Part shown: positions 1 to 64,000 of the stretch, piece after piece | How the letters are laid out: the number at the start of each line of letters is the position of its first letter | How positions within the stretch are numbered: the stretch's first letter is position 1 | Source of the DNA: Candidatus Omnitrophota bacterium | Lineage (GTDB): Bacteria > Omnitrophota > Gorgyraeia > Duberdicusellales > 4484-171 | DNA length: 64,000 nucleotides | Assembly (NCBI GenBank): GCA_016935525.1 | Contig: JAFGQU010000023.1 | Span: 64,897-128,896 of the forward strand | Direction of reading: 5' to 3' | Position numbers and translations under genes: made by a program | The notes under the pieces: model-generated | Database searches by the model: none | What the model was told of the DNA's origin: nothing | The model's input: the letters and a program-made list of their open reading frames with translations, nothing else

Positions 1-300
1 ATCCGGTTCAAACTTAAATCCCAGGTTCATATCTTTTCTGATCCCGGTGACCAGGACTACCGGAATGGTCTTGGTCTTTTCATCGTCATGCAGAGAACGG
101 GAAACATCGAACCCTTCGGTCTTATGAGTCATCATCACGTCCAAAAGGATCAGATCGGGAGCATCCGCTTTGGCTTTCTTCACTCCTTCTTCGCCGTTTA
201 GGGCGGTATTCACCGTATACCCTTTTACCTCCAGCAACGTCTTCATCGCATCGGCAAAATCGGCGTCATCATCGATAATGAGAATCTTTTGAGCCATCAT
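1..300 (-). CDS. Response regulator with a CheY-like receiver domain. The C-terminus is cut off by the window edge.
   Basis: The reverse-strand translation begins MMAQKILIIDDDADFADAMKTLLEVKGYTVNTALNGEEGVKKAKADAPDLILLDVMM, a typical D-D-K receiver. An AGGAGG RBS lies upstream of the ATG at 298-300. Confidence 0.8.
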   Translation of the reverse strand, partial: MMAQKILIIDDDADFADAMKTLLEVKGYTVNTALNGEEGVKKAKADAPDLILLDVMMTHKTEGFDVSRSLHDDEKTKTIPVVLVTGIRKDMNLGFKFEPD

Positions 301-324
301 CAACCTCCTTTTTATGTACCTGCT

Positions 325-1563
325 TTATACAGAAACGGGTACCTGTTCTGGCCTATTTTGAAACGGTTTGACCGCTCTTTCCAGAATCCCGTGCATATAA
401 GCGATCACCATCCCGTAATTCGTAATCGGGACCCCCTGGACGCGGGCGGTTTCTAACCGGGAAAGCATATCCCGGCAGTTGAGCATACATCCGCCGCAAT
501 GGATGATCAATTTATATTTTTTAAGATCATCCGGGAAATCATACCCCACGGAATGATCGATGATCACCCCTTCACCTTTTTCTTTAAACGGCTCATTCAG
601 AAGCCGGGGAATCACTACCCGGCCGATATCGTCGCCGATAGGATGATGAGTACAGGCTTCCGCGATCAATACCCTATCGTTCGCTTTAAGGTTCTCTATC
701 GCTTGTATCCCGGCAGCAAGGATATCCAGTTCTCCTTTATATCGGGCATAGAGAACCGAAAACGATGTGAGCGGAATATCTTCGGGTAAAATATCTTTTA
801 TTGTACCATAGATCTGAGATTCAACGATAGCCAGTGCCGGTTTTTCTTTCAGATTTTCCAATACCCCGGGCAGTTCCGTTTCCTTCACCACGATAGTCGT
901 ACAGTTATGGTCAAGAAGGTCTCTGATGGTCTGTACCTGCGGCACTTTCAACCTCCCCTTAGGCGCTTCCATATCCAAAGGCGCGACAATGACCACGGTA
1001 TCTTTTGTCCGTACAAGGTCGCTTAAGATCCTCTTCCGTTCAAAATCTGAGGGAGTCATCTTCACGATCATCTCTCTTAACGTATCGATCCCGTTTTTTT
1101 TCAGAGCGCTGACCTCGATATATGGCCGTTTCTCTGAAGTGAGCGTTTCGATCAACTCCTCGTTTGAACGATTAAGATCGCTTTTATTGAGGACGACCAG
1201 TACGGGAATATGGCATTTCTTTATTTCTTTAAGTAACGCCTCTTCCGGTCCCGACAAACCGATAGTCTTATCCACGACCAGAAGCGCAAGATCGGTCTTG
1301 TGAAGCACCTTATACGCTTTTTTTACCCGGGCCTGCCCCAGAGGCCCTTCATCGTCGATTCCTCCGGTATCGATAAGCACTACCGGCCCGATATCATGAA
1401 GCTCCATCGCCTTATAGACCGGATCGGTAGTCGTACCGGGGACATCGGAGACGATCGCGATATTCTGACCGGTAAACGCATTGATCAAGGTCGATTTACC
1501 CACGTTGCGCCGGCCGAACAAACCGATATGCAACCGGTTACTTAAAGATGTTTTATTTCTCAT
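325..1563 (-). CDS. hydF: [FeFe]-hydrogenase maturation GTPase HydF
   Basis: N-terminal GTPase with a P-loop (GRRNVGKSTLINAF) and DTGG. The C-terminus carries the HydF FeS motif CTHH...HCGGC. Confidence 0.85.
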   Translation of the reverse strand: MRNKTSLSNRLHIGLFGRRNVGKSTLINAFTGQNIAIVSDVPGTTTDPVYKAMELHDIGPVVLIDTGGIDDEGPLGQARVKKAYKVLHKTDLALLVVDKTIGLSGPEEALLKEIKKCHIPVLVVLNKSDLNRSNEELIETLTSEKRPYIEVSALKKNGIDTLREMIVKMTPSDFERKRILSDLVRTKDTVVIVAPLDMEAPKGRLKVPQVQTIRDLLDHNCTTIVVKETELPGVLENLKEKPALAIVESQIYGTIKDILPEDIPLTSFSVLYARYKGELDILAAGIQAIENLKANDRVLIAEACTHHPIGDDIGRVVIPRLLNEPFKEKGEGVIIDHSVGYDFPDDLKKYKLIIHCGGCMLNCRDMLSRLETARVQGVPITNYGMVIAYMHGILERAVKPFQNRPEQVPVSV

Positions 1564-1574
1564 TATTTCCTCCT

Positions 1575-2063
1575 CTATTTTTTATAACTTCTCAGTATTT
1601 CTACCGCCTTTTTCGGCGTGAGTTCTCCGTACATCTTATCATCGACCATGATCACCGGCGCCAGGCCGCAGGCGCCCAAACATCTGGTCTCTCTCAACGA
1701 AAACAGATTATCCGGTGTCGTCTCTCCCACCGATATCTTCAATTCTTCTTTCACGGCATCCAATACCTTACCGGCACCTTTCACAAAACATGCCGTACCA
1801 AGACATACGTAAATAGTATGAGCTCCTTGAGGGGCGAGATTAAAATAATGGTAAAACGTCGCGACCCCCCAGATATGAGCGGTAGGGATATTCATCGTAG
1901 TCGCCACCTCATCCATGACTTCTTTGCTTAAATACCCGTAAAGCTGTTGAGCTTTGTGAAGTATCGCGATCAGACAAGATTCCGGATGGCTCTGTTTTTT
2001 GGTTTTCTCCATATATTCGATCAGTTCGTTTTTTCGCTCATCGACATGCGTATCCATGTTCAT
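1575..2063 (-). CDS. NuoE-like (24 kDa, thioredoxin-like [2Fe-2S]) subunit of a multimeric [FeFe] hydrogenase
   Basis: Shows the CxxxxC...CxxxC pattern (CLGTACFVKG ... CLGACGLAPVIMV) typical of NuoE, HndA and HydC. Confidence 0.85.
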   Translation of the reverse strand: MNMDTHVDERKNELIEYMEKTKKQSHPESCLIAILHKAQQLYGYLSKEVMDEVATTMNIPTAHIWGVATFYHYFNLAPQGAHTIYVCLGTACFVKGAGKVLDAVKEELKISVGETTPDNLFSLRETRCLGACGLAPVIMVDDKMYGELTPKKAVEILRSYKK

Positions 2064-2074
2064 CTCCTTCTCAA

Positions 2075-3856
2075 TTAACGGGCCTTTATTTCCTGGGGGA
2101 TGATCCCCCGCGGCTCTTTCGGACGATAATGAGTATGTAACAGTTTATGAGAAAGCGGGCTTAACGGACGCCCCAGATATTCCCGGTACAATTTCTGTAT
2201 TTCGGGATTTTCATGGCTGCGCCGGATCGTCTTATCCCGGTCAAGGCCATACAGCGCCTCGGCGCGTTTTTTCAGGCACTCCTGGTCCAGCGGTATCGAA
2301 TTAGAACCGGCATACGGCTGGCCGCCGCCGCCGATACATCCGCCCGGACACCCCATTATTTCGATAAAATGGTACCGGTCCGGTTCTTTTCTTACCAGAT
2401 CCAGAAGATTGCAGGCGTTCCCTAACCCATGAGCGACCGCGACTCTGATCTCTCTGCCGTCCATCATCACTTTTCCTTCTTTGATCCCGGCAAACCCCCG
2501 AATATCTTCTACCTCGATATCGATCAAGGTATCTCCGGTATAAAGCTCGTATGCCGTCCGGATCGCCGCTTCCATCACTCCTCCGGTCACCCCGAAAATA
2601 GTCCCGGCTCCGGAAGAAAGCCCTAACGGAGCGTCGAACTCTTCGCCCTGAAGATGCAGGAAATCTATGCCCGCGGATTTTACCATCCAGGCGAATTCAC
2701 GGGTAGTCACCACCAGATCGACCGCCGCAAGATCATTGACGCGTAATTCCGGACGGGCCGCTTCGTATTTTTTTGCCGTACAGCACATGATCGCTACGCT
2801 GAATATCCTGGCAGGGTCGGCTTTGATCTTTTCGGCAAAAAACGTTTTGGTAAGCGCGCCGGTCATCGACATCGGCGATTTACAAGTAGAGACGTTCTCG
2901 ATCAGATCGGGATAAAACTGTTCCATACATTTCATCCAGGCGCTTGAACAGGAAGTGATCATCGGCAGTTTACCGTTTGACTGTATTCTTTCTAAAAATT
3001 CGCTGGCTTCCTCCATGATCGTCAGGTCCGCGCCGAACTGGGTATCGAACACATAATCAAACCCTAACCGGCGCATCGCCGCGGCCGACTCTTTTTCCAT
3101 CGCCCGGCCGGGTCCAAGTCCGAACGCCTCGCCGATCGCGGCCCGGACTGAAGGAGCGATCTGGGCGACTTTGATCAACGCCGAATCCTGAAGTTTATCA
3201 AACAGTTCCTGAGTATAGTTCTTTTCCACAAACGCCGCGGTCGGGCACACATTGATACATTGGCCGCAGGCAGTACACACGCTTTCGGCAAACGGGAGAT
3301 CGTACGCCGGCATGACCACGGTTTTAAACCCGCGATGAGCATACCGTAACGCGTTCACTTTCTGGATCTCCGAACAGATCCGCACGCACCTACCGCAAAG
3401 GATGCATTTATCGGGGTCACGTATGACCGAAGACGAAGAAAGGTCTTTCTCGTAATGTTTCCTTTCCCCTTCGAAATGACGATGACGGATACCCATCGAA
3501 TAAGCTAACCGCTGCAATTCACAGATACCGTCACGTTCACAAGTATGACAATCCTGAGGATGGTTATCCAGAATAAGCTCTACGATATCACGCCGGGCCT
3601 GCCTTAATTCTCTAGAATTAGTCTTTATCTTCATGCCGGGAGTAATCGGATAGGCGCAGGAGGCGACATAATTACGGATCCCTTCCACCTCGACAATACA
3701 TACCCGGCATGCCCCTTCGATGGAAAGTTTAGGATGGTAACACAACCGCGGGATACGGAACCCCACGCTATCGGCCGCCTGCATGATGGTCTGGCCGGAC
3801 GAAACCTCGTACGGTTTATTATTGATATATATCGTGATCATTTCTGTAACGCGCAT
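2075..3856 (-). CDS. hydA: [FeFe]-hydrogenase catalytic subunit (HydA/HndD type, M3 architecture)
   Basis: N-terminal plant-type 2Fe-2S, a His-ligated 4Fe-4S, and two ferredoxin-like CxxCxxCxxxCP motifs. The H-cluster motifs TSCSSAW, MPCxxK-like and MGCPGGCIGGGGQP are present. Confidence 0.9.
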   Translation of the reverse strand: MRVTEMITIYINNKPYEVSSGQTIMQAADSVGFRIPRLCYHPKLSIEGACRVCIVEVEGIRNYVASCAYPITPGMKIKTNSRELRQARRDIVELILDNHPQDCHTCERDGICELQRLAYSMGIRHRHFEGERKHYEKDLSSSSVIRDPDKCILCGRCVRICSEIQKVNALRYAHRGFKTVVMPAYDLPFAESVCTACGQCINVCPTAAFVEKNYTQELFDKLQDSALIKVAQIAPSVRAAIGEAFGLGPGRAMEKESAAAMRRLGFDYVFDTQFGADLTIMEEASEFLERIQSNGKLPMITSCSSAWMKCMEQFYPDLIENVSTCKSPMSMTGALTKTFFAEKIKADPARIFSVAIMCCTAKKYEAARPELRVNDLAAVDLVVTTREFAWMVKSAGIDFLHLQGEEFDAPLGLSSGAGTIFGVTGGVMEAAIRTAYELYTGDTLIDIEVEDIRGFAGIKEGKVMMDGREIRVAVAHGLGNACNLLDLVRKEPDRYHFIEIMGCPGGCIGGGGQPYAGSNSIPLDQECLKKRAEALYGLDRDKTIRRSHENPEIQKLYREYLGRPLSPLSHKLLHTHYRPKEPRGIIPQEIKAR

Positions 3857-3868
3857 GATATTCCTCCT

Positions 3869-6037
3869 TTATCCTTTCGCTATGGCATCGAACTTACAGG
3901 TATCAAAACACAGCCCACAACGGGTACATTGAGCCTGATCGATTACGTGCGCCTCTTTCGGCGCGCCATTGATCGCCGAGACCGGACAGATCCGTTTACA
4001 GGCCCCGCATCCGACGCATTTGTCCGTGATCCGGTAGTCGATCAATGCTTTACATTCACCGGCAGCGCATTTTTTTTCATAAATATGCTCTTCATACTCC
4101 TTGCGGAAATTTCTTATCGTACTCAATACCGGATTCGGCGCCGATTGCCCTAACCCGCACAGTGACGCTTTTTTGATCATTGCCCCTAACCGTTCCAATT
4201 TTTCGATATCGCCTTTTTTGCCTTTACCTTCGGTAATCCTGGTCAGGATCTCAAGCATCCTTTTTGTCCCTTCCCGGCAGGGCACGCATTTACCGCAGGA
4301 TTCGTTCTGGGTGAAATCGAGAAAGAACTTAGCGATACTTACCATACAGGAAGTCTCATCGATCACGATCATCCCGCCGGAACCCATGATCGCGCCGGCT
4401 TTCTGGAGCGATTCATAATCTATTTTGGTATCCAGATCTTCTTCGGTAATACATCCCCCGGATGGGCCTCCGATCTGGACCGCTTTGAATTTCTTCCCAT
4501 CGGACACTCCGCCGCCGATATCAAAGATCAACTGTCGCAGGGTGATCCCCATCGGCACTTCGATCAACCCGGTATTTTTTACCTTACCCGCCAGAGCAAA
4601 CACTTTAGTCCCTTTACTGGTCTCGGTTCCGATCGAACTGAACCACCGGGCCCCGTCAAGTATGATCACCGGGATATTCGCCCAGGTCTCCACGTTATTG
4701 ATCAAGGTCGGTTTACCAAACAACCCTTCGATCGAAGGGTACGGCGGACGGGGCCGCGGCATTCCCCGCGAGCCTTCGATCGAATGAATCAACGCGGTCT
4801 CCTCTCCGCAGACAAACGCCCCGGCTCCCAGCCTGATCTCGATATGAAAACAGAAATCAGAACCTAAAATATTATCACCCAGGAATCCGTGTTCTTTCGC
4901 CTGAGCAAGCGCTTTTTCCAGACGTTTGATCGCAAGCGGATATTCCGCCCGGATATATACGATCCCTTTTTGCGCGCCGACGGCGTATCCGCCGATGATC
5001 ATTCCTTCGAGCACCGTATGCGGATCGCCTTCTATGGCGCTGCGGTCCATGAACGCGCCGGGATCGCCTTCATCGGCATTACAGATCACGTATTTTTCAT
5101 CACCGGGGGCCCGGCGGGTAAATTCCCATTTCGTCCCGGTCGGAAATCCCGCGCCGCCACGGCCGCGTAATCCGGATGTCTTCACTTCATCGATAACTTC
5201 CTGCGGAGTCATCTCGGTCAATACATGGGCAAGCGCCTCATATCCCCGTAAAGAGAGATACCCGTCGATACTTTCCGGGTCGCTTATCCCGCAATTACGC
5301 AGGGCGATACGCATCTGTTTCCCGAAAAAATTCACATCACCGAAAAATCGGTAAAACCGGTTAAACAGGTAATCTTCATCGACGATAAGACGCGAGACCG
5401 GCCTTCCGTTTATAAGATGGTCGTTTACGATAGACGGGATATCCTCTTCTTTCACTTTACCGTACATGGTATATCCGGGATTCACGATCATGATCGGGCC
5501 GTGATCACACATCCCCAGGCATCCCGAGAGCGTGATCGATACTTTATCATCGAGGTTTTTCTCTTTCAATTCCTGTTCAAGTTTTTCGGCCAGTTTCTTG
5601 GAATTTTTATGCATACAACCGGGCCCGTCACATAAAGTGACCGCGTACTCCCTGATTCCTTTCTGCGCTTTTGCCTCCAGGTTATTCAAAGTCCATTCCT
5701 CGATCACCTCGCCTCGTTTGAGATGGCGTTCGATGATATCCCGGGCTTTTTGCGGAGTGATCTTCCCGTACTTGACGGGCAGTTTCCCTTCTTCGACCAC
5801 CTCGACCGTCGGTTCCAGGTTACACCGTCCCACACAGCCTTTCTGACTGAGATACACATCCGCAAGCCCTTCTTCAATCGCTTTCTTAAACACCGCCATC
5901 ACTTCCTGAGAACCCGCGGCTATTTCACAGGTCGCCATCCCCACATATACGCGTTTGGTAGAAAGGTATCCCCCGCCGATAATCTTACCTATTGCTTCGG
6001 CACGTTTCTTTTTGATGATCGATAACGGTGTCACCAT
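3869..6037 (-). CDS. NuoF-like (51 kDa, NADH/FMN-binding) subunit of the hydrogenase, with N-terminal thioredoxin-like 2Fe-2S domains and a C-terminal 2x[4Fe-4S] ferredoxin
   Basis: The core GLRGRGGAGFPTGTKWEF (FMN/NADH site) and CGKCVPCREGT (N3 cluster) match NuoF. The C-terminal CVGCGACKRICP...CTRCGLCFDTC is a ferredoxin domain, giving the HndC/HydB-type architecture. Confidence 0.9.
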   Translation of the reverse strand: MVTPLSIIKKKRAEAIGKIIGGGYLSTKRVYVGMATCEIAAGSQEVMAVFKKAIEEGLADVYLSQKGCVGRCNLEPTVEVVEEGKLPVKYGKITPQKARDIIERHLKRGEVIEEWTLNNLEAKAQKGIREYAVTLCDGPGCMHKNSKKLAEKLEQELKEKNLDDKVSITLSGCLGMCDHGPIMIVNPGYTMYGKVKEEDIPSIVNDHLINGRPVSRLIVDEDYLFNRFYRFFGDVNFFGKQMRIALRNCGISDPESIDGYLSLRGYEALAHVLTEMTPQEVIDEVKTSGLRGRGGAGFPTGTKWEFTRRAPGDEKYVICNADEGDPGAFMDRSAIEGDPHTVLEGMIIGGYAVGAQKGIVYIRAEYPLAIKRLEKALAQAKEHGFLGDNILGSDFCFHIEIRLGAGAFVCGEETALIHSIEGSRGMPRPRPPYPSIEGLFGKPTLINNVETWANIPVIILDGARWFSSIGTETSKGTKVFALAGKVKNTGLIEVPMGITLRQLIFDIGGGVSDGKKFKAVQIGGPSGGCITEEDLDTKIDYESLQKAGAIMGSGGMIVIDETSCMVSIAKFFLDFTQNESCGKCVPCREGTKRMLEILTRITEGKGKKGDIEKLERLGAMIKKASLCGLGQSAPNPVLSTIRNFRKEYEEHIYEKKCAAGECKALIDYRITDKCVGCGACKRICPVSAINGAPKEAHVIDQAQCTRCGLCFDTCKFDAIAKG

Positions 6038-6039
6038 GT

Positions 6040-7887
6040 TTATTCCTCCTTTGCGATAGTAAATAAAAACGAATTCCCTTCTTCTTTCGGCTCAACCCAC
6101 ATTTTCCCGCCGTGTTTTTCGACGATCTCTTTGGAAATAAACAATCCCAGTCCCGTTCCTTTTTCCCGCTGCATCTGGGGACGCAGGATACGGGAAAACC
6201 TTTTGAACAATTTTTCTTTATCGGACTCATCTAACGGCACGCCGTCGTTATACACTTCCACCTGAAAACCGGATGGGTTCTTTTTGCCGCTTATGATCAC
6301 GCGGCCTTTGGGCCGTCCGTATTTGAGCGCATTGTTCACAAGATTGTTCGCGACGATTTTCAGCATATCGCAATCGGCATAGACCTGCTGATTCGGACCG
6401 ATGAGGTTGGAGATCGTCATCTGTTTTTCTTCAGCCTGTTTGGCGAACGTATCACAGGCTTCGCTTATCACATCTTCTTTGAGAAGGATCTCGGTTTTAT
6501 GTATATTCAGTTCTCCTTTTTCGATCCGGCTCAGATTAAGAAAATTCTTTACCAGTGCCGCGAGATAATCGAGACTTCTCGTCACCGAATCGAGCGCTTT
6601 ACGCTGTTTGAAGTTGATCATACCCAGAAATCCGTCACGGACCGCATAGGCGTTCAGGATCGCCCCGGAAAGCACGCCTTTTAATTCGTGAGAAACGAAC
6701 CCGATCAGATCAAGATAACTCTTATTCAGCGCGGCCAATTTCTCGTTAGAGACCTCAAGACTCCTTTCCCGTTCGGCAAGTTTCGCGGCCATATCATTGA
6801 ATGAACCGACCAGGCCGTCGAGTTCCTTTACCGACGCCTCGACTTCAAGCGGCGTATGTTCTTCTCCGTCATGGAGTTTTTTGATCATCCGGTTTAACAC
6901 GGAAATCGGCCGGACAATCGAAGAAGCGAGCAGATAGGAAAGACCGCTGGCAAGCAGCGAAGCGATCAAGATCACTCCCAGAAAGACAAAAAGGATGTTC
7001 CGTCTCAATAAGAAAAACGGCTTTTCTAAAATACCTACATATAAGATACCTATGGTTTTCCCGCGCATATCTTTAATCGGTTCATAGGCGGTGAGATACC
7101 AGTCGGTCACGACAAAAGCCCGGTCAAGCCATTTCTCGCCGCGGCCGACGACTTTCTCGTACACCTCGGCCGAAACCCTGGTTCCGATGGCCCGGTGTCC
7201 TTCGGCATCGAGGACATTCGTCGCAATACGCACGTCGTCAAGGAACACCGTAACCGTTCCGATCGGTTTCCCGTCATACAGTTTGCGTTCGAATACTGCG
7301 TCGTTCACTTTATTAATAAAGGTAAAGTTCCGGTTCAGGATCTTACCGCCGTATATCACTCCGGAGGAGGCCCCGTCCCCGTCAAAAAGCGGGACCGCAC
7401 ATTCAAACGCCATCGCTTCATCAAGCTCCTTACGCGTCGAGGCCTGAGCTTTCGGCGTCGGTTTGACCGGGATACGGATCTTATCTTCATAGAGTTTCCC
7501 GTTCATCTTTTTCAACTCTTCCGAAGCGATAAGTCTTACGGCGGAGACCGGTTTTTTCTGTTCTAACGCGGCTTTTACGATCTCACTGGGAATATCGGCC
7601 AGTCTTTCCCGAGGCACGATATAGAGATAATCGAGGTTTAATTTCTTTTTTACGATCTCAGGCTTATCCTGAGCATCCAGGAAGTCGAACGCGGCGTTCA
7701 TCATCTTCAGTTCCCAATAGAACACGGTATGTACCGTTTTCAGATAACTGCGCACCTGTTCCTGGGTCCGTCCGAGGATGAATTTCTCTACCCCGTAAAA
7801 ACCCAGAAGCGCGATCGTTACCCCTAAAAAAATGATGATCGCGAAAAATGCCCGCCGGATTTTAGCTCTTAAAGTGGCCGTCTTCAT
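6040..7887 (-). CDS. Sensor histidine kinase with two TM helices, a periplasmic Cache-like domain of about 260 aa, then HAMP, HisKA and HATPase domains
   Basis: The H-box HELKGVLSGAI and a C-terminal ATPase with GTGLGLFISKEIVEKHGG. The ORF track starts it at 7908, overlapping rex; the internal start MKTATLRA near 7887 avoids that overlap. Confidence 0.8.
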   Translation of the reverse strand: MKTATLRAKIRRAFFAIIIFLGVTIALLGFYGVEKFILGRTQEQVRSYLKTVHTVFYWELKMMNAAFDFLDAQDKPEIVKKKLNLDYLYIVPRERLADIPSEIVKAALEQKKPVSAVRLIASEELKKMNGKLYEDKIRIPVKPTPKAQASTRKELDEAMAFECAVPLFDGDGASSGVIYGGKILNRNFTFINKVNDAVFERKLYDGKPIGTVTVFLDDVRIATNVLDAEGHRAIGTRVSAEVYEKVVGRGEKWLDRAFVVTDWYLTAYEPIKDMRGKTIGILYVGILEKPFFLLRRNILFVFLGVILIASLLASGLSYLLASSIVRPISVLNRMIKKLHDGEEHTPLEVEASVKELDGLVGSFNDMAAKLAERERSLEVSNEKLAALNKSYLDLIGFVSHELKGVLSGAILNAYAVRDGFLGMINFKQRKALDSVTRSLDYLAALVKNFLNLSRIEKGELNIHKTEILLKEDVISEACDTFAKQAEEKQMTISNLIGPNQQVYADCDMLKIVANNLVNNALKYGRPKGRVIISGKKNPSGFQVEVYNDGVPLDESDKEKLFKRFSRILRPQMQREKGTGLGLFISKEIVEKHGGKMWVEPKEEGNSFLFTIAKEE

Positions 7888-8506
7888 GATTTTCTTTCTC
7901 CAGAGCATTCGCGAAATAAATGATCGTCTCCAGTTCCAACCCTAAATTCACATTATGGACCGCGCATTTTTTATCGGTTTTAAGCCGCAAGGGAGCGAAA
8001 TTAACGATGCCGGTTATCCCTTCAGAGATCATGATATTGAATACCTGTTGAGCGGCAATATCGGGGACGGCGATAACGGCAACCTTTATTGTATGTGTTC
8101 GGATAAAATCACGTAACTCATCCAGAGGAAAAATCGGTATCGGAGCTTTACGGTTTATTTTTACCGGATCGATATCGAACCCGGCGGCGATCTGTATCCC
8201 CAGCTGAGGAAACCCTTTATAATTCATAAGCGCACTACCCAGGTGACCGGCTCCCACCACGATCACTTTAGTGATCTTATCTTTCCCCAGGATCTCGTTC
8301 ACTTTGCTTAAGAGATCCTCAATAAGGTAGCCGCCGCGTTTATTACCGGTAATGCCAAAAAACGAAAAATCTTTTCTCACCTGGACCGCGGTAGCCCCCA
8401 CGGCATCAGCAAGGTTATCGGAAAAAATACGGACCAATCCTAAGGACTTAAACCGATACAAAGCATTTTTGTAACGAGATAAGCGGATAATGGGTTTTTT
8501 GTACAT
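7862..8506 (-). CDS. rex: Redox-sensing transcriptional repressor Rex
   Basis: N-terminal winged helix and a Rossmann GxGxxG (VIVVGAGHLGSAL) for NAD(H) binding. It sits immediately upstream of the hydrogenase genes. Confidence 0.85.
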   Translation of the reverse strand: MYKKPIIRLSRYKNALYRFKSLGLVRIFSDNLADAVGATAVQVRKDFSFFGITGNKRGGYLIEDLLSKVNEILGKDKITKVIVVGAGHLGSALMNYKGFPQLGIQIAAGFDIDPVKINRKAPIPIFPLDELRDFIRTHTIKVAVIAVPDIAAQQVFNIMISEGITGIVNFAPLRLKTDKKCAVHNVNLGLELETIIYFANALEKENHEDGHFKS

Positions 8507-8520
8507 TTATCCTCCTTATA

Positions 8521-8538
8521 TGTTATTATTTTCACAAT
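8521..8538. promoter_or_regulatory. Putative Rex operator ATGTTAT-TATT-TTCACAA in the rex / rlmD-like divergent region
   Basis: The right half-site TTCACAA is perfect and the left half-site is degenerate. It resembles the clostridial TTGTTAA-N-TTAACAA / TTGTGAA-N-TTCACAA Rex boxes. Confidence 0.4.
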
Positions 8539-8582
8539 ACTTAATTAAAGCATACCATATATGTAATATATGTCAATAAATT

Positions 8583-8600
8583 TTGTTATTTTTTTCACAT
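8583..8600. promoter_or_regulatory. Putative second Rex operator TTGTTAT-TTTT-TTCACAT
   Basis: It has the same 7-4-7 architecture as the site at 8521 and lies about 60 bp from it, upstream of rex. Confidence 0.4.
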
Positions 8601-8681
8601 AAAATAACACCTATTGCTCCCCCGTCGGTTATGGTACAATAGAATCAATAAAAACCTTTAATTTTAAAGGAGTTTCCAAAT

Positions 8682-9944
8682 ATGGCGTATCCGTTGACTA
8701 TTGAAAAAATAGTGTATCCCGGAAGGTCTTTAGGCCGCCGCGAAGGGAAAGTAGTTTTTACCGACGAAGGAGCTCCCGGCGAAACCGTTCTTATTGAACC
8801 GCTTAAAGATAAAAAGACCTATATTGAAGCCAGGACCCTGGAAATACTCACCCCCTCTCCCCGGCGGATACCCCCGCGTTGTACTCACTACAAAATATGC
8901 GCTCCCTACCAGTATCTTGACTACCCGTTTCAGCTTGAAATAAAAAAAGCCCAGCTTAGTGATACATATATCCGGACCCTGAAAACCGCACCTTTGGATA
9001 TCCCACTTACACCGGCTGTTTCTTTGTGGGGATACCGTAATAAAGTGAACTTCTCACTTATTCCCGATAACGGTACTTCTCAATGGGGTTACCATGACCC
9101 GCATCGGCCGGAACACCTGCTCCCTGTCACCGATTGTCACCTGATATCCCCCACAATGAACCGATGTAAAGACAGGATACTGGCATTGCTTGATAAAGAG
9201 CAAAAAGAGGGAATCGAGGAGATCACTCTGCGGGAAAATGCTAAAAGCCAACTGCTCATCCTCCTCAGCATGAAAAAGCCCTCTGTCGATATAAGAAGTA
9301 TCGCGCCGCTCATTGCGAAAGAATTTTCTCTTTCCGGAATAAGTTGCGAATATAAAGGCCGCATCTCTGTGGTTTACGGGCAGGATTATTTCGACGAACA
9401 ATGCGGCAACGTCATCTACCGGGTCGGCGTACATTCTTTTTTCCAGATAAATCGGGACGCGCTTACCTCGATGTTCGATACGATATCGGGATGGCTTGCG
9501 TTATCGGGAAAAGAGACTCTCGTCGATCTTTACTCTGGGATAGGTACGTTCGGCCTTTTTTTTGCCCAAAAAGCTTCCCGGATAATCGCGGTCGAACCGG
9601 AGCTTTCCAATGTATTCTGTTTAGAAGAAAATATCCGCCGCAACCGGATCGATAATGTATCGGTATTTCACTATACCAGCGAACAATGGTTTTCACTTGG
9701 CGATACCGCCGCAATCGATACGCTCATCGTCGACCCGCCGCGTCGAGGATTAGGCCCGTATGTCTGTGAACACATTTTAAAGAAAAGGCCGAAACGGATC
9801 GTCTATGTATCCTGTGATATGAGCACGTTCATACGGGACATCAAAAGCCTGATCGGCTCCTATGGATTAAAACGCCTGGCGGCGTTTGACTTTTTTCCGC
9901 ACACCCCCCACCTTGAACTCTGCGGGCTGCTGGAATTAAAATAG
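8682..9944 (+). CDS. 23S rRNA (uracil-5)-methyltransferase, RlmD/RumA family (TRAM domain plus SAM methyltransferase)
   Basis: SAM motif LVDLYSGIGTFGLFFA and a catalytic DPPRRG box. Cys residues in the N-terminal region fit a TRAM/FeS segment. Confidence 0.75.
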   Translation: MAYPLTIEKIVYPGRSLGRREGKVVFTDEGAPGETVLIEPLKDKKTYIEARTLEILTPSPRRIPPRCTHYKICAPYQYLDYPFQLEIKKAQLSDTYIRTLKTAPLDIPLTPAVSLWGYRNKVNFSLIPDNGTSQWGYHDPHRPEHLLPVTDCHLISPTMNRCKDRILALLDKEQKEGIEEITLRENAKSQLLILLSMKKPSVDIRSIAPLIAKEFSLSGISCEYKGRISVVYGQDYFDEQCGNVIYRVGVHSFFQINRDALTSMFDTISGWLALSGKETLVDLYSGIGTFGLFFAQKASRIIAVEPELSNVFCLEENIRRNRIDNVSVFHYTSEQWFSLGDTAAIDTLIVDPPRRGLGPYVCEHILKKRPKRIVYVSCDMSTFIRDIKSLIGSYGLKRLAAFDFFPHTPHLELCGLLELK

Positions 9945-10053
9945 TCTCTGGTCTACGGTCGACAGCATATAGTTTCCAACTCAAAAAAAAAGATTATTTC
10001 TATTCGCTGACCGCTAGCCGCTAAACGCTATTTTACAAAGGGCTATCGACGGT

Positions 10054-10635
10054 TTATTTGGGAATGTTTTTAAGGATCCGAAAATCGTTGGCAAGAACCG
10101 GCTTTTTATTGATATCGTACGTGACTACCGCCGGATGGAATATCGGCATGATCTTTATTTTCCCGTAAGGACTCGTCGTGATGAAAATATTACCGTGAAT
10201 CTTAGTGATTCCCTGGACTTTGGCGGCAAGTCCGAATTTACGCATGATATAGCCGGTTGAAAAATTCCCTAAACAGCAGATGACCTTAGGCTTGATGTAT
10301 TCGATCTGGGCGTCGAGATAAGGAGTACAGAGAGCTATTTCTTCATCGTGAGGGTTCCGGTTATCCGGCGGCCGGCATTTAAGGATATTCCCGATAAAGA
10401 TTTCTTGGCGCGTTAATCCCGCCAGAGCGAGCATCTCATCGAGAACTCCTCCGGCCCGGCCGCAGAAAGGACGGCCTTCTTTATCTTCGGACGCCCCCGG
10501 CGCCTCGCCGATACACATGACTTTTGCCTCCAGGCTCCCTTCGCCCGGGACGGCCTTCGTCCTGGTCTTCCCTAACGGGCACCTCTGGCACTGGCATATC
10601 GTCTGATTGAGTTTTTGAATATATTCAGGGTCCAT
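10054..10635 (-). CDS. Uracil-DNA glycosylase family 4 (4Fe-4S type)
   Basis: GEAPGASEDKEGRPFCGRAGGVLD motif and N-terminal Cys ligands. Confidence 0.8.
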   Translation of the reverse strand: MDPEYIQKLNQTICQCQRCPLGKTRTKAVPGEGSLEAKVMCIGEAPGASEDKEGRPFCGRAGGVLDEMLALAGLTRQEIFIGNILKCRPPDNRNPHDEEIALCTPYLDAQIEYIKPKVICCLGNFSTGYIMRKFGLAAKVQGITKIHGNIFITTSPYGKIKIMPIFHPAVVTYDINKKPVLANDFRILKNIPK

Positions 10636-11702
10636 GGGGATACTCCTCTTCGGTTTCTTTATAATTCACTTTTGCTTCCAGGTCGCGCAGTTGTTTCGCG
10701 ATATCTTCGAATTCGCTTTTATAGGTCTTTCTTTGTTTCAACGAGTACCCTAAATAGAGGGTTAACGGGAATACTACAAACAGGCCGCCGGTAAGTATCT
10801 GTCCCGGGTATTCTGGAAAAATAAAAAAGGAAACGATAAATAACAGCCAGCACACGACATCAGTAATCCCCGTATACAGAAGGGCCCGGGGAGTACCGCT
10901 GATGATCCGTTTGCCGGCGATGAACAGGAACGGGGCCGGGAAAAATGCGGTCGTATATGTACGCGCCAGATAAATAGTAAGCCCGCAGGCTTCCCCCAGC
11001 ATATCGCAATATATCACTTTTGCCAGGCCGTAAAAAAAGAAGATACTTCCTACGCTGCCGATCAATATCGCGTATCCTCCGAAAAGGTTACCCCATATAT
11101 CGGGGGCATGGCTTCCTTCCAGATGCCTGAGCAGTTCTTCCTGTTTTTCCTTCTGCTTTTTCATGAACAAATGGATAGAATCGCCCGATATGTCCGAAAG
11201 GGTATCTTTCTTTTTCAAAAATTCGTCTAATATTTTTTGAGAACCATATATATATTTTAACAACCATCGTACGGCAAAAAAGAGCAGTACATACCAGGAA
11301 ACATTTCTTAAAAGGTATCCCAGATATATGATTGCTCTCTCGTATACCGTGCGCTCGGGATATCGCCCGAACGCATAGATATGGATTATGGCTAACACGA
11401 TGAAAACCGCAAGCAGTATCGTCTTTACAAACTTGTTGAAGGTAAGCCCGAAAGAAGCTCTCTCCAGAATACCTAACCCGGCGATCAAGAAAAACGGCCC
11501 CGGTAAAAAAAGGATAATCGCCGCGCATACGAACTTTTGCGTACATTCGCTGCCGGGCGAGAAGATCATCGCGCCCAGAGTGGTAAACAAGCCGTAACTA
11601 AAGAAAATCGTCCCGGCTGTGCCAATGATCACCTCTATCGTACCGGCGACCTTAAGTAATAACGGAGGAGATCCCTGGGTATTATGTGAAGGAGTGTTCA
11701 TG
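10625..11702 (-). CDS. Polytopic membrane protein of unknown function with an internal tandem duplication of a module of about 3 TM helices
   Basis: The two halves are alike: GTAGTIFFSYGLFTTLGAMIFSPGSECTQ...FLPGPFFLIAGLGILE versus GSVGSIFFFYGLAKVIYCDMLGEACGL...FFPAPFLFIAGKRIIS. The likely start MNTPSHN at 11702 overlaps the treY stop (ATGA). Confidence 0.5.
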
Positions 11703-14526
11703 GTCCAGTATTGATCAATACCGCAGCCGGAAAATGGGCACACAGATCTGCGACCAAAAGGGATTTCTCCGTCAGTCGGTCTTGGTGAGTGATGCAATCG
11801 GATAATGTCCCTTCGATCCCTTCCGGTAAAAAGACCGCGGTATCATCCCATATATTTGCCCCTAACGGCCAGGCGTCCGGGCCGACAAGACGGGTAGTAA
11901 ACCGGCTCGTCACGATAATCGCCCATTGCCCTTGATGTTTCCGGGCAAAAGCCACGATACATTCTTTATATTTACCTTCGGCCCGTAACGGAATATATTC
12001 GCCTTTTTCAAAAAGGTCAGGAAACCGGCGCCTTCGATTCAGGAGTTGATAGATAAGAAATAACTTTATTTTGCCGGTTGACGCCTCTTGCCTTAATCGG
12101 CCGATAAGACTATGGATATCTTCTTTAATCCCTTTTTCTATCTCATGTAAATACTGTATCCTTTTTGAAAAATCGACCGGCCGGCGGTTATCGGGATCGA
12201 CCAGGCTTAATTCCCATAATTCCGACCCCTGATAGAAGTCGCAGACGCCGGGCGCGGCCATCTTTATCGTGACTTGAGCGAGAGAATTCAACACGCCATA
12301 GTGAGCGATGACTTTATGAAACCTTAAAAAAGAAGGTAAAAACTGGTTCGCTTCATTATCTTCAAGAAGCGCATCGATAAAATTGAGGCATACCTCTTCA
12401 TATCCTTCATCGGGTTTTACCCAGGCGCTATGCACTTTCGCTTCTCTTACCGCTTTGATGATATACTCTTTTATCCGGCGCGAATAGCCGGCGATCTCCT
12501 CTGCCTCACAAGGGTAAGACCCTAACAGTGTCTGATAAATAAAATACTCATCGTTGGCGTCCGGCATATATTCACCGTCTATTTTGCGTTTTTTGGAACG
12601 GTTTATCTTACTCCAGGCATGCAGGTACCCTTTCCATTCGGTAAAGAGTTCGGATAATACGTTTATCCGGGCCCGTACGTCTTCGCCGCGTTTGGTATCA
12701 TGCGTGGCGGTCGCGTTCATCGAATGAAGCATATGTGTGCTGCGCCATTTGTTGAATTCATGAAATTCGCTTAACATGGTCCCGGCACTGTTCGGTTCGC
12801 CGCCGACTTCGTTAAGCGAGATCAATTTATGGTACGTATAAAACGTGGTATCTTCGAATCCTTTAGCCATGATCGGCGAAGTCATCTGCTGGAACCGCAT
12901 AATAAAATGCCAGAAATCCCGTTTTTCCTCGTCGGTCAACGAATCGATCAGCCTTAAAAGCAAAAAGTTCTCGATAAAGTTAAGTTCATATTCCAAAGCC
13001 GGGGCGCTCAAACGCGCTTTCTCGATCGCTTTTTTCATGTATACACGGTCTTTTCCTTCAAAATGCTCCTGATCGATATAGGTGCGGTATACCGGAAAAA
13101 AAGTCACTACCTCCACCAACGCCCGTTTCAAACCGTAAAGGGTAATATCCCGGCCGTAGCGGTTACGTCCGGCTACTTTTTTCATAAGATAGGCGAGGTT
13201 ATCGATATCGCCCGCCATATGTTTTCCGATAATAAGCCTTTTTTTCTCACTGACCAGACGTTCGTAAGAAGTATGGAAACCGGTAAATTTATAATATAGT
13301 TTCAGGAGGTTTTTGGCGTTTTTCGGCTGGCAGAATAATCCATTCAACCGGTTCATAAAATCATACCCGGTCGTACCCTGGATATCCCAGGTTTCGGGAA
13401 GATGTTCGCCGGATGCCGATATCTTTTCGACGACCGTATACACATCTTTCGTCTCAGCTTTTAACCGGGCAAGATAGGCGTTGGGATTATACAGGCCGTC
13501 AACATGATCGATACGTAATCCCTGGATCTTATCTTCTTTAATCAACCGCAAAATAAGTCCATGAGTATAATGGAACACGTTTTCTTTCTCTACTCTTAAA
13601 GAGATGATATCGTTCACCGTAAAAAATCTTCGGTAATTCAACTCCTCCGATGCCACTTTCCAGAACGACAAACGAAAACATTGTCTCGATAGCAGTTCAT
13701 CGAGCATCGTAATACTCTCATCGTTCCCGCCGGCGGCGTTGAAGAACGAGAGATTTCCATCGACAAAGGCCTTGATCTCATCATGGGACTGGATAAAATC
13801 CCACAGCAGCTTTTTCGCGTGCCGGATATAATCATATTTTATCTTATCATCATGCAGCGAGACTTCTTTGAAGGTATCGACTAATCCGTAAAATTGAATG
13901 ACCAGCTGATTGTTGGGGCCGATCTTGTTTTTTAGTCTTTCGATATCATGCAAAAAGACATATTCATACGTATTCAATAATAACGGGAACTCTAATTCGT
14001 AATAGATGACCTTTAATCCTGCTTCGCCATAGGCCAGCTGTATTTCCCCGCTCTCTAAGGCTTCGGAATAAAATTTCCCTAAAAACGGAGCCAGTACCCG
14101 GCCTTGAAAACTTTCATAAGGATGGACCCAGTCGATATCAAAAAAATCGTAGAAGCGGGAATGTTCTCTTTGTTCAAACACATCCATCAACATGTAATTT
14201 TCTTTACTATACGCCATATGGTTCGGGACGATATCCTGAAGCCAACTCATCCCTTTCCCGTTCAATACCGCGAAAAGCTCATTAAAAGCGGCCTCACCGC
14301 CGAGTTCGGGATTAATATGGGTAGGGTCGACCACGTCGTAACCGTGAGGGCTCCCCGGACGCGGGGTAAATATGGGTGACGCATAGATATGAGAGACTCC
14401 TAAGGCGTGAAGGTAAGAGACTATTCCTTTCGCCGCGGGAAACGTAAACCCTGAGTTAAATTGAATTCGATAGGTCGCGCTCGGTATACGCATATATTCA
14501 GCCGGTCCGTATCCTAAGATATTCAC
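11698..14526 (-). CDS. treY: Malto-oligosyltrehalose synthase (GH13)
   Basis: The N-terminus ATYRIQFNSGFTF...GVSHIYASPIF..PGSPHGYDVVDP is diagnostic of TreY, and the length (942 aa) fits. Confidence 0.85.
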   Translation of the reverse strand: MNILGYGPAEYMRIPSATYRIQFNSGFTFPAAKGIVSYLHALGVSHIYASPIFTPRPGSPHGYDVVDPTHINPELGGEAAFNELFAVLNGKGMSWLQDIVPNHMAYSKENYMLMDVFEQREHSRFYDFFDIDWVHPYESFQGRVLAPFLGKFYSEALESGEIQLAYGEAGLKVIYYELEFPLLLNTYEYVFLHDIERLKNKIGPNNQLVIQFYGLVDTFKEVSLHDDKIKYDYIRHAKKLLWDFIQSHDEIKAFVDGNLSFFNAAGGNDESITMLDELLSRQCFRLSFWKVASEELNYRRFFTVNDIISLRVEKENVFHYTHGLILRLIKEDKIQGLRIDHVDGLYNPNAYLARLKAETKDVYTVVEKISASGEHLPETWDIQGTTGYDFMNRLNGLFCQPKNAKNLLKLYYKFTGFHTSYERLVSEKKRLIIGKHMAGDIDNLAYLMKKVAGRNRYGRDITLYGLKRALVEVVTFFPVYRTYIDQEHFEGKDRVYMKKAIEKARLSAPALEYELNFIENFLLLRLIDSLTDEEKRDFWHFIMRFQQMTSPIMAKGFEDTTFYTYHKLISLNEVGGEPNSAGTMLSEFHEFNKWRSTHMLHSMNATATHDTKRGEDVRARINVLSELFTEWKGYLHAWSKINRSKKRKIDGEYMPDANDEYFIYQTLLGSYPCEAEEIAGYSRRIKEYIIKAVREAKVHSAWVKPDEGYEEVCLNFIDALLEDNEANQFLPSFLRFHKVIAHYGVLNSLAQVTIKMAAPGVCDFYQGSELWELSLVDPDNRRPVDFSKRIQYLHEIEKGIKEDIHSLIGRLRQEASTGKIKLFLIYQLLNRRRRFPDLFEKGEYIPLRAEGKYKECIVAFARKHQGQWAIIVTSRFTTRLVGPDAWPLGANIWDDTAVFLPEGIEGTLSDCITHQDRLTEKSLLVADLCAHFPAAVLINTGP

Positions 14527-16921
14527 CTAACGGATTAAAAGCGTCTAACCAGCCTTGAGCGGTTTTATCGTTCTGGTCTGCTTTCTCCTGCATCGTTTTG
14601 GCAAAATTCTTCTTTACCGAAAAATAAAGGTTTTGTACTTTCCAGAGGTTGATCGTCAATCCTAAAGGACCGAGCACATCAATCAATGACCGGACGATCT
14701 GCATCGGATAGATCTCCTGCGGAGACTTATAAAACTGTTTCATCAGCGTCTCGATCTTCTGACCTACCCGAAACCCCAAGGTCACCTTATCTACGGTAAG
14801 ATCCCATTCCTGGATATCGGCAATCAATCCTTTAAGCTTGGCGGAATCTAATTCGTCGTTATCGATACAATTCATCAGGTCGATATTGAATGTCGCCGAA
14901 AGCGTGCTGGCCAATATCGTAGGTAAAGGCATATTCAATTGTTTCAGTACCGAAAGTATCGGATAATGCTGGTCACTGATCTGTTTAAGCGAAGATTCGA
15001 TACCGGAGATCGTCGATGCGATGATCTGATAGAGGATCTTGCGTTGTTCGTCTTTAAACAAATGCCATAGAGTATAATGGACGTCGGGGAAAAACTGTTC
15101 GATCATCTTTAATGTCCCGGGGATATCGCCTTTCTCGAAAGACCCGCTGATTTCCTCTTTCATTTTTAAAAAATCTTCATGATCACGGGACGGCAATACT
15201 CCGCCGAAAAAGTTGTGGTCACCCAGATGCAGGACCGCGAAATCCACAGAAGTTTCTTCCTGCGTGATCTTTGAAAATATATCGGCTTTGCCGATGACAA
15301 GTCTGCTTTTACCGGATTCTTTCAGAATATATTCCTGATTCTTCACCGTATAACAATAAAGTGTCGTTACGTCTTGATGCTCGTTGAATAACGAAGATAT
15401 CGCGTAATGGGCGCCGACCCGGTTAAAGTCAAGGATGAACGGTTTCACGAAATATTCATAGGCGTATTTAGCGTTCCCGTACCGGGCGATATTACTGGGC
15501 ACTTTTTCCAGAAGAGTTATGAACGTCTCCTCCAGCGGCGCCCCGATAAGGTCATGGGCAAGCTGGATAGCTCTTGCGGCATAAAGAATGATCTGGACGG
15601 TCTCGATACCGCTCACCTCATCAAAAAACCATCCGCAACTGGTATACATCAGCATCGCCTGACGTTGCATCTCAAGCAGTTTTAGAGTTTTGATGCGTTC
15701 GGCTTTATTCAGTGGCCTGACCTGATGGGCCTTAAAAAACGCATCGATATTTTCCGGCGAACGGTCCAAAATCACGTCAATATACGCGTCACGCGCGCCC
15801 CAGGCATCTTTTACCAATGCCGTCATCTGTTCTTCATAGATATGTGCCAGATTATCGCGTAACCAATCAAGCGCGCCCCTGAGCGGCGCGCGCCACTCCT
15901 GGTTCCACTGGGGATGTCCTCCGGAATTACAACCGCAGTTGTTCCGCCAGCGTTCAATACCATGGATACAACTCCATGAAGAGTTTTCATAAATCTCTAC
16001 TTCAAACTGGGAAGGATGATTTTCAAGATATTCGCTATAAATAGTGATCCGGGCAAAATCATTATTGCGGATATAATCAATACAATAAGCCAGCCCCATA
16101 TCCCCGTCACGATGATGGTGCCCGTAGGTCTCGCCGTCGGTAGCGATATGGACCAACTGGTCTTCTTCGGACGATAAAAACACTCCTAATAACCGGCCGG
16201 CAAAATCTTCGCCTTTAGACAACAACCCTTCAAACGCTACGCCTTGTGAGACCGGGCCGTCATAGAAAAAAAGCGTGATCGCTCGACCGGAAGGTAACGC
16301 GCATTGGTAGGGATGACGCGGGTCTATTTTTGAACCGCTTATATCTTTCCAGCGTTTATCGCCGATCTTGCGCATCCGTTTTGCCTGGCGCGGAGCAAGA
16401 ATAGTAAACTTGATCCCGCAGGAAGCCAGCATATCCAGAGTCTCGATGTCGACCGCGGTCTCAGGCAGCCACATACCTTGAGGTTTCCTTTTAAACCGGT
16501 ATTCAAAATCTTTTATGCCCCATACTATCTGAGTATATTTGTCCCGCGATGTAGCCAGCGGCAGGATCATATGGTTATAACCTTGGGCTAATGCCGATCC
16601 GTGGCCGGAAAAATTTTTCTGGCTCTCTTTATCGGCGGAAAGGAGCGCCTGATACACTTCCGGCTCTTTTTTTGCCATCCAGGAAAGCAGGGTCGGTCCG
16701 AAATTAAAACTGATATTCGAGTAGTTGCTCATGATATCGGTGATCTTACCGCCTTCTCCCAAGATCCGGGCGGTAGAATTCGGCGCGTAACATTCGGCGG
16801 TGACCCGTTCGTTCCAGTCATGGTAAGGGTACGCCGAATCCTGCCGTTCGACTTCTTCTAACCAGGGATTTTCCCGCGGCGGTTGATAAAAATGCCCGTG
16901 AATACAGATATATTTATTCAT
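14498..16921 (-). CDS. Glycoside hydrolase family 57 protein with a long C-terminal (DUF3536-like) domain
   Basis: The N-terminal HGHFYQPPRE motif is the GH57 signature. At 807 aa it matches the GH57-plus-C-terminal-domain architecture. Confidence 0.7.
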   Translation of the reverse strand: MNKYICIHGHFYQPPRENPWLEEVERQDSAYPYHDWNERVTAECYAPNSTARILGEGGKITDIMSNYSNISFNFGPTLLSWMAKKEPEVYQALLSADKESQKNFSGHGSALAQGYNHMILPLATSRDKYTQIVWGIKDFEYRFKRKPQGMWLPETAVDIETLDMLASCGIKFTILAPRQAKRMRKIGDKRWKDISGSKIDPRHPYQCALPSGRAITLFFYDGPVSQGVAFEGLLSKGEDFAGRLLGVFLSSEEDQLVHIATDGETYGHHHRDGDMGLAYCIDYIRNNDFARITIYSEYLENHPSQFEVEIYENSSWSCIHGIERWRNNCGCNSGGHPQWNQEWRAPLRGALDWLRDNLAHIYEEQMTALVKDAWGARDAYIDVILDRSPENIDAFFKAHQVRPLNKAERIKTLKLLEMQRQAMLMYTSCGWFFDEVSGIETVQIILYAARAIQLAHDLIGAPLEETFITLLEKVPSNIARYGNAKYAYEYFVKPFILDFNRVGAHYAISSLFNEHQDVTTLYCYTVKNQEYILKESGKSRLVIGKADIFSKITQEETSVDFAVLHLGDHNFFGGVLPSRDHEDFLKMKEEISGSFEKGDIPGTLKMIEQFFPDVHYTLWHLFKDEQRKILYQIIASTISGIESSLKQISDQHYPILSVLKQLNMPLPTILASTLSATFNIDLMNCIDNDELDSAKLKGLIADIQEWDLTVDKVTLGFRVGQKIETLMKQFYKSPQEIYPMQIVRSLIDVLGPLGLTINLWKVQNLYFSVKKNFAKTMQEKADQNDKTAQGWLDAFNPLGEYLRIRTG

Positions 16922-18747
16922 TTTGAGACCTCGGTTTTATAGACGACGAGACTTAAAGGGTTCATCGTCACATTTCCTCCGGATTCGACCGTTTCCGGCG
17001 ATACCGAACCCGGACCTTGCCACTTTTGATGAGAAGAATCAAGAATACACGTCATCCTTCCGGTTACATTATCGCACGGATATACCTCTTCGTTTGAAGA
17101 AAAATTCATAAGAGTAATCGTTTCACTGCTCTTTGAGTTCCGAATAAGCGCCATTACCTCCGGTGAAGCACAACAGGTTTTAATCCCTTCCCGGCTCGAT
17201 TCAGCAAACGCGGCGACAGTTTTACGTAACCTTATCAGTTCCTGATAAAAAGAAAACATGACCGCGTGTTGACCTCGCGCGACTTCTTCCCATTTCAGTT
17301 TCGATAAGTTAAACGTCGCTTCGCTCTGCGGATCCGGCGGTTCGGCTTGCCAACCGAAAGAAGCGAATTCTTTTTTACGTCCGGTACGTACCGCTTCGAC
17401 TAATTGAGTATCGAGATGGCTGATAAAATAAAGGAAGGGGCTGGATGAGGCGAACTCTTCACCCATAAACAACATCGGGATATAAGGAGAAAGGATCATA
17501 CATCCGGCGGCAAGTTTTAACGCTTCAAAATCCACAAGGTGCCCTATACGCTTCCCTTCGATACGGTTTCCGACCTGATCGTGATTCTGGATAAATACAA
17601 TAAACTTATCCGGGGCGATGTCGCGGGAAGAACTGCCGAAATATTTTTTCCGGCAGCAAGAATAATCCCAAGAATACACAAACCCTTCCCGCTCACATTT
17701 CTCCAACTGTTCGAGTCTTCCGAAATCGGCGTAATAGCCCGCGGATTCTTTAGTAAGTAATGTACGTAACGAATGATGAAAATCATCGAGCCATTGAGCG
17801 TCTATGGCGTAGCCGCCTTTTTCTTTTTCTCGGACTACCCGTACGTCGTTAAGATCACTTTCGGCGATGAGATAACACTTTCTTTTCTGTTTTCGGGAAA
17901 ACTCTTCGACTCTTTCAGCCATCTCTTCTAAGATATGTTTCGCGCCGAAATCGTAAATACCGTGTATCGCGTCAAGCCTGAGGACGTCGATATGGTAATA
18001 CTTAAACCAATACAACGCGTTTTCGATAAAATAATCTCTCACTTTATCGCTCATCGCACTGTCAAAATTCACCGCTTTTCCCCAGGGTGTCCGGTATCGG
18101 TCGGTAAAGTACGGGCCGAAATCAGACAAATAATTCCCCTCCGGTCCCAGATGGTTATAGACCACATCAAGGATCACGGCAAACCCGGCACAATGGGCTT
18201 TATCGATAAACTTCTTGAGATTTTCCGGGCCGCCGTAAGAGTTTTGAACACTGAACGGATAAACCCCGTCATAGCCCCAATTACGCTCACCCGGGAACTG
18301 TGAAACCGGCATGATCTCAATAGTATTGATCCCCAGTTGTTTAAAATGGTCGAATTTACCGAGGATCGCTCCGAATGTGCCTTCGGGAGTAAAGGTTCCT
18401 ACGTGCAATTCATAGATAATCATCTCAGAAACGGCAATCCCTTCCCACCCCTGATCGTTCCAAGAAAAACTATTATGATCGATAATACCCGACGGGTTAT
18501 GGACCCCTTCGGGCTGAAAACTTGATACCGGGTCCGGCCGATCTATCCGGCCGTCGAGTACATACACATACGTACTTTCCGGAGAGATCCCCCCGCTTTG
18601 GGCGTGCCAGTAACCGCGGTCATCTTTTTCCATCGGGATAATACGTTCAGAAGGTGAGATTATTTTGAGAGCGACCGAATCACGCTGGGGAGCCCACACG
18701 CACCACTGACACTGCCCGTTACCTGAATAATGAGCGCCTATTCGCAT
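16918..18747 (-). CDS. treZ: Malto-oligosyltrehalose trehalohydrolase (GH13)
   Basis: N-terminal E-set domain, GH13 catalytic regions (GFAVILDVVYNH, LRLDAIHGIYD) and a length typical of TreZ. Confidence 0.85.
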   Translation of the reverse strand: MRIGAHYSGNGQCQWCVWAPQRDSVALKIISPSERIIPMEKDDRGYWHAQSGGISPESTYVYVLDGRIDRPDPVSSFQPEGVHNPSGIIDHNSFSWNDQGWEGIAVSEMIIYELHVGTFTPEGTFGAILGKFDHFKQLGINTIEIMPVSQFPGERNWGYDGVYPFSVQNSYGGPENLKKFIDKAHCAGFAVILDVVYNHLGPEGNYLSDFGPYFTDRYRTPWGKAVNFDSAMSDKVRDYFIENALYWFKYYHIDVLRLDAIHGIYDFGAKHILEEMAERVEEFSRKQKRKCYLIAESDLNDVRVVREKEKGGYAIDAQWLDDFHHSLRTLLTKESAGYYADFGRLEQLEKCEREGFVYSWDYSCCRKKYFGSSSRDIAPDKFIVFIQNHDQVGNRIEGKRIGHLVDFEALKLAAGCMILSPYIPMLFMGEEFASSSPFLYFISHLDTQLVEAVRTGRKKEFASFGWQAEPPDPQSEATFNLSKLKWEEVARGQHAVMFSFYQELIRLRKTVAAFAESSREGIKTCCASPEVMALIRNSKSSETITLMNFSSNEEVYPCDNVTGRMTCILDSSHQKWQGPGSVSPETVESGGNVTMNPLSLVVYKTEVSK

Positions 18748-20678
18748 GAAGTTTTCGGTTGATACTTGAAAAAAACTGCCGCAAGCGGCGGAACGGTTAT
18801 GGAAAGAGAATAATGCCCGCCAGGCAAAGGTTCAACGGATGATTCCACTCCCCCTAAATTACCCTGGCCACTGCCGCCATATTCTTTCGCGTCACTATTG
18901 AGCATTTCTTTCCAGTATCCTCCGCAGGGAACACGCAGGGTATACCCGGAATGAGGTACGGGAGTAAAATTACATACGACCAGTATCGGCGGACTTTCCG
19001 AGAGCGGCTTACGGATGAAACTCAACACACTGCGTTGCCAGTCATGGCAGTCGATCCACTGGAATCCTTCGTGATGAAAATCATTTTCATACAGTGCCGG
19101 CTCATTTTTATAGAAAGCATTCAGTTCTCTGACCCAGCGCTGCAGGTCCCGGTGCGGGGCATACTCTAACACATACCATTCCAGTTCCTTTTCGTGGTTC
19201 CATTCGGCCCGCTGGCCGAATTCCTGGCCCATAAACATAAGTTTCTTGCCGGGATGGCCGTACATATACCCGTACAGCAGCCGCATATTGGCGAATTTCT
19301 GCCAATCATCTCCGGGCATTTTATTTACCAGGGAACCTTTTCCGTGGACGACTTCATCATGAGAAAAAGGAAGCATAAAATTTTCGGTGAAAGCATACAG
19401 CATACTGAACGTAAGTTCGCCATGATGATGCTTACGGTAAAGCGGATCTTGAGAAAAATACGCCAACGTATCATGCATCCAGCCCATATTCCATTTCATC
19501 CCAAACCCCAGACCTCCATCCGACGTCGGCCGCGATACGAGCGGCCAGGCGGTCGATTCTTCAGCGATCATCTGCACATCGGGATATTTTTCATATACCA
19601 CTTCGTTAAGACGGCGCAGAAAATCTATCGCTTCGATATTTTCCCTGCCGCCATACCGGTTAGGCACCCATTCTCCGTTATTCCGGGAATAATCAAGATA
19701 CAACATCGATGCGACCGCGTCGACTCTTAATCCGTCGATATGATATTTATCAAACCAGAACAACGCGCTGGAAATAAGGAAACTGCGCACTTCGGTACGT
19801 CCATAATTAAAAATATAACTTTTCCAGTCGGGATGGAACCCTTTGCGGCGATCGGCATGTTCATAGAGATGGGTACCGTCGAAATAGACAAGCCCGTGGC
19901 CGTCGGATACGAAATGCGAAGGGACCCAGTCAAAGATCACGCCGAACCCGTTCTCGTGAAGTTTATCGATGAGATACATCAACTCCTGCGGCGTACCATA
20001 GCGGCTCGTTGCCGCGAAATACCCGATGATCTGATATCCCCAGGACCCATAGAACGGATGTTCCATAAGCGGAAGGAATTCCACATGAGTATAGCCCATA
20101 TCTTTTAAATAACGGATAAGTTCAGAGGCCATTTCGCGGTAAGTTAAAGAGCAGTTATGTTCCTCATGACGTTTACGCCAGGACCCGAAATGTATCTCAT
20201 AGATAGAAATCGGCGCTCCGGACGCGTTCTTTTTACGGCGATTCCTCATCCAGCGGGCATCCTGCCACTGGTAATCAAGCCCCCAGACGACCGAAGCCGT
20301 CTGAGGCGGGACTTCTGAAAAAAAAGCAAACGGATCGGTCTTATCGGTACGGTAATCATTGTGCTGTGAAACGATATGATATTTATAGACCTCGCCGGAG
20401 CCGATACCGGGGATAAATCCTTCCCAAATGCCGGAGGCGTCGTCACGGATACTAAGCGGGTGAGCCTGGTCGTTCCATTGGTTAAAATTCCCGATGACAC
20501 TGACCGATTTGGCATTAGGAGCCCACACGGCAAAATACGTACCCGCTATTCCGTCATGAGTGATGAGATGCGCGCCCATCTTGTCATAAAGACGGGCCTG
20601 GTTCCCTTCCCGGAAAAGATACACATCTTCCGGAGAGAATAAACTTACTCCTGACATTACCTGTCCGATCTGAGCCAT
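18738..20678 (-). CDS. glgB: 1,4-alpha-glucan branching enzyme (GH13)
   Basis: Conserved regions GFGVIFDWVPSHF, GLRVDAVASMLY and EESTAWP. Confidence 0.9.
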   Translation of the reverse strand: MAQIGQVMSGVSLFSPEDVYLFREGNQARLYDKMGAHLITHDGIAGTYFAVWAPNAKSVSVIGNFNQWNDQAHPLSIRDDASGIWEGFIPGIGSGEVYKYHIVSQHNDYRTDKTDPFAFFSEVPPQTASVVWGLDYQWQDARWMRNRRKKNASGAPISIYEIHFGSWRKRHEEHNCSLTYREMASELIRYLKDMGYTHVEFLPLMEHPFYGSWGYQIIGYFAATSRYGTPQELMYLIDKLHENGFGVIFDWVPSHFVSDGHGLVYFDGTHLYEHADRRKGFHPDWKSYIFNYGRTEVRSFLISSALFWFDKYHIDGLRVDAVASMLYLDYSRNNGEWVPNRYGGRENIEAIDFLRRLNEVVYEKYPDVQMIAEESTAWPLVSRPTSDGGLGFGMKWNMGWMHDTLAYFSQDPLYRKHHHGELTFSMLYAFTENFMLPFSHDEVVHGKGSLVNKMPGDDWQKFANMRLLYGYMYGHPGKKLMFMGQEFGQRAEWNHEKELEWYVLEYAPHRDLQRWVRELNAFYKNEPALYENDFHHEGFQWIDCHDWQRSVLSFIRKPLSESPPILVVCNFTPVPHSGYTLRVPCGGYWKEMLNSDAKEYGGSGQGNLGGVESSVEPLPGGHYSLSITVPPLAAVFFKYQPKTSCE

Positions 20679-20878
20679 AAATGACTTTCGCGTGAGCCGG
20701 ATTTTACTTTAATGACTATAGTTAAAATGCGAAAAAGTTGATATCTATAAAATAATATTTTCTTCAGCAGTGAAACGCACGACAGTATCGAGGAATGGGT
20801 GGACCTAAAAAAGGCCTTATGTATTTATTATTTTAACACGTTTAAGGCAGTTCACAAGGAAGTTTTACGGCAACTGGC

Positions 20879-21463
20879 CTAGAGACGGATAAGGTAAAGG
20901 ATTCCTTTACGCACAAGCATTACCGCGATTGCCGCTAAAAGAAGGCTGGTGATCTTAGAAAGGACTTTCGCGCCCGAAACACCGATTATTTTGATCAATA
21001 CCCGGGATAACGAAAAAATTATTCCGGCCAAACACACATTTACCGCGACCGACCATAACGTGACCATCACTCCGTATTGGCCGATAAGGATCAACGAAGT
21101 AGTAAGTACCGCCGGCCCGACAATAAGCGGAGTACCCAGGGGGACCGCTCCTAATTCCTGAGAAGGAATGCGGCGTTTTTTTCCGGGAATGACCATATCG
21201 ATGATCGCGATACAAAACAGGACTATTCCTCCGGCGATCATAAAATCACCCATAGTAATACCCAAAAACCCGAATACCGCCTGCCCGATAAACACAAAAC
21301 CGATCGCGACCAGAAGCGCCGTCACTACCGACTGCATGATCACCCGTATCTTTTTTCGGGGATCCAACCCCTGGGTAAGCGAGATGAAAATCGGTAACAC
21401 CCCCACCGCATCGACTGCGACAAAAATCGGGATAAACGCGAGCAAAAACTTTTCAACTGACAT
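20879..21463 (-). CDS. MarC family (UPF0056) integral membrane protein
   Basis: 194 aa, six hydrophobic helices, and the N-terminus FIPIFVAVDAVGVLPIF typical of MarC/YhgN. Confidence 0.75.
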   Translation of the reverse strand: MSVEKFLLAFIPIFVAVDAVGVLPIFISLTQGLDPRKKIRVIMQSVVTALLVAIGFVFIGQAVFGFLGITMGDFMIAGGIVLFCIAIIDMVIPGKKRRIPSQELGAVPLGTPLIVGPAVLTTSLILIGQYGVMVTLWSVAVNVCLAGIIFSLSRVLIKIIGVSGAKVLSKITSLLLAAIAVMLVRKGILYLIRL

Positions 21464-21478
21464 GTAAAATCCTTTCTT

Positions 21479-21639
21479 TATTCGGCCCTATCACGGATCG
21501 CTTTCACTCTCAAAGGATCTACGCTGACGATCTCCAGTAACGCTTCGCATTCGGCGCAATGGAACGTATCGGATGCTTCTAAATCCGATTCCAGATTAAA
21601 CTCTTCCGCGCAGACCGGACATTTTATCTTCGCTATCAT
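21479..21639 (-). CDS. Small 53-aa zinc-ribbon protein resembling LysW/ArgW amino-group carrier proteins. It is absent from the ORF track.
   Basis: Manual reverse-strand translation gives MIAKIKCPVCAEEFNLESDLEASDTFHCAECEALLEIVSVDPLRVKAIRDRAE*. It has a CPxC...CxxC zinc ribbon and an ECEALLEIVSVDPLRV segment closely matching LysW CEDCGAELEVVGLDPLRL, and it ends in a C-terminal Glu. An AGGAGG lies 3 nt before the ATG. Confidence 0.55.
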
Positions 21640-21683
21640 AGGCCTCCTTTATTCGAGAACATTTATTTTTTACCTGCTCTCGG

Positions 21684-22160
21684 TTATATCCCGTGAGTAC
21701 GGATCTTTTTATAAAAAATGACTAAATCGTCACCGGCCCCATAAAAATCCGGGATGATCCCGCTCTGAATAAACCCGCGCTTCCGGTAGAAATCGCAGGC
21801 GATCGCGTATTCTCTGCGGGTAGAAGTCTCAACGCGAATAAGCGCTTCACTCGTACAAGTCAAAATAAACTCTTCCGCCCGCTGCATCATCTTTTTCCCG
21901 AGCCCCTTACCGTGATACTTTTTATCGACGATGAGCCAGTAAATATCCCAGGTAGATCGAGTCATAGGGGTCTGGCCAAAAAGAAGAAAACCGGCGGGCC
22001 CGGAGCCTTGCGGTATTTCTTCATGAATAAGCCGGTAATTCACATCGGGTTTTGCAAAACAATCTTCCAAAAGTTCCCGCAATACCACGCACTCTTCGGG
22101 ATGGAATATACCGGTGCTTCGGGCAATATCTATATATCGTTCGACTGTCGTCTCTACCAT
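21684..22160 (-). CDS. GNAT family N-acetyltransferase
   Basis: 158 aa with an acetyl-CoA binding motif of the form HGKGLGKKMMQRAEEF (Q/RxxGxG/A). Confidence 0.75.
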   Translation of the reverse strand: MVETTVERYIDIARSTGIFHPEECVVLRELLEDCFAKPDVNYRLIHEEIPQGSGPAGFLLFGQTPMTRSTWDIYWLIVDKKYHGKGLGKKMMQRAEEFILTCTSEALIRVETSTRREYAIACDFYRKRGFIQSGIIPDFYGAGDDLVIFYKKIRTHGI

Positions 22161-23221
22161 ATTCTCTTTTTGCGGTAATGACGCAAAGCCATCGCGATCA
22201 ATCTGGTAATAAATTCTTCGTAACGATACCCTTTATGGTATACCTGCCGCAGCAGGCCGCTGTCCCGGTTGATATCGGGATTAGGATTCACATCCAGCAC
22301 AAACAGTTTTTCCCGGCGTTGGCGGATATCGACGCGAAAATATCCCCGTCCTCTCACGAGACCCCCTACCCGCTGGCAGATATCGTATAACTGTTTTTTC
22401 ACCGTTTTAGAGATGATCTCGGTCACCTCCGGCACGATCGCATGGTATTGGACCGAATCGATGTTCCACTTGGCGTCATACGTAAGAAAAGGCGAAAAAT
22501 CCGTATACCGCTCATAATCGATCACCGAAATCCCCAGGACTTCATAGGGGTAGTTTCCCATCATACCTACGTTATATTCTTTTCCGGGAATAAATTCTTC
22601 GATAAGCACCCCTGAAGGAAATTCTGATAATTTTTTTTCGGCTTTTTTTAAAAGTTCCCGGGAACTCCACACCAACGAATCATTATCAATACCTACGCTG
22701 GCGTCTTCGGAGGCGGGTTTTATGAAAAAAGGCGGCTCGATAGTAACCCGGTCAATATCTTCGATATTGCGGATCAAATATCCTTTGGGAACGGAAATCT
22801 CGTTCTCTTCCAACAAAGCCTTCAGAACGGATTTATTCAGACATTTCTCAAGAGTATAGGCTGAATTTCCGGTAAACGGAATATCCATTTTTTCCAACTG
22901 AGCGGCAAATTCGGCTTCTTTTTGCGGTTGGTCACCGAACCCTTCGAATAGATTGAACACACAAAAAGCCTTCATTGCCTCCAACATATCCCTGATGTTT
23001 TGCGGGCCGTAAAAATCCTCTTTACTTACCCTGAGCGTCTCGACAGTATAGTTTCTCGCCCGTAAAGATTCTTCAACCGCATCCCGGCACCGTAACGCAT
23101 CTATGACGTCTCTGCGGGCGACATCATCCTTTGCGATAGCGATGACTATCCGCTTCTCTTTTTTGTTCATATTTTTAGTCAGGAAAAACTTCAGGTATCG
23201 TAAGAAGAACCGGTCTCCCAC
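22154..23221 (-). CDS. ATP-grasp ligase (D-Ala-D-Ala ligase / RimK-LysX-like fold)
   Basis: FFIKPASEDASVGI, VLIEEFIPGKEY and RGYFRVDIRQRREKLFVLDVNPNPDI match ATP-grasp B- and C-domain motifs. The true start may be MNKKEKR near 23170. Confidence 0.7.
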   Translation of the reverse strand: MGDRFFLRYLKFFLTKNMNKKEKRIVIAIAKDDVARRDVIDALRCRDAVEESLRARNYTVETLRVSKEDFYGPQNIRDMLEAMKAFCVFNLFEGFGDQPQKEAEFAAQLEKMDIPFTGNSAYTLEKCLNKSVLKALLEENEISVPKGYLIRNIEDIDRVTIEPPFFIKPASEDASVGIDNDSLVWSSRELLKKAEKKLSEFPSGVLIEEFIPGKEYNVGMMGNYPYEVLGISVIDYERYTDFSPFLTYDAKWNIDSVQYHAIVPEVTEIISKTVKKQLYDICQRVGGLVRGRGYFRVDIRQRREKLFVLDVNPNPDINRDSGLLRQVYHKGYRYEEFITRLIAMALRHYRKKRIW

Positions 23222-25428
23222 CGAAAACCGTACCGCGTAAATGCCGCCTTAAGCAACATCCTTACCAGTTGCCGGTAACTCCCTCCGTGTAAACGGTAAA
23301 GGATAGGCAAATCGCTGTAGAGCGGCGAGAGCCCCGGTAACGGATTGATATCGATGACCTTAGGGACATTATCCTTATCCAGGCGAAAATCGATACGGGC
23401 GATATCGCGTAATTCCAGCGCCGAAAAAGCTTTTAACGCATATTCGACCACCCGGGCCCGGACTTCTTCGGCGATGGCATCCTGCGGGTAATACGCCACG
23501 GCTTTTTGCCATTGCCGTTTATTCTCGATAGAATAAATAAACGGGTCATTACTTGCCTGTCGCGGCCCGATTTTCATCATCCCGATCACACGGGCGTCAT
23601 GGCCGTTACCGCATATTCCGACGGTGATCTCATCGTGAGGCAGAAATTCTTCAATAAGTACCGGCTGGCGGTATTGCGCAAGAAGAGCTGTCCCTTGCAT
23701 TTTTAATTGAGCGAAATCACGCACCAGAGATTTTGAGAAGATCCCTTTAGAAGAGCCCTCCCACCGGGGTTTCATGATAAAGCTCTGATACGTAAGGAAA
23801 ATATTTTCTAACGAATCGATCTCCTCAGGACGGGAAACCATATACATACCGGGAACCGGTATCCGGGCCTGAGACAGAAAGGCGTGAGTCAGGTATTTAT
23901 CCAGGCTCACCCCCAAAGCGATCGGATCCGAACCGGAATAAGGGATCTTGAGCGCTTCTAACATCGCCGGCACCTGCGATTCACGGCTACGGGTATTACC
24001 GATACCTTCGGTAATATTCAGTATGAAATCCGGCCGGTGGGCTTTTATTTTTTCTACGAAGTTTTCCGCCTGCTCGAACAACAGGGTTTTAACCCCGCAG
24101 TGTTCGATCTCTTTTTTTAATTGTTCGATCGTCTCGATCTCGTCATACTCTTCTTCGTCATCATCGACCTTATCGTTTCGCTTCAGGTTAAAGGCGATAC
24201 CCACGGTGTTTACCTTGATCTTTTTCAGCGGCGCGCGGACTTGACGGGAATTTTCGGGATTATAGTAAAAAAATGGTTCCCCTTTATAATTTTCAAGGAC
24301 GATACCCTGCGGAGACGCCGATACCAGGTAGTTCGGCCCTAACGGCACTTTCCCTTTACCGTCGATGCCATCGACGACGAAGGTCGGGATACACATGCCG
24401 CTGGTATATCCGCGTAGATGCTTCAGGATATCTATCCCTTTTTCTACCGACGTACGAAAATGCCAGGTCCCCAGTACCGGGTCGCATTGGAAAAGATAAT
24501 AAGGCCTTACCCGTATCGCCTGAAGCTTCTGACAGAGTTCACGCATTACGTGAGGATCATCGTTTATCCCTTTCAGAAGGACCGACTGGTTACTGAGCGG
24601 GATACCGCACCTCTGCAGTCTCTGACAGGCTTGAGCGGCAGATTCGGTCACCTCGCGCGGATGATTAAACTGTATGTTCACCCATAACTTCTCATATTTT
24701 TTAAGCGTACGGCAAAGGTACTCATCGATCCTTTGCGGAAGTACTACCGGCGCGCGGGTCCCGATACGGATGACTTCTATATGCGGTATTGATGAGACCA
24801 TATCCAGGATATGGTCAAGCCGGGCGGTCGCCAGCGTCAACGGGTCTCCTCCGGATACGATGATCTCTCTGATCTCGGCATGGCTCTTTACATATTCCAG
24901 GGCACCCGCGATATCATGTAACGTCGGCTCGCTCGTTTTTTCCCGCCATAGACGTTTACGCGTACAATGACGGCAATACATGAAGCATCTTCCCGTTACC
25001 AATAATAGCGCCCGGTCCGGATAACGATGCACCAGATACGGATTAGGGGAAGTTTTTTCTTCTCCTAACGGATCGATCGTCTCGTGAGTCTCATCCATGA
25101 GCTCTTCCGGCGCGGGAATACATTGGCGGCGGATGGGATCGGCAGGATCATAATGGGTTTCGATCAAAGAAAAATAATATTGGGTAGTACGCATATGGTA
25201 TACCTGTTCGACTTCTTTTAACCGGGTATACTCCTGGGGGCAGACCATAAGCAGGTCTGCAACGTCATCTATCGATTTAAACGAGTGCCGGGATGCGGCC
25301 TGCCAATTTTTATCCTGTACGACAAGGTCCTTACATCCTCCAGGTTCCTCTTCTGATTTTCGCTCAACGTTCATGGTCACGTCTCCTTTACTTTTTACGA
25401 TCTGTCCGGTCACACGTCTCTTTAACAT
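23191..25428 (-). CDS. Fusion protein: N-terminal KamA-family radical SAM aminomutase (lysine 2,3-aminomutase-like), C-terminal ATP-grasp ligase
   Basis: The first roughly 400 aa contain the radical SAM CFMYCRHCTRKR motif and the PLP/Zn regions of KamA (NPYLVHRYPDRALLLVTGRC...). The C-terminal roughly 330 aa show ATP-grasp motifs (MKPRWEGSSKGI, IEEFLPHDEITVGICGNG, ARIDFRLDKDNVPKVIDINPLPG). The better start is probably MNVERK at 25374, where AAGGAG lies 9 nt upstream. Confidence 0.75.
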   Translation of the reverse strand: MLKRRVTGQIVKSKGDVTMNVERKSEEEPGGCKDLVVQDKNWQAASRHSFKSIDDVADLLMVCPQEYTRLKEVEQVYHMRTTQYYFSLIETHYDPADPIRRQCIPAPEELMDETHETIDPLGEEKTSPNPYLVHRYPDRALLLVTGRCFMYCRHCTRKRLWREKTSEPTLHDIAGALEYVKSHAEIREIIVSGGDPLTLATARLDHILDMVSSIPHIEVIRIGTRAPVVLPQRIDEYLCRTLKKYEKLWVNIQFNHPREVTESAAQACQRLQRCGIPLSNQSVLLKGINDDPHVMRELCQKLQAIRVRPYYLFQCDPVLGTWHFRTSVEKGIDILKHLRGYTSGMCIPTFVVDGIDGKGKVPLGPNYLVSASPQGIVLENYKGEPFFYYNPENSRQVRAPLKKIKVNTVGIAFNLKRNDKVDDDEEEYDEIETIEQLKKEIEHCGVKTLLFEQAENFVEKIKAHRPDFILNITEGIGNTRSRESQVPAMLEALKIPYSGSDPIALGVSLDKYLTHAFLSQARIPVPGMYMVSRPEEIDSLENIFLTYQSFIMKPRWEGSSKGIFSKSLVRDFAQLKMQGTALLAQYRQPVLIEEFLPHDEITVGICGNGHDARVIGMMKIGPRQASNDPFIYSIENKRQWQKAVAYYPQDAIAEEVRARVVEYALKAFSALELRDIARIDFRLDKDNVPKVIDINPLPGLSPLYSDLPILYRLHGGSYRQLVRMLLKAAFTRYGFRWETGSSYDT

Positions 25429-25559
25429 AAAATCACCCCGATAGCTTTTTCGTAAAAAAATCTAAAGAATATTTTCTTTCTATTTTTATTTTGGAAATCA
25501 TTTCACACAACGACGGAGGCTCGTCGCCGGCCGGATGATGTTCATCTTCACTGCCGAGA

Positions 25560-25934
25560 TTATGGATTGGCATTGTGCACCTCATTGGCCGGGGAGGGAC
25601 GTTCATTTTTTATTTTTTCCAACATCACCCGGTCGTTCTGCAGTTGTTCGAATGAGGAAAATTGGGAAAAGAAAAAATCGAGGATCTTTTTCTGTTCGTT
25701 CTCTATATTTTTATGGAGACTGTAATACATACTGTTCCCTTCCCGGCGGTCCGAGACGATTTTAAGTAATCTTAACCGGACCAGATGCCGGGAGATCACC
25801 GGCTGACTGATTCGGAGTATTGCCTGTATTTCTTTTACCATCAGCGGTTCGTTATTCATCAGAAGAAAAACTATTCTTAACCGTGTATCATCGGCCAGAG
25901 TCTTTAAGAATTGCCGGAATGATTTAATATCCAT
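25560..25934 (-). CDS. ArsR/SmtB family transcriptional regulator
   Basis: HTH LADDTRLRIVFLLMNNEPLMVKEIQAILRISQPVISRHL. It sits at the head of the KamA cluster. Confidence 0.8.
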   Translation of the reverse strand: MDIKSFRQFLKTLADDTRLRIVFLLMNNEPLMVKEIQAILRISQPVISRHLVRLRLLKIVSDRREGNSMYYSLHKNIENEQKKILDFFFSQFSSFEQLQNDRVMLEKIKNERPSPANEVHNANP

Positions 25935-26119
25935 ATTTGCTTATCTGTATATATCAATATCCCTATATATCAATTAAAGTATATACTATTTATCCTTTAT
26001 TTGTCAATATTTTTTTCATCTATTTTTTAAAAAATATACCCTCTACCGGAAAGGATCGGCCTGATGAGTATGAGGTAAATAGCTGACATAGATGGGGAAA
26101 ATTGGCCACAAATAAGGCG

Positions 26120-26160
26120 GGAAAAAAACAGCCGGAAAGGACTTTTTAGCCCTTTCCGGC
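26120..26160 (-). terminator. Rho-independent terminator downstream of flagellin
   Basis: On the minus strand, stem GCCGGAAAGG/CCTTTCCGGC followed by TGTTTTTTT. Confidence 0.7.
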
Positions 26161-26167
26161 ATAATTG

Positions 26168-26995
26168 CTATAATGATTGCAGTAATCCCAGCGCGAGACT
26201 CTGGGCACTATTGGCCTGGACTAACGCCGAAATCCCTGCCTGCACGATGATCTGCTGATTGGTCAAGTTGGTAGTTTCCTGTGCCAGATCAGCATTAATG
26301 ATCCGGCTCTTCGCCGCGGTCAAATTCTCAACTAACGCATCCTGCGCATCAGCACTCTTGGTAAACGCGTTACCTTGAGCACCAACCTGTGCGATTACCT
26401 GTCCGATTGCCGAGAACGCGTTAGAAAGAGCCTGTAACGCAGACGAAGCTGCGCCCTGCGAGGTAATAGATGTTGCGGAAATCGCAAGTCCACCACCACC
26501 ATAGGTCAACGCGCCGATCTGGATCGTAACATTATTAGCGGTACCTTCACCGACACGGATCGATACCGTCATCCCACCGGCTAACAGAGTCTGGTCTAAA
26601 AATTTGGTATTCAGAGCCAATCTCTGCATTTCCGGAAGGATCCGGGAATATTCCTCATTGAGCAAGCCGCGTTCGGAATCACTCAAGAGCCCGTTCATCG
26701 CATCAGACGCTAACTGATACAACCGTTCCAGATCTTCGACCATAATCGTCAAATAACTATCTGCGGTGTTAATAAGATCAAGTCCTAACTTTAAAGAATT
26801 AGAACCTGATTGCCAAGCGGTGATACTTTTCCCCAAACGAGCCGCTAATAAAAGCCCGGCCGGGTCATCTTTTGCGTTGTTAATTCTTTTCCCGGAAGCA
26901 AGTCGTTCCAGAGTAGTGTTGAGACCTCTCTGTTGTATACCCAGCTGCCGCTGGGCAGTCATCGATGGGATGTTACTTCTTATGTACAATGGCAT
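26168..26995 (-). CDS. fliC: Flagellin (short, 275 aa)
   Basis: Conserved N-terminus (AQRQLG...LERLASGKRINNAKDDPAG) and C-terminus (LTNQQIIVQAGISALVQANSAQSLALGLL) flagellin domains. Confidence 0.9.
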   Translation of the reverse strand: MPLYIRSNIPSMTAQRQLGIQQRGLNTTLERLASGKRINNAKDDPAGLLLAARLGKSITAWQSGSNSLKLGLDLINTADSYLTIMVEDLERLYQLASDAMNGLLSDSERGLLNEEYSRILPEMQRLALNTKFLDQTLLAGGMTVSIRVGEGTANNVTIQIGALTYGGGGLAISATSITSQGAASSALQALSNAFSAIGQVIAQVGAQGNAFTKSADAQDALVENLTAAKSRIINADLAQETTNLTNQQIIVQAGISALVQANSAQSLALGLLQSL

Positions 26996-27040
26996 TATTA
27001 CCTCCTTGTGTAATGGTAATCCTCCTTGATTACCTCATCC
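26996..27040 (-). promoter_or_regulatory. Flagellin 5' leader with two CAAGGAGG motifs (putative CsrA binding sites BS1/BS2, the second being the SD)
   Basis: The minus-strand leader reads aatCAAGGAGGattaccattacaCAAGGAGGtaataATG, a duplicated A(N)GGA-containing sequence as in the hag/fliC leaders of Firmicutes. Confidence 0.5.
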
Positions 27041-27295
27041 CTTTGCTTTACCGGATATCCCCTTTGTGGACATACCTCCCTCCTTTTCAGTCCACAATTA
27101 AAGGTGTAACACAAAAGTTAGCTCGGTTTCAAGGGGAGAATAACAACTATTTATATCATAACATATTGTGCGGCAGTATGTTATAAGATTTGCTCCCGCC
27201 TTTAGGCATTTTAAAACCCATGGGGCGGTCTGATTACGTAACTATATGTACAGTAATGAGTTATGGATATAAAGGGCGGGCTATGGATACGATAT

Positions 27296-27745
27296 TTAAT
27301 CCGTATCGATACGGGTACTCTGTTTAATAGTGGTCTCTATTCGCGGAGCCGATGCTTTCGCTTTTTCTACTTCGGCATGTTCCCGGGCGACCTCGGCAGA
27401 GGTACGCTGGGGCCCGCCTAAAAATTCCCAACCGATCTCGAGGAGGATCCCGTCTTTAAATATATAGGGGGTAAACTCATCATCGGTCGTCTCCCCATCG
27501 GGGATGTAAGCCGAACGGGCATAATAAATATCATAGATATGGCCGTCCCGGGAAAACCGTTCCTGAGGCTTACGATCGGCAAACCCCATCCTCTGCTGAT
27601 CCGGTTCTAAGAGAGAAAGCACCTTCGCTTTAGAATCGCCTAACTGAATATGGTCGTATGCCGCATAATAGTTATGTACCGCTTTCGGCACCCGGGCGCA
27701 ACCGGTAAAGATAACCAATAAAACGATCAACAGGTATTGTCGCAT
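27296..27745 (-). CDS. Lipoprotein of unknown function
   Basis: Signal peptide with lipobox LVIFTGC. 149 aa, hydrophilic. Confidence 0.6.
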   Translation of the reverse strand: MRQYLLIVLLVIFTGCARVPKAVHNYYAAYDHIQLGDSKAKVLSLLEPDQQRMGFADRKPQERFSRDGHIYDIYYARSAYIPDGETTDDEFTPYIFKDGILLEIGWEFLGGPQRTSAEVAREHAEVEKAKASAPRIETTIKQSTRIDTD

Positions 27746-28124
27746 TGAATATCCTCCTTTTCGTTATTTTATTATACTGGAAAGGCGGGAACAAGACAAT
27801 AAATCAGGTTTGTCCGTTGGCCCGTTCGCCGGTGAGCCCGTTCTACATATCTAAGCAATAGCCATTATCGTTTAACGCTTCCCTATGGGAAAGCCTCTTT
27901 ACATCTGGGCATAAATCTGATATAAATACTAATCCTTCCCTGAATGGTGGGCGTAGCTTCAATGAACCGCAGCTTACCGAAGGATAAGTTGCCTGGTCGA
28001 ATTGACCCCTGCGGGATTTCAGAGAAATCCCTTCAATCAAAAGAATAAATGATTTCCAGAGGAAATCAGCAGGGGCAGTTGGCAGAATCCGCTCTTTTAC
28101 AAGATATACGTTTTAATTCTATAA

Positions 28125-28201
28125 GGTGGGCGTAGCTCAGTTGGCAGAGCACTTGACTGTGGCTCAAGATGTCGCGGGTTCAAATCCCGTCGCCCACCCC
28201 A
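28125..28201 (+). tRNA. tRNA-His (GTG) with encoded G-1 and CCA
   Basis: Cloverleaf: G-1, acceptor GTGGGCG/CGCCCAC, D-arm GCTC..GAGC, anticodon arm CTTGA-CTGTGGC-TCAAG (anticodon GTG), T-arm GCGGG-TTCAAAT-CCCGT, discriminator C, CCA. Confidence 0.85.
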
Positions 28202-28241
28202 TTCTTGTCACCCAGCCGAAATAGGATTGAGGAAGGTTGTT

Positions 28242-28739
28242 ATGAAAAGTCATGAACTGCTGAAAATTTATGAAAACCTTCCGTTTTCTACGCAATTACT
28301 CAATTTCATTGATACTCATAATGATTTTGAGGATTCTTTAAAAATTTCAGCTTATCCTCGATTTAGATTCATCCCAATAATCATTTTATCTTATCCCCCG
28401 AATATACAAGATGAGGTTATTGGAATGTTCTATTTTGATACCGAGGAAAAAATTTTTAAGCAGGATTATGTTGTGAATGTTGACTTTGCCCATAAAAAGT
28501 TTGTTTCTTATTCAAGGATGTCGAAAGATTCTCACGAAACTGAATTCGTTAAAGGGATAGATACATTTTTCAATAAATATGGAAAATGGGATGGGCAAAA
28601 AGGTGAATTTTATTGTAGAAATAATGGGACGCGGCCTTGGATGCATCATTATCTCGGAATTGAAGATTTACCTGATGAAATACAAGATAGCGGGAAAAAG
28701 TTGCTCAGCAAAATATGGAAAAAGTGCGAATTGTTGTAG
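28242..28739 (+). CDS. Hypothetical protein in a low-GC (about 35%) region next to tRNA-His. No recognizable family.
   Basis: GGAAGG RBS 7 nt upstream of the ATG at 28242. GC content is sharply lower than the flanking DNA. The protein is rich in K/F/Y/D with no motif I recognize. Confidence 0.45.
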   Translation: MKSHELLKIYENLPFSTQLLNFIDTHNDFEDSLKISAYPRFRFIPIIILSYPPNIQDEVIGMFYFDTEEKIFKQDYVVNVDFAHKKFVSYSRMSKDSHETEFVKGIDTFFNKYGKWDGQKGEFYCRNNGTRPWMHHYLGIEDLPDEIQDSGKKLLSKIWKKCELL

Positions 28740-28837
28740 TTTTGACAACAACTCTCGACTCCTAGACTATCCTCTATCCGCTCACCGCTAAACGTCCGCC
28801 TTCGGCGAGACCTCGTCCATAGGCTGGCTACCCGCTA

Positions 28838-29323
28838 TTAAAAACTGAGGGTCGTACCCCTTGATACCGGCTCTTCTTCTTTTTTCTCTATCGTTATTTT
28901 CGGAAGCCGGATAGCTTTCGGCCTGGCAGTTTCTTTTATCTCTATTTCTTTTATCGAAGATTTTACGTCCAGTTTTGCCTGAATACGGGCGATCTCCCTT
29001 TCTAATAAAGCGATTGATTGTTGCAACTGGACGGTATTAGTATAGTTATCACCAAGAACGTTCTGTACCATTTGTTTGATCTCGGCTTTAGTCGGTTTAT
29101 GCGCATTCACTATTTGACGGACTTCTTCTCTATCGACCAATTGAGCCTTGGCTGTCGAGATCTCGCGGTTTAATTTTGTGATTTGAACAATACTGATGAT
29201 ATTCGAAATAAGAAGAACAAACACAAGACTGATCAAAGTAACCGCGTAAGGTAACATAAACGGTAACCACCGGGCCTGTTGCTTTATCTTAGTCCCTTTC
29301 AGCAACTTCTGTTTTTTTATCAT
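28838..29323 (-). CDS. Single-pass membrane coiled-coil protein (FtsB/DivIC-like septum protein?)
   Basis: N-terminal TM (LPFMLPYAVTLISLVFVLLI) followed by a heptad-rich coiled coil. 161 aa. Function is uncertain. Confidence 0.35.
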   Translation of the reverse strand: MIKKQKLLKGTKIKQQARWLPFMLPYAVTLISLVFVLLISNIISIVQITKLNREISTAKAQLVDREEVRQIVNAHKPTKAEIKQMVQNVLGDNYTNTVQLQQSIALLEREIARIQAKLDVKSSIKEIEIKETARPKAIRLPKITIEKKEEEPVSRGTTLSF

Positions 29324-29465
29324 TCTCCACCTCCTTAATGCCCCCGATATATCATCGGGAGATTCCCCTAAACTATTTTATACATGAACCCATGACATCC
29401 GTTGTGGCTCTAGCGCAACTCTATCCAGGTTTCTATTTTATATCAACTCTTCCCTCAGGTCAATT

Positions 29466-31829
29466 TTATGATTGTCGATACGATAAGATTTTTCCGGCCC
29501 ATTTCCGGACGAATTCTCCTAACCCTTTGTCTGACGAAAGGTAAGGTAAAATCAAAAGCGCCGCGACCGGCGACATCAATGTCCCTAAAATAACGAATAA
29601 ACCGAACCGCTGGGTCGGAGGAAATTGCGACAGGCTGAATATCCCGAAACCCGTCGCGACAATAGCCATTGAACTTACGATCGGCCGCCAGAGATGCCGG
29701 CACGCATGCCGCCAGGCTTTTGGCGATGTCATATCGCCCCGGTATAAGCGGCGCACGAATATCACCATATGGATCATCGCGTCGACTCCCATCCCGATGG
29801 CGATATTGGTCGCGGGAGCCGCGATCACATCTAACGGTACGTTCAAAAACCCAAGTAACCCTAAAAGCCAGAACGGGATACAACACAGGCTGATAAGTAA
29901 CGCCAGAGTCACCTGTACCGAACGCGACAAGAAAAATCCCATAATAACAAAAAGGAAGATCAATAAGGTTATCCCGCTTACCACACTCTTTTTTACCAGT
30001 TCGGAAAGTTTTCCCTGCAGAAGATATACCCCGCCGACCAGATCGACCTGAAACCCGTTTTCCCGGACACGATCCTTTAGATCTTCGATGATCTTGATAC
30101 GTTTCCCTTCCCGGGCGCCTTCTTTCATCCGGGCAATAACAAGAGTCTGACGGCGGTCTTCGGTCACAAAACTTTTTGTAACCGCTCCGAACGACGGATT
30201 ATCCAGGACATCGAGTATCCATTCCCAGGCAAATAAAAATGATAACGGGATCCGGTCTTTCGCCTCCGCCATGATCAAAGGAAGTGAAATAATATTTCCT
30301 ACCGTAGGGACCTGTTCTAAATTTTCCTGTAACTTCCATAACCTTTTATACATCCCGGCATGATTAAACGTGTCTCCGGCCGGATCGCTCACCACGATCT
30401 TTAACGGACTGCTGCCGCCGTTACGATCGATATATTCCAGCCCCTGGTAAATATCTCCGCCTTGACGAAAATAAGAAAGCAGGCTGGGATCGGTATCTAA
30501 CCGGATGATGCCTACCAGGCATACCGCGATCGTGATAAGTATCCCCATTACCAGGTCAGGATGGCGGCCGATAAAAAAAGATTCTCCGTATTTTTCAAGG
30601 TCCTGGAGATTTAACGGCGTATTCACTTTCCGGTTTTCGGCACGCATAAACCAGGGAAACACCAGATACGCGATGATCAAAGCGACTACCGTACCTATCG
30701 AACCGGATACTCCCAACCGCTGCAGGGGGCGGGCCTGGACAAACATAAGGCTTAAAAAACCCAAAAATGTCGTAAACCCGCTCCAGAACGATGCCGGAAA
30801 TGTCACTTTTAACGCTTCCCGAGCGCTATCCTGTTCTGATTTTCCTTTCTCATTGATACATTCCTGCCAGTTAAAGATAATAAAGATGATATGCGAAAGC
30901 GTAAGGACAAATACGATCGTCGAAAGGTTAGCGGTAAGTACACCGACTTTCATCCCTAAAAGGTCGTTCACGATCAAAGTAGCCACACTGGCCGTAATAC
31001 AGGTAAGTAATGTCCCCGCCAGAATAAATTTCGACCGGAAAATAGCGAAGATCATCAATCCGAAGATGACAAACGCGACGATACTGAAGATCTTCAGGTC
31101 ACGCATGAGGTTCCGCCGGATAAGTTCAGTCACATACGGCGGGCCGGACATCATGATATCAAAACCATCTTCGCTATACCGGTCCTGGATCATCTCTATT
31201 TTAGGGATCAATTCTTCAGGAGGGACCCCTTCGACAAACACCAGGATATTCGTCGCTTTCTGGTCATCAGACACAAGGATCCTCCTCCATAATTCGCTTT
31301 CGAAAGCGTTCTGGGGGCTAGCCGGGCCGTGAGTGATCGACTGCACGTTAAGCGTCTCCGGAATCGCTTTTAAAGCTTGTGAGAGTGAATCGATACGATG
31401 GATATACTCCTGGGAATGGATATCGCCGCGGACGCTCACGATCACCTGATCGGATTGATAAAATGTTTCCGCGATCTCTTTATCTTGTTTAAACTGGGGA
31501 TCATCGCTTGAGAAAAAGAAATTTCCGCCGATCTTCGGCTGCAGATCGACCGTGAAAATAAGCACGCCTACCAAACTGATCGATACCACGCCGATAGCGA
31601 TAATGATCTTCGTACGGTTTGTCTCGATCCCTCGACGGTACACCGAAAGCAATCGTTCGGACAGGTTTCCGCCGGCACAGACTATCTGCTTATACCGGAC
31701 GGCCAGATGAGAAAATACCGGGTGTAAATACACAGCCGATTTTTTCAGAAAAATACGCAGGCCGCGACGCTGTACGGCAAGTATTTTTTTGAGTATATAC
31801 ACGAGTATCAATTTACCATACCTGATCAA
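29466..31829 (-). CDS. MMPL/RND superfamily transporter (two 6-TM bundles with sterol-sensing-domain-like regions)
   Basis: 787 aa with two large hydrophobic blocks separated by soluble domains, as in MMPL/HpnN-like exporters. It appears to use a TTG start overlapping the upstream stop. Confidence 0.65.
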   Translation of the reverse strand: MIRYGKLILVYILKKILAVQRRGLRIFLKKSAVYLHPVFSHLAVRYKQIVCAGGNLSERLLSVYRRGIETNRTKIIIAIGVVSISLVGVLIFTVDLQPKIGGNFFFSSDDPQFKQDKEIAETFYQSDQVIVSVRGDIHSQEYIHRIDSLSQALKAIPETLNVQSITHGPASPQNAFESELWRRILVSDDQKATNILVFVEGVPPEELIPKIEMIQDRYSEDGFDIMMSGPPYVTELIRRNLMRDLKIFSIVAFVIFGLMIFAIFRSKFILAGTLLTCITASVATLIVNDLLGMKVGVLTANLSTIVFVLTLSHIIFIIFNWQECINEKGKSEQDSAREALKVTFPASFWSGFTTFLGFLSLMFVQARPLQRLGVSGSIGTVVALIIAYLVFPWFMRAENRKVNTPLNLQDLEKYGESFFIGRHPDLVMGILITIAVCLVGIIRLDTDPSLLSYFRQGGDIYQGLEYIDRNGGSSPLKIVVSDPAGDTFNHAGMYKRLWKLQENLEQVPTVGNIISLPLIMAEAKDRIPLSFLFAWEWILDVLDNPSFGAVTKSFVTEDRRQTLVIARMKEGAREGKRIKIIEDLKDRVRENGFQVDLVGGVYLLQGKLSELVKKSVVSGITLLIFLFVIMGFFLSRSVQVTLALLISLCCIPFWLLGLLGFLNVPLDVIAAPATNIAIGMGVDAMIHMVIFVRRLYRGDMTSPKAWRHACRHLWRPIVSSMAIVATGFGIFSLSQFPPTQRFGLFVILGTLMSPVAALLILPYLSSDKGLGEFVRKWAGKILSYRQS

Positions 31830-32347
31830 TCTTCGGCGATATATACTTTATCGCCCGGATGTACCCGGGCGATGACTTTAATCCCGATTTCGGCCCCGCG
31901 TCCGGCCATCACGATATCACGATGGTTCATCTGCATCGAATCGACCGGTTGCACGAAATCGCCATGGGCCCCTTTAAAACGGATCTTTCTGCCGATACGC
32001 AGGACCCCTTTAAGATTGATGATCCCCACCGAAATGTTAGGAAAATAATGGGTGACGACTCCCACTTCGCGTTCTTTCGAAAGACTTTTACTCTTCCGTT
32101 TCGGCGTGGGTACCTTTTTTTTACTTTTAAGTCCGGCCGTCTTTTTAACAGGTTTTATTTTTTTCTTATTTTTCGGCAGTTTCTTTTTGTTTTTCCTTAC
32201 GGATTCTTTCGGTTTCTTTCTCTTCCTTTTCGCGGATTTGGTGACAGATCTTTTCTTCAAAGGTTTTTTTGCGGATTTTTTGCGCGGTTTTTTCTTTGGT
32301 TCCGGCGATACCCCTAACCACGATTTTACGAGATCAAACAACCCCAT
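31826..32347 (-). CDS. Lysine-rich histone-H1-like N-terminal tail (about 95 aa; KKKPRKKSAKKPLKK...) fused to a small beta-barrel domain (EF-Tu domain-2-like?)
   Basis: Extreme K/R/P low-complexity N-terminus. The C-terminal 75 aa (VGIINLKGVLRIGRKIRFKG...GAEIGIKVIARVHPGDKVYI) resemble a translation-factor beta-barrel. Confidence 0.5.
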   Translation of the reverse strand: MGLFDLVKSWLGVSPEPKKKPRKKSAKKPLKKRSVTKSAKRKRKKPKESVRKNKKKLPKNKKKIKPVKKTAGLKSKKKVPTPKRKSKSLSKEREVGVVTHYFPNISVGIINLKGVLRIGRKIRFKGAHGDFVQPVDSMQMNHRDIVMAGRGAEIGIKVIARVHPGDKVYIAED

Positions 32348-32411
32348 CCTGCTCTTTATCCTTTATGCATGTATTGTACCGAAATCGGGCAGAGAACGCA
32401 ATCGACCAGGC

Positions 32412-33389
32412 TTATTGTCCTTGAGAAAACTCCTGGAGGGTAAAAAGGATATTATTGACGGATTCGACCAACGCCAACCCGCTGGGGAACTCACCGGTCG
32501 CGGTGACTGCTGCCGGTACGGAATGCGAGATCAACCCGATCAGACGTAACTGGATCTGGACATCTCCTTTGGCACTGACATATTCTCTTCTTAAAAACAC
32601 CGGGCTTCCGCTGGTCCCCGGTAATATTCCGCCTTCAATAAGGATCTTTTTACTGTCTAAGAATTTCGATACGATACCTTTACGTACTACCGGATCAAGC
32701 GCGTGTTTTTTATTGAAATTGCTCAATACCGAAAGCTCAGGGAACCCGAAGAAATAGATTTCTTCGGCTTTATAAATATTTTCATACCCCAGGACGCTCG
32801 ATTTATCGTCATAAATATCCACTACGTAAGAAGTATAGTGGGGTTCTTCCTCTTTAGCGCTTCTGGCGGAACGCTTCTGTTTTTTCTGTTCTTTCGATTC
32901 AGTCTGATATGTACGTATCCGGACAATACCCACATCGATATCGTTATCTTTATTCAATTTAAGCGTCCCCTTATTCCAGCAATCGACCAGATCGATCTCA
33001 TAAGGCACTATTTTCTCTGTACCCGCAGGATCTTGCGTCACAAACCTCTGGAACGTGATCACTTTACCCGGATTATCAAGAAGGATCTTAAGCGCCTTTT
33101 CGAACACATGGCCGGAACTTACCAGATAGATATAATTGCCCCCATCGGTCATGAAAAACCCGGTTCCCACGTCCTGAGTAATGGTCTTTGAAAACTTTTC
33201 ATAACGGACCATGATCTTGGTGACCCGGACATCATACTGATCGGAAGTAAGGATGGCTTTGCGATAATACCGCGTCCGGGGATTTTGGGAAAAAGTATTA
33301 TCGCCGTATCCTGAGACCGGGTCAGTAAATCCCCAGCCAAGAGCAAAAATGACCGCAAGCAGAAAACATATCCGCCGCATACTATACAC
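32412..33389 (-). CDS. Secreted trypsin-like (S1 family) serine peptidase
   Basis: Signal peptide, an SGH region around the catalytic His, and GTSGSPVF (the GDSGGP-type active-site Ser motif). Confidence 0.65.
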   Translation of the reverse strand: MYSMRRICFLLAVIFALGWGFTDPVSGYGDNTFSQNPRTRYYRKAILTSDQYDVRVTKIMVRYEKFSKTITQDVGTGFFMTDGGNYIYLVSSGHVFEKALKILLDNPGKVITFQRFVTQDPAGTEKIVPYEIDLVDCWNKGTLKLNKDNDIDVGIVRIRTYQTESKEQKKQKRSARSAKEEEPHYTSYVVDIYDDKSSVLGYENIYKAEEIYFFGFPELSVLSNFNKKHALDPVVRKGIVSKFLDSKKILIEGGILPGTSGSPVFLRREYVSAKGDVQIQLRLIGLISHSVPAAVTATGEFPSGLALVESVNNILFTLQEFSQGQ

Positions 33390-33398
33390 CTTTCGCGT

Positions 33399-34664
33399 TT
33401 ATTCTTCGGATTTAAATTTATCTTTTATTATCGCCTCGACCCCCCGAAACAAGTTTTTTATGGTCTTCACTGCGGGGTCATCTTCGATATTTTTGATATC
33501 CGTCTCGCCTTTAAGCACCCGGTCCAGCACGTCACCGACATTCTGCATCGTAAGCTGCTGCAGACGTGCTGTTACCTGCCCCATATCGATAGAAGGATGG
33601 TCGAGCTTTGTCTTAAGCGGCGGCAAATTGAAGTAAGGATTATCATCCTTTTTTTTTAACGCGGCTAGGGCATTTTGGAGTGACTCGACTTTATCCGGCC
33701 TTAACGGATCGTTTTTGAACGCTACATCTTCAAACATCACTTCACCGGAGATAACAAGATCGTTATCGGCGGCTCTTAACTCTACAAGCAAAGAAAGGAA
33801 CGCCTGTTCCAGGTCGAGGTCATAAGCTTTAAACCCGCGCGAGTACTGTTTATCAAAAGTAAGATAATCATAACGGTCTACTTTCACCTGCGCTTCCATA
33901 TTTTTATAAAACCAATCGAGCCAACCGTCGGCTTTTAAGATATCGGGCATTTTTCTTGTTTCGGTCTCCATAGATGCCGAAACATCAAAATAGAACATCA
34001 ACAATTTCGGCAGGTTAAAATCCTTCAGCTTAACGTTGGTATCTTTCAAGGTGAATTCAAGCGGCGGGACAAAAGTATAATCGGTATAGGCAAGAGTTAT
34101 CTGTTTCAGTAATATTTCTCTGATGATAAGGGAAAAAGGGATATCTCTTTTCGGCACAGCCGAAGCGGTTAAGGGGCTTGAAATATCGACTTTACGGTTC
34201 ACGTCGACCTGATCCAATAACGGAGCGTCTTTTGAGGCCGCGATCTTGTAGCGCCAGAACGGTTCAATCGTCACCTCGTCTCTTTGCCGGACGACCTGGA
34301 CTTTAAGGCCGTCTATCTGGAGCCGGCTGAATATAGGGGTAACCGGATCGAACTTTACTCTCTCAAGTCTAAGATATGCGTGAGAAAAAGAGACATCACC
34401 GCAGGAGAAATCGCTGATAACCAGAGTAAACGGAAATGAAAGTTTTATCTGTTTTATTTCGGCCTGGACGCCATAGGTAGTGGATAAATAAGACTCTATA
34501 AAACTCTTCCCCTGACTGTTCACATAGATCATCAAACCCACATAACTGATTACGATCAACACAACGGCAACAACAACAAGCGCGAGAATAAGTTTACCTA
34601 ATTTTTCTATCATTTCATTCCCCTTTTCATTGTACAGTACAAAAAATAAATACCGAATTTTCAA
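33399..34664 (-). CDS. Membrane-anchored protein of unknown function (AsmA-like?)
   Basis: N-terminal TM LILALVVVAVVLIVISYVGLMIYV, then a 380-aa soluble region with no recognized catalytic motif. Confidence 0.35.
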   Translation of the reverse strand: MKIRYLFFVLYNEKGNEMIEKLGKLILALVVVAVVLIVISYVGLMIYVNSQGKSFIESYLSTTYGVQAEIKQIKLSFPFTLVISDFSCGDVSFSHAYLRLERVKFDPVTPIFSRLQIDGLKVQVVRQRDEVTIEPFWRYKIAASKDAPLLDQVDVNRKVDISSPLTASAVPKRDIPFSLIIREILLKQITLAYTDYTFVPPLEFTLKDTNVKLKDFNLPKLLMFYFDVSASMETETRKMPDILKADGWLDWFYKNMEAQVKVDRYDYLTFDKQYSRGFKAYDLDLEQAFLSLLVELRAADNDLVISGEVMFEDVAFKNDPLRPDKVESLQNALAALKKKDDNPYFNLPPLKTKLDHPSIDMGQVTARLQQLTMQNVGDVLDRVLKGETDIKNIEDDPAVKTIKNLFRGVEAIIKDKFKSEE

Positions 34665-34819
34665 CGCGTTTCGCGTGTCGCGTTACGCGTTACGATAAAG
34701 ACAGCGCGCCCGGCATTCTTCGTCATGCGTAACGCGTTCTGCGTAACGCGTGAAGAAAAATAAAAACCAAGTTTTCAACGCGTGTCGCGTTACTCGTTAC
34801 GCGTTACGATAAAAACAAC
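34664..34819. repeat. Two tandem copies of a CGTTACGCG-rich element of about 55-100 bp downstream of tRNA-Arg. The distal copy carries a fragment of the tRNA-Arg 3' end.
   Basis: 34664-34716 is ...cgcgttacgcgttacgataaagacaGCGCGCCCGGCA, against 34770-34830 ...cgcgttactcgttacgcgttacgataaaaacaaCGCGCCCGGCAGGG (the true tRNA end). The shared block gaagaaaaataaaaaccaagttttcaacgcg precedes both. Confidence 0.7.
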
Positions 34820-34893
34820 GCGCCCGGCAGGGATCGAACCTGCCACATTCTGCTTAGAAGGCAGATGCTCTATCCAAATGAGCTACGGGCGCA
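34820..34893 (-). tRNA. tRNA-Arg (TCT)
   Basis: Reverse complement GCGCCCG-TA-GCTC-ATTTGGATA-GAGC-A-TCTGC-CTTCTAA-GCAGA-ATGTG-GCAGG-TTCGATC-CCTGC-CGGGCGC-G. Anticodon TCT. CCA is not encoded. Confidence 0.85.
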
Positions 34894-35074
34894 TAATAGC
34901 TAATGGCGTACAGCCAATGGCTAATGTTAGCAAAGAACCTCGATGGCATATTACCATGAGTCCATTAAAATCCAAATGCTCAATGAGGCTTACGCTTTTT
35001 AGAGCCAGCAGCGAATAAAAAGCGTGTAGTCGAATTAGTCCCGCGTATCCCCGCGGGAAGCTACGGGCGCAAAA

Positions 35075-35168
35075 AGCGTCACGCGTTCTGCGTCATGCGT
35101 AACGCGTGAAGAAAAATAAAAACCAAGTTTTCAACGCGGTACGCGTTACTCGTTACGCGTTACGAAAT
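35075..35168. repeat. Third copy of the CGTTACGCG-rich element, immediately downstream of tRNA-Pro
   Basis: cgtcacgcgttctgcgtcatgcgtaacgcgtgaagaaaaataaaaaccaagttttcaacgcggtacgcgttactcgttacgcgttacga is near-identical to 34720-34808. Confidence 0.7.
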
Positions 35169-35246
35169 TGGTCGGGGCGACAGGATTTGAACCTGTGACA
35201 TCTTGGTCCCAAACCAAGCGCTCTAGCCAGGCTGAGCCACGCCCCG
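35169..35246 (-). tRNA. tRNA-Pro (TGG)
   Basis: Reverse complement CGGGGCG-TG-GCTC-AGCCTGGCTA-GAGC-G-CTTGG-TTTGGGA-CCAAG-ATGTC-ACAGG-TTCAAAT-CCTGT-CGCCCCG-A-CCA. Anticodon TGG. CCA is encoded. Confidence 0.85.
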
Positions 35247-35499
35247 AGGCGATAGCGCGTTCGCGCTATCTCGTAACGCGTGAGAAAATAGATTTTCAAT
35301 ACATTCCGTGATAATCCGCGTAGATATCCCCGCCTGCCTGTCAGCCCCGCACAGCGTGGGGCAGGCTGCCTCCCGACCAACGGGAGGGCGGGCAGGTCAC
35401 GCCCCGAAGAATAGCGTATAGCGGTTAGGGTATAGCGTTTAGTAAATAATTCTAATCTCCTCTAATCACTCGCCTCGAAGACTTTCAAAGAAGAGACGC

Positions 35500-35580
35500 C
35501 CTCGCATCGCTGTCACCCCTGAAGATTCTCACAAAAGAAATTTCTTCACGTGTGACTATGTGACCTTGTGTCGTGTGACC
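35500..35580. repeat. GTCACA-family element with right (TGTGAC) arm only
   Basis: cacgTGTGACtaTGTGACctTGTGTCgTGTGACc. Confidence 0.6.
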
Positions 35581-35603
35581 TTTATCATCCGCTTCTATAT
35601 ATA

Positions 35604-36206
35604 TTAGGCAGTTTTCAAATAACGGGCAAGGAATTTCTTAAACTTCTTAAATCCCCGGGCGCGATGACTGATCTTGTTCTTCTCCCGTAAAGGGAGCTGA
35701 GCAACGGTCTTTTTGTAGCGCGCAAGATAAAACACGGGATCGTACCCGAACCCCCCTCTTCCTTTAGGAGTACTACCGATAATCCCGCTGAGATTTCCCT
35801 CACATGCAAACAGCAACTTACCGTTTTTCACGGCCGCGATCGCGCAGGTATATTGGGCACCGCGTAATCTTTTATTACAATGTTCCAACTCTTCAAGTAA
35901 CTTGCGATTATTTTTTTCATCAGTCGCCTGCTCCCCCGAATATCTGCGGGAAAACACGCCTGGCCGGTTATCGAGCGAAAAAACCTCAAGCCCCGAATCC
36001 TCGCCGACCACCAGGTCATCGGGATAATACCGGGAGACTACTTTTGCCTTTTTATAGGCGTTTGCACCGAATGTACGGCCGGTCTCTTTTATCGAAAACG
36101 TACGGTCCAAATCGGCAAGCGAGACGGTTTTTATCTTTATCCCGCGCAGGATCTTCTTTATTTCCCGCATTTTCCCTCTATTCTCGGTCGCTATGATCAA
36201 TCTCAT
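35604..36206 (-). CDS. rdgB: Non-canonical purine NTP pyrophosphatase (RdgB/HAM1, ITPase)
   Basis: MRLIIATENRGKMREI, VGEDSGLEV and FGYDPVF motifs. Confidence 0.85.
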   Translation of the reverse strand: MRLIIATENRGKMREIKKILRGIKIKTVSLADLDRTFSIKETGRTFGANAYKKAKVVSRYYPDDLVVGEDSGLEVFSLDNRPGVFSRRYSGEQATDEKNNRKLLEELEHCNKRLRGAQYTCAIAAVKNGKLLFACEGNLSGIIGSTPKGRGGFGYDPVFYLARYKKTVAQLPLREKNKISHRARGFKKFKKFLARYLKTA

Positions 36207-36214
36207 GACTTTAC

Positions 36215-36330
36215 CATGTCACACGTTGCACGTCACACGACACACGTATCTTCTTTGCGTATGACTCTGTGACCATGTGACTTTGTGACTCGCCGAAGGC
36301 AGATGTGTGACTTTGTGACCATGTGACTTT
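36215..36330. repeat. GTCACA-family composite element (left GTCACA array, right array of 6 TGTGAC units)
   Basis: atGTCACAcgttgcacGTCACAcgacacacg ... ctcTGTGACcaTGTGACttTGTGACtcgccgaaggcagatgTGTGACttTGTGACcaTGTGAC. Confidence 0.7.
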
Positions 36331-36332
36331 TG

Positions 36333-37070
36333 TTAGAGTTTACCGATGATATCTTTATAGTATTTTTTCTCTTCCTCGACTATTTCAAGGATACCTTTTT
36401 TAGCCAGCTCCAGTAACGCGTCAAGATCGTCTTTCGAAAACGAACCGTTCTCGGCAGTCCCCTGGATTTCGACGAATTCTCCTGCCCCTTTCATCACCAC
36501 GTTCATATCCACATCAGCCTCGACATCTTCCTGATAACTTAAATCGAGCACATGATTGCCCCGCAATATCCCGACACTTATCGCGCCCAGATAATCTACT
36601 ACCGGGAATTCAGTGATCACCCCTTGTTTATACATCGCCTGCAGGCAATCGACCAGGGCGAAAAACCCGCCGATTACCGATACCGTCCTTGTCCCTCCGT
36701 CGGCCTGGATCACATCACAATCGATCCATATCGTTTTCTCCCCCAACAGTCTCATATCGATGACACTACGCAGAGACCTTCCGATAAGTCTTTGGATTTC
36801 CATGGTCCGGCCGGAGACCTTATCGCGTACTATCCGGCTTTGCGTGGAACGGGGAAGCATCCGGTATTCAGCAGTAAGCCAACCGGTATTAGTGCCTTTT
36901 AAAAAAGGCGGCACGTTTCTTTCAACCGTTGCCGCGCAAAGCACCCGGGTATCACCTAACTCGATAAGGCATGACCCCTCGGCTGTATTCAAATAATCTC
37001 TCTGAACTTTGATCTGTCGTAACTGGGTCAGTGCCCGTTTATCTTTTCGTTCCATCCTCTCTCCTTTCAC
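36333..37070 (-). CDS. rph: Ribonuclease PH
   Basis: [57 protein letters not shown] is the conserved RNase PH core. Confidence 0.9.
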
Positions 37071-37078
37071 TCTTGTAA

Positions 37079-37180
37079 GTCACACGCTTGTCTACCGACA
37101 AGCTAGTCACAAGGTTACATCGTCACATGTCAAAATATCTCTTACTACGTGTGACGTGTGTCGTGTGACTATGTGACGTT
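37079..37180. repeat. GTCACA-family composite element
   Basis: aGTCACAcg...taGTCACAag...cGTCACAtg ... cgTGTGACgTGTGTCgTGTGACtaTGTGACg. Confidence 0.7.
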
Positions 37181-37182
37181 TT

Positions 37183-37716
37183 TTACTCGCTACTTGTTCC
37201 TAGCCGTTCGTAGATATCGTTTCCCTGGGTGTCGATCGCCACGATAAGCGGAAATTTTTCGACTTCGAATTCAAACACCGCTTCAGCCCCCAGATCACCG
37301 AAGGCGATAAGTCTATATGATGTAATACGGTTTCGCAGATATGCCGCGCACCCGGCATGAGTCACAAAGTAGACTCTTTTATATTCTTTACATAACTGGC
37401 GCATTGCCGGCTCGCGCTGTCCTTTACCGATCGTCGCGGCGACACCTTGAATGTACATGGCTTTCATATACACATCCATCCGGCTTGCCGTAGTAGGCCC
37501 GCACGCGCCCAGAGTATCCCCTTTTATATTCGGGCCGCAATAATAAATAATCTTATTTTTCAAATCTAAAGGAAGCGCCTGGGTACGACCGAGGAGCTCG
37601 ATAAACCGTTGATGCGCCCGGTCACGTGCCGTATAGACCGTCCCGTTCAAAAGCACCACCTGCCCCGCCTTAAGACTAATTAAATCTTTTTCCGATAACG
37701 GTGTCTTTAATTCCAT
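37183..37716 (-). CDS. Class I fumarate hydratase / L(+)-tartrate dehydratase beta subunit (Fe-S hydro-lyase C-terminal domain)
   Basis: 177 aa. GPTTASRMD and HAGCAAY-type motifs of the FumA C-terminal / TtdB family. Confidence 0.7.
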   Translation of the reverse strand: MELKTPLSEKDLISLKAGQVVLLNGTVYTARDRAHQRFIELLGRTQALPLDLKNKIIYYCGPNIKGDTLGACGPTTASRMDVYMKAMYIQGVAATIGKGQREPAMRQLCKEYKRVYFVTHAGCAAYLRNRITSYRLIAFGDLGAEAVFEFEVEKFPLIVAIDTQGNDIYERLGTSSE

Positions 37717-37720
37717 ATTC

Positions 37721-37858
37721 TATTCCTTATATAGAAATACAGTTGAAATACGATGGAAATATGTCCCTGAAGAGACGAAATACATTGTAAAAACAATTGC
37801 ATTTCATGAGCGATAGCGAGTATATTTCGCGAAGCATATTTCTATATATTTCAAAAAT
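37721..37858. repeat. GAAATA-family composite element (GAAATA direct repeats, a central palindrome, TATTTC inverted repeats) lying between the fumarase beta and alpha genes
   Basis: taGAAATAcagttGAAATAcgatgGAAATAtg...GAAATAcattgtaaaaacaattgcatttc...gagcgatagcgagTATATTTCgcgaagcaTATTTCtaTATATTTCaaa. It shares the blocks gagcgatagcgagtatatttc and atatatttcaaa with 56977-57112. Confidence 0.7.
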
Positions 37859-38678
37859 CCCTGATTGTGGCACTCGCGCTGCGTAACGCGTGACAACTTA
37901 TATTTACCCCGACGGGAAGCCCGGCGATATGAGTAGGCGCTGTCTTTATTTTTACCGCAAGACAGGTATATTTCCCGCCTAATCCCATCGGCCCAATATG
38001 CAACGCGTTGATCTTTTCATAAAGCGATGTTTCCCATTTTCCGGCCGATGTATCGCGCGCCGGCCGGTCTATCCGGCCGATTAACGCTTCTTTCGCCAAA
38101 AGCAGACACGAATCGGATGTGCCGCCTATACCCACCCCCACGACATAAGGAGGACATGCGTCGCATCCGGCTTTTCTTACCGCTTCAACGATGAATTCGT
38201 CGATACTTTCTCTGGATACGGTCGGATTGAACATCTTCAGTTGAGATTTATTTTCCGAACCGAACCCTTTAGGGAAAACGGTAATGGTAAAGCCTTTCTT
38301 CCTGGTAAACCCTATATGAGTTATATAAGGGCTATAAGAAAGATGCCGGTCCGAATCGATAGTCGAAGCACGGAAGCCATATTCGGCATACCCCTGATCG
38401 ATCCCTTCCTGGATAGCGTCGATGAGCGCGCGGCTTATTTTCACATCAGCTCCGGCCTCTAAGAAAACTATCGGCAATCCTGTATCCTGACACAACGCGA
38501 TACGCCGCGCGCGGGCGATACGGGCATTCTCAAGAATAACGCCTAAAGCCTCTTGCGCCTGCCGGTTATCTTCATCCTGATAGGCGGTCCGGAGCAGTCC
38601 GGCCACATCTTTACGTAATTCGGTATTGGCTTTTACTACGAGTTTTTTTACCGTACTGACGATTTTTTTCCTGTTCAT
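37851..38678 (-). CDS. Class I fumarate hydratase / tartrate dehydratase alpha subunit (Fe-S hydro-lyase N-terminal domain)
   Basis: CQDTGLPIVFLEAG plus the Cys ligands of the FumA N-terminal / TtdA family. Confidence 0.7.
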   Translation of the reverse strand: MNRKKIVSTVKKLVVKANTELRKDVAGLLRTAYQDEDNRQAQEALGVILENARIARARRIALCQDTGLPIVFLEAGADVKISRALIDAIQEGIDQGYAEYGFRASTIDSDRHLSYSPYITHIGFTRKKGFTITVFPKGFGSENKSQLKMFNPTVSRESIDEFIVEAVRKAGCDACPPYVVGVGIGGTSDSCLLLAKEALIGRIDRPARDTSAGKWETSLYEKINALHIGPMGLGGKYTCLAVKIKTAPTHIAGLPVGVNISCHALRSASATIRDF

Positions 38679-39346
38679 CTTATTTTTAAAAATTTGTGGA
38701 TCTGCGGCACTACCCGTGCATCGATGTTTTGTCCTGAAAGATATTCCGCATACATCAAAATATGAGCTACCAGTTTTTTATTCATAGATGAGAAATCCGG
38801 CTGCAGATAGACCGTATATTTATTCTTGTCCTTCATAAAGCGCGCGATACGTTTTATTTCGGAAAATACGGTATTCGGCGTAATGACTACTTTAAAAAAA
38901 ACTTCTTTCCTTTTCGCGATCGAAAAAAACTCTTCATGTTTCGGCCATAACGATCTTTTCTTTAATGCCGAAGGTAATTTAAGATCACACGAGATCACAT
39001 CACACCACCGGACGACCTTTTTAAGTGCCGCAGGACGCGTGGAGTTCGTCTCAAGGTATACCTTGAATTTATGCGGCGCGATATACGGCAGAAACTTTTC
39101 CAGAAACGTCACCTGACAAAGAGGTTCCCCGCCGGTCAAAGAAAGCCATCCGGTCCGGTACCGCGGCGAACGTATCTCCTCAGTCAACCGTTCGACGCCA
39201 TATTGGACATACCGGGTGATCTTCGTATCGCAATAACTGCAATACAAGTTGCACCCGTAAAACCTGACAAAAGTCTGTAGTACTCCCGCGTATTTCCCTT
39301 CACCTTGAATACTTTTGAAAATGCGGGTTACTTTTGCTTTGTTCAT
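38675..39346 (-). CDS. queE: 7-carboxy-7-deazaguanine synthase (radical SAM)
   Basis: VFVRFYGCNLYCSYCDT CxxxCxxC motif and GGEPL. Confidence 0.8.
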   Translation of the reverse strand: MNKAKVTRIFKSIQGEGKYAGVLQTFVRFYGCNLYCSYCDTKITRYVQYGVERLTEEIRSPRYRTGWLSLTGGEPLCQVTFLEKFLPYIAPHKFKVYLETNSTRPAALKKVVRWCDVISCDLKLPSALKKRSLWPKHEEFFSIAKRKEVFFKVVITPNTVFSEIKRIARFMKDKNKYTVYLQPDFSSMNKKLVAHILMYAEYLSGQNIDARVVPQIHKFLKIR

Positions 39347-39403
39347 GCCGTAAAAAATGAAAAATTAAATACTAAAAAATAAAAATACTGATTAAGAAAA
39401 TAG

Positions 39404-40183
39404 TCAACTCTGTCGTGGAGTATTTTTAATATTTCTTTTTTCATCTTTCATTTTACTGCGGGATTGGTCGCCCCCTCTTCCCTTTCCCCGCAGTAATGGA
39501 TCGGTCATATTCAACCGGCGAAACGCTTCGAGACGAAACCGGCAGCTATCGCAACGCAGGCAGGGTTCTTTTCCCCCCAGATAACACGACCAGGTCTCTT
39601 CAAACGGTACCCCCAGGCTCAACCCCAGCTTAATGATGTCTTTCTTACCTTTATCAAGAAGCGGAGCAATAATACGTAACCCTTTTTTTTGTATACCTTT
39701 ATTTACGGCAAATTCGAAACTATTCAAGAATTCACCCCGGCAATCGGGATAATCGGAATAATCATGCACGTGCGCCCCGATAAAGATAGCGTCGGCACCA
39801 ATACTTTCGGCAAAAGATACCGCATAACTTAAAAAAATGATATTCCGCCCGGGCACGTAGGTAGACGGGACTTTCTTATCACGAAGATTACGGTCAAAGG
39901 GGACTTTTTTATCTTTCCGGGTAAGGCTGGAAGGAGCCCACTCAAGAGTCACCTTGACGACTTCATAAGGGATCTTATTCAACCGGGCGATCCGTTTTGC
40001 CGATTCTATTTCACGGTAATGCCGCTGATGATAATCGAAAATAAGCGCGGTCAGATGATACCCGTATTTTTTCGCAAGGTAAAGAGTCACTGCCGAATCG
40101 ATCCCTCCCGATAAAAGGACTATACCCCCCGGGCGGTCTTTTTTTACTCGTGATAAGTCGCGCATGACGTATCTTTCTCCCAC
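39404..40183 (-). CDS. queC: 7-cyano-7-deazaguanine synthase, with a basic C-terminal extension of about 30 aa
   Basis: PP-loop SGGIDS and a C-terminal zinc cluster CYLGGKEPC..C..C. Confidence 0.85.
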   Translation of the reverse strand: MGERYVMRDLSRVKKDRPGGIVLLSGGIDSAVTLYLAKKYGYHLTALIFDYHQRHYREIESAKRIARLNKIPYEVVKVTLEWAPSSLTRKDKKVPFDRNLRDKKVPSTYVPGRNIIFLSYAVSFAESIGADAIFIGAHVHDYSDYPDCRGEFLNSFEFAVNKGIQKKGLRIIAPLLDKGKKDIIKLGLSLGVPFEETWSCYLGGKEPCLRCDSCRFRLEAFRRLNMTDPLLRGKGRGGDQSRSKMKDEKRNIKNTPRQS

Positions 40184-40509
40184 ACCTTTATTTCATCCAA
40201 CCGGCAATGCCGGGGTATCTTAGTCTTGATATTCGTAAAAAGGAAATAAGCGATATGTTCAGAAGTAGGATTATGTGTTTTAAAGTAGTCGTGCTCGTTT
40301 AGGAGACGATGGTCAAACTCTTCGATCAGTTCATTAAGGATCTTCTTTAAATCGCCGAAATCCATCACGAGCCCGAGAGAATCAAGCTCCCCGGCACTAA
40401 CCGTGACCTGGACGCGCCAGTTATGGCCATGGAGCGACTCGCATTTACCCTTATATTCTCTTAAGAAATGCGCGCCGCTGAAAGAAGAACTCACACTCAC
40501 TTTATACAT
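40144..40509 (-). CDS. queD: 6-carboxy-5,6,7,8-tetrahydropterin synthase
   Basis: 121 aa. FSGAHFLREYKGKCESLHGHNWRV matches the QueD/PTPS CxxxHGH motif. Confidence 0.85.
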   Translation of the reverse strand: MYKVSVSSSFSGAHFLREYKGKCESLHGHNWRVQVTVSAGELDSLGLVMDFGDLKKILNELIEEFDHRLLNEHDYFKTHNPTSEHIAYFLFTNIKTKIPRHCRLDEIKVWEKDTSCATYHE

Positions 40510-41320
40510 TGATCACCTTCGGTTTTCCGGTCGTTTTATTTAAAAACAGCCTCGCCAGCTTCATAAATCCCGCCGGTTCGTCACTTACAAAAAATTCTCG
40601 CCGGCCGCGGCGGCCCGGATTAAGCAGTCCTGAATGCCGCAAAACGCCACGGACTTTGACCGCGACCTCATAGGCGGAATTGATAAGATGCACATCTTTA
40701 AGATATGAGGCAATGATTTTTTTCAAAAGCGGGTAATGAGTACACCCCAATATTAAGGTATCTATTCCGCCTTTAAATCCTTTTAAATAATACCTGGCGA
40801 TATCTTCGGTGATCGGACCCGAAAGCATCGCTTCTTCGACCAGCGGGACAAATAACGGGCAGGCTTTTACACAAACTCTTGCCCGGGAGTCTTTTTGAAG
40901 GATTTTCTTCTGATACACACCGCTTTTGATAGTAGATTTTGTCCCGATAACTCCTATCCGTCTACCGGGAGATACTTCCACGGCTTTTTCTACTGCCGGA
41001 TCGATCACTCCCACTATCGGCACGCTAAAGGTCTTCTGCAGAAAATCAAGGGCAAGGCTGGAAGAAGTATTACAGGCGACGACTACCAGTTTTACTTTAT
41101 TCTCTAGAAGGAACAATACGTTTTCCGTACTGAACCTGACCACGGTCTTGGGCGATTTATTCCCGTAAGGGACCCTTGCGGTATCTCCCATATACACGAT
41201 ATGTTCACCGGGCAAGAGGCGTTCGATTTCTTTAAATACGGTGAGACCCCCTACCCCGGAATCAAAAATACCGATCGGGCTTTGCGGGGAATATCTTTTA
41301 TTTTTCGCTGATTTTCGCAT
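40502..41320 (-). CDS. murI: Glutamate racemase
   Basis: IGIFDSGVGGLTV, VVACNTSS and GCTHYPLL motifs. Confidence 0.9.
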   Translation of the reverse strand: MRKSAKNKRYSPQSPIGIFDSGVGGLTVFKEIERLLPGEHIVYMGDTARVPYGNKSPKTVVRFSTENVLFLLENKVKLVVVACNTSSSLALDFLQKTFSVPIVGVIDPAVEKAVEVSPGRRIGVIGTKSTIKSGVYQKKILQKDSRARVCVKACPLFVPLVEEAMLSGPITEDIARYYLKGFKGGIDTLILGCTHYPLLKKIIASYLKDVHLINSAYEVAVKVRGVLRHSGLLNPGRRGRREFFVSDEPAGFMKLARLFLNKTTGKPKVINV

Positions 41321-42326
41321 AACGGGAATTAAATTGTTTTACACCCAGGGCGACTGCCTGGGATATCTGTTTACGGTATTGAGCGCTGCGTAATAATTTT
41401 TCCTCATAATAGTTGCTTAAATATGCCGTCTCCAACAGCACACTGGGCACGGAGGCATATTTTAACACATAAAACGGCGCGCCTCGAGCCTGCTTCACTT
41501 TAAATCCCAACCGCTTGAACATATTTACGAGTACATTAGCGTATTCTACCGAAAGAGCGTTATTTTCCGTAGAGATCAGGTCCCAGAGAATAGCTTTTGT
41601 CCTTTGAGAGAATTCACCGCTGAAATCCAAAGAAGCATTTTCGGTGAGCGCGACTACTTTTGCCTCATCATCGAAATATTTCGGCGCAAGATAATATACT
41701 TCCACGCCGTTTACCTTACGGTTCTTGTTGGAATTAGCATGGATACTGATAAAGAGATCGGCTTTTTTTATACTGGCAACCTGTACCCGCTGGCGTAACG
41801 AGAGATAGACGTCGGTTGAACGGGTAAGATATACCGTAAACCCCATCTCCTGCAATTCTTCCTGTAAGATTTTCGCGACAGCGAGATTTACGTCTTTCTC
41901 TTTTAATCCCTGCCGCGATATCGCTCCCGGATCTTTCCCTCCGTGACCGGGGTCGATCACGATAGTCTTGATCTGCATGATCGGCAATTCGCGCCGAGGA
42001 GTTTTCTTGCTGATTATTTCAACGAGCCCGGCGGGCACGTAGATCTTCCCATCCTTATAATAAGGAGCCTCATCGAGATAGAAAGTCGTCCCGTTAAAAT
42101 AGACGATCAAAGAATTCAAAAGCAGGCGTATTTCATGTTTTTCCGAACCCAGACGGACGATATCGTCGATCGTATCGAAAGAATATTTCATCCCGTACTG
42201 TGTACAGAATTTTTTTATTTCAACGAACTGCGATGCCGCCGGCGGCTCCTTATAGGTTTTTAAAGTAGAAGTCGTACCACAGCCGGCGGTAAAGATAAGG
42301 GCGCATATGACAAGGATTCTTTTCAT
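41298..42326 (-). CDS. N-acetylmuramoyl-L-alanine amidase (Amidase_3, AmiC-like) with an N-terminal targeting domain
   Basis: IVIDPGHGGKDPGA...ISIHANS zinc-amidase motifs. N-terminal signal/lipobox. Confidence 0.8.
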   Translation of the reverse strand: MKRILVICALIFTAGCGTTSTLKTYKEPPAASQFVEIKKFCTQYGMKYSFDTIDDIVRLGSEKHEIRLLLNSLIVYFNGTTFYLDEAPYYKDGKIYVPAGLVEIISKKTPRRELPIMQIKTIVIDPGHGGKDPGAISRQGLKEKDVNLAVAKILQEELQEMGFTVYLTRSTDVYLSLRQRVQVASIKKADLFISIHANSNKNRKVNGVEVYYLAPKYFDDEAKVVALTENASLDFSGEFSQRTKAILWDLISTENNALSVEYANVLVNMFKRLGFKVKQARGAPFYVLKYASVPSVLLETAYLSNYYEEKLLRSAQYRKQISQAVALGVKQFNSRYAKISEK

Positions 42327-43666
42327 AACCGCAAAATATATTGAGCGATCTCAAAGTAGACAAAGATACCCACGACATCGACGATGGTAGTAATAAGCGG
42401 GCCGCTCATCAATGCAGGATCTAACCGCAGTTTTCTAAAGACAATCGGTAAAGTCGCGCCGATAATCGCCGAAAACATAATGGTAAATCCCATAGAAACC
42501 CCTACGGAAATACTTAATAGCCAGTTGTTTTGCTGCAGGACTACCCGCACCAGCCCCACTACCGCCAGGATCGCGCCGATACAAAACCCCATGAGCGATT
42601 CACGGAGTATCACTTTAAAGAAATCCTTCACTTTGATATCGCCGACCGCAAGTCCTCTGATGACCATCATCGCCGACTGCATCCCGGCATTCCCGCCGGT
42701 CGCGACCAGAATGGGCAGGAAAAAAGTCAGCGCGATCCAGTTCTGGATCACCCCGCCGTATTTCTGTAATACCAGGCTCGAAGCTGATTCAAGCACGGTA
42801 AGCACGATCAACCAGAAACTTCTCTTCCATAACAGGTCAAGAAAACCCGCCTCCATATACGGGCGTTCGACCGGCAACATCGCCGCGATACGTTCGAAAT
42901 CTTCGGTCGCCTCTTCTTCCAGGATATCGACGAAATCGTCAAACGTGACGATCCCGAGCAGTTTATTATCGTTATCGACCACAGGGAGAGCGATCACGTC
43001 GTATTTTTTAAAAATATTAGCGGCTTCTTCTTTATCGGCGTATACGTTCACTTTCACCACATCGGTATACATGATCTCGGATATCGGGGTCTCAGGTTGA
43101 GCCAATACGATCTTTTTAAGAGAGACGATCCCGATTAAACATTTTTGACGGTCAAGGACATAACAATGGTATATAGTCTCCTTTTTCATCCCCACGCTGC
43201 GTAACTGTTCCAATGCTTCTTTTACCGTCATGTCCGCATAGAGCTGGACATAATCCGGAGTGATCAGGCGGCCGATGGAATCTTCGGGATAATTGAGCAG
43301 TTCCAGAGCGATCTTGCGTTCCTCTATCGATAATACGTTGATGAACCGTTTTACGATCTCGGCAGGCATTTCTTCAAAAAGCTCGGTCCGGTCATCAGGA
43401 GACATCTCATTCAATATGATCTTCACTTCCTGGATGGGAAGAGATTGAAGCATTTCTTCTTCTTCTTCGATAGGAAGATATTCAAATACTTCTACCGCTT
43501 TACTGGAAGAGATGAGGCGGAAGATGAATAATTTATACGCCGATTTGGAAAATCCGCTGATAAGACGGGCAAGATCTTCAGGATGCTGAGGAAGCATCCT
43601 TTTGATCTCGGCAAACCTCTTTTCGGCAATCAACTCCTCTATGTGGGTACCCAGTTCTTGCAACAT
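42323..43666 (-). CDS. mgtE: Magnesium transporter MgtE
   Basis: MgtE N-terminal domain, tandem CBS domains and a C-terminal 5-TM domain (GNAGMQSAMM). Confidence 0.85.
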   Translation of the reverse strand: MLQELGTHIEELIAEKRFAEIKRMLPQHPEDLARLISGFSKSAYKLFIFRLISSSKAVEVFEYLPIEEEEEMLQSLPIQEVKIILNEMSPDDRTELFEEMPAEIVKRFINVLSIEERKIALELLNYPEDSIGRLITPDYVQLYADMTVKEALEQLRSVGMKKETIYHCYVLDRQKCLIGIVSLKKIVLAQPETPISEIMYTDVVKVNVYADKEEAANIFKKYDVIALPVVDNDNKLLGIVTFDDFVDILEEEATEDFERIAAMLPVERPYMEAGFLDLLWKRSFWLIVLTVLESASSLVLQKYGGVIQNWIALTFFLPILVATGGNAGMQSAMMVIRGLAVGDIKVKDFFKVILRESLMGFCIGAILAVVGLVRVVLQQNNWLLSISVGVSMGFTIMFSAIIGATLPIVFRKLRLDPALMSGPLITTIVDVVGIFVYFEIAQYILRL

Positions 43667-43734
43667 ATTCCACTAGTTTAGAGGAATAAGCTATACCTGT
43701 CAAGATAAGCATTAACCCGCTCTTTAGGAATAAG

Positions 43735-45141
43735 TTAGATCGAAAAATATACGGCGTGATCTTTTATGGTGTGATAGGTAGCAAGGCTTATCCGGCGCAA
43801 TGTATCGATATTATCGCGCAGATATTCCGAAGGTACCCCGGCGGCGGTTTCCCGATACCGCTCCAGCCCGAGGATCACATAGAGGGTAGTCGTATCCCGG
43901 GATGCCGCCTGGTAGGAATGGTGGTTCCAATCACTGCCCAGAAATATAAGAAGCAGTTTATCGGGGAAAGCTTCAGTTATTTTATTACGCAGGTGTTCAA
44001 CAATATGTTTGGGGGGGGCACAATACAATACGACTTCTATAAAAGATTGTTCCGGCATGAGCCGGTCGGCGATCGCTTTGATGAGCCGCGTGAGATCTAC
44101 TTTTTCCGGAACCGCCGGCGGTTTATCCTGTAATTGGCGCATCATCTTTTTATATGTCTCTACGCAAGGCTGGTTCACGAAATTGATGCCTTTGAGATAC
44201 GCGAAACATCCCACAAATACCTGCAAAAAATGCATGAGCAGCATCAGGTATAGGAAAGGGTCCTTATCGGGCGCGTCCAGCGCGACCGGCAAAAATCCTT
44301 CCTGAGTATACGTCTCTACTACCGTCTTTACGGAAAACCCTTCTTTTTTTGAACCGAGGCTTTCCTGAATAAGCTGGGTCACCCAGGTGGCAAACGCGTT
44401 TTTGATCTTTTGGGAGACAACGATCGAAAAAAAGGCCGGATCTTCGTTACGATATGTATCAGCCAGTTCATACGCTTTCGGCAGTATCCGGTTACGGGCC
44501 TGAACGTATTCACTGAAAAGCTGTTTGATCTTCGAGATATTCCGGTCATACATGATCAAAAGCGGTAAAAGAAAAATAAGGGTATGCGGGCAGGTAAATC
44601 TCCCTCCGACATCGGAGGAGCCGTCGACCTGGATGGTGCGTTTCACTGAGCCCTGCCAACCGGAACTGTCGAGTTTTACAAACGCTTCTTTATCCGACAA
44701 CCAGAGAAAATTTTTCCGCCAGGTATCACCAAACCAGGCTTGGAGAGTTTTCGCCAACAGTTGGGTTTCGGCGGTCGAACCTGATTTAGAAATCGGGACC
44801 ACTAACGTTTTTTCTTTATTTTTTATTTTTTCTAAAATAGCATCCAGAGCCTGGGGATCTAGACTGTCAATACAATGGATAGGGGCATCTTCGCCCAGTG
44901 AGGCCAGAGTCTTAATACCGTTTCCCGAACCGCCGATACCGACAAAAATAAACTCTTCTTTACCTTCGATGAGCCCATTTATATCGAGCAACGTCTCTTC
45001 GATCTTCTCCCAAGCGGGAGGCACTACCCAGCCTAACCGGGGGCTGTCGCCGTCAAACCCTATTTCTCTAAACAGGTTATCCGAAGATATCTCCGTTTTC
45101 GGTTTACCGACAGCCTGTATGAGTTGTTCGATAATATTCAT
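43735..45141 (-). CDS. pgi: Glucose-6-phosphate isomerase-like SIS protein (short bacterial/archaeal PGI type)
   Basis: FIFVGIGGSGNG and SDVGGRFT match the PGI signature motifs. 468 aa. Confidence 0.6.
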   Translation of the reverse strand: MNIIEQLIQAVGKPKTEISSDNLFREIGFDGDSPRLGWVVPPAWEKIEETLLDINGLIEGKEEFIFVGIGGSGNGIKTLASLGEDAPIHCIDSLDPQALDAILEKIKNKEKTLVVPISKSGSTAETQLLAKTLQAWFGDTWRKNFLWLSDKEAFVKLDSSGWQGSVKRTIQVDGSSDVGGRFTCPHTLIFLLPLLIMYDRNISKIKQLFSEYVQARNRILPKAYELADTYRNEDPAFFSIVVSQKIKNAFATWVTQLIQESLGSKKEGFSVKTVVETYTQEGFLPVALDAPDKDPFLYLMLLMHFLQVFVGCFAYLKGINFVNQPCVETYKKMMRQLQDKPPAVPEKVDLTRLIKAIADRLMPEQSFIEVVLYCAPPKHIVEHLRNKITEAFPDKLLLIFLGSDWNHHSYQAASRDTTTLYVILGLERYRETAAGVPSEYLRDNIDTLRRISLATYHTIKDHAVYFSI

Positions 45142-45217
45142 TCTTTTAATAGTCGTTCGTCGTCAGTCGATAGTATTTAGTCGAAAAAAGAAACTCAAAA
45201 TTCTAAAACTGTTTGGG

Positions 45218-45312
45218 ATTTTGGTAATTGGGATTTTCCCGATCCTTAGCATCTTTATTTAGCGGGATCCCGCCAGAGACGGGAATTTAGGATTTCGTGC
45301 TTCGGATTTATT
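45218..45312. repeat. AATCC / AAGCACGAAAT-family element immediately downstream of the malK-like gene
   Basis: gGGATTttggtaattGGGATTttccc...gggaatTTAGGATTTCGTGCTTCGGATTtat. Confidence 0.65.
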
Positions 45313-45317
45313 TTCAA

Positions 45318-46421
45318 TTAGGTAATCGTTTCTTCGGTATCGGCGTCAAAAAACCGGCCTTTTTCCATATCCAGCACCACGTCGAGATTGGACCCCGGAG
45401 CAGGTTTATTACTGGCGTCAAACACAGCGATAAATTTATGTTTACCGGAAACAAGATACACGAAATTATTCGCTCCCATCGTTTCCAACACATCGCATAC
45501 CGCCGGGATAGTATTGGCTTCAGTCGCGTTTGTCGCGAATAATCTATCGAAAATACATTCCGGCCGGATACCGAAAAATATCTTTTTACCGGCATAAGAG
45601 ACCAATTTATCGTATTTTGACTGGGGTATCTTTACTTTAAAATCTTCCGCGTCAAAATAAAGCGCCCCGTTCTGTTTGTAGAGTTTCCCGTCCATGAAAT
45701 TCATCGGCGGAGAACCGATAAACCCGGCAACGAATTTGTTTGCCGGATGGTCGTATACTTTTAAAGGCTCATCAAACTGCTGTACTTTCCCGTGACGCAT
45801 GACCGCGATCCTATCTCCTAAAGCCATCGCTTCGGTCTGGTCATGAGTAACATAGATCATTGTAGTTTTGATCTTCAGGTGAAGTTTATCGATCTCGGTA
45901 CGCATCTGTACCCGCATCTTCGCGTCAAGGTTACTTAACGGCTCGTCGAATAAAAACACAAGCGGATGCCGCACGATCGCCCTCCCCAGGGCGATACGTT
46001 GACGTTCGCCTCCGGAAAGCTGGCGGGGTTTACGGGTCAATAGGTGAGTAACGCCCAATATCTCGGCAGCTTCTTTTACCCGGGTCTCGATCTCGGATTT
46101 AGTATGTTTTCTCAGCTTTAACGCGAACGCCATATTATCGTACGCGTTCATATGCGGATAAAGCGCGTAATTCTGGAAGACCATGGCGATATTTCTATCT
46201 TTTGCGGGGACTCCGTTGACCAGGCGGTCACCGATCCATATTTCACCGGCGGTCATCTCTTCTAACCCGGCGACCATGCGTAATGTGGTAGATTTACCGC
46301 ATCCGGAAGGGCCGACTAATACGACAAATTCACTTCGTTCGATACCGAGGTTTACGTTATCAACGGCGGAAACCTTGTTCGCATAGATTTTACTAAGGTT
46401 ACGTATACTTACCTGCGCCAT
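45318..46421 (-). CDS. ABC transporter ATP-binding protein, MalK/UgpC (sugar import) family
   Basis: Walker A GPSGCGKST, signature LSGGERQR, Walker B LFDEPLSNLD, and a C-terminal regulatory/TOBE-like domain. Confidence 0.85.
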   Translation of the reverse strand: MAQVSIRNLSKIYANKVSAVDNVNLGIERSEFVVLVGPSGCGKSTTLRMVAGLEEMTAGEIWIGDRLVNGVPAKDRNIAMVFQNYALYPHMNAYDNMAFALKLRKHTKSEIETRVKEAAEILGVTHLLTRKPRQLSGGERQRIALGRAIVRHPLVFLFDEPLSNLDAKMRVQMRTEIDKLHLKIKTTMIYVTHDQTEAMALGDRIAVMRHGKVQQFDEPLKVYDHPANKFVAGFIGSPPMNFMDGKLYKQNGALYFDAEDFKVKIPQSKYDKLVSYAGKKIFFGIRPECIFDRLFATNATEANTIPAVCDVLETMGANNFVYLVSGKHKFIAVFDASNKPAPGSNLDVVLDMEKGRFFDADTEETIT

Positions 46422-46455
46422 ATTCTCTCAATTTTAGAGTTGAAACGGAATCCTG

Positions 46456-47301
46456 TCAAGTCAAATAATCAATGAGGCGGGCTATGGTCTCTTTGAGGTT
46501 CTTTCGCGGCACCACCATATCGATCATTCCGTGTTCTAAATTGAATTCGGAGGTCTGAAATCCTTCCGGTAAATCCTGTTTGATGGTCTGTTTGATCACC
46601 CGCGGCCCGGTAAACCCGATAAGCGCGTGCGGTTCGGCAATGATCACATCGCCTAAACCCGCGAACGAAGCCATCACTCCCGCCATGGTCGGATGAGTGA
46701 GGACCGAGATGAACGGAATATGGTTTTTCTTCAATTCCGATAGCACTCCGCTGGTCTTGGCCATCTGCATCAGGCTCAACATCCCTTCATACATACGCGC
46801 CCCGCCTCCGGAACCGGACACGATCACCAGCGGGATTTTCTCTCCCAAGGCATGTTCGGCGATACGGGTGATCTTCTCGCCCACGACCGACCCCATCGAT
46901 CCCATGATAAACCGGGAATCGGTCACGGTAAGCGCGGCCCGGCGTTTTTGAATAAGAGCTTCTCCGACTATTGCCGCTTCTTTTAAAGAAGTCATGTTCC
47001 GTTCTTCTTCGAGTTTCTGAGGATAAGATTTCGGGCCGGCGAATTTAAGCGGATCCAGCGGTTCAAGGCCGGCATATAATTCCTGAAAACTGTTCTGATC
47101 GGTGAGGAATTCGATCCGTTCCCACGCGGTCAAAGAAAAATGATATTCACATTTAGGGCAGACTTTAAGGTTTTCCTGTAATATCTTATTAAAAATAAAC
47201 TGGCTGCACCGGGGACATTTACTCCATAATCCGTCCGGTATCCCCCGTTTTTTGTTCGCTTTTACGAACTGATATTTAAACGGTTTCTTGAATATTCTCA
47301 A
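46456..47301 (-). CDS. accD: Acetyl-CoA carboxylase carboxyltransferase beta subunit
   Basis: N-terminal zinc ribbon CPRCSQ...CPKCEYHF and the carboxyltransferase domain. Confidence 0.85.
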   Translation of the reverse strand: MRIFKKPFKYQFVKANKKRGIPDGLWSKCPRCSQFIFNKILQENLKVCPKCEYHFSLTAWERIEFLTDQNSFQELYAGLEPLDPLKFAGPKSYPQKLEEERNMTSLKEAAIVGEALIQKRRAALTVTDSRFIMGSMGSVVGEKITRIAEHALGEKIPLVIVSGSGGGARMYEGMLSLMQMAKTSGVLSELKKNHIPFISVLTHPTMAGVMASFAGLGDVIIAEPHALIGFTGPRVIKQTIKQDLPEGFQTSEFNLEHGMIDMVVPRKNLKETIARLIDYLT

Positions 47302-48515
47302 TGTTCAAACCTCCTTATCAGGACCCCGCTGGGCAGTTTAGGATAAAAATAAGTCGATTTCTGCGGCAACAGTTTTCCTTTTTTCGCGATCGAAAACACC
47401 GTTGCCAGCGGCGTATCTCTCAGGATAAACCCTGTCTTCTTACCTGTTGTCTGCCGAGCTACCTCATCGATACGATGAACGTATTCGATGTTTTTTACGG
47501 TAAATCTCTTCAATACCAGACGATGCAGGAGCCACACATCCAACGTTTTATACACCCGGTTCTGTGGGGATATTTTACCTAAAAGCGTGCGGTTTTTCAA
47601 TTTAAGAAAATAAAAACTGTTTTTATGATACATCCCGAACGAAAAAAGGGCGGTCGCGGCGGGAGGTTGCGCAATAAGTCTTTCAAGCGATTTCTGAGAA
47701 ACTTTTTGCACGAAAAAGTCCGCGCTCAACCGTTCTTTTACTTCCTGAAAGGATTCTTTTAATTCCGTGACCCGGTGCGTCGGCAACACCAACAACCCGT
47801 CTGAAGGATGAGTGAAATAAGCTAGAATATAATTAAGATCGGAAAATTTATTACGGCACGTCTGGTAATAACGGCTGGCGACTTTAAACCGATGATGGCC
47901 GTCGGCGATAAAAAGTTTACGGCGCATGGTCTCATTGGTAAGAGATGAGATCTCTTTCTTGCCGTCTATTTTCCACAATTGGTGCCGGATACCGGTATGG
48001 TCTTTATAGCGGATGAAAGGTTTGGCCTTTACATATTTCCGGTACAGTGTCGAAAGAGAATCCAATTTTTCCGCGCTCACCACGAATATCGGGCTTAAAT
48101 TCGCTTTTACTTCTTTTAATACCGCGAACCGGTCTTTTTTGGGAGCGCTTAACGTATTCTCATGAGGAAAGACTACCCCTTTTTTGTCGAGCTTTAATAA
48201 CCCCAGGAAACCGACCCGTTTAAATTTTTTACCGCCATAAGGGAATTCCTGTTCATAAAGATATATCGCATCGCTTTTATCGGGAACCAATACTTCTTCT
48301 TTTATCCAACCAAGAAACCGTTTGGCCAGGACTTTATATCCTTTCCGCTGATTCACCAGGAGGATATTGGCAAAATTATACCGGGATTTGTGCTGGTAAG
48401 CCTGTTTTTCGGTACCTTTGATCACGTCATAAGGCGGGCAGACCAAAGGTTCAAGATCATTGAATCGGGCCGGGTTGTAGAAGAACGCTTTAAATGGTTT
48501 TATAAAAGATCTCAT
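47298..48515 (-). CDS. DUF1015-family conserved hypothetical protein
   Basis: 405 aa. N-terminus MRSFIKPFKAFFYNP...CPPYDVI is typical of DUF1015 proteins. Confidence 0.5.
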   Translation of the reverse strand: MRSFIKPFKAFFYNPARFNDLEPLVCPPYDVIKGTEKQAYQHKSRYNFANILLVNQRKGYKVLAKRFLGWIKEEVLVPDKSDAIYLYEQEFPYGGKKFKRVGFLGLLKLDKKGVVFPHENTLSAPKKDRFAVLKEVKANLSPIFVVSAEKLDSLSTLYRKYVKAKPFIRYKDHTGIRHQLWKIDGKKEISSLTNETMRRKLFIADGHHRFKVASRYYQTCRNKFSDLNYILAYFTHPSDGLLVLPTHRVTELKESFQEVKERLSADFFVQKVSQKSLERLIAQPPAATALFSFGMYHKNSFYFLKLKNRTLLGKISPQNRVYKTLDVWLLHRLVLKRFTVKNIEYVHRIDEVARQTTGKKTGFILRDTPLATVFSIAKKGKLLPQKSTYFYPKLPSGVLIRRFEH

Positions 48516-48787
48516 TTGTTCTCTTGTTTAGGACAATTATCACAAGATGAGCCTGAGCCGTCACAGGAAGATTGGCCGGATTTCTTACTGTCGGTGGATG
48601 GATCCTTTTTCTTATAATCGGTACTATAAAATCCCGACCCTTTAAAGATCAACCCCATACCGGCACCGATCAACCGTTTTACTTTCCCCTTACATGAAGG
48701 GCAGCTTTTTAACGGCTTATCCGTCATCTTCTGAAACGCTTCAAACCGGTTTCCGCATTCTAAACATTCATAATCATACGTCGGCAT
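48512..48787 (-). CDS. FmdB-family zinc-ribbon putative regulatory protein with a Cys-rich tail
   Basis: MPTYDYECLECGNRFE...CPSCKG is the FmdB signature. Confidence 0.75.
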   Translation of the reverse strand: MPTYDYECLECGNRFEAFQKMTDKPLKSCPSCKGKVKRLIGAGMGLIFKGSGFYSTDYKKKDPSTDSKKSGQSSCDGSGSSCDNCPKQENK

Positions 48788-48817
48788 CTCACTCGCCTCC
48801 TTTATCTTTTATTGTCG

Positions 48818-48926
48818 GCGAAAATCCGAAATCCGAATATCGAAATCCTAAACGGAATTCGTTTGAGAAATTAGGATTTTGGTCATTCGAATTTGTTTCG
48901 AAATTCGAATTTCGTGCTTCGTTTTT
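48818..48926. repeat. AATCC / AAGCACGAAAT-family element between the dnaJ 3' end and the FmdB-family zinc-ribbon gene
   Basis: gAAAATCCGAAATCCGAAtatcgAAATCCTAAacggaattcgtttgagaaattaggattttggtcattcgaatttgtttcgaaattcgAATTTCGTGCTTCG. Confidence 0.65.
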
Positions 48927-48929
48927 TCT

Positions 48930-50048
48930 TCAGAGTTCTTTGCGTAATTTCCCCAATTCGGTCAAAAGAGCTTTCTCTTTTGCCGAAAGGTTTTTAGGGA
49001 TTACTATTTCGACTTCAACGAATTCATCACCCTGACGTTTAGTCCGGTAATCGAGCACGCCTTTTCCTTTAAGACGGAACACGCTGCCGTTCTGAGTCCC
49101 GGCCGGGATCTTCATCTGAACTTTACCGGCAAGCGTCGGCACTTCTATCTCACCGCCCAAGGCGGCTTTCACCATGGTCACGCTCACTTTGCATTTCAAA
49201 TTACTCCCCTGCCGCTGAAAGACAGGATGTCTGGAAACGACAATATGCAAAAAAAGGTCGCCGTATCCGGCGACTCCGGCATTCCCTTCGTTACGCAGCC
49301 GGACAATCGATCCGTTATCCACGCCCGCGGGGATCTTTACGCTTACTTTCTTATTCGCTTTCGTTTTTCCCTGCCCGTGACACTGGGTACACGGTTTTTC
49401 GATCATCTGGCCGGTCCCCTGACAACGGACACACGGCTGGCTTAACGTGAAAAAACCCATTCCGCTGGTCACCTGGCCAGAGCCGCGGCATCCTGAACAC
49501 ACTATTTTTTTTGAACCGGGTTCGGCACCCTGCCCCTGACAACGGGTACAATGTTCAAACCGGGGGAACGTGATCGTCCGTTCGACGCCGCCGGCGGCAT
49601 CCGGAAGCGTGATCTCTATTTCATAATGGATGTCTTTTCCTTGTCCGCGGGAAGTTCTACCTCCTCCACGGCCGCCGAAGATATCAAAACCAAGATCACT
49701 AAAAAAATCACCGAATATATTCTCGGCACCGCCGCCACCGCCGAACCCCATATCCCGGAATATCGTACTGAAATCGGCGCCACGGAAAATATCTTCGGTA
49801 GAATACCGGGAATCTATCCCGGCATGGCCGTACTGATCATATAATTTACGTTTCTTTTCATCGCTCAATACGGCATAGGCTTCGGAAACCTCTTTAAACT
49901 TTTCCTCAGCCGCTTTCTTCTTCTCTTCCGGCACCCGGTCGGGATGCGTCTGCATGACAAGCTTACGGTAAGCTTTCTTTACCTCGTCCGGCGAGGCGCC
50001 TTTAGCTACTCCCAAAATTTCGTAATAATCACGTTGGGTACTCATCAT
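48930..50048 (-). CDS. dnaJ: Chaperone DnaJ
   Basis: J-domain with HPD, G/F region, four CxxCxGxG repeats. Confidence 0.95.
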   Translation of the reverse strand: MMSTQRDYYEILGVAKGASPDEVKKAYRKLVMQTHPDRVPEEKKKAAEEKFKEVSEAYAVLSDEKKRKLYDQYGHAGIDSRYSTEDIFRGADFSTIFRDMGFGGGGGAENIFGDFFSDLGFDIFGGRGGGRTSRGQGKDIHYEIEITLPDAAGGVERTITFPRFEHCTRCQGQGAEPGSKKIVCSGCRGSGQVTSGMGFFTLSQPCVRCQGTGQMIEKPCTQCHGQGKTKANKKVSVKIPAGVDNGSIVRLRNEGNAGVAGYGDLFLHIVVSRHPVFQRQGSNLKCKVSVTMVKAALGGEIEVPTLAGKVQMKIPAGTQNGSVFRLKGKGVLDYRTKRQGDEFVEVEIVIPKNLSAKEKALLTELGKLRKEL

Positions 50049-50054
50049 AGCTCA

Positions 50055-50145
50055 CGCACGTCACAAAGTCACAAGGTCACATAGTCACAGGTTGAAGAGA
50101 GATTTTTCTCCCCACGTGTGACGTGTGACATGTGTCGTGTGACCT
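50055..50145. repeat. GTCACA-family composite element between dnaK and dnaJ (four GTCACANN units facing four TGTGAC units)
   Basis: GTCACAaaGTCACAagGTCACAtaGTCACAgg-N21-cacgTGTGACgTGTGACaTGTGTCgTGTGACc. The left arm is identical to 52222-52253. Confidence 0.75.
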
Positions 50146-50148
50146 TTT

Positions 50149-52053
<1,905 letters not shown>

Positions 52054-52221
52054 ACCTCCTCAATGAGCGCACAATTTTTCAAGCGTACTCACGCGATGAA
52101 AAATTGCATGCGCGAATTGACTCCGACGAGCTCCGCGAGATTTTACCTGTAAAATCGAGCGGTATACTGGGCGAGTCGGAGCAAATACCCTATCAATAAA
52201 CTACTTCCTTCAAATCTTCGG

Positions 52222-52330
52222 GTCACAAAGTCACAAGGTCACATAGTCACAGGTATAGAAAATTTTATTCGTGTGACGTGCTTGCCCCGTTGTCGCCAGA
52301 CTCACGGGTGTGACCTGTGTCGTGTGACTC
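52222..52330. repeat. GTCACA-family composite element at the grpE 3' end. Its right arm is interrupted by 25 nt and overlaps the last roughly 20 grpE codons.
   Basis: GTCACAaaGTCACAagGTCACAtaGTCACAgg...cgTGTGACgtg[cttgccccgttgtcgccagactcac]gggTGTGACcTGTGTCgTGTGACtc. Confidence 0.75.
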
Positions 52331-52903
52331 ATTTTTCTTCACACTCACAATCACTTTCGCGGTCCTTAGCACTTTCTCGTTTAAAAAATACCCTTTTTGT
52401 ACTTCTTCAAGGACCATATGCTCTTCACCCTCGTCGATTTCTTTCTGCCCGACGATCTCATGGCAATGAGGGTCGAATTTTTTACCTTTAGTCACGATGA
52501 GTTCAAGCCCGCATTTCTGCAGGATCCCGAAAAACCGGTTGAACGATATCTCGATACCTTTCAGCATCTGTTCGCCGGCATTATGTTCTTTACCGATACG
52601 CAACGCGTGTTCCAAATCATCCAGCACGACGATAAGGTCCAGGATCAACTGATAATTGGCAAACCGGAACATCTCTCCTTTTTCCCGGTCCCACCGTTTA
52701 CGGCTATTCTCAAAATCGGCATGTAACCGCAGATATTTATTCCACAATTCGTTATATTCCGACGCTTTTTTCTGCAATTCGTCTTCAAAGAACTTCCCGG
52801 CCTCTTTACCGCCGCACTCGTTTTGGCAGGCCTCATCGTTATGAGCGCAAGATGATTCCTGCTGTTTTTCCTGGTCAGGGTTATGCTCTTTAGGTAGTTT
52901 CAT
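52265..52903 (-). CDS. grpE: Nucleotide exchange factor GrpE, with a C-terminal tail (HDTGHTRESGDNGASTSHE) that appears to be encoded by the GTCACA repeat
   Basis: GrpE coiled-coil plus beta-domain core (…LRTAKVIVSVKK). The last 60 nt of the ORF coincide with the TGTGAC arm. Confidence 0.85.
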   Translation of the reverse strand: MKLPKEHNPDQEKQQESSCAHNDEACQNECGGKEAGKFFEDELQKKASEYNELWNKYLRLHADFENSRKRWDREKGEMFRFANYQLILDLIVVLDDLEHALRIGKEHNAGEQMLKGIEISFNRFFGILQKCGLELIVTKGKKFDPHCHEIVGQKEIDEGEEHMVLEEVQKGYFLNEKVLRTAKVIVSVKKNESHDTGHTRESGDNGASTSHE

Positions 52904-53663
52904 CCCACACTCCTTCTAAAATCGATTCGAGATTATGTTTTACCGAATGAAGAGCCGATACCGCCCGCACATAATCCATACGCATCGGCCCCAAAAGAGC
53001 AAGCGAAGCGGTAAGATCGCTGTGTTCGATACCGGAGATCACCATTGAACATCCCGAAATATCGCTGACACCGATCTGGTCCCCGATAAGAATACACATA
53101 TCTTCTTTGGTATAACGGAACAACAGATCCTGCAAATCGTCGATCTTCACCTCTAACGCGTAAAACAACGATTTAAGACGATGAATATCTTCGAATTCCG
53201 GCTGGTTGAAGATGAACCTCATTCCCCGAAAGAAGAACTTATCTTCGAATCCCGATATCGCTACCAACGAGGCATATCCGCTGATCGTCGCCAACACATC
53301 GAGGGTCCGGTCAAATATATATTCGATATCCCGGGCATGACGCAGATCTATCTCCATATCGGCGATAATACGCTCTTGAAGCAACCCGACTATCTCTTCA
53401 TCCAGCATATTCTCTTCTTTCAGGCGGCCGACATAATATTGAAACCCTTCCTGAGTAGGGACCCTTCCCGACGAAGTATGGATATGAGATAGATACCCTT
53501 TCTTTTCCAGAGATTCCATCACATTACGGACCGTTGCCGACGAACAGGAAAGATTGGCACGATCACAAAGATATCCCGAACTGATCGGTTTCGATTCTTT
53601 GATATAATGCTGAACGACCAGGTTTAATACCTCAAATTCCCTTTTTTTACTATCTTCTTTCAT
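52890..53663 (-). CDS. hrcA: Heat-inducible transcription repressor HrcA
   Basis: Winged-helix N-terminus. Length and the conserved GPMRMDY-like C-terminal region fit HrcA. Confidence 0.85.
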   Translation of the reverse strand: MKEDSKKREFEVLNLVVQHYIKESKPISSGYLCDRANLSCSSATVRNVMESLEKKGYLSHIHTSSGRVPTQEGFQYYVGRLKEENMLDEEIVGLLQERIIADMEIDLRHARDIEYIFDRTLDVLATISGYASLVAISGFEDKFFFRGMRFIFNQPEFEDIHRLKSLFYALEVKIDDLQDLLFRYTKEDMCILIGDQIGVSDISGCSMVISGIEHSDLTASLALLGPMRMDYVRAVSALHSVKHNLESILEGVWDETT

Positions 53664-53691
53664 ATCATCACCTTCATCTGCCGCGCACGCT

Positions 53692-53718
53692 TTAGCACTC
53701 TATCAATCAGAGTGCCAG
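53692..53718 (-). promoter_or_regulatory. CIRCE operator (HrcA binding site) for the hrcA-grpE-dnaK-dnaJ operon
   Basis: The minus strand reads CTGGCACTC-tgattgata-GAGTGCTAA, against the consensus TTAGCACTC-N9-GAGTGCTAA. Confidence 0.8.
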
Positions 53719-53720
53719 GT

Positions 53721-53749
53721 ATAATAACACACCGCATTCTATGAGTCAA
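53721..53749 (-). promoter_or_regulatory. Sigma-A type promoter (TTGACT-17-TATTAT) immediately upstream of CIRCE
   Basis: The minus strand reads TTGACTcatagaatgcggtgtgtTATTATacCTGGCACTC... Confidence 0.6.
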
Positions 53750-53762
53750 GGAATAATGAATC

Positions 53763-54131
53763 TTAGTCTGTTTCGGAATCAACAGACCGGTGGACCGCGG
53801 ATAGTTTCTTTTTCCCCCGTCTGAGAGAAGTCTCGATACGATATTTCAATTTATCTAACTGCCGGGCAATCGCCGAAAAAGCTTTGTTCATGGCGGATGC
53901 GGCGTTCGCCGCTTTCTCATCGGCAGCGACCACATGATGCGGTAAATAAATATAGCTGCGGCAGAAATACTGTTCTTTATTCGGATTTTTTTCCAGATGT
54001 ATCGACACATGTATCGGCGAATCCTTGCGAAAGATCTTCACCCGGCGGGTAATCCGCTGGATATTCTTCTCAAGCGCGTTTTTCAGGATATCGTTTTTCT
54101 CGATATATTTAAGCGTAAAATCAACCCGCAT
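53763..54131 (-). CDS. hpf: Ribosome hibernation promoting factor / ribosome-associated inhibitor (HPF/RaiA/YfiA family)
   Basis: MRVDFTLKYIEKNDILKNALEKNIQRI...VSIHLEKNPNKEQYFCRSYIYLPHHVVAADE. A strong RBS AGGAAGGAGG precedes the ATG at 54131. Confidence 0.75.
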   Translation of the reverse strand: MRVDFTLKYIEKNDILKNALEKNIQRITRRVKIFRKDSPIHVSIHLEKNPNKEQYFCRSYIYLPHHVVAADEKAANAASAMNKAFSAIARQLDKLKYRIETSLRRGKKKLSAVHRSVDSETD

Positions 54132-54236
54132 ATTCCTCCTTCCTGCCGGCAAAGGCCCGGTAGACATCTCGCCATTGTTAAAACTGATCGAATGGTATTA
54201 TCACACAGCTTGAAAGTTTATTCAAGAACTACCTGT

Positions 54237-54372
54237 GAAAATCCAAAGCACGAAATCCTAAATCCTAAACAAATTCCAAATCCTAATGTTCAAAACAGAT
54301 TCCGTTTGAGAATTTAGGATTTTCTTCATTTGTTTCGAGTTTCGGAATTCGGATTTAGAATTTAAACCGCGT
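54237..54372. repeat. AATCC / AAGCACGAAAT-family element immediately downstream of clpB
   Basis: aAAATCCaAAGCACGAAATCCTAAATCCTAAacaaattccAAATCCTAAtgttcaaaacagattccgtttgagaatttaggattttcttcatttgtttcgagtttcggaattcggatttagaa. It shares cgtttgagaaNttaggatttt with 48818-48926. Confidence 0.65.
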
Positions 54373-54379
54373 CCGAATG

Positions 54380-56956
54380 TTATTTCTTCTTAAACACCAG
54401 CTTATGTTTCTGCTCATCGATGACGACTTTATCTCCTTCGGAAAACTTGCCTTGAAGGATATCGATACTTAACGGGTTGATGATCATTTTCTGGATCGTC
54501 CGTTTGACCGGCCGGGCTCCGTATTCGGGGCTATATCCCTTATCGGCGATAAAATCACGGGCCCGATTAGTCAGTTCTAAACCGATATTTTTCTTTAAAG
54601 TGCGTTTCTTTAATATCTCCATCTGAATATCGACGATATCCCGGATATGCGCGAGTTCAAGGCTGTTGAACACGATAATCTCATCAAGCCGGTTTAGAAA
54701 TTCCGGCCGGAAATGATTTTTCAGTTCTCTCCTGATCCGTTCGTCAATGATCTTTTTATCCAGAGTAATATCGTTGAATATCTCGCTGCCGATGTTAGAC
54801 GTGAGAATGACGACGGTATTACGGAAGTTCACGGTGCGTCCCTGCGAATCGGTAAGTTTTCCTTCATCCAATACCTGCAGGAGTATGTTGAATACATCCG
54901 CGTGAGCTTTTTCTATTTCATCGAACAGGACCACCGCGTAAGGCCGGCGCCGTACGGCTTCGGTCAACTGCCCGCCTTCTTCATATCCCACGTATCCCGG
55001 AGGCGCGCCGATAAGCCGCGATACAGAAAACTTTTCCATATATTCGCTCATGTCGATACGTATCAAGTTCTGTTCGCTGTTAAACAGAAACCAGGCCAGC
55101 GTCTTTACCAGTTCGGTCTTCCCTACGCCGGTAGGCCCTAAAAACAGAAACGACCCTAACGGCCGGTGAGGATCGGATAACTCCGCGCGTGACCGGCGGA
55201 TACAATCGGCGATAAGCTCGATCGCGTTATCCTGGCCGACGACCCGTTTTTTCAGCTCATCTTCCATCCGGATAAGTTTTTCCATTTCCGCTTCGATAAG
55301 TTTTGAGACCGGTACCCCGGTCCATTTAGAGACTATCTCGGCGATATCTTCCTCATCGACTTCTTCTTTAAGCATTTTCGTCGTTTGCTGGATCTCGTTC
55401 AGTTCTTTATTCAATGTATCCAGTTGTGAAGTAAGAAGAGGGACCTGGCCGTACCGGATCTCGGCGACCTTTTCCAATCGCGCCTGTTTCTGATATTCGG
55501 CGGCTTCCAGCTTCAGTTTTTCCAGTTTCTCTTTGGTATCCCTGATCCGGGTGATCACATCTTTCTCTTTCTGCCAATGCGACTTAAGCGATCCCAACTC
55601 TTCCTCTAACTTCTCGATATCTTCCGCTAACTTACTTAACCGCTCTTTCGCCGCCGGGTCGGTCTCTTTTTTAAGGACCTGTTTCTGGATTTCCAGTTCC
55701 ATCTTTTTACGTTCGATCTTATCGATCTCTTCCGGTTTAGAATCTATCTCGATACGCAATTTCGATGCCGCCTCATCGATAAGGTCGATAGCTTTATCGG
55801 GAAGGAACCGTTCGGTAATATACCGGTCCGAAAGTACGCTCGCGGCGATGATCGCCGAATCCGTTAATCGCACCCCGTGATGCACTTCATATTTCTCCTT
55901 CAACCCGCGTAAAATAGCTATGGTCTGCTCGACATTCGGTTCGGATACATATACCTGCTGGAACCTTCGCTCGAGCGCGGCGTCTTTCTCGATATGTTTA
56001 CGGTACTCATCGAGCGTCGTCGCTCCGATACAGCGTAACGTGCCGCGGGCCAATGCCGGTTTCAGCATGTTGGACGCGTCGATGGACCCCTCAGATGCGC
56101 CGGCCCCGACTAACGTATGCAATTCATCGATAAAAAGGATCAATTGTCCTTCTTTCGATTCGATCTCTTTTAACACGCTTTTAAGCCGTTCTTCAAACTC
56201 ACCGCGGAATTTACTCCCGGCGACAAGAGCGCCCATATCCAAGGCGATTATCTTTTTCTCTTTCAGGATTTCGGGAACGTCGCCCGAAGCAATACGCTGA
56301 GCCAATCCTTCGACGATCGCCGTCTTACCGACCCCGGGTTCACCGATAAGCACCGGATTATTTTTTGTCCGGCGGGAAAGCACCTGGATCACCCTGCGGA
56401 TCTCCTCATCTCTGCCGATGACCGGATCGAGTTTACCTTTTCTTGCAACTTCGGTCAAATCGCGGCTGTATTTTTCTAACGCCTGATAGGTCTCCTCTGC
56501 CATCGGGGAATCGGCATGGTGCGAACCACGCAAAGACTGGGTGAGCGAAGACAGTTCATCAAAAGAATATCCCTGTTTACGTAAATAGTTAAAAAACAGG
56601 CTGTCTTTCTCTTTCGCAATCCCCAAAAGGAGATGTTCGCTACTCACAAACGAATCATTGAATTTTTTGGCAAAACTTTCGGCGTTATTGATAATATCCT
56701 TAAGACGCCCCGACGCATACGCAGCGCCTGGACCCTGCACTTTCGGCTGAGAGGCAAGAAACTGACGGACCCCGGCGGTAAGATCGCTTGCGTCTATCCC
56801 GGACCGGATAATGATATCCCGGCATATCCCCGGTTCTTCCATAAGCGCCGCCAGAACGTGTTCAGGAAGAAGCGCTTGATGGTTCAATTTTGCCGCCAAC
56901 TGTACGGCTTTACTCATTGATTCCTGTGCTTTTAAAGTAAATTTTTCTAAATTCAT
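54380..56956 (-). CDS. clpB: ATP-dependent chaperone ClpB
   Basis: Two AAA+ modules ([16 protein letters not shown]), a long middle coiled-coil domain. 858 aa. Confidence 0.95.
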
Positions 56957-56976
56957 ACTTTGATTACTCCTATTAT

Positions 56977-57112
56977 TTAGAAATACATAGAAATAAGAAG
57001 AAATTCACCGAAGAATTTCATAGAAATATGGTGGAAATACAATTGTATTTCGCGTGAGCATATTTCGCGAGCGATAGCGAGTATATTTCCATATATTTCA
57101 AATCACGTTTGT
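56977..57112. repeat. GAAATA-family composite element between clpB and the rhomboid gene
   Basis: aGAAATAcataGAAATAagaaGAAATtcaccgaaGAATTTCataGAAATAtggtgGAAATACAATTGTATTTCgcgtgagcaTATTTCgcgagcgatagcgagTATATTTCcaTATATTTCaaa. Confidence 0.7.
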
Positions 57113-57134
57113 TTATTTCATCTCTCAATATACA

Positions 57135-57800
57135 TCAATACTGTACACTTCTCTTACGCACAAAAACCTTTACGAAGATGATCCCTGCGACAAACCCTCC
57201 GACATGCGCCCAGAACGCGACGCCGGTTGAATCCGGAATCCCTAACGACGATAGCCCTAAAAAGAACTGATATAAAAACCAGACCCCTAAAAAGAACGGT
57301 GCCGGTATTTCCACTATTTGCCAGAAGATAAAAAACGGCAGAAGCGTAAGTACCCGCGCCCGCGGAAACAGAAGGAAATATCCTCCGAGGACCCCGGCAA
57401 TCGCGCCGCTTGCGCCGATTGCGGGTATCGTCGAATCCAGGTTAACCAATCCGTGGATAACGGACGCGGCAATCCCGCAGATAAAATAAAAGATCAAAAA
57501 CTTTCCATGCCCTAACCGGTCTTCGACGTTATCGCCGAAAATCCAGAGATACAGGCAATTTCCCAACACATGCCATACCCCGGCATGAAGGAACATATTG
57601 GTAAAGAACGGATATATTTTTTCAAATATCCCGACCGGAAGCTGAAGGCGGTACGGGATAAACCCGAACGTATGTACAAACGCCTCCAGCTGCGGGCCCA
57701 ACGATATCTCATAGAAGAACACGATGAGGTTTATCGCAAAAAGCGTTATCGTGACCACCGGCTGAGTACGGTGAGGGATATTATCGCGTAAAGGTATCAT
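57135..57800 (-). CDS. Rhomboid family intramembrane serine protease
   Basis: Six TM helices, GASGAIAGVLG (catalytic Ser) and AHVGG (catalytic His). Confidence 0.8.
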   Translation of the reverse strand: MIPLRDNIPHRTQPVVTITLFAINLIVFFYEISLGPQLEAFVHTFGFIPYRLQLPVGIFEKIYPFFTNMFLHAGVWHVLGNCLYLWIFGDNVEDRLGHGKFLIFYFICGIAASVIHGLVNLDSTIPAIGASGAIAGVLGGYFLLFPRARVLTLLPFFIFWQIVEIPAPFFLGVWFLYQFFLGLSSLGIPDSTGVAFWAHVGGFVAGIIFVKVFVRKRSVQY

Positions 57801-57902
57801 TTTCCGTCGTTAGTCGATCGTCGTTGGTCGTTCGTATAAGGATATCGGGACAGGGTTACGGGTACCGAGAATACCCGAAACCCTGCACCCTGTACCCGAA
57901 CA

Positions 57903-58346
57903 TTACTGCACTTCAATCGCGATCTCTTTCGTTTGGGCTTCTTCCCGTTTAGGTACGGTAAGTTTCAGCACACCATTCTTATAGGTCGCTTTAATTTTAC
58001 CGGTATCGGCATAGATTGGCAACCCTATCTGACGATAAAACTTCCCCTGAAATCTTTCGGTACGTAAGTACCCTTTCTTCTTTTCTTCTTTCTGCTCGTT
58101 CCGTTCAGCAGAGATCGTCAGTATATCGTCCTTGGCGTTTACCTTGATATCTTTCTGCTCGAACCCCGGCAAATCAGCATCGACATAGATGGTCTTCTCA
58201 TCTTCGCTCACATCGACACTAGGAGTCAATATCGGATCCTGGTGTTTGATCAATTTACCGAACGAAGAGTCAAAGAGACGATCCAACTCATGATGCAAAT
58301 CGTCCAACGCATTAAACGGATTAGAATTGTAACGTACTAACTTCAT
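57903..58346 (-). CDS. Hsp20/alpha-crystallin family small heat shock protein
   Basis: Alpha-crystallin domain (…DVSEDEKTIYVDADLPGFEQKDIKV...GVLKLTVPK). The start MKLVRYNSNPF is preferred over the longer ORF-track start. Confidence 0.8.
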   Translation of the reverse strand: MKLVRYNSNPFNALDDLHHELDRLFDSSFGKLIKHQDPILTPSVDVSEDEKTIYVDADLPGFEQKDIKVNAKDDILTISAERNEQKEEKKKGYLRTERFQGKFYRQIGLPIYADTGKIKATYKNGVLKLTVPKREEAQTKEIAIEVQ

Positions 58347-58447
58347 TCTACACCTCCTGCTTCGTTCGCAGATGATCACTGATTGCAGACTGATGATCAC
58401 AGACAGGATGCCTGCGGCCATTTCCTCTTTTCAGAAATCATCCGGCT

Positions 58448-58474
58448 TTAGCACTCATAACAATAGACTGCCAA
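58448..58474 (-). promoter_or_regulatory. Degenerate CIRCE-like inverted repeat upstream of hsp20
   Basis: TTAGCACTC-ataacaata-GACTGCCAA. The left half is perfect; the right half matches 6 of 9. Confidence 0.4.
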
Positions 58475-58555
58475 CCCTTGGGTAAAAAATTTTTCTATTC
58501 CCCTACACTATCAGCGCTGATTTCAACGATTAAAAATCGATTACGGTGATTCAAA

Positions 58556-58867
58556 TTATTCTTGTCCATTTTCATCATTTTCGTCCTCTTCCTCATGCAT
58601 TTCGAAAATCACCCGGATACCCTGGATATTCACTCCTTTTTCTTTAATAAGGTATTTAATATATTTGAGGCGCCTCAGGTCTCCGTAACAAAAGAGTTTT
58701 TTCCTTTGGCCTACCATCTTAGGTTTCAATACCCCTTCTTTGATGAGCTCATTGATCGTCCAGGTATGCATATCGATAAGCCGGCACACGATATTCAACG
58801 GATACAACGGCTCATCATCGGGAATATCCACATCAAATTGATCTTCATCCTCAAACCAATCTCTCAT
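58556..58867 (-). CDS. MerR-family transcriptional regulator, HspR-like
   Basis: A MerR HTH (LYPLNIVCRLIDMHTWTINELIKEGVLKP...LRRLKYIKYLIKEKGVNIQGIR) followed by an acidic C-terminal tail. It sits among hsp20, clpB and the dnaK operon. Confidence 0.6.
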   Translation of the reverse strand: MRDWFEDEDQFDVDIPDDEPLYPLNIVCRLIDMHTWTINELIKEGVLKPKMVGQRKKLFCYGDLRRLKYIKYLIKEKGVNIQGIRVIFEMHEEEDENDENGQE

Positions 58868-58982
58868 CTCATCCTTTTTATATCATATATCAAAATTTCT
58901 GTCAAGATATTTCTTGAAAATTTTTTAGTTTTTTATTAAAAACGCAAGCGTTTACAATGAAAAAAGTCAATAAATAAAAGGT

Positions 58983-59030
58983 TTTTAAAAAATAAGATAT
59001 ACCTACCCCCCGTTTCAGGAAGTAGGTATA
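58983..59030 (-). terminator. Rho-independent terminator downstream of the VIT-vWA gene
   Basis: On the minus strand, stem TACCTAC...GTAGGTA followed by TCTTATTTTTT. Confidence 0.55.
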
Positions 59031-59058
59031 TCCGATACTATCAAGCCGCTATTATGTC

Positions 59059-61302
59059 TTATCTATATTCCAGAACAACTCTTATATACCCTTGGGGCAA
59101 TGGAACCTGGTTCAGAATACCGGTAAGATCAGCCTGATGACACTCTTTTCCGGTAAATCCAGCCACTTTTAACCAGATAATACCATGAGAATCGGTCTTC
59201 ATCTCGAGAGTGACTTTTTTTAACGACCACTTCCGGAAAAGATCTTCTAACTTACTTTTTACCGGGTCGATGAGCGTATCGAACCTATCTTGGGTCCATC
59301 CTTGCGGAAACACGCCGTTACCGGCCACGAGATGAGATGACTCCGCTTTTACCTCGGGCGCGGCAGCCATATCGTTACGGCTTAACGATAAAGATCCGGC
59401 AACCGATTTGAAACAGGCTTGAGGAAAAGATCCCCGTTCTTCCAACGCCAGTTCACTTACTCCCTGCGGTAAGGGAAGAGGCTGTTTCACGGTCACGACT
59501 TCTCCGGTTTCCCGGACAACCGTATCGACCGCGACAAAGGAGGTATATTCGGTCATAAGCGAATATTTCAATCCCAACTCCGCCACCTGATCTTTTACAT
59601 TCATACCCACACTTGCGTAATCGGAAAGTCTCGCGATTTTTTCTCTTGCCCACAAATACCGCAGGGCGCTGTTGGTTTCGTTTTCTTTATAATCCGTTAC
59701 CTTGATCACTCGACGATACGGGCCGCCTGCGGTATTTCCGGTCACCACGATCTCACCTTCAGGGTTTTTGTATTTCCCGTACACGATCAAAGGACGCATC
59801 GCAAAGAGATCGCCGATCGCCTCAGGTCCCACATCATAAGCCTCGAACCCGCGATACTCTACTTTGATGTCGGTCAACACCGGCCAACTCACGTAGGTCA
59901 AAAACGTTTCGGCCAATTGTTGGGCTTCTCGTTGATCGGTCGCCACAAACGGCGCGCCTGACCCGGCCCGGGCCAATCCTTCGATAAGGTACCGGTTAGT
60001 GCTTGCGCCGATACCGAACGTGAAACAATTCGCATCCCCTATACGCTTTGAAATCATATCAAACGCTTCTTTTTCGACCGAGATATACCCGTCGGTCGCG
60101 ATCACTACCGTACGCGATACACCCTCTTTCTTTTCGAGCGCCAGAGTATGAGTCAATGCCGAAAGCAGGTTTGTCCCGCCGCCGCCTTGCTGGCTATCAA
60201 GCATAGCAATAGCCTGACGGATATTATCCGGTGTCACCGGGAGCGGATACGGCGATAATACGCGTGAGCCGCCGGCAAAAAACACGATATTAAAATAATC
60301 CTTTCCGTTAAGATCATTCAGGATGTTACGAATAAGCGTCTTTGATACTTCCAGAGGAAATCCGTTCATCGATCCGGACACATCGACTACGAACACGTAT
60401 TCCCGCGGCGGCACATCACGCACCTCAACCCTTTTAGGCGGCTGGACCATTAACAGGAAAAAATTCTCTTTTTCGCCGGGATACAGCATAAGGCCAGTTT
60501 GGATCTGATTACCTTTTAACGCGTACCGTAATATAAAATCCCGGTTTCCCCCTTGAACTTCCTCAGAAAGTTTTACGCGGGTATAGAGATCGCCTTCTTC
60601 GACAGTCACGTTATGAGAAGGGACCCATACCTCATCGACCGCGACCGGAGTGTTAAGCGTCACTTCTATATCGATATCATAAGGGACTTCTTCTTTATTC
60701 CGCAGATACGGCATCGCGACCCAGGGATTTTCTTTTTCAGGATCTTTTACCTCACCGTTATACCGCGGGCCGACGACCGTGGGAAATACGAATTCATAGG
60801 TACTGTTTTGAGGTACAATCAGCTCAGTATAATGGACCGTGACTTCAATCATATCGCCGGGCATAATGTTTGCCACGTTCATCTGGAACACGTTCGGACG
60901 TTGCTGCCGGAGTAGTGAGGCGATTTGTCCCGCATTCTTCGCGGTTTCATAGATATTTTTTGCGGTTTCTTTTTCTTCGATCTTGGCGGTAATCACCCGG
61001 TCGGCTATCTTCATCTGCATCCGGTTGATCGCCGCGTGCGCCCCCAGGGGAAACACGTACATTGCCTCTATCGTTTTATTCCCCTCATTTTTATACGTCT
61101 GGATGAACTCCACATAGGCGACAACCCCGGCGATATTTACGTGTACTTTTGTCCCTAAAAGCGGGAATTGTTCGACTCCTTCTTTACCGGCCACCTGAAA
61201 ATACGGCGACTGGTGGGCGGCCGGCTTATCCTGCGCCCAGCTTACGGGAACGATATGCCCGATCATCCCGAGAAACCCCAGAACCATTATAAGTTTTCTC
61301 AT
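59059..61302 (-). CDS. Secreted VIT (vault inter-alpha-trypsin) plus von Willebrand factor A domain protein
   Basis: Signal peptide, a VIT-like N-terminal domain, and a vWA MIDAS DVSGSM...T...D pattern. 747 aa. Confidence 0.7.
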   Translation of the reverse strand: MRKLIMVLGFLGMIGHIVPVSWAQDKPAAHQSPYFQVAGKEGVEQFPLLGTKVHVNIAGVVAYVEFIQTYKNEGNKTIEAMYVFPLGAHAAINRMQMKIADRVITAKIEEKETAKNIYETAKNAGQIASLLRQQRPNVFQMNVANIMPGDMIEVTVHYTELIVPQNSTYEFVFPTVVGPRYNGEVKDPEKENPWVAMPYLRNKEEVPYDIDIEVTLNTPVAVDEVWVPSHNVTVEEGDLYTRVKLSEEVQGGNRDFILRYALKGNQIQTGLMLYPGEKENFFLLMVQPPKRVEVRDVPPREYVFVVDVSGSMNGFPLEVSKTLIRNILNDLNGKDYFNIVFFAGGSRVLSPYPLPVTPDNIRQAIAMLDSQQGGGGTNLLSALTHTLALEKKEGVSRTVVIATDGYISVEKEAFDMISKRIGDANCFTFGIGASTNRYLIEGLARAGSGAPFVATDQREAQQLAETFLTYVSWPVLTDIKVEYRGFEAYDVGPEAIGDLFAMRPLIVYGKYKNPEGEIVVTGNTAGGPYRRVIKVTDYKENETNSALRYLWAREKIARLSDYASVGMNVKDQVAELGLKYSLMTEYTSFVAVDTVVRETGEVVTVKQPLPLPQGVSELALEERGSFPQACFKSVAGSLSLSRNDMAAAPEVKAESSHLVAGNGVFPQGWTQDRFDTLIDPVKSKLEDLFRKWSLKKVTLEMKTDSHGIIWLKVAGFTGKECHQADLTGILNQVPLPQGYIRVVLEYR

Positions 61303-61540
61303 GTTTCCCTCCTTTCATGAGGCCATCACTTACGGAATTTTAATGAACGTAAGTGATCCGGCCGAATTAAATCCTTGACAATTGTAGTGCGTAATTCAAT
61401 TGTCAAGGATCAGGTTCGTTCATCGGACTTATGTTCGCCCACTTTGTTACCTCCATAAGTCCGGAACTCACCTGATTGGACACCGCAAGGCACAGGATTG
61501 TTCCAAAAAAATCACCTTTTTTTAAAGGGAAAAAATGAGG

Positions 61541-62410
61541 TTATTCGGCGAGTTTTTTATGTAACCGGATATGTAACACAACACTCTGGTATCGATCAAG
61601 TTCTTTTCGCGGGCTGACGAGGATGTCGGCAATATCCGTTTTTTCAAGTTCGTCTAAAAACGAAGTAATACTTCGCCCGTCAGCTTTCACCGCGAACTCA
61701 AGAAATTCTATATTCTCGGTATTTACTTTACGCAGGTCTTCGTTTAACGGGGCGATTACCGGGATATTCAGTTTTTCAAGCAGTGTGAGGATAGCGGTTA
61801 TTCCCTGACGCAGGTCTTTTACCGTAACTTCTAATCGTTGTTCGGATATCGCCGTGAGCCCGCCCTGAGCGACACCGATCATTTCTTTTTGCATCAACGC
61901 CGCCGACGGCTCCCTTTTCATCTGAACAGCTTTCCTCTCTTCTAAAGCAAAACTCTCGCGCATACCATTTTCCCGTTCTTGTCTCAAAATGCCGCCGGTC
62001 TCGCGCGCGGGGCTTGCCGGTATAACGGCTGTTGTTTCATCGCCTTTTTGGACCATCATCTTCATCGGCGCGTTCACTTCAAGGGTCTTAAATACCGCGA
62101 CCACACAGATACACACTACCACCAGCGCTACCGGGATTTTAAGCGCCGAATTTTTCATTATCCTTTTTAAAACCGAATCGAGCTCTTTTTGCCGGCCCAG
62201 ACGCGTGTTCACCCGGTCCAGGAAATCCGACGGGGCGTGTTCGTGCGGCTCTTCTTTCAATAAATAAGATATCTGCCGTAACGATTCAAGATCACGGCTA
62301 CAGGCGGCGCATCCGGCAAGATGTTCTACGACCTCGTTATGATCGATGGCATCCAGTTCACCGTCTAAGTATTGGCCTAACAATTCTTTTATACGGTCAC
62401 ATCCACTCAT
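61541..62410 (-). CDS. Anti-sigma factor with an N-terminal zinc-binding (ZAS, HxxxCxxC) domain and a single TM
   Basis: HLAGCAACSRDLESL and a TM (IPVALVVVCICVVAVF). Its start overlaps the ECF sigma gene stop. Confidence 0.7.
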   Translation of the reverse strand: MSGCDRIKELLGQYLDGELDAIDHNEVVEHLAGCAACSRDLESLRQISYLLKEEPHEHAPSDFLDRVNTRLGRQKELDSVLKRIMKNSALKIPVALVVVCICVVAVFKTLEVNAPMKMMVQKGDETTAVIPASPARETGGILRQERENGMRESFALEERKAVQMKREPSAALMQKEMIGVAQGGLTAISEQRLEVTVKDLRQGITAILTLLEKLNIPVIAPLNEDLRKVNTENIEFLEFAVKADGRSITSFLDELEKTDIADILVSPRKELDRYQSVVLHIRLHKKLAE

Positions 62411-62990
62411 AATAGTCTTTCAATTTCTGTCTCAATTCCGCGCGCGCGCGCGCCAGACGCGATTTTACCGTACCGATATCTATTTTAAGTATCGCCGCGA
62501 TCTCGTTATATTTTAACTGTTCGAACTCTTTTAACACAACGATCTCTTTATATTCTGTTTTTAGACTATCAACAGTATCCCGTACTATCTTGCGGCGTTC
62601 TTTATCGCTCGTCTCGTCCCGCGGAGTCGGCATACCGGAATCTATCTCGCGGCGCATCACGCCGCCGGCGGCCTCGACCGGGCTATCCAGGGAATAAGCG
62701 ACGTTACGGCGCAGCCGCGCGCGGCTCCGGAGACGGTTTTTACACATATTCATACATATCCGGTAAAGATAGGTCGATAACAGAGAGTCTCCCCGGAACT
62801 CTTTCAGGTGCCGGTATAACGAGACAAACACATCCTGGGATACATCCAAAGCGTCATTGCGGTCGCGTAACATCTTCATGCACACATTAAACACCATATC
62901 CTGATATTTTAATACTATTTTATTGAACGCGGCATGGGCGCCCCGCGTAAACTCTTCGATCAACCGGATATCGTCGCTATGATTAGACAC
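62397..62990 (-). CDS. ECF (sigma-70 family group IV) sigma factor
   Basis: Region 2 (DVSQDVFVSLYRHLKEF) and region 4 HTH (YKEIAAILKIDIGTVKSRLARAR). Confidence 0.85.
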   Translation of the reverse strand: MSNHSDDIRLIEEFTRGAHAAFNKIVLKYQDMVFNVCMKMLRDRNDALDVSQDVFVSLYRHLKEFRGDSLLSTYLYRICMNMCKNRLRSRARLRRNVAYSLDSPVEAAGGVMRREIDSGMPTPRDETSDKERRKIVRDTVDSLKTEYKEIVVLKEFEQLKYNEIAAILKIDIGTVKSRLARARAELRQKLKDYYEWM

Positions 62991-63040
62991 TTTCCGTCCG
63001 CCTTTTGTTCCGTTTTTTATATACTGTATTTTCGGCCGCC

Positions 63041-63084
63041 GCGCGGGATGAGAGTCACACAGTCACATGGTCACATGTCACACG
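63041..63084. repeat. GTCACA-family half element (left arm only)
   Basis: GTCACAcaGTCACAtgGTCACAtGTCACAcg. Confidence 0.6.
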
Positions 63085-63170
63085 TAAAGAAAAAACTGTG
63101 GTTAAGCTCTCTGAAAATAGATCTTTTGCGTTATACTACGGACCACAGACTATGGACTACAGGCCATCGA

Positions 63171-64000
63171 CTATCGCTCTATTTCTTTAATCTGAGCGCC
63201 CTTTTTTTCCAAAGAAGAGATCAGATCGTTTTTGATCACTGTTTTTACCTCGACGTGCTCGGCGGTATAATTCACTTTTATCACGGAGGCGTGGCGGTAA
63301 AGCCAGTCGAGTATTTTCATCTCCGCGAAATTAAACGTCACCCATACCGTCTTATTATCGACAAAAAGTATCTTCTGGATCTCAGCTAAGAGTTCAGACA
63401 CATTCGCCCGGGTAAGGGCTGAAACAAGTATCGCTTCCGGATATTTCACCTGCATCCTCTCGATCTCAGCGTCACTTAACCGGTCGATCTTATTAAAAAT
63501 AAGCAGCTGATGTTTTTCGTTCAACTCCAGGTCTTTCAGTATCTCATCGACAGCCTTGATCAGTTTCGGATAATTTTCGTTACTCACATCGACCACATGA
63601 AGCAAAAGATCCGCGTACTGTAACTCTTCCAGCGTCGCTTTAAACGATTCCACAAGATACGGCGGCAGTTTATAGATAAATCCGACCGTATCGGTGATCA
63701 CTATCTGCAGATGATTATCGAAGGTGAACGTCCGGCTTACCGGATCGAGCGTAGTAAACAAAGAATCTGACGTTTCCCGTCCGGCGCCCGTCAACGTGTT
63801 CAGCAGGGTAGATTTACCGGCATTGGTATATCCGACCAGGGAACATACTTGTACCTGTTCTTTCTGTCGTTTTTTCCGTATGGTATCCCGATGTTTACGT
63901 ACGTTTTCCAGTTCTTTTCTTAACCGCGTGATCCGTTCGTCGATCCGCCGCCGGTCGATCTCGATCTTCCTTTCGCCCGGCCCTCTAGTCCCGATACCGC
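63171..64000 (-). CDS. hflX: GTPase HflX. The N-terminus is cut off by the window edge.
   Basis: The reading frame stays open to the window end: ...GIGTRGPGERKIEIDRRRIDERI...GYTNAGKSTLLNTLTGAG...FATLDP...DTVGFI..LP..LVESFKATLEE..ADLLLHVVD. Confidence 0.85.
   Translation of the reverse strand, partial: GIGTRGPGERKIEIDRRRIDERITRLRKELENVRKHRDTIRKKRQKEQVQVCSLVGYTNAGKSTLLNTLTGAGRETSDSLFTTLDPVSRTFTFDNHLQIVITDTVGFIYKLPPYLVESFKATLEELQYADLLLHVVDVSNENYPKLIKAVDEILKDLELNEKHQLLIFNKIDRLSDAEIERMQVKYPEAILVSALTRANVSELLAEIQKILFVDNKTVWVTFNFAEMKILDWLYRHASVIKVNYTAEHVEVKTVIKNDLISSLEKKGAQIKEIER

Follow-up and report, generated by a model that had tools for sequence, protein, structure and literature searches.

Organisation of the operon

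What might be synthesised by an operon in which a KamA-type aminomutase is covalently joined to an ATP-grasp ligase is the question raised by six co-directional genes on the minus strand of the window, the 64,000-nucleotide stretch of a Candidatus Omnitrophota contig that was analysed. ORF and Pfam analysis, with the Pfam gathering scores as the bar for domain calls, upheld the tightly packed set of six genes described in the initial annotation, the calls for all six passing this bar. The first gene (25560..25934) codes for a 124 aa winged-helix regulator of the ArsR/SmtB family (Pfam HTH_5, 42 bits; NCBIfam HTH_metalloreg, 74 bits against a cut-off of 55), and is followed by those for a 745 aa KamA::ATP-grasp fusion (23191..25428), a second ATP-grasp ligase (G2), a small GNAT N-acetyltransferase of 158 aa (21684..22160; Acetyltransf_1/7/10), a tail-less variant of the LysW-type zinc-ribbon proteins (21478..21639; 53 aa; PF21344) and a six-helix MarC/NAAT-family membrane protein (20879..21463; 194 aa; PF01914, 113 bits). 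The last of these lies just outside the interval 21479-25934 that had been annotated. G2 may start at the ATG at 23170 (22154..23170, 338 aa) or the GTG at 23221 (22154..23221, 355 aa), the former being the more likely given that its orthologues are 336-337 aa long.

The fusion and G2 genes overlap or lie ~20 nt apart, G2 and the GNAT gene overlap by 7 nt, and 44 nt and 14 nt separate the mini-protein gene, whose ATG is preceded at 4 nt by an AAGGAGG Shine-Dalgarno sequence, from the GNAT and MarC genes, respectively. Upstream of the ArsR gene, a sigma-70-like promoter candidate (25978..26007, minus strand; TTGACA-18-TATACT, 11/12 matches, a consensus match only) occurs just downstream of a strong terminator (26160-26131) which ends the upstream flagellin gene. 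The tight spacing, promoter-like site and upstream terminator are consistent with transcription of all six genes, ArsR through MarC, as one unit.

The aminomutase half of the fusion

The domain architecture proposed for the fusion (Radical_SAM, LAM_C and Dala_Dala_lig_C) was recovered above gathering scores. Its N-terminal half (24229..25428) aligns with the solved lysine 2,3-aminomutase 2A5H (E 1.9e-107) and scores 300 bits against the KamA family model TIGR00238 (NCBIfam cut-off 199). Residues C148/C152/C155, R157, D316, D353 and K360 align with C125/C129/C132, R134, D293, D330 and K337 of 2A5H, K360 being the equivalent of the PLP-binding Lys337, and these catalytic and lysine-binding residues are invariant in 15 diverse fusions and in 87 of 88 homologues. 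Both the SAM and PLP motifs are thus retained and the identification as KamA stands. The best NCBIfam equivalog is AblA (444 bits, under its cut-off of 525), with the glutamate and arginine aminomutases ranking lower. Judged by its conserved catalytic and substrate-binding residues, this half is predicted to convert free L-lysine to beta-lysine. Of the two products initially considered, beta-lysine is the one that fits the retained lysine-binding residues; beta-glutamate is unlikely, given the invariant pair matching Asp293 and Asp330, which we take to be the epsilon-ammonium-binding pair of lysine 2,3-aminomutase.

The same fused architecture is found in ~95 full-length database proteins, one of which (P0001, from a Candidatus Omnitrophica MAG) is 100% identical to the protein in the window, and the fusion is therefore no assembly artefact. 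KamA also initiates lysine fermentation in clostridia, and standalone Clostridia KamA genes were retrieved by the same scan, so that a catabolic enzyme surrounded by unrelated neighbours might be envisaged. With KamA covalently fused to a ligase, four genes syntenic across phyla and the downstream fermentation genes absent from the operon, such a role is scarcely credible.

The Ddl-type ligases and the acetyltransferase

The C-terminal half of the fusion (G1, 23191..24216; Dala_Dala_lig_C, 87 bits) and G2 (72 bits) share the ATP-grasp fold and the whole catalytic residue set of Ddl/VanA, but score far under the Ddl family cut-offs. G1 retains Ddl K97, K144, E180, E187, K215, R255, D257, E/D270 and N272, while R/E/W takes the place of Y216 and D that of L282, and it falls under every Ddl cut-off in NCBIfam (128 vs 243). 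The catalytic residues are likewise kept in G2, with an invariant W at Ddl position 216, G at 282, D at 276 and A/G at 150. Both ligases would thus appear to combine Ddl catalysis with altered specificity (Y216, L282, S150). The PDB matches of G2 comprise Ddl/VanA and weaker, unrelated ATP-grasp enzymes, and no LysX, ArgX or RimK was found among the PDB matches of the window ligases even at E<=10. The Pfam, NCBIfam and PDB comparisons therefore support the Ddl part of the earlier "Ddl/RimK-like" label and not the LysX/RimK part. A role like that of Ddl in peptidoglycan synthesis is unlikely, as the module is also present in archaea. GshF offers a parallel, its upstream biosynthetic enzyme being joined covalently to a Ddl-like ligase which takes up the product, and by analogy G1 may use that of the KamA half.

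Cyanophycin synthetase also contains a Ddl-type fold, and the acidic tails of proteins are modified by enzymes of the RimK and TTL types. Two related ligases acting iteratively could conceivably yield poly- or oligo-beta-lysine, a cyanophycin-like storage polymer, or a beta-lysylated protein or envelope component, and in one fusion protein (P0069) G1 and KamA carry an additional Peptidase_S51 domain, of the cyanophycinase/dipeptidase E family. A macromolecular product is nevertheless very unlikely: the module has no Mur-ligase-like or polymerase-type partner, its occurrence in Dehalococcoidia as well as archaea speaks against a peptidoglycan role, and capping by a small GNAT is more in keeping with a defined small molecule than with a polymer.

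The closest solved relative of the GNAT is 2R7H (E 1.4e-18), the orphan structure of the GNAT from a cultured Desulfovibrio module, and a 99%-identical protein, P0123, is encoded in the four-gene module of locus L091. No AblB-named family occurs among its NCBIfam matches at E<=0.1. It weakly matches the streptothricin N-acetyltransferases Sat2/Sat3 (E ~1e-3) and PDB 3PP9 (E 4e-4). Streptothricin acetyltransferases acetylate the beta-lysine moiety of this antibiotic, and ATP-grasp L-amino-acid ligases make antibiotic dipeptides; one of the latter, BL00235, is a weak PDB match of G2. Together with the membrane protein gene which closes the operon, this could indicate a cationic beta-lysine peptide with an antibiotic or signalling function, which the GNAT acetylates in self-protection and MarC exports. 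We consider this quite unlikely, since free-living anaerobes and archaea carry the module as a vertically widespread trait, genes for further tailoring, resistance or export do not recur beside it, and MarC is encoded in only three loci, two of them in Dehalococcoidia (L050 and L051), where it follows the GNAT gene. Furthermore, the GNAT gene is an obligate companion of the G2 gene, the two even forming one fused gene in L007 and L076, suggesting a biosynthetic rather than a resistance role for the acetyltransferase.

Distribution and predicted product of the module

KamA adjoins at least one Ddl-type ligase in 54 of the 80 species-representative loci, two ligases are present in 40, and 27 of these 40 also encode a GNAT. 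The real unit is a four-activity module of KamA, G1, G2 and GNAT, fused or unfused, which occurs in many phyla: Nitrospirota, Dehalococcoidia, Anaerolineales, Desulfuromonadales, Desulfobacterales, Lentisphaerae, Planctomycetes, Spirochaetes and Methanocellales/Methanosarcinales, as well as the cultured Desulfovibrio mangrovi and an Oleidesulfovibrio-type contig. No description of it was found in the literature searched, and it is apparently undescribed though widespread across phyla. The suggestion of a new pathway hence holds for this module, and not for a one-off operon. Most loci outside the Omnitrophota have no recurrent flanking family. The regulator varies by lineage, with ArsR in the window and a sigma-54 activator in Desulfovibrio, as is typical of conditionally expressed accessory metabolism. 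In L093, L094 and L098, G2 and the GNAT are replaced by a Peptidase_S66, a swap that, like the Peptidase_S51 fusion, fits a small hydrolysable amide product.

We favour, with middling confidence, a module whose cytoplasmic product is a small N-acetylated peptide containing beta-lysine, which probably serves as a compatible solute or stress protectant. Beta-lysine formed from free L-lysine by the KamA half would be joined by G1 and ATP to a partner amino acid, as the ATP-grasp fold and the fusion suggest, and the Asp newly placed at Ddl position 282 might bind a second ammonium group of beta-lysine. The strict co-occurrence and fusions of G2 and GNAT point to a pair which would add and N-acetylate a further residue or amine. 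MarC, which scores just under the NAAT cut-off (TIGR00427, 98.2 vs 99.2 bits), may transport either the product or one of its precursors through the membrane. The ArsR-family protein, in which the lack of Cys precludes a thiolate metal site, would control transcription; its orthologues stand at the head of loci L001, L006, L086, L092, L093, L095-L100, L104 and L105.

The module shares with the AblA/AblB pathway to the compatible solute N-epsilon-acetyl-beta-lysine, known from methanogens and some bacteria, the order lysine 2,3-aminomutase, then GNAT, and AblA is the best equivalog of the aminomutase. The two systems nonetheless differ, as originally noted: a pair of ATP-grasp ligases stands between aminomutase and GNAT, one of them joined covalently to the former, the AblA cut-off is missed, and the 158 aa GNAT is far smaller than AblB (~289 aa, 870 bp). 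Amino acids are acetylated and ATP-grasp-ligated into small N-acetyl peptides by the bifunctional Ngg (GNAT + ATP-grasp) of the NAGGN pathway, which leads to N-acetylglutaminylglutamine amide, and by NAT8L and RIMKLA, which form N-acetyl-aspartyl-glutamate. The proposed G2 and GNAT step would follow the same logic; the window ligases are, however, Ddl-type rather than RimK-type, the beta-amino acid would derive from a radical SAM mutase, and the module has no amidotransferase partner.

The LysW-like mini-protein

The mini-protein exceeds the cut-off of Zn_ribbon_LysW (PF21344, 36.5 vs 27 bits), falls under that of lysW (TIGR01206, 31.4 vs 53.2 bits) and matches the LysW structure 3WWL (E 1.6e-5), sharing with LysW/ArgW the CxxC...CxxC globular domain. 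It is confined to Omnitrophota-type contigs, where homologues with long acidic/aromatic tails adjoin KamA-ligase genes in at least 11 loci, so the conservation beside these genes holds among relatives. This tight linkage counts against the small-peptide proposal in that the latter offers no mechanistic explanation for it. The gene usually sits upstream of KamA, with the ArsR gene on one side and that for a secreted acid-tailed protein on the other.

Amino-group carrier proteins function in LysW-type lysine biosynthesis and in Streptomyces secondary metabolism. Following the LysW/LysX/LysK and PEARL scaffold-peptide pathways, a generalised form of the initial annotation's carrier reading would have an ATP-grasp ligase load lysine or beta-lysine onto the tail carboxylate, G2 and GNAT elaborate it and a peptidase free the product. 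The LysW-like fold, the linkage to KamA-ligase genes, the long poly-acidic tails of most family members, the carboxypeptidase-family Peptidase_S66 directly after the ligase in L093, L094 and L098, and an additional, weakly RimK/LysX-like ligase in L001 all accord with it. The C-terminal Glu on which it drew is, however, not conserved: it ends ~2 of 17 locus-linked copies (the others ending in D, F, N, Q, S, R, Y, A or I) and 19 of 98 small family members (Y 16, K 9, N 8, D 7, F 7, others), only five of which show the LysW-type ending [DE][WFY]G[DE], and EDWGE is likewise not conserved. The window copy and one in L097 have no acidic tail at all. A LysW-like ORF occurs in only one of the 54 KamA+ligase loci among species representatives, and a profile of four mini-proteins detects none in other loci. 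Since dozens of lineages possess the four enzymes but no such ORF, a carrier cannot be intrinsic to their chemistry. The Ddl-type ligases and the Asp pair and alpha-carboxylate Arg of KamA, which imply free lysine as substrate, also tell against a carrier, as does L104, the single locus where the ArsR-mini-secreted-protein triad adjoins TreT without KamA. LysZ, LysY, LysJ and LysK domains are absent from the 36 further large window ORFs scanned, in agreement with the initial annotation; the window has no LysX-type ligase, and the mini-protein no partner of the kinase, reductase, aminotransferase or M20 peptidase kind. The carrier reading is accordingly unlikely. The mini-protein is a lineage-specific Omnitrophota accessory that as a rule accompanies ArsR and the secreted protein at the head of osmolyte-type clusters, and it is more likely a regulatory or adaptor partner than a covalent amino-group carrier.

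A possible stress-related gene neighbourhood

The preferred osmolyte reading rests on gene neighbourhood in one phylum, and many hosts of the module come from freshwater, peat or groundwater, which counts against it, as does the lack of a recurrent flanking family in most loci of other phyla. The classical kamA-ablB osmolyte operon has an MscS-type gene ahead of it (PMC11337218), a link also seen in L093 (MscS, GH65, HAD and GT4) and L094 (trehalase-like GH15 and MscS). In the window, genes for the synthesis of trehalose from glycogen (11698..20678, minus strand) code for GlgB (985 vs 741 bits), TreZ (TIGR02402, 718 vs 539), GH57/DUF3536 and TreY (TIGR02401, 903 vs 499), and probably form a separate unit, 200 nt beyond the MarC end of the operon. 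TreT and DUF5752 are encoded in L001 and L104, and CorA and a K+ channel-like TrkA_C protein in L097. The recurrence of trehalose, MscS and K+ channel-like genes near the Omnitrophota loci supports a stress or osmolyte context.

Organisation of the operon

Six ORFs are arranged head-to-tail on the minus strand of the window between positions 20879 and 25934. They code for an ArsR-family regulator (25560-25934, Pfam), a 745 aa fusion of a KamA-type aminomutase to an ATP-grasp ligase, G1 (23191-25428; Radical_SAM and LAM_C followed by Dala_Dala_lig_C), a second, separate ATP-grasp ligase, G2 (22154-23221; Dala_Dala_lig_C; 355 aa as an ORF), a GNAT of 158 aa (21684-22160, Pfam), a LysW-like zinc ribbon mini-protein of 53 aa (21478-21639; Zn_ribbon_LysW) and a MarC protein of 194 aa (20879-21463; PF01914). 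The six co-directional genes of the initial annotation are all present as ORFs and every domain named there lies above its Pfam gathering score, but the strand and the likely start of G2 are corrected here, as is the position of the MarC gene, which lies outside the interval first given for the operon. G2 more likely starts at the ATG at 23170 (338 aa), since its orthologues are 336-337 aa in length. The spacing of the genes extends from overlaps up to gaps of 44 nt, and the mini-protein ORF is preceded by an AAGGAGG ribosome-binding site. A near-consensus promoter-like site is located 5' of the arsR-type gene, directly past the terminator of the upstream flagellin gene. Apart from a tRNA gene (28126-28198), no riboswitch or other known RNA was found above threshold in the 131-nt gap between the regulator and the fusion or elsewhere in the 18-30 kb region, where a match to the PrrB/RsmZ RNA is at chance level and falls inside a coding sequence. 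A protein with 100% identity to the window fusion is encoded by a Candidatus Omnitrophica MAG.

The translated regulator contains no cysteine and therefore has no thiolate metal-binding site and is not a classical metal sensor; it is an ArsR protein by fold only. Speculatively, its signal could come from a partner protein. The MarC protein has the fold of its family (PF01914, 113.4 bits; cut-off 23.9) and falls marginally short of the NAAT model (TIGR00427, 98.2 bits; cut-off 99.2), and a MarC/NAAT gene lies 3' of the GNAT gene both here and at two loci from Dehalococcoidia.

Predicted activities of the aminomutase and the ligases

The KamA half of the fusion aligns with the lysine 2,3-aminomutase structure of Clostridium subterminale (2A5H; E 1.9e-107), and the PLP and SAM motifs, the absence of which had been raised as a potential objection to the assignment, are present in this alignment. 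The CxxxCxxC motif (C148/C152/C155, equivalent to C125/C129/C132 of 2A5H), the PLP lysine (K360; K337 of 2A5H) and the carboxylate-binding arginine (R157; R134) are kept, and D316 and D353 occupy the positions of D293 and D330. The cluster cysteines, arginine, PLP lysine and both aspartates are invariant in 15 diverse fusion proteins and conserved in 87-88 of the 88 KamA homologues from the fetched loci. Asp293 and Asp330 of lysine 2,3-aminomutase are presumed to bind the epsilon-ammonium group of lysine and to be replaced in glutamate 2,3-aminomutase. The protein exceeds the cut-off of the KamA-family subfamily model (NCBIfam TIGR00238, 300 bits; cut-off 199.2) and scores below those of all three aminomutase equivalogs, of which AblA is the best (443.9 bits; cut-off 525.4), followed by Glu-2,3-AM (405 bits; cut-off 650) and Arg-2,3-AM (357 bits; cut-off 600). 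Given the invariant aspartate pair and the top score of the AblA model, beta-lysine is the likely product, while beta-glutamate, the other product initially put forward, and beta-arginine are rejected as unlikely. The intact lysine-binding site also implies that the substrate is free lysine. A role in lysine catabolism is scarcely credible.

Sixty-nine G1 and 31 G2 sequences were aligned with E. coli DdlB, the reference sequence used having the expected residue at 16 of 16 positions checked. The DdlB catalytic set (K97, K144, E180, E187, K215, R255, D257, E270 and N272) is conserved in both ligases, with exceptions at K215 in 13 G1 sequences and a minority in which E270 is replaced by Asp. By contrast, the Ddl specificity residues are changed: Y216 is R, E or W in G1 and an invariant W in G2, L282 is Asp in G1 and Gly in G2, and S150 is Ala or Gly in G2. 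Both window ligases match Dala_Dala_lig_C rather than RimK in Pfam, yet both score far below each Ddl family cut-off, reaching 128 and 105 bits against the PRK01372 Ddl model (cut-off 243). The PDB matches of G2 are Ddl/VanA and, more weakly, unrelated ATP-grasp enzymes, with no LysX, ArgX or RimK among them even at E<=10. G1 and G2 are therefore active-looking ligases of another specificity, being neither D-Ala-D-Ala ligases nor LysX. A function in peptidoglycan D-Ala-D-Ala synthesis is rejected as unlikely in view of the changed specificity residues and the occurrence of the module in archaea and Dehalococcoidia.

The GNAT and the distribution of the four-activity module

The window GNAT is a small generic acetyltransferase, for which no AblB-named NCBIfam family occurs among the matches at E<=0.1. 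The ablB gene is 870 bp in length (about 289 aa), compared to the 158 aa of the window protein (PMC11337218). Furthermore, AblB is encoded directly after ablA, whereas two ligase domains separate the window GNAT from KamA. Weak matches of the GNAT to streptothricin acetyltransferases would be in keeping with the synthesis of a bioactive beta-lysine peptide, with the GNAT serving in self-protection, which we regard as quite unlikely.

Among solved structures, the closest relative of the GNAT is 2R7H (E 1.4e-18), which is labelled a 'putative D-alanine N-acetyltransferase' and whose family includes more than 1,700 proteins matching at E<=1e-10. With 2R7H as the query, the four-gene module (KamA, G1, G2 and GNAT) was found again, here behind a sigma-54 activator. 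It occurs unfused in the complete genome of the cultured Desulfovibrio mangrovi (CP104208; L090:4569-10386) and in an Oleidesulfovibrio-type contig (L091:2874-8531), where the encoded GNAT is 99% identical to 2R7H. By sequence, the orphan structure 2R7H is the GNAT of this four-activity module. The presence of the unfused module in a cultured Desulfovibrio makes the question directly testable, and a transposon mutant library of D. alaskensis G20 exists (PMC4045070). Full-text searching found no literature on 2R7H or Dde_3041-3045; the 'LysW' mentioned in a paper on D. alaskensis G20 refers to a lysine transporter and is unrelated. The D. mangrovi module is followed by a gene coding for a 585 aa protein that joins a GNAT to a member of the histone-deacetylase family and might deacetylate the module product.

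The KamA::G1 architecture is found in about 95 database proteins of Omnitrophota, Candidatus Magnetoovum, Methanocellales, Woesearchaeota, Thermoplasmatota and Deltaproteobacteria, and the gene order fusion, ATP-grasp, GNAT is common to the neighbourhoods in Omnitrophota, Magnetoovum and Methanocellales. In a locus scan with one genome per species, KamA adjoins at least one Ddl-type ligase in 54 of the best 80 loci and two ligases in 40, with a GNAT also present in 27 of these 40. In most of these loci the module consists of separate genes in several orders, and it extends to the Nitrospirota, Dehalococcoidia, Anaerolineales, Desulfuromonadales/Geobacteraceae, Desulfobacterales, Lentisphaerae, Planctomycetes, Spirochaetes, Dependentiae and Methanosarcinales. 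Fusions pair the activities as KamA::G1 and, in two loci (L007 and L076), as G2::GNAT, while in three loci of Omnitrophota type (L093:9394-10075, L094:10245-11162 and L098:4347-5018) a Peptidase_S66 gene lies directly 3' of KamA::G1 and replaces G2 and the GNAT. KamA and G1 constitute the minimal pair, and G2 and the GNAT a second pair moving together. A triple fusion, Peptidase_S51::G1::KamA, is also encoded (protein P0069; L088:6001-8835), and its peptidase domain would fit the modification of a polymer or macromolecule, a role that we deem very unlikely. All-against-all BLAST of the flanking ORFs revealed no recurrent flanking families across the module loci beyond close-relative synteny.

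Two further arrangements were observed. One Omnitrophota relative (L001:10829-11812) encodes an extra 327 aa ATP-grasp protein directly 3' of the GNAT, without a counterpart in the window; its likeness to RimK/LysX is weak (LysX_arch, 40 bits; cut-off 276) and it is the sole such case. In Omnitrophota, Planctomycetales and Margulisiibacteriota (L026, L030, L032, L033, L040, L043, L052, L058, L065 and L085; match regions about 8000-11300), two G1-like Ddl-type ligase genes precede kamA, no GNAT was detected and the neighbours look by eye to be housekeeping genes, with PurH-, EF-G- and Era-like N-termini. This arrangement may represent a different beta-lysine system.

The LysW-like mini-protein of the Omnitrophota

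The window mini-protein contains two CxxC pairs (C7-x2-C10 and C28-x2-C31), exceeds the cut-off of the Zn_ribbon_LysW family (PF21344, 36.5 bits; cut-off 27) and matches the solved LysW structures 3WWL (E 1.6e-5) and 5K2M (E 1.3e-4). It does not reach the curated LysW equivalogs (TIGR01206, 31.4 bits, cut-off 53.2; NF041070, 21.6 bits, cut-off 75). While the tail of LysW is acidic (...EDWGE) and ends in the Glu that carries the substrate, that of the window protein is VKAIRDRAE and not acidic. The LysW-family resemblance of the initial annotation holds for the zinc-ribbon domain, but extends neither to an acidic EDWGE-type tail nor to a LysX partner or the equivalog scores. The reported absence of LysZ, LysY, LysJ and LysK extends to LysX and is borne out by Pfam searches of the operon and 36 further large window ORFs. 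The standard LysW lysine/arginine pathway is rejected on the equivalog scores, the tail and the lack of these partners among the ORFs searched.

A direct search for the mini-protein yielded only one close relative, while a profile search of 1.84 billion representatives recovered 442 relatives at E<=1e-3. The best-scoring of these combine the zinc ribbon with an extended poly-acidic tail in which Tyr, Phe or Trp residues are interspersed, and the tails vary in length and last residue. Among 98 small family members the C-terminal residue is E in 19, Y in 16, K in 9, N in 8, D in 7, F in 7 and others in the remainder, and the LysW-type end [DE][WFY]G[DE] occurs in only five. Distant family members in unrelated contexts include a LysW-like zinc ribbon that continues into a Cys-rich domain at the C-terminus (134 aa; L106:9001-9405; L107:1316-1513).

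Locus look-ups and a metagenome scan using a profile of six sequences revealed a consistent order in Omnitrophota-type contigs, in which an arsR-type gene is followed by one or two mini-protein genes, a gene for a secreted protein and kamA (fused or unfused) with a ligase gene (L001, L006/L100, L086, L093-L099, L102 and L103). Within this lineage the 53 aa ORF is hence conserved beside these genes, its lack of conservation having been a further reservation attached to the initial proposal. Tandem copies occur at L095:408-909, L096:755-1256 and L097:8808-9198. The first L097 copy is tail-less (51 aa), like that of the window, so that lack of the tail recurs as a variant and is not just a truncation artefact. 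The secreted proteins are about 110-200 aa in length, with 31-53% identity among six copies compared, and have no Pfam or NCBIfam match. They combine a small domain with a signal peptide, have an acidic/aromatic tail of their own, and are always encoded 3' of the mini-protein (L001:6489-6866, L006:7553-7930, L086:3052-3393, L092:2139-2474, L093:1072-1401 and L094:7673-8017, as well as L095-L098 and L102-L104). No gene of this family was found in the window by tblastn. One contig (L104:403-3490) encodes, in this order, DUF5752, TreT, ArsR, the mini-protein and the secreted protein; the genes next in line are of two-component and phosphate-transport-like types. KamA and ligase are absent there, such that the trio of regulator, mini-protein and secreted protein can exist apart from the beta-lysine genes.

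The tight linkage of the mini-protein to the module, the acidic tails and the adjoining S66 carboxypeptidase would suit a carrier or scaffold mechanism confined to the Omnitrophota. However, among the locus-linked homologues Glu is the last residue in about two of 17 copies, the others ending in D, F, N, Q, S, R, Y, A or I, and both the window copy and one of the two L097 copies lack an acidic tail. A profile of four mini-proteins finds none in the other roughly 80 loci, where the same enzymes therefore work without it. In L093 the mini-protein gene lies beside the regulator, five genes from the ligase, and in L104 the mini-protein occurs with TreT and without KamA. The free substrate implied by KamA and the missing LysX, LysZ, LysY, LysJ and LysK likewise speak against a carrier. 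The covalent LysW-type carrier with a terminal Glu that had been suggested thus has little support, and a carrier or scaffold mechanism in general appears unlikely. One specific form of it, which we consider distinctly improbable, is that the Omnitrophota zinc ribbons represent a new class of protein scaffold. The KamA-fused ligase would attach beta-lysine reversibly to their poly-acidic tails with interspersed aromatic residues, and the S66 carboxypeptidase would trim these tails. The sensing of ionic strength, or the storage of beta-lysine, would in this way be coupled to control by the Cys-less ArsR protein and to the secreted acid-tailed partner. Such a scaffold would be a bacterial counterpart of tubulin-tail or RimK-type ligation, or of LysW-type carrier chemistry. 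The Omnitrophota trio of ArsR regulator, acid-tailed LysW-like zinc ribbon and secreted acid-tailed protein poses a second, separate puzzle.

Proposed function and genomic neighbourhood

Judged by the defining features of each, the locus belongs to neither the LysW system, Ddl nor AblA/AblB. In its working it most resembles an extended AblA/AblB or a NAGGN-type osmolyte pathway. A GNAT and an ATP-grasp enzyme are combined in the synthesis of both NAGGN and N-acetyl-aspartyl-glutamate. We propose, with confidence and doubt in about equal measure, that the module product is a small N-acetylated beta-lysine peptide acting as a compatible solute or stress protectant. The AblA-like aminomutase, the GNAT and ATP-grasp logic shared with those two pathways, the stress-related neighbours, the MscS gene upstream of a salt-induced kamA-ablB operon and the MarC gene 3' of the GNAT gene point to this reading. 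How each ligation proceeds and which partners are joined are matters of inference, and the S66 and S51 peptidases would function in the turnover of the beta-lysine peptide.

Genes connected with stress and osmolytes are found repeatedly near the Omnitrophota-type loci. Within the window, a trehalose-from-glycogen set with overlapping stops and starts (11698-20678, minus strand) lies beyond the MarC gene across a 200-nt gap, comprising GlgB (646 aa), TreZ (609 aa), GH57/DUF3536 (807 aa) and TreY (942 aa), of which TreZ and TreY exceed their equivalog cut-offs. The neighbours include DUF5752, the trehalose synthase TreT and a nucleotidyltransferase in L001, DUF5752 and TreT in L104, a trehalase-like GH15 and MscS in L094, and CorA and a TrkA_C channel-like protein in L097, while in L093 MscS, HAD, GH65 and GT4 genes lie between the mini-protein unit and the fusion. 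The salt-induced kamA-ablB osmolyte operon of Candidatus Methanoperedens similarly has an MscS-type gene upstream (PMC11337218).

Full-text literature searching found no description of an aminomutase combined with these ATP-grasp ligases, in agreement with the initial annotation, which did not recognise the gene set as a described system. The enzyme families and the type of pathway are already known, and it is the combination that appears to be undescribed. If the proposal is correct, a new beta-lysine-derived solute or peptide would add a class of metabolite to the stress physiology of a great many anaerobes, both cultured and uncultured, including Omnitrophota, Dehalococcoidia, Nitrospirota, Desulfovibrio, and Geobacter and methanogen relatives. 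It would also give a function to a large orphan GNAT family, including the solved structure 2R7H, as well as to two branches within the D-Ala-D-Ala ligase family that are likewise orphans. The public labels for these proteins are 'KamA family radical SAM protein', 'D-alanine--D-alanine ligase', 'GNAT' and 'lysine biosynthesis protein LysW', of which the second and fourth would be corrected.

Further genes of the window include a cluster at 325-8506 (minus strand) encoding a HydF maturase, an [FeFe]-hydrogenase large subunit with N-terminal ferredoxin domains, a NuoF-like flavoprotein, a Cache/HAMP histidine kinase and a Rex-like regulator (CoA_binding and Put_DNA-bind_N), which looks like an electron-bifurcating-type hydrogenase cluster. 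A tRNA gene is located at 28126-28198 on the plus strand (Rfam, 69.6 bits), and a heat-shock block coding for HrcA, GrpE, DnaK and DnaJ, together with ClpB, occupies 48930-56956 on the minus strand.

Follow-up and report, generated by a model that had tools for sequence, protein, structure and literature searches.

A predicted LysW-fold zinc ribbon encoded beside a lysine aminomutase, Ddl-like ATP-grasp proteins and an acetyltransferase in an Omnitrophota bacterium

Introduction

The amino-group carrier proteins (AmCPs) are characterized by zinc-binding cysteine residues and by a C-terminal EDWGE sequence, the last Glu of which is the site of attachment (PMC10433800, PMC11726168). The ligase LysX or ArgX reads EDWGE by means of its GSWGR motif (PMC10433800), and the acidic surface of the carrier, together with its flexible acidic tail, docks onto basic patches of the partner enzymes (PMC11726168). 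Known AmCP clusters encode LysZ/Y/J/K-type enzymes, with an aminotransferase in every one (PMC10433800, PMC11726168). The AmCPs of secondary metabolism are very acidic (pI ~4) and are loaded at the C-terminus; the clusters for vazabitide A, ficellomycin, azinomycin and ser2 all keep LysX/Z/Y/J-type machinery, always with an aminotransferase (PMC11726168).

The present study concerns a small gene in the window, i.e., the whole stretch of 64,000 nucleotides of Omnitrophota DNA that was analysed. A preliminary description had proposed that a 53-amino-acid open reading frame (ORF) on the reverse strand, situated between genes for a MarC protein and a GNAT acetyltransferase, encodes a divergent AmCP. 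The surrounding genes invite comparison with two further systems, both of which produce acetylated osmolytes. In the AblA/AblB pathway, a lysine 2,3-aminomutase and an acetyltransferase make N-epsilon-acetyl-beta-lysine; in the Ngg system, a GNAT and an ATP-grasp protein take part in the synthesis of N-acetylglutaminylglutamine amide, an acetylated peptide osmolyte. Our search of the literature for a cluster combining an aminomutase, ATP-grasp proteins and an acetyltransferase found nothing relevant.

Results and discussion

A 53-codon gene between GNAT and MarC

The claimed ORF is present, and its translation is exactly as first given. It comprises 53 codons at 21478..21639 of the minus strand, stop codon included (ATG at 21639, TAA at 21480-21478); the product is MIAKIKCPVCAEEFNLESDLEASDTFHCAECEALLEIVSVDPLRVKAIRDRAE. 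The ATG at 21639 is the first start codon to follow the upstream in-frame stop. Immediately upstream, as had also been reported, lies a Shine-Dalgarno-like AGGAGG (21643..21648, minus strand; GGAGG at 21647-21643), which was read directly from the sequence. Three nucleotides (CCT) separate this element from the ATG, a spacing that is shorter than usual and that was counted against the accessory role proposed below. On the same strand, 44 nt lie between the GNAT stop and the small ORF, and 14 nt between its own stop and the MarC start.

The preliminary description called this a missed ORF, which is true of the ORF track that it used (the track had a floor of 60 aa) and not of public databases: NCBI already holds an identical protein from an Omnitrophica MAG, named [quoted passage not shown] (P0001). 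An independent Logan contig (L003) is 100% identical to the window across 5128 nt, and dN/dS could therefore not be estimated from that pair.

The small protein is predicted to be a zinc ribbon with the LysW fold

The Pfam model Zn_ribbon_LysW (PF21344) matches residues 6-46 of the small protein at 36.5 bits (E 3.7e-9), well above its cutoff of 27; the protein thus passes the comparison with the Pfam LysW family that had been proposed as a check. A profile constructed from 14 syntenic orthologs, with the small protein left out, recovered it at 63.1 bits (E 5.7e-19) as the sole match among window ORFs of 30 aa or more. The ORF is a genuine gene, its match lying far beyond chance.

When PDB sequences were searched with phmmer, LysW of Thermus (3wwl; E 1.6e-5) and of Thermococcus (5k2m) were matched, each with both CxxC pairs and the LEVV..DPLR block in register. 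The two Cys pairs and the LysW-type conserved block that had been noticed at the outset are borne out by alignment with 3wwl, in which the CxxC...CxxC pairs and C-x-x-C-x-A-x-L-E-[IV]-V-x-x-D-P-L-R are superposed. C7, C10, C28 and C31 are invariant in an alignment of 46 relatives; Gly23, nearly invariant in the relatives, is Ser in the window copy. An AlphaFold2 model calculated from this alignment has five strands and a mean pLDDT of 80. With this model as the query, the six best Foldseek matches in the PDB were all LysW chains (TM 0.73-0.76, probability 1.00). The small protein is, by alignment and by model, a Cys4 zinc ribbon with the LysW fold and a predicted capacity to bind zinc. With LysW/ArgW of Thermus thermophilus, Sulfolobus and Thermococcus (3wwl, 3vpb, 5k2m) it has in common its length (~53 aa), the Cys4 ribbon, the five-strand fold at the TM scores just given, the block in the form C-x-x-C-x-A-x-L-E-V-V-x-x-D-P-L-R, an acidic globular domain, and a gene next to that of an ATP-grasp ligase.

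Its relatives form a LysW-like subfamily with acidic, aromatic-ended tails

When 1.84 billion representatives were scanned exhaustively with HMMER, 107 matches were obtained at E <= 1e-3, just two of which end in EDWGE. The nearest single-ribbon relatives have long tails rich in Asp, Glu and Tyr; their last residues vary, Glu being last in 11/56. The profile of the syntenic orthologs found 74 proteins; those with names are almost all from Omnitrophota, and many have been automatically named LysW. A first metagenome scan, made with the window protein, found no relative; a second, made with the nearest ATP-grasp relative, recovered a single locus, and this locus lacks a LysW-like gene.

The window copy is most similar (50-55% identity) to P0245, P0002, P0011 and P0232. 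Members of the Omnitrophota LysW-like subfamily (P0002, P0229-P0255) carry Asp/Glu-rich tails of 20-30 residues that end in EEF, DEY or DEF. Within the close subgroup, 15/31 proteins end in Phe, 7/31 in Tyr and 2/31 in Glu, and the commonest endings are EEF and DEY. By these comparisons the small protein belongs to a LysW-like subfamily, found mainly in Omnitrophota, of which it is a divergent member. Its own ribbon is followed by RVKAIRDRAE. One other relative, P0027 (46 aa), also has no tail and still resides in the standard gene context; tail loss has therefore happened before.

Between the ribbon and its nearest relative the identity is 54%; between the adjacent enzyme and its own nearest relative it does not exceed 50%. 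The small ORF has thus not diverged faster than the enzyme, and this speaks for purifying selection.

A putative six-gene operon for a proposed beta-lysine-derived product

Pfam and NCBIfam annotation of the neighbours agrees with the original placement of the ORF inside a KamA/ATP-grasp operon. It looks like the fifth gene of six, ArsR to MarC, because the genes upstream of it overlap or abut, a promoter-like site precedes ArsR, and no convincing terminator was found between the operon genes. The first gene (25560..25934, minus strand) encodes an ArsR/SmtB-type regulator by the same annotation, and its counterpart lies upstream of the LysW-like gene or of KamA in many related loci. Upstream of it is the promoter-like TTGACA-18-TATACT (25978..26007, minus strand), purely a consensus match at 11/12 positions, and a strong terminator lies just ahead of this site, at 26160..26131. 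The second gene (23191..25428, minus strand) encodes a 745-aa fusion of KamA, which matches 2A5H at E 1.9e-107, to a Ddl-like ATP-grasp domain (GraspF). A stand-alone Ddl-like ATP-grasp protein (Grasp2) follows at 22154..23221 of the minus strand; the NCBI start, from ~23170, gives 338 aa. Next is the GNAT N-acetyltransferase (158 aa; 21684..22160, minus strand; Pfam/NCBIfam), the conserved last gene of the core cluster. Beyond the small ORF is the gene for a membrane transporter of the MarC/NAAT family (20879..21463, minus strand), for which PF01914 gives 113 bits and TIGR00427 gives 98.2 vs. 99.2. An RNA element was also sought in 20700-26300 and was rejected, the sole Rfam match being a sub-threshold PrrB/RsmZ within the KamA coding sequence.

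What might this operon make? The KamA domain keeps D293 (QCD) and D330 (FVVD) of the Clostridium lysine 2,3-aminomutase 2A5H, residues that in this enzyme hold the epsilon-ammonium group of lysine. Their retention points to free lysine as the substrate of KamA and beta-lysine as its product. Two Ddl-type ligases, a GNAT and a MarC/NAAT protein would then suggest an acetylated small peptide that contains beta-lysine. The cluster resembles the AblA/AblB and Ngg systems in joining an aminomutase with an acetyltransferase and ATP-grasp proteins with a GNAT, and there are trehalose genes next door. Unlike in the AblA/AblB pathway, the KamA domain scores 443.9 vs. the AblA equivalog cutoff of 525.4, the GNAT has no match to the AblB model, and the two extra ligases have no counterpart there. 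TreY, TreZ, GlgB and GH57 genes are found elsewhere in the window; together with TreT and with MscS and GH65 in two related loci described below (L084 and L088, respectively), these neighbours hint at osmoadaptation.

The core cluster is widespread and usually has no LysW-like gene

For synteny, we assembled 80 loci from species-representative genomes, anchored on the stand-alone ATP-grasp protein (Grasp2) and annotated locally. The core, KamA – ATP-grasp – ATP-grasp – GNAT, recurs in Omnitrophota, Synergistota, Chloroflexota/Dehalococcoidia and others. Of the 56 loci whose flanks extend far enough, 12 have the LysW-like gene (Omnitrophota 9/19, Synergistota 0/19, Chloroflexota 0/9) and 44 do not; it is dispensable for the core cluster. 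Where these ATP-grasp-anchored loci do have it, its place is upstream of KamA and in no case behind GNAT. The alternative foreseen in the preliminary description, that the region between GNAT and MarC is mere spacer in related genomes, was half borne out: in six Dehalococcoidales loci MarC directly follows GNAT with a gap of 3-46 nt and no ORF between. Could another protein stand in where the LysW-like gene is absent? Unrelated Cys4 ORFs occur in seven Synergistota loci (all on the opposite strand, in one subclade) and in three Dehalococcoidia loci (at varying positions); being so sporadic, they were rejected as functional analogues.

A second sample, starting from the small protein, comprised eight loci of the close subgroup. 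In all eight, the LysW-like gene is immediately followed by a gene for a protein of ~125-140 aa with a signal peptide; this secreted protein (~135 aa) has an acidic tail of its own and belongs to no Pfam family. ArsR lies upstream in 5/8; downstream, in five of the six loci in which the contig continues, is KamA, alone or as a KamA::ATP-grasp fusion. One locus (L084) reads TreT – ArsR – LysW-like – 135-aa protein beside a two-component system with no KamA nearby, an arrangement that was also counted against the accessory role; in another (L088), MscS and GH65 are among the neighbours. In a more distant LysW-like subgroup, the neighbours are polyphosphate genes and a radical-SAM gene of another kind. 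Where the LysW-like gene is present, the GNAT is often missing and a secreted PIG-L deacetylase is often encoded between the ligases; these variants point to chemistry that would take place outside the cytoplasm.

The window copy shares with the Omnitrophota subfamily its phylum, up to 55% identity, and linkage to KamA, Ddl-like ATP-grasp proteins and ArsR. The subfamily has an acidic, aromatic-ended tail and a gene position upstream of KamA, followed by the secreted ~135-aa protein; the window copy has a basic tail of 10 residues, no 135-aa partner, and a place between GNAT and MarC. This combination of missing acidic tail, missing partner and position is unique among ~95 loci, and neither a homolog of the 135-aa partner nor a second LysW-like copy occurs anywhere in the 64-kb window. 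The closest ATP-grasp relative of the window (L093, 50% identity) is a bare core with no LysW-like gene. In the Grasp2 tree, the window branches within a clade in which the LysW-like gene is common. The simplest history would be inheritance followed by relocation and loss of the tail.

A proposed accessory role

Most probably, the cluster would convert lysine to beta-lysine through its lysine 2,3-aminomutase, and the beta-lysine would be ligated into a small peptide-like product that is then N-acetylated; transport of substrate or product through the membrane would fall to MarC. Within this pathway, we infer that the small protein may serve as a non-covalent accessory subunit, a role to which we assign about even chances. 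The acidic ribbon would dock on an enzyme of the cluster—most plausibly an ATP-grasp ligase—as the globular domain of LysW does on its partners, and it would carry no substrate on its C-terminal Glu.

The charges of the candidate partners were compared. Both ATP-grasp domains carry a net positive charge where the acidic-tail protein is encoded and a net negative one in those Omnitrophota loci that lack it (p 0.006 and 0.02, with no correction for phylogeny), while KamA shows no such difference. This pattern lends weak support to ATP-grasp as the partner, weak because one subclade of the Grasp2 tree largely drives the difference. Two further considerations run against an accessory subunit. The tightest genetic partner of the subfamily is secreted, and cannot enter a cytoplasmic complex with the small protein. 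Also, as the window copy is alone in its position and tail among ~95 loci, what is deduced from its relatives may not transfer to it. The small gene has been kept in the KamA operon of the window despite the loss of the tail and of the usual secreted neighbour.

A regulatory or signalling partner?

Rather than assisting an enzyme, the zinc ribbon could govern expression of the cluster together with the ArsR repressor, or as one member of an ArsR – LysW-like – secreted-protein module, and take no part in the chemistry. In many loci, ArsR directly precedes the LysW-like gene; the triad of L084 stands beside TreT and a two-component system with no KamA; and osmolyte-related neighbours recur (TreY/TreZ in the window, MscS and GH65 in L088). 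We nevertheless regard such a role as improbable. KamA comes straight after ArsR, without a LysW-like gene in between, in the window and in L053 and L071; this indicates that ArsR does not need the LysW-like gene. Several LysW-like loci have a DUF2934 protein, or no regulator at all, upstream, and in the window the small gene is at the opposite end of the operon from ArsR.

A covalent carrier?

Does such a LysW-like protein work as LysW does? If so, an ATP-grasp ligase would link the amino group of lysine or beta-lysine to the gamma-carboxyl of Glu53, and other enzymes would act on the tethered substrate. The LysW fold with its predicted zinc site, the ATP-grasp ligases in the same operon, the terminal Glu of the window copy and the overall acidity of the protein all speak for this. 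Its pI, for the whole protein, is 4.56 (Thermus LysW, 4.05), and the ribbon domain is itself acidic.

Closer inspection of the C-terminus weakens the case. The protein falls below both curated LysW cutoffs: it scores 31.4 vs. 53.2 for TIGR01206 (lysW) and 21.6 vs. 75 for NF041070 (carrier_LysW_Arch). The preliminary description took the terminal Glu to be the LysW attachment point; in the alignment with 3wwl, this residue is opposite Glu50 of Thermus LysW, and the chain stops four residues short, without the DWGE that bears Glu54. Few of the gene-context relatives share this residue: they end in Phe or Tyr in 22/31 cases and in Glu in 2/31; a lack of homologs with a conserved C-terminal Glu had been named beforehand as an outcome that would speak against a carrier, and that is essentially what was found. 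A terminal Glu is in any case weak evidence for a carrier, because Glu makes up 17% of the residues of the protein. RVKAIRDRAE contains four basic residues and two acidic ones, whereas the median net tail charge of the relatives is -9; of this tail, ~6 residues are free, with a net basic charge.

The enzymes of the operon likewise differ from those that serve LysW/ArgW. Both ATP-grasp domains match the Dala_Dala_lig_C and Ddl models best (Pfam, NCBIfam), and among PDB sequences the ATP-grasp part matches only Ddl-type ligase chains. GSWGR, and even WG, has zero occurrences in the operon proteins. No LysX-type ligase and no LysZ/Y/J/K-type enzyme was found in the operon or in 36 further window ORFs that were scanned, and the operon has no releasing hydrolase. 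The partner aminomutase keeps both Asp residues for a free epsilon-ammonium group, which implies that it acts on free lysine rather than on a tethered one. The small protein is like the AmCPs of vazabitide A, ficellomycin, azinomycin and Serratia ser2 in being a small, acidic, LysW-like protein of a gene cluster outside primary lysine and arginine synthesis (PMC11726168); it is unlike them in that LysX/Z/Y/J-type machinery is absent from its operon.

The idea that RDRAE replaces EDWGE in a divergent carrier is not sustained by these observations. Because most lineages have a complete core cluster that lacks the small protein, the subfamily does not keep a terminal Glu and the ligases are not of the LysX type, we consider a LysW-style covalent carrier role unlikely.

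A different carrier chemistry, which would bring its own ligase, may also be envisaged. Here, the C-terminal carboxylate—the alpha-carboxylate of Phe or Tyr in most members, Glu in the window copy—would receive lysine or beta-lysine from a Ddl-type ATP-grasp enzyme, and beta-lysine peptides would be assembled on a protein tether. We regard this second class of carrier as unlikely.

A decaying remnant or a precursor peptide?

The gene could also be what remains of the ancestral upstream gene after truncation and displacement, its frame still open and its function gone. Its uniqueness among the loci in tail, partner and position, the replacement of Gly23 by Ser, the short Shine-Dalgarno spacing and the absence of such a gene from L093 would all suit a remnant. 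What argues for a functional gene is that all four Cys residues and the hydrophobic core are intact, that the fold is predicted confidently (AlphaFold2), that the spacing is as tight as in an operon, and that an independent tail-less relative exists (P0027). Moreover, its 54% identity to relatives matches the ~50% of the neighbouring enzymes, which is unexpected for neutral sequence so diverged. Decay seems to us unlikely.

Another reading, in which the small ORF would encode a RiPP precursor that the radical-SAM, ATP-grasp and GNAT enzymes modify and MarC exports, was rejected as highly improbable: the likeness of the gene set (small ORF, radical SAM, ATP-grasp enzymes, acetyltransferase, transporter) is superficial, in that the peptide is a folded LysW domain predicted to bind zinc, the radical SAM enzyme, a PLP-type lysine aminomutase, has intact lysine-binding residues, the ATP-grasp domains are Ddl-like, and most clusters have no small ORF.

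Conclusions

On the evidence of sequence comparison, the public name “lysine biosynthesis protein LysW” is misleading for the small protein and for dozens of its relatives. They constitute a separate subfamily of the LysW fold that is tied to a cluster of aminomutase, two Ddl-like ligases and, usually, a GNAT acetyltransferase, outside the LysW pathway. If the protein is a docking or regulatory subunit, the LysW fold would have been reused without carrier chemistry; if it is covalently loaded after all, it would represent a new pairing of carrier and ligase. Should loading by a Ddl-type enzyme prove true, carrier-protein amino-acid chemistry would gain a new pathway and a new family of ligases. 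Whichever role holds, a search for a new beta-lysine-derived metabolite has a defined target in the cluster; given the trehalose, TreT, MscS and GH65 genes nearby, this metabolite may be an osmolyte. The tail-less window copy offers a natural experiment on the ribbon domain acting alone. The wider interest lies in an aminomutase–ligase cluster that is found in at least three major phyla, and in the mis-named LysW-like subfamily that accompanies it in Omnitrophota.

Core cluster

The genes for lysine 2,3-aminomutase (KamA), two D-Ala-D-Ala-ligase-like ATP-grasp proteins, and a GNAT form a conserved core that is found at 21684-25428 of the window (minus strand) and in loci L004-L083 and L093 (L numbers denote loci retrieved from other genomes or contigs; their coordinates are locus-internal). 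The core occurs in Omnitrophota, Synergistota, and Chloroflexota/Dehalococcoidia, and in single genomes each of Thermodesulfobacteriota and Spirochaetota. KamA is fused to the first ligase in some of these genomes, including that of the window. We found no published work on this KamA/two-ATP-grasp/GNAT arrangement in the literature. A PrrB/RsmZ Rfam match inside the KamA coding sequence (window 24073-24185, minus strand) was sub-threshold (22.4 vs. 44 bits) and is most likely due to chance.

Small Cys4 ORFs unrelated to the LysW-like gene also lie near the cluster (L018 8048-8284, minus strand; L021, L024, L027, L028, L030, L034; L065 7392-7607). One Synergistota subclade carries a conserved family of them on the strand opposite to the cluster; in a Dehalococcoidales locus, an ORF of another kind directly adjoins KamA. 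Such ORFs occur sporadically and appear not to be a general analogue of the LysW-like gene.

Partners of the LysW-like gene

The closest companion of the LysW-like gene encodes a protein of ~125-140 residues that carries a signal peptide and ends in an acidic tail rich in Tyr (L001 3040-3393; L006 7164-7577; L012 1974-2381; L026 7327-7704; L084 7238-7654; L089 2611-3051; and others). Independent sampling placed it directly after the LysW-like gene in 8/8 loci; the stop codon of the one often overlaps the start codon of the other. This secreted protein matched no Pfam family, and it is absent from the window.

In loci with a LysW-like gene, a signal-peptide-bearing PIG-L-family deacetylase of ~435 residues is encoded between the two ATP-grasp genes (L005 8624-9994; L007 8685-9992; L015 4459-5961; L025 5057-6364; L032 8600-9907). 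The GNAT is usually missing from these loci. This pattern suggests that cluster variants differ by an acetylation/deacetylation switch.

Upstream, several loci have a gene for a small DUF2934 protein immediately before the LysW-like gene, where it either replaces ArsR or accompanies it (L005 5182-5406; L011 7141-7374; L015 548-760; L091 186-356). An LD-carboxypeptidase (Peptidase_S66) gene was found in two settings: in L044 (region 3269-5642, minus strand), it and a 340-residue gene without a family adjoin a LysW-like gene whose product ends in Glu, and in L085 (9872-10819) it follows KamA and an ATP-grasp gene. These neighbours raise the possibility of a connection with peptide trimming or with the chemistry of the cell wall.

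Other LysW-fold subgroups

Protein searches returned many more proteins of the LysW fold, whose very long acidic tails end in EDWK, EAW, EDYP, or GAYS (P0256-P0293, e.g., P0282, P0260, and P0268). Having an aromatic residue at the C-terminus or close to it, as in EDWGE, seems common across the whole LysW-fold superfamily. Around P0282, the single context viewed for this set, there were no lysine-pathway genes. A longer subgroup (97-110 residues; L086 7001-8275; L090 3124-4841) has an EYPEVYNE segment in its tail; it is encoded beside a radical-SAM gene (289 residues) and two polyphosphate genes, Ppx and PPK, a context unlike that of the KamA-linked subgroup.

Wider neighbourhood

Elsewhere on the minus strand, the window encodes an [FeFe] hydrogenase of group A6, together with a NuoF-like subunit and the HydF maturase (325-6037), and a heat-shock block of DnaJ, DnaK, HrcA, and ClpB (48930-56956). 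Directly downstream of MarC is a trehalose/glycogen block comprising GlgB, TreZ, a GH57/DUF3536 protein, and TreY (11698-20678, minus strand). In related loci, TreT lies beside LysW-like/KamA genes (L084), and MscS and GH65 adjoin them (L088). The trehalose/glycogen block and the TreT, MscS, and GH65 neighbours hint at osmoadaptation.

Follow-up and report, generated by a model that had tools for sequence, protein, structure and literature searches.

The GAAATA-rich blocks in two gene spacers of the 64,000-nt stretch of Omnitrophota DNA analysed here (the window) are probably copies of a short foldback insertion element, non-coding and non-autonomous, which resembles REP, BIME and MITE elements and occurs in a subgroup of the Omnitrophota. 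Its mobility rests on one clean empty site and on comparisons of gap size. Five copies were found in at least two organisms, and they adjoin functionally unrelated genes (fumB, clpB, cdsA, proS and lgt).

The initial annotation reported two elements of about 135 bp, and both were present where it placed them, each with a length of approximately 135-140 nt. Copy 1 (37717..37858, minus strand) fills the whole spacer between fumA (alpha) and fumB (beta) and overlaps the stop codon of fumA. Copy 2 (56975..57112, minus strand) lies in the spacer between a rhomboid gene and clpB. They are the only strong GAAATA/TATTTC clusters within the window. Copy 1 carries GAAATA on the plus strand at 37734, 37745, 37756 and 37777 and on the minus strand at 37823, 37837 and 37847, with an imperfect CATTTC at 37800. 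Copy 2 carries it at 56980, 56990, 57023 and 57034 (plus strand, with GAAATT at 57000) and at 57046, 57061, 57084 and 57094 (minus strand). The hexamers in the outer parts of the arms are spaced 10-11 nt apart in both copies. Across the window, GAAATA was observed 94 times versus 68.7 ± 8.4 times in shuffled sequences, and none of 100 shuffles reached 94. Hits of GAAAT[AGT] numbered 8 and 11 per 150 nt at the two elements, and such densities occurred nowhere else in the window. A weaker cluster of five such hits, at 48861-49011, is a member of a different family. The GC content of both elements is low (0.30-0.31). Copy 1 was recovered at 100% identity in an independent Logan assembly of SRR13394437 (L001), and copy 2 is contained in another Logan contig of the same run (L079). 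Therefore, the two copies are not assembly artefacts. The Logan contigs extended the window by only about 4 kb, in which no further copy was found, and the family copies that can be counted in the source genome are two in 68 kb.

Pfam searches agreed with the flanking genes named in the initial annotation, all of them on the minus strand, and both copies lie between co-directional genes, inside minus-strand units as it had proposed. Copy 1 is located between the genes for class I fumarate hydratase alpha (fumA, 37851..38678, minus strand, PF05681, E = 2e-87) and beta (fumB, downstream, 37183..37716, minus strand, PF05683, E = 1e-50). Upstream of copy 2 is the rhomboid protease gene (57135..57800, minus strand, PF01694) and downstream is clpB (54380..56956, minus strand), which was assigned by Pfam and had a 100% match (P0121) named ClpB. 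The annotation went too far in having copy 1 split the fumarase genes. In every relative examined, alpha and beta are encoded by distinct ORFs about 20-100 nt apart, and copy 1 simply occupies the spacer between them and supplies the fumA stop codon.

The two copies, for which long identical blocks had been described, are related. They align at 76% identity, and their local alignment score was 65 versus 17.3 ± 2.8 for shuffles. An exact 21-mer, GAGCGATAGCGAGTATATTTC, is found at 37808..37828 in copy 1 and at 57069..57089 in copy 2 (plus strand in both). It falls outside the hexamer motif and gave 0.00 matches in shuffles, even with three mismatches allowed. In copy 2 it is joined to a different array unit than in copy 1, as in a modular shuffle. 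The GAGCGATAGCGAG part of the 21-mer resembles the TAGCGG-array family, which points to a mosaic make-up.

The first arm of copy 1 (37794..37857, minus strand; sense strand TTTTTGAAATATATAGAAATATGCTTCGCGAAATATACTCGCTATCGCTCATGAAATGCAATTG) contains four GAAAT-core units and a terminal CAATTG. The fumA stop codon TGA (37851-37853) lies within this arm, in the first conserved block of the element. The second arm (37725..37787, minus strand) is the inverted array, with four TATTTC cores spaced 21, 11 and 11 nt, and about 8 nt separate its end from the AAGGA ribosome-binding site of fumB. Read on the sense strand from 37858 to 37717, copy 1 is TTTTTGAAATATATAGAAATATGCTTCGCGAAATATACTCGCTATCGCTCATGAAATGCAATTG-TTTTTA-CAATGTATTTCGTCTCTTCAGGGACATATTTCCATCGTATTTCAACTGTATTTCTATATAAGG. 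Its centre is an imperfect palindrome (37777..37805), GAAATACATTG-TAAAAA-CAATTGCATTTC, in which GAAATACATTG differs from GAAATGCAATTG by one mismatch and one indel, and a side hairpin is located at 37763..37776 (minus strand; sense GUCUC-UUCA-GGGAC). Copy 2 follows the same overall plan, with a first arm at 57040..57104 (minus strand; sense strand GATTTGAAATATATGGAAATATACTCGCTATCGCTCGCGAAATATGCTCACGCGAAATACAATTG) and a second arm at 56977..57045 (minus strand), which is an inverted TATTTC array with an internal GAAATTC/GAATTTC hairpin. This side hairpin (57000..57019, minus strand; GAAAUUC-UUCGGU-GAAUUUC) has the same relative position as that of copy 1. The arms of copy 2 meet tail-to-tail at CAATTG in a perfect 18-nt palindrome, GAAATACAATTGTATTTC (57034..57051). 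A perfect central palindrome had been claimed for both copies; this is true of copy 2, where the palindrome begins at 57034 and not at 57036 as annotated, and not of copy 1. The repeat unit had been given as GAAATA(N), but the actual unit is 10-11 nt long with a GAAATA core.

The composite repeat family proposed in the initial annotation is real, and it has three members beyond the two copies, at unrelated loci of other Omnitrophota contigs (L020, L048 and L056). We scanned the GTDB representative genomes, a set that does not include the source genome, with the terminal 20-mer TTTGAAATATATRGAAATAT and obtained 36 scattered matches. One true member, L020, was among them. It comes from a MAG with the label 'uncultured bacterium', is flanked by a ydjC-like gene and lgt, and matches a block of window copy 1 at 36 of 37 positions. 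About 30 of the other matches were single chance matches in unrelated taxa. Four matches in Omnitrophota (L004, L018, L023 and L035) had the look of a conserved UP element or promoter and were rejected, since they mark the 3′ end of a conserved protein-coding gene whose product begins MKNYWN.... L021, from a Bacteroidia MAG, was also rejected; it has one-directional GGAAATA arrays with a spacing of about 10 nt, without an inverted partner or common blocks. In a metagenome scan, two of 37 matches, L048 and L056 from Hainich groundwater, belong to the family, and the remaining 35 had no relation to it, most of them being one sequence from the human gut. The neighbours of L048 are uppS and cdsA, and those of L056 are ispG and proS; the relatives of the IspG of L056 place its lineage in the Omnitrophota. 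These two members are near-identical, differing in that whole 11-nt units have been gained or lost, and their orientations to the flanking genes are opposite. The 33-mer TTTGAAATATATAGAAATATGCTTCGCGAAATA, which forms the first 33 nt of the first arm of copy 1, recurs without a change in L048 and L056. The contigs of L020, L048 and L056 have a GC content of 40-41%, compared with about 47% for the window. The window copies and these members might have arisen either by common ancestry or by transfer. A search with an HMM of the arms (nhmmer) over about 150 kb of Omnitrophota DNA revealed no extra or solo arms, and a scan of viral contigs and a plasmid BLAST gave no match to the element.

We aligned all ten arms of the window copies, L020, L048 and L056. 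In each arm, 3-5 units with the conserved core GAAAT(A) follow one another in tandem, and GAAATWCAATTG closes the arm. The unit measures 10-11 nt, its extended core being (T)AGAAATA(T), and the elements of the family, about 105-140 nt in size, are inverted pairs of 40-65 nt arms. The window copies and L020 have a tail-to-tail junction of their arms at CAATTG, and L048 and L056 have a head-to-head one (TATTTCTATATG|TTTGAAATATATAGAAATA), which is a circular permutation of the same parts. Of the interspersed modules, CTCGCTATCGCTC resembles the TAGCGG-array family and GAATTTCGA, in L048 and L056, resembles the GGATTT family of the window. Together, the inverted units, the two junction types and the filler motifs make up a mosaic of the sort described for BIMEs and REP dimers (PMC3733652).

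The columns that are invariant in the ten arms fall mostly in the GAAAT cores, and the spacers between cores are variable. Because the cores are conserved while the spacers drift, the cores are most likely binding sites of a mobiliser. They would be putative multiple binding sites of a protein that mobilises or maintains the element, a design known from the ends of Tn7, Mu and foldback elements. Conserved cores with variable spacers would also suit operator or enhancer arrays, in which a dedicated protein on the phased cores controls fumB and clpB, and paralogous factors, which the initial annotation had proposed, would serve the other motifs. Such a role agrees with the spacing of 10-11 nt, which brings the cores onto one face of the helix, with the ends of both window copies 15-25 nt upstream of a ribosome-binding site, and with a layout that is common to several motif families. 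The phasing of the cores also counts against an insertion, as a DNA-binding regulator or bent DNA would give it too. However, orthologous spacers are not conserved, whereas real operators nearby are. The five members flank unrelated functions in both orientations, one copy inserted recently between two genes that are translationally coupled, and no promoter on which a factor could act was detectable. We therefore consider operator arrays improbable, and on this sequence evidence the GAAATA cores are unlikely to be the operators of a regulon.

The insertion was observed most directly at the ispG-proS junction. L084 belongs to an NCBI MAG of the Omnitrophota, and its IspG shares 94% identity with the IspG of L056. 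Its ispG and proS genes adjoin directly, as stop-T-ATG (...AAATATATAA-T-ATGCGCTGG..., reading ...TATATAA-T-ATG...). L056 has 136 extra nucleotides exactly at this junction, and the flanks are about 95% identical. No target-site duplication was found in this pair, with at most 1 nt (A) ambiguous at the junctions. The ends of the insert match at 9 of 13 positions by eye (ATCAATTAATTTC versus ATCAGTAACTTTA), without a crisp terminal inverted repeat. Similarly, the gap between uppS and cdsA is 1-4 nt in three relatives and, with the element in it, 105 nt in L048. The missing target-site duplication and crisp terminal inverted repeat argue against an insertion, as do the low countable copy number and the lack of a transposase or RAYT domain hit among the 53 listed genes of the window.

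The sites of the two window copies hold other sequences in relatives. The gene order queE-fumA-fumB-rph-ham1 is kept, and the fumA-fumB spacer is different each time: GAAATCG/GGATTT arrays in L075 (FumB 75% identical to that of the window), a direct TAGCGG array in L080 (68%), a plain hairpin in L076 (61%), and a TAAGTC array with its inverse in L081 (59%). The C-terminal tail of fumA is also different in each relative. In L083, the closest relative found (ClpB 84%), the rhomboid-clpB spacer consists of a TAGCGG array with its inverse (TAGCGG/CCGCTA). The orthologous spacers aligned with the window elements with scores of 11-14, versus 14-16 for shuffles. In the same genome pair, the MerR-promoter spacer scored 137 and the CIRCE spacer 74, versus 16-19 for shuffles. 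Regulatory DNA is conserved at these distances and the GAAATA elements are not. Several unrelated palindromic families make use of these slots. The ispG-proS slot gives a further example, as it is empty in L084 and occupied by the GAAATA element in L056, by a REP-like repeat of the classical perfect-palindrome type (at least four copies in 12 kb) in L085, and by an ACAAAT array with its inverse in L086. The initial annotation was right that the layout is common to the GTCACA family. In the window it also applies to GGATTT, TAGCGG and ACGAC motifs, among others, and an array followed by its inverse was found in relatives as well. The TAGCGG family occurs in the window, L076, L080 and L083. Motif families that are common across the clade would fit a limited repertoire of element families, and a separate DNA-binding factor for each motif would go beyond this pattern.

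Both window copies are predicted to fold far better as RNA than shuffled sequence does. The sense strand of copy 1 gave -33.2 kcal/mol (z = -4.67; antisense z = -3.45) and that of copy 2 gave -34.4 kcal/mol (z = -5.40; antisense z = -3.50). In both, the terminal hexamer units are predicted to pair into an outer stem and the CAATTG palindrome to form a central hairpin, with a small side hairpin (loop UUCA or UUCGGU) at an equivalent place. The central palindrome of copy 1 is the central hairpin of its minimum-free-energy fold. Spacers between the hexamers are mostly non-complementary, so that the stem is interrupted. Both GAAATA copies fold better in sense than in antisense, yet the same holds for only eight of 11 array elements overall. 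This bias was therefore rejected as a decisive sign of selection at the RNA level.

The somewhat better folding of the sense strand in both copies would also be expected if the elements were immobile hairpins that had grown in place by slippage and fold-back template switching, served mRNA punctuation or stability, and had acquired similar motifs by convergence. Nearly every co-directional spacer longer than 80 nt, in the window and in relatives, has an array with its inverse or a hairpin, and the variation in unit number between copies shows that slippage occurs. However, convergence cannot yield an exact 33-nt match and a 21-mer at unrelated loci and in different organisms. Moreover, the block in L056 appears at once where a 94% relative has stop-T-ATG, and the array spacer of L075 folds no better than random (z = -0.24). 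Growth in place is thus an unlikely origin of these elements.

We also considered whether the elements are AT-rich promoters, with UP-element-like or curved DNA, which give fumB and clpB transcription starts of their own. Their GC content, their phased A-tracts and their position directly upstream of start codons are in keeping with this, and the insertion in L056 must still permit the expression of proS, which is presumed to be essential. However, no sigma-70-like hexamer pair was found on either strand of either window element, versus 1.2 expected, and such sites were at chance level in L048 and L056. The sequence is not conserved in relatives. The run of genes that clpB ends (a MerR-type regulator, hsp20, rhomboid, clpB) has a clear TTGACA-17-TATAAA promoter upstream of merR-hsp20-rhomboid, overlapped by the inverted repeat TCAAGAAATATCTTGA, and this promoter could serve clpB as well. 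These results make promoters a very improbable explanation. The initial annotation had stated that its family would fall if only two copies existed and were simple promoter regions conserved in relatives; the further copies, the lack of a sigma-70-like promoter and the unconserved sequence show otherwise. No intrinsic terminator was found on the gene strand of either window element, the stems being AT-rich, and a scan of the window with Rfam 15 returned only three tRNAs and no family matching the elements. CIRCE elements lie upstream of hsp20 and hrcA, and the CIRCE sites and the MerR-type operator near clpB are conserved in the relative. Heat-shock control of clpB through the element was rejected, since nothing in the element resembles CIRCE or HAIR and the closest relative does not have it. 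A sigma-54-like TGGCAC-N5-CTGC at 37868-37882 (plus strand) was attributed to chance, as it is antisense in fumA and has no equivalent beside copy 2.

Small palindromic insertion elements inside operons are already well known. In REP/REPIN systems, a single-copy RAYT (Y1 transposase) gene is flanked by repeats, and tens to hundreds of copies are present per genome. The REP, REPIN and BIME sequences of Proteobacteria are REP doublets mobilised by RAYTs (PMC3733652, PMC3116915). Like them, the GAAATA element is short, non-coding and intergenic, and lies mostly between co-directional genes just downstream of ORFs. It resembles REP and REPIN in being an inverted doublet that can fold into one long hairpin (with z = -4.7 and -5.4 for the two copies), BIMEs in its head-to-head and tail-to-tail junctions and mosaic filler motifs, and REP in having no target-site duplication and plausibly acting as an RNA hairpin. 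However, the unit of REP is an imperfect palindrome of 20-40 nt, whereas the GAAATA arm is a direct tandem array and only the pair of arms is palindromic. One end of a REP unit bears an unpaired tag, GTAG or CGTC (PMC3733652). The GAAATA elements have no consistent tag of this kind; the window arms begin with TTTGAAATA or TATAGAAATA, and GTAGAAATA is confined to certain inner units in L020 and L048. They also differ from REP in being AT-rich and, where copies can be counted, of low density (two in 68 kb), and no transposase or RAYT domain was found by Pfam among the 53 listed genes of the window, six of which had no Pfam hit at all.

Like MITEs, the elements are shorter than about 300 nt (105-140 nt), non-coding and present in five copies, and they show presence and absence at orthologous sites (L084 empty and L056 filled; the uppS-cdsA gap). 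MITEs also have flanking target-site duplications, which are missing here, and defined terminal inverted repeats that match those of an autonomous IS; the ends of the L056 insert agree at 9 of 13 positions by eye. Miniature insertion sequences include Correia/NEMIS of Neisseria, ERIC/IRU of enterobacteria and RUP of pneumococcus. The GAAATA elements are like these in being imperfect palindromes of 100-150 nt inside operons, co-transcribed and polymorphic for presence. The miniature insertion sequences differ in having defined terminal inverted repeats and usually a TA target duplication, and their arms are not tandem arrays. A short motif serves as a repeated transposase binding site in the foldback (FB) elements of Drosophila and in the ends of Tn7, Mu and Ac/Ds. 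The inverted arms of the GAAATA element are similarly built from a tandem or phased short motif. This likeness is architectural only; those systems are eukaryotic or much larger and have known transposases. Among operator arrays, the hexamers GATAAT of Fur, the heptads of the omega repressor and the iterons of ParR-parC are comparable in having several units of 6-11 nt, direct and inverted, with a period of 10-11 nt in parC. However, these arrays overlap a promoter, keep their orthologous position and adjoin a regulator gene, and the GAAATA elements do none of these. In terms of transcription-factor operators in general, they lack conservation between orthologous positions (scores at shuffle level) and an adjoining promoter (no sigma-70-like pair). 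Short tandem intergenic motifs that are sometimes palindromic, differ in presence between close relatives and are suspected to be mobile are also found as STRR heptamer arrays of cyanobacteria and as palindromic microsatellite repeats in fungal and algal organelle genomes (PMC7218506). Their hosts and motifs are other than those of the GAAATA elements, STRR being contiguous heptamers and the Fusarium elements (A)n/(T)n runs.

As an insertion element, the GAAATA block lands in very short spacers between co-directional genes, often at a stop codon. By position it joins the polycistronic transcript, in which it is predicted to fold into a branched stem-loop. The element would be mostly a tolerated genomic parasite, and any effect is expected to be like that of REP or Correia, i.e. 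protection of mRNA 3′ ends, processing, or uncoupling of the flanking cistrons. An effect on the expression ratios of fumA/fumB and rhomboid/clpB is plausible but unproven.

The non-coding DNA of the uncultivated Omnitrophota has hardly been characterised. In full-text literature on Omnitrophota together with intergenic or palindromic repeats, none of the best 10 of 6,430 two-term matches mentions Omnitrophota, and we know of no description in this group of arms made of phased tandem copies of a conserved core. Such arms are unusual among bacterial elements of the REP and MITE types. Our results indicate that much of the operon spacer DNA of Omnitrophota consists of palindromic insertion elements with fast turnover, and such AT-rich blocks should not be annotated as promoters or operators. 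This turnover accounts for the changes in stop codon and C-terminal tail at the ends of neighbouring genes such as fumA, and elements of the GAAATA type provide strain-level markers. If a mobiliser were found, they would offer a tractable case of end recognition at multiple sites or of a new kind of hairpin-repeat formation.

We suggest only tentatively, and with considerable doubt, that the elements belong to a system spanning the clade, in which most operon spacers of Omnitrophota have been colonised by palindromic tandem-array elements with a limited repertoire of motifs and replacement in the same slot. Such a system would imply an undescribed general mechanism, for example paralogous sequence-specific mobilisers for each phased motif array, or alternatively hairpin-templated expansion and copying of repeats. 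It would also mean that bacteria have elements built like the foldback transposons of eukaryotes. The motif families seen were GAAATA, GTCACA, TAGCGG, GGATTT, ACGAC, TAAGTC, ACAAAT and GTAGAGA.

The GAAATA elements were accompanied in the window by several other families of short phased arrays. Arrays of GTCACA(nn) with a period of 8 nt, followed by inverted TGTGAC arrays, were found in at least six spacers (35520-35603, 36207-36332, 37071-37182, 50049-50148, 52222-52264 and 63030-63090), and strong folding was predicted for several of them, the lowest z (folding energy relative to shuffled sequence) being -5.3. They share their layout with the GAAATA elements and differ from them in motif and period. 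A GGATTT/AAATCC family (GAATTTCG) is common to the window organism and other Omnitrophota. Its arrays were located at 45142-45317, 48800-48929 and 54225-54379 in the window, and also in L075, a relative's fumA-fumB locus (1795-1893), in L083, the closest relative found for rhomboid-clpB (12578-12748), and in L056, an ispG-proS contig (1370-1410). In both L056 and L048, the uppS/cdsA contig, the GAAATA element is fused with a GGATTT-type module. TAGCGG(n) arrays with a period of 7 nt recurred in operon spacers and at convergent gene ends, both in the window (9945-10053 and 28740-28837) and in L083 (9917-10000) and the fumA-fumB loci L080 (~225-265) and L076 (~9895-9915). In the latter two, the array extends into the fumA reading frame at its 3′ end.

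Two tRNA genes on the minus strand (34819-34892 and 35172-35246) are flanked by CGTAACGCG-type arrays, and the array region (34607-35165) contains an 89-nt unit in three copies. Two start codons are directly preceded by ACGAC(n) arrays, CGACTGACGACGAACGAC and ACGAACGACCAACGACGATCGACTAACGACGG (45142-45175 and 57801-57835). In L085, another Omnitrophota contig, a classical REP-like repeat occurs in at least four copies within 12 kb (2256-2383, 6004-6143, 7654-7747 and 11066-11157). It is a near-perfect palindrome of 58 nt, CTCTCCACCTACGCGGTGTAAAAATATATTTTTACACCGCGTAGGTGGAGAG, and one copy occupies the ispG-proS slot. L021, a contig of a Bacteroidia MAG, had one-directional GGAAATA arrays with a spacing of ~10 nt adjoining gene starts (3049-3123 and 6677-6743), as well as a AGTCACGAAGTCACGAAG array. 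Therefore, short phased spacer arrays also occur outside Omnitrophota.

Directly adjoining the GAAATA copy between fumA and fumB, we noticed a sigma-54-like TGGCAC-N5-CTGC at 37868-37882 on the plus strand, inside fumA in antisense. As no counterpart was found next to the second GAAATA copy, between rhomboid and clpB, it is probably a chance match.

The hsp20-rhomboid-clpB run begins with a 103-aa MerR-family gene, 5′ of which lies a TTGACA-17-TATAAA promoter overlapped by the inverted repeat TCAAGAAATATCTTGA (58878-58920, minus strand). This site is ~90% conserved in L083 (~8190-8235), whose ClpB is 84% identical, and looks like a heat-shock operator of the HspR/HAIR type. CIRCE-like inverted repeats were also seen on the minus strand, TGGCACTC-N9-GAGTGCTAA upstream of hrcA-grpE-dnaK-dnaJ (53692-53717) and TTGGCAGTC-N9-GAGTGCTAA upstream of hsp20 (58448-58474).

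In two otherwise conserved genes of relatives, an in-frame stop replaces an amino acid: fumA of L080 has TGA in place of Leu (~131-133), and proS of L084, a relative with an empty ispG-proS site, has TAA in place of Glu close to its start (~2170). Sequencing errors, pseudogenization or recoding may account for these stops. Two apparent spacers of the window hold small zinc-ribbon ORFs on the minus strand. One (48518-48787) encodes 90 aa with CxxC...CxxC and is of an FmdB-like type, and the other (21481-21639; 53 aa) is LysW-like and adjoins ATP-grasp, GNAT and lysine-2,3-aminomutase genes.

Follow-up and report, generated by a model that had tools for sequence, protein, structure and literature searches.

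The 64-kb window, that is, the whole stretch of 64,000 nucleotides of Omnitrophota DNA analysed here, carries two groups of minus-strand genes whose gaps hold a family of short repeat elements built on the hexamer GTCACA. Read along the minus strand, the first group comprises hflX, a single repeat arm and the genes of an ECF sigma factor and an anti-sigma factor, followed further on by hsp20, clpB, hpf, hrcA, grpE, an element, dnaK, a second element and dnaJ. The other group consists of fumA, fumB, an element, rph, another element, rdgB, a decayed element and tRNAs. Pfam assigns the genes near the elements to RdgB/Ham1, RNase PH, fumarase beta, GrpE and DnaJ, and DnaK is identified by homology, as the first-pass annotation had named them. 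The elements are 40–110 bp long, lie between co-oriented genes and form hairpins in RNA-folding predictions; their coordinates are given in Table 1.

Anatomy and predicted folding of the GTCACA elements

GTCACA occurs 46 times on the two strands of the window, compared with 12.3 ± 3.3 times in dinucleotide-preserving shuffles, none of which (0 of 100; maximum 22) reaches the observed count. Thirty-five of the 46 copies are clustered at six sites, each in a gap between minus-strand genes, and these clusters hold the whole excess: the ten or so remaining hexamers are the number expected by chance. Open reading frames take up 91% of the window, yet only 14 of the 46 hexamers fall within them and 32 do not; three of those inside are in the non-conserved C-terminal tail of the grpE ORF. 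A profile built from six copies and run with nhmmer against the window returns the same six sites and no others at E<1e-3. The composite repeat family that had been proposed at these six places is thus borne out by counts, shuffles and profile alike, and so is the identity of the 32-nt left arm, GTCACAAAGTCACAAGGTCACATAGTCACAGG, which has exactly two occurrences in the window, at 50060 and 52222.

Table 1. Repeat elements of the GTCACA family and arrays of other words in the window (MFE and z, predicted RNA folding energy and its deviation from shuffles)
Feature	Position	Strand	GTCACA cluster	Context	MFE (kcal/mol)	z	nhmmer E
dnaK-dnaJ full element	50060..50143	-	50060-50143	between dnaK stop (50149) and dnaJ start (50048)	-39.5	-4.2	6e-23
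grpE-dnaK full element	52222..52328	-	52222-52328	30-nt self-folding insertion in heptamer arm	-40.0	-4.0	
rph-rdgB full element	36218..36327	-	36218-36327	between rph stop (36333) and rdgB start (36206)	-33.4	-1.1	
fumB-rph full element, 99 bp	37079..37177	-	37079-37177	between fumarase beta stop (37183) and rph	-40.4	-4.2	
Decayed element	35505..35583	-	35551-35579	downstream of rdgB (stop 35604); intact GUCACA-type arm at 35551-35579	-31.4	-3.1	
Single arm	63053..63094	-	63054-63082	downstream of hflX, ~60 nt upstream of ECF sigma factor gene (start 62990)		-0.2	7.5e-6 (octamer-arm half of profile)
AAATCC/GGATTT arrays	45142-45317, 48788-48929, 54168-54379						
GAAATAT/ATATTTC arrays	37717-37850, 56957-57134						
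ACGCGTT arrays				around two tRNAs			
AACGAC and TAGCGG arrays				elsewhere in the window			

The spacing of the units is strictly bimodal. In the window and 25 related loci taken together, neighbouring G(T/A)CACA hexamers follow one another at 7 nt (41 cases) or 8 nt (115 cases) and at no other distance up to 12 nt; TRF likewise finds periods of 7 and 8 at every site, with 3–4.6 copies. The direct and inverted arrays of the earlier description are therefore present, but its uniform 8-bp period is not. Most copies carry heptamers, G(T/A)CACAC, in one arm and octamers, TGTGACYN, in the other; the spacer bases are mostly AG or AA in the octamers and mostly C in the heptamers, and several units read GACACA/TGTGTC instead of GTCACA. 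In the two copies flanking dnaK, the fumB-rph copy and one copy at locus L021, the sense RNA is made up of four heptamers G(U/A)CACAC, a loop of 17–60 nt that is often self-pairing, and four octamers UGUGACYN. The elements begin 0–12 nt past the upstream stop codon. The heptamer and octamer arms come in the opposite order in the rph-rdgB copy, so the elements have no fixed orientation relative to transcription. The order of the words themselves is constant: among the matches listed, composite copies in Omnitrophota-like loci have the GTCACA array followed by the TGTGAC array in at least 16 cases and the reverse in none, which fits copying from a common ancestor.

Each element has its own particularities. 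The sense RNA of the dnaK-dnaJ copy contains the heptamers GUCACAC, GACACAU, GUCACAC and GUCACAC, a 27-nt self-pairing loop, and the octamers UGUGACUA, UGUGACCU and UGUGACUU, closed by a last UGUGAC. The grpE-dnaK copy has an identical octamer arm, and the grpE ORF (52265–52903, stop at 52265) extends into its heptamer arm by ~20 codons; the ORF ends at differing points in three orthologs. In the rph-rdgB copy a three-unit octamer array is duplicated (3+3 units) and is accompanied by a short heptamer arm, while one arm of the fumB-rph copy is broken up by a small extra palindrome (cttgtctaccgacaag). Two further sites had been described as half elements. The one at 63054 is a single arm, with four UGUGAC units in the sense RNA and no significant fold. 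At 35551 a second, degenerate arm (UUGUGAG...GGUGAC) can be recognised, with nhmmer matches at 35529–35583, and this site is better described as a decayed element.

RNA folding predicts stems of about 25–30 bp with an interruption every 6 bp. The long imperfect hairpin that the two arms had been thought to form is recovered in three of the four full copies of the window (z -4.0 to -4.2 relative to shuffles) and in orthologs (z -2.7 to -5.1), the exception being the rph-rdgB copy, which folds no better than shuffles. Insertions within the arms, 30 nt in the window and 20 nt in the related loci L090 and L178, are predicted to branch off sideways without disturbing the main stem. RNAalifold applied to six copies yields 18 pairs, none of which shows a compensatory change; one variant alone recurs, GACACA in place of GTCACA in the heptamer arm, and it has no compensating change in the partner arm. 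The unpaired spacers of the octamer arm are also conserved in the orthologs of the dnaK-flanking copies, a property that a purely structural constraint does not predict.

The GTCACA elements are one flavour among several. The first-pass annotation missed that more than ten further gaps of the window hold inverted arrays of different words with the same 7–8 nt periods (Table 1). Five of these regions, three of the AAATCC and two of the GAAATAT type, were folded, and long hairpins with imperfect pairing are predicted for them (z -2.0 to -5.2). Close relatives have different words at some orthologous sites: the gap between dnaJ and a Zn-ribbon gene, for example, holds an AAATCC array in the window and a CGCAGAT-type hairpin in L090. 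Whatever the flavour, one arm is always the complement of the other, whereas the word itself can vary, which makes complementarity the common property, as would follow from a hairpin function or from an origin by inverted duplication.

Distribution and conservation in related genomes

A scan for three 8-spaced GTCACA units, with one genome per species, returned at least 115 loci. Those listed are rich in Omnitrophota, in MAGs labelled Planctomycetes and in Bacteroidales, and include many plain microsatellites from unrelated taxa. The composite family is lineage-restricted: some but not all Omnitrophota have it, as do MAGs resembling their relatives. Single-arm arrays are part of this distribution: besides the one at 63054, they occur just upstream of start codons at loci L021 and L054, and L025, from a distant member of Omnitrophota, has (YNGTTACT)x4 octamers just upstream of dnaK.

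The RNase PH encoded in the window is 100% identical to a protein of a Candidatus Omnitrophica MAG. Several relatives could be aligned with the window. L090 is syntenic with its 47.8–54.3 kb segment at about 76% DNA identity, and L175 is the rph region on the same contig as L090. L176 encodes an RNase PH 83% identical to that of the window and L178 a GrpE 79% identical, while L177, L179, L180, L181 and L182 belong to more distant Omnitrophota (RNase PH 63–68% identical). A metagenome scan based on GrpE returned only one relative.

The elements flanking dnaK are strongly conserved among these genomes. In aligned columns, the dnaK-dnaJ element is 90.9% identical to its L090 ortholog, and the grpE-dnaK element is 93.5% and 94.3% identical to those of L090 and L178, respectively. 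In the same comparison, identity at fourfold-degenerate sites is 47% for DnaJ, 57% for DnaK and 50% for HrcA. The orthologs differ mainly by indels: the window copy contains the 30-nt insertion, both L090 and L178 contain a 20-nt palindrome, and in L178 the grpE-dnaK element has three units instead of four.

The sites flanking rph show a different picture. The fumB-rph element is replaced in L175 by an AT-rich hairpin unrelated to it; in L176 the two genes are only 22 nt apart, and in L177, L179 and L181 the distance is 13–27 nt. At the rph-rdgB site, where the window has 6+2 units, L175 carries a 53-bp version with 3+1 units and L176 a different repeat, and in the distant relatives the genes overlap or are separated by 0–4 nt. 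These short gaps and replacements indicate that the rph-flanking copies are derived insertions or expansions in one sub-lineage. Arrays of the GTCACA type are absent from the 20 kb examined in each of the Omnitrophota loci L177, L179 and L181.

The same element is thus found under two evolutionary regimes, with fast turnover at rph between close relatives and 91–94% identity at dnaK across genomes saturated at neutral sites. The earlier suggestion that absence from relatives, with no fixed boundaries, would point to random low-complexity sequence is answered differently by the two sets: the rph-flanking copies are absent, shorter or replaced in relatives, whereas the dnaK-flanking copies are conserved far above neutral. 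This contrast singles out the pair bracketing dnaK as the copies at which a possible function can be tested.

Candidate roles of the elements

We consider, with middling confidence, that the elements form a dispersed non-coding palindromic repeat family which provides stem-loops between the cistrons of an mRNA and thereby influences its stability, its processing or the coupling of translation. Among the options put forward in the first-pass annotation, a REP/BIME-like mRNA structural element is the best supported. All the arrays lie in gaps between minus-strand genes, as had been claimed; the further claim that the flanking genes are co-transcribed is suggested by gene order and by prediction, which finds neither promoters nor sense-strand terminators at the elements. 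For the hrcA-grpE-dnaK-dnaJ operon, a promoter (TTGACT-17-TATTAT) and a CIRCE operator lie upstream of hrcA.

We infer that the elements are transcribed, act at the RNA level and have spread as follows. Copying, gene conversion and slippage would have carried them into operon-internal spacers and would likewise change the number of units, most copies being gained and lost quickly in a nearly neutral manner. Transcribed within the operon, they would fold as stem-loops that may shield the upstream mRNA segment from 3'-exonucleases or may serve as endonuclease processing sites, and folding would put the upstream stop codon beside the downstream start. The expression of neighbouring cistrons could in this way be uncoupled or tuned, here that of DnaK relative to GrpE and DnaJ, and the pair bracketing dnaK would have been retained by selection.

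Another possible, though less probable, reading is that the arrays are multi-site platforms for a protein that recognises GTCACA/UGUGAC on DNA or RNA, the hairpin being secondary. In favour of it, the units keep their hexamer core but not their spacer bases and follow one another at 7 or 8 nt without exception; compensatory changes are lacking, and unpaired spacers are conserved at dnaK. The same core also recurs in composite elements of MAGs with 69% and 77% GC (L009, L038, L015), a recurrence that is partly an effect of searching for GTCACA. Uncompensated variation, conserved spacers and single arms also fit the binding-factor reading; homogenisation of the units could explain them too. The placement of the single arms just upstream of start codons (63054, L021, L054, L025) is the one for which MacGregor proposed a post-transcriptional regulator (PMC4679880). 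A sequence-specific factor is, however, difficult to reconcile with the unrelated words that build the same architecture in equivalent gaps, as each word would need a separate factor, and with the gain, loss or exchange of elements at one site between close relatives. The periods of the two arms differ (7 versus 8), so helical phasing is not constant; the arrays lie away from promoters, and the flanking genes share no functional theme. Pfam scanning of the window and locus proteins disclosed no linked gene for a candidate binding protein.

Ribbon-helix-helix proteins (omega of pSM19035, MetJ, ParG) bind contiguous 7–8 bp repeats. The arrays that they recognise contain direct and inverted units of this size, as do the GTCACA elements, but overlap promoters or centromere sites with the cognate gene nearby, whereas the GTCACA arrays occupy the spaces between cistrons, where promoter prediction finds nothing. 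The window was found to contain no ribbon-helix-helix gene. The broader version of the binding-factor reading is more doubtful still: the word arrays would be the sites of dedicated binding proteins and would make up a repeat-based post-transcriptional or chromosome-organising network in Omnitrophota and some neighbouring lineages, with the factor maintaining the hexamer across genomes of 40–77% GC and the hairpin only masking or presenting the sites.

It is also conceivable, though again unlikely, that the elements have no function, and are by-products of replication slippage or template switching, or purely selfish DNA tolerated where it is harmless. They would then be the Omnitrophota version of long simple-sequence repeats, of which heptanucleotide repeats are, in the account of Mrazek 2007 given in PMC4679880, the commonest class and are put down to slippage. 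Short tandem units that vary in number among orthologs (6+2 versus 3+1 at rph-rdgB, 4 versus 3 at grpE-dnaK in L178), several word flavours side by side, the patchy occurrence among Omnitrophota and ancestral gaps of 0–27 nt are all consistent with such an origin. Pure slippage would not produce imperfect units with a fixed core and variable spacers, and the constant arm order and the main stem preserved despite indels argue in the same direction. The dnaK-flanking copies are 91–94% identical where neutral sites have about 50% identity. A no-function slippage model thus suits the copies around rph, but it does not fit those around dnaK.

Termination is very improbable, whether in the form of terminators or attenuators inside the operons or of terminators of antisense transcription. 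On the plus strand, which is antisense to the genes, the stable hairpins of the window copies have a T-run behind them, and a terminator scan picks one of them (50115–50141, plus strand); this antisense T-run is lost in the dnaK-dnaJ copy of L090 and in the L175 ortholog. On the sense strand no copy has a U-tract after the hairpin and no terminator is predicted, which speaks against the intra-operon attenuator that had been offered as an option.

Operators for a CRP/FNR-type dimeric factor or a heat-shock regulator can practically be dismissed. TGTGA and TCACA are CRP half-sites, a likeness already remarked upon, and two copies flank dnaK, but the arrangement TGTGA-N6-TCACA is present in no element, even with one mismatch (the three one-mismatch matches of the window all lie outside the elements), and the arms stand in the order TCACA...TGTGA, opposite to that of a CRP site. 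CIRCE operators and an hrcA gene accompany the heat-shock genes of the window. CIRCE (TTAGCACTC-N9-GAGTGCTAA) is found at 53692–53717 and 58448–58474, the second, CIRCE-like site preceding hsp20; both sites are separate from the GTCACA arrays, which are unrelated to CIRCE in sequence. A heat-shock operator was also suggested by arrays beside clpB (L026) and dnaK (L089, L025) and was rejected: arrays at other loci flank the genes of UvrA, aspartate dehydrogenase, Maf, nitroreductase and GDP-mannose dehydratase.

Several other candidates were rejected. The elements are not taken for transposon ends or an autonomous element, as neither a transposase nor a RAYT was found in the window or at the arrays. 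At L010, AAA_14/DUF4143 genes are bracketed by arrays, an association that does not recur at other array loci. No target-site duplication was seen in the flanks of nine copies, which share only an A-rich 5' flank. A role as a Shine-Dalgarno replacement was considered for the UGUGAC arm: the genes next to it have no Shine-Dalgarno sequence, but this holds for about two thirds of the window genes by the same crude test, which makes the observation uninformative. The heptamer GUCACAC is present in the decoding region of 16S rRNA, and the resulting complementarity to the arrays was judged a chance 7-mer coincidence. Promoters inside the arrays reach only 9-of-12 matches, which is the background rate.

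Database searches gave no further identification. Rfam 15 at the gathering threshold finds only three tRNAs in the whole window, and permissive Rfam scans of both element regions yield only chance-level matches (E>3). Plasmid and phage collections gave a single match, a (GTCACAAA)x4 array carried by pRF1, a plasmid of Leptolyngbya. A literature search on the GTCACA hexamer itself found nothing relevant.

Comparison with known intergenic repeats

The family was not recognised in the first-pass annotation; it closely matches the STRR hairpins of cyanobacteria (PMC2670836) and the heptamer and simple-sequence intergenic repeats (PMC4679880). The STRR are tandem repeats of about 7 bp, which form a hairpin between the co-transcribed genes hupS and hupL, where a role in transcript stability or translational coupling was proposed (PMC2670836). 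The function of both the STRR and the TAACTGA repeats is described as unknown (PMC2670836, PMC4679880). Like the STRR, the GTCACA elements are dispersed, non-coding arrays of tandem units of about 7 nt, exist in several unit families per genome and can form a hairpin between adjoining genes. Unlike them, they belong to Omnitrophota rather than to cyanobacteria and are nearly all inverted pairs, while the STRR are mostly direct arrays; moreover, their arms mix heptamers and octamers and combine a fixed hexamer with variable spacers, so that the units are not identical. To our knowledge, the unit sequences of the classic STRR1-3 differ from GTCACA.

Most REP sequences follow an ORF and separate genes of the same direction, and a role at the RNA level has been suggested for them (PMC3733652); paired as doublets, they make hairpins and move as units (PMC3116915). 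The GTCACA elements resemble REP, BIME and REPIN sequences in being extragenic, in lying between unidirectional genes, in forming inverted doublets that can fold into a larger hairpin, the REP doublets being 20–100 bp apart, in comprising several families and in their turnover (PMC3733652, PMC3116915). They differ in construction: the REP unit is an imperfect palindrome of 20–40 bp with a stem of 8–9 bp and a loop of 4–5 nt, whereas the GTCACA arm is a direct array of 7–8 nt units with no internal stem-loop. The tag of REP sequences, GTAG/CGTC, stands unpaired at one end; in the GTCACA elements GTAG is absent and CGTC occurs only within the heptamer CGTCACA inside an arm. REPs are also tied to RAYT (Y1) transposases (PMC3733652, PMC3116915), and Pfam detected no RAYT or other transposase among the ~50 proteins of the window and 10 locus proteins.

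The TAACTGA heptamer repeats were described in marine Beggiatoaceae, Cyanobacteria and Bacteroidetes (MacGregor 2015, PMC4679880). In both these and the GTCACA arrays, one word is repeated two to six times between genes, often ending a few bases before a start codon, with a scattered phylogeny and unrelated downstream genes (PMC4679880). The TAACTGA sets are direct in 169 cases and indirect in one (PMC4679880), whereas the GTCACA arrays are paired with an inverted copy and have variable spacers. In Nostoc, heptamer repeats near promoters and start codons have been reported to affect expression, and an unidentified binding partner was suggested (bioRxiv 10.1101/2022.06.06.494920).

No insertion sequence with the same ends was found, and no transposase lies beside any array in the loci examined. 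MITEs such as the Correia elements of Neisseria are non-coding sequences of about 100 bp with inverted ends, which lie between genes, are co-transcribed and form hairpins. The GTCACA elements share with Correia elements the length of about 100 bp, the lack of coding capacity, the inverted ends, the intergenic position, the probable co-transcription and the predicted hairpin, but their ends are arrays of short repeats, where a MITE has a terminal inverted repeat of unique sequence.

For the study of intergenic short tandem heptamer repeats, the Omnitrophota family is a useful case for comparison. It is also of consequence for the annotation of uncultured genomes, since the elements lengthen ORFs, as seen in the GrpE tail, and carry nested small palindromes; they may also break short-read assemblies. 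Overall, the GTCACA elements look like the counterpart, in another phylum, of the known STRR and REP repeats rather than a new kind of system, and are best filed as an Omnitrophota representative of short-unit tandem and inverted intergenic repeats, STRR-like in construction and REP-like in behaviour.

Inverted arrays in the window and heat-shock operators

The inverted-array architecture of the GTCACA elements recurs, with other words of 7–8 nt, in further intergenic gaps of the window (see table). Folding, which was applied to the five AAATCC and GAAATAT regions, predicts hairpins in all five, with z values from -2.0 to -5.2. Heptamer arrays also flank two tRNA genes of the window, and in L175, the rph region of a relative, a CGCTAYNC array likewise lies 5' of a tRNA. 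The heat-shock genes carry operator sequences of their own, which are listed together with the arrays.

Arrays, tRNA genes and heat-shock operator sequences of the window
Feature	Position	Strand	Location
AAATCC/GGATTT inverted arrays, ends cgaagcacgaaat...atttcgtgcttcgg	45142-45317, 48788-48929, 54168-54379		window gaps
GAAATAT/ATATTTC inverted arrays	37717-37850, 56957-57134		window gaps
AACGAC array	57801-57902		window gap
TAGCGGNN (TAGCGG) arrays	9945-10053, 28740-28837		window gaps
tRNA genes (two)	34819-34892, 35172-35246	minus	flanked by heptamer arrays
ACGCGTT x4.4, three times, and ATAGCGT x4.6	34664-34694, 34778-34808, 35134-35164, 35411-35442		beside tRNA genes
Promoter TTGACT-17-TATTAT	53721-53749	minus	ahead of hrcA
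CIRCE operator TGGCACTC-N9-GAGTGCTAA	53692-53717	minus	before hrcA, just downstream of promoter
Second palindrome, CIRCE-like	58448-58474	minus	upstream of hsp20

The grpE-dnaK gap and nested palindromes

Part of the repeat arm is read as the end of the GrpE ORF, at 52265-52340 in the window, ~4351-4372 in the syntenic relative L090 and ~940-985 in a further relative, L178. Because the ORF reads through into the arm, the C-terminal tails vary among the orthologs, ending in SHDTGHTRESGDNGASTSHE-stop, SHDT-stop and TSHDTGHTTHE-stop; the Pfam GrpE domain stops at residue 187 of 212. In the window, a 137-nt insertion (52065-52201) separates the grpE-dnaK element from the dnaK ribosome-binding site; L090 and L178 lack it. 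The insertion has an imperfectly duplicated Shine-Dalgarno region (ATTTGAAGGAAGTA / ATTGAGGAGGTA) at its flanks and an internal inverted repeat, CTCCGAC...GTCGGAG; no second copy was found among the sequences compared, and there was no Rfam match. In the more distant Omnitrophota genome L025, the grpE-dnaK gap spans 480 nt and holds a duplicated module, each copy of which is closed by a direct array (YNGTTACT)x4 without inverted partner (7650-7690 and 7896-7935), the second array lying ~20 nt before the Shine-Dalgarno sequence of dnaK.

A GC-rich palindrome of ~70 nt occurs at non-orthologous sites in the window (35329-35397) and in L175 (1855-1924), with 90% identity, and the L175 copy is nested within an AAATCC element. 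A 20-nt miniature, GCCTGCCTGCCGGCAGGTAG, sits in a GTCACA arm at one shared unit junction of two different copies, dnaK-dnaJ in L090 (~2289-2310) and grpE-dnaK in L178 (~1003-1023). Either the miniature is a very small mobile palindrome, or the copies on the two sides of dnaK have undergone gene conversion with each other.

Arrays in relatives, plasmid and phage contigs

MAGs labelled Planctomycetia and Actinomycetota, CAZABB01 (L090/L175/L021) and JACQXZ01 (L097/L100), are syntenic with the Omnitrophota window. The RNase PH of CAZABB01 is 85% identical to that of the window, JACQXZ01 shares its rdgB-rph neighbourhood, and the labels of both look doubtful. One Omnitrophota MAG (L010, 180-2060 and 7300-7640) has three AAA_14/DUF4143 paralogues with complex repeat modules of 136 nt between them. 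Arrays of GTCACA, GTCGCA and TGTGAC form part of these modules, and one of the three genes lies between inverted arrays 1.6 kb apart.

On the Leptolyngbya plasmid pRF1 (L183, NC_004964.1 4145-4174), (GTCACAAA)x4 and, after it, further octamer arrays (GATTGTTT) occupy a stretch that has no annotation. Dense TGTGAC/GTCACA clusters are also present on viral contigs (L127/L160 12300-12640, L128 7913-8226 and L144 5835-6071). These phage clusters, which are of mixed orientation and irregular spacing, look like iterons or operators, and their layout is unrelated to that of the Omnitrophota GTCACA elements.
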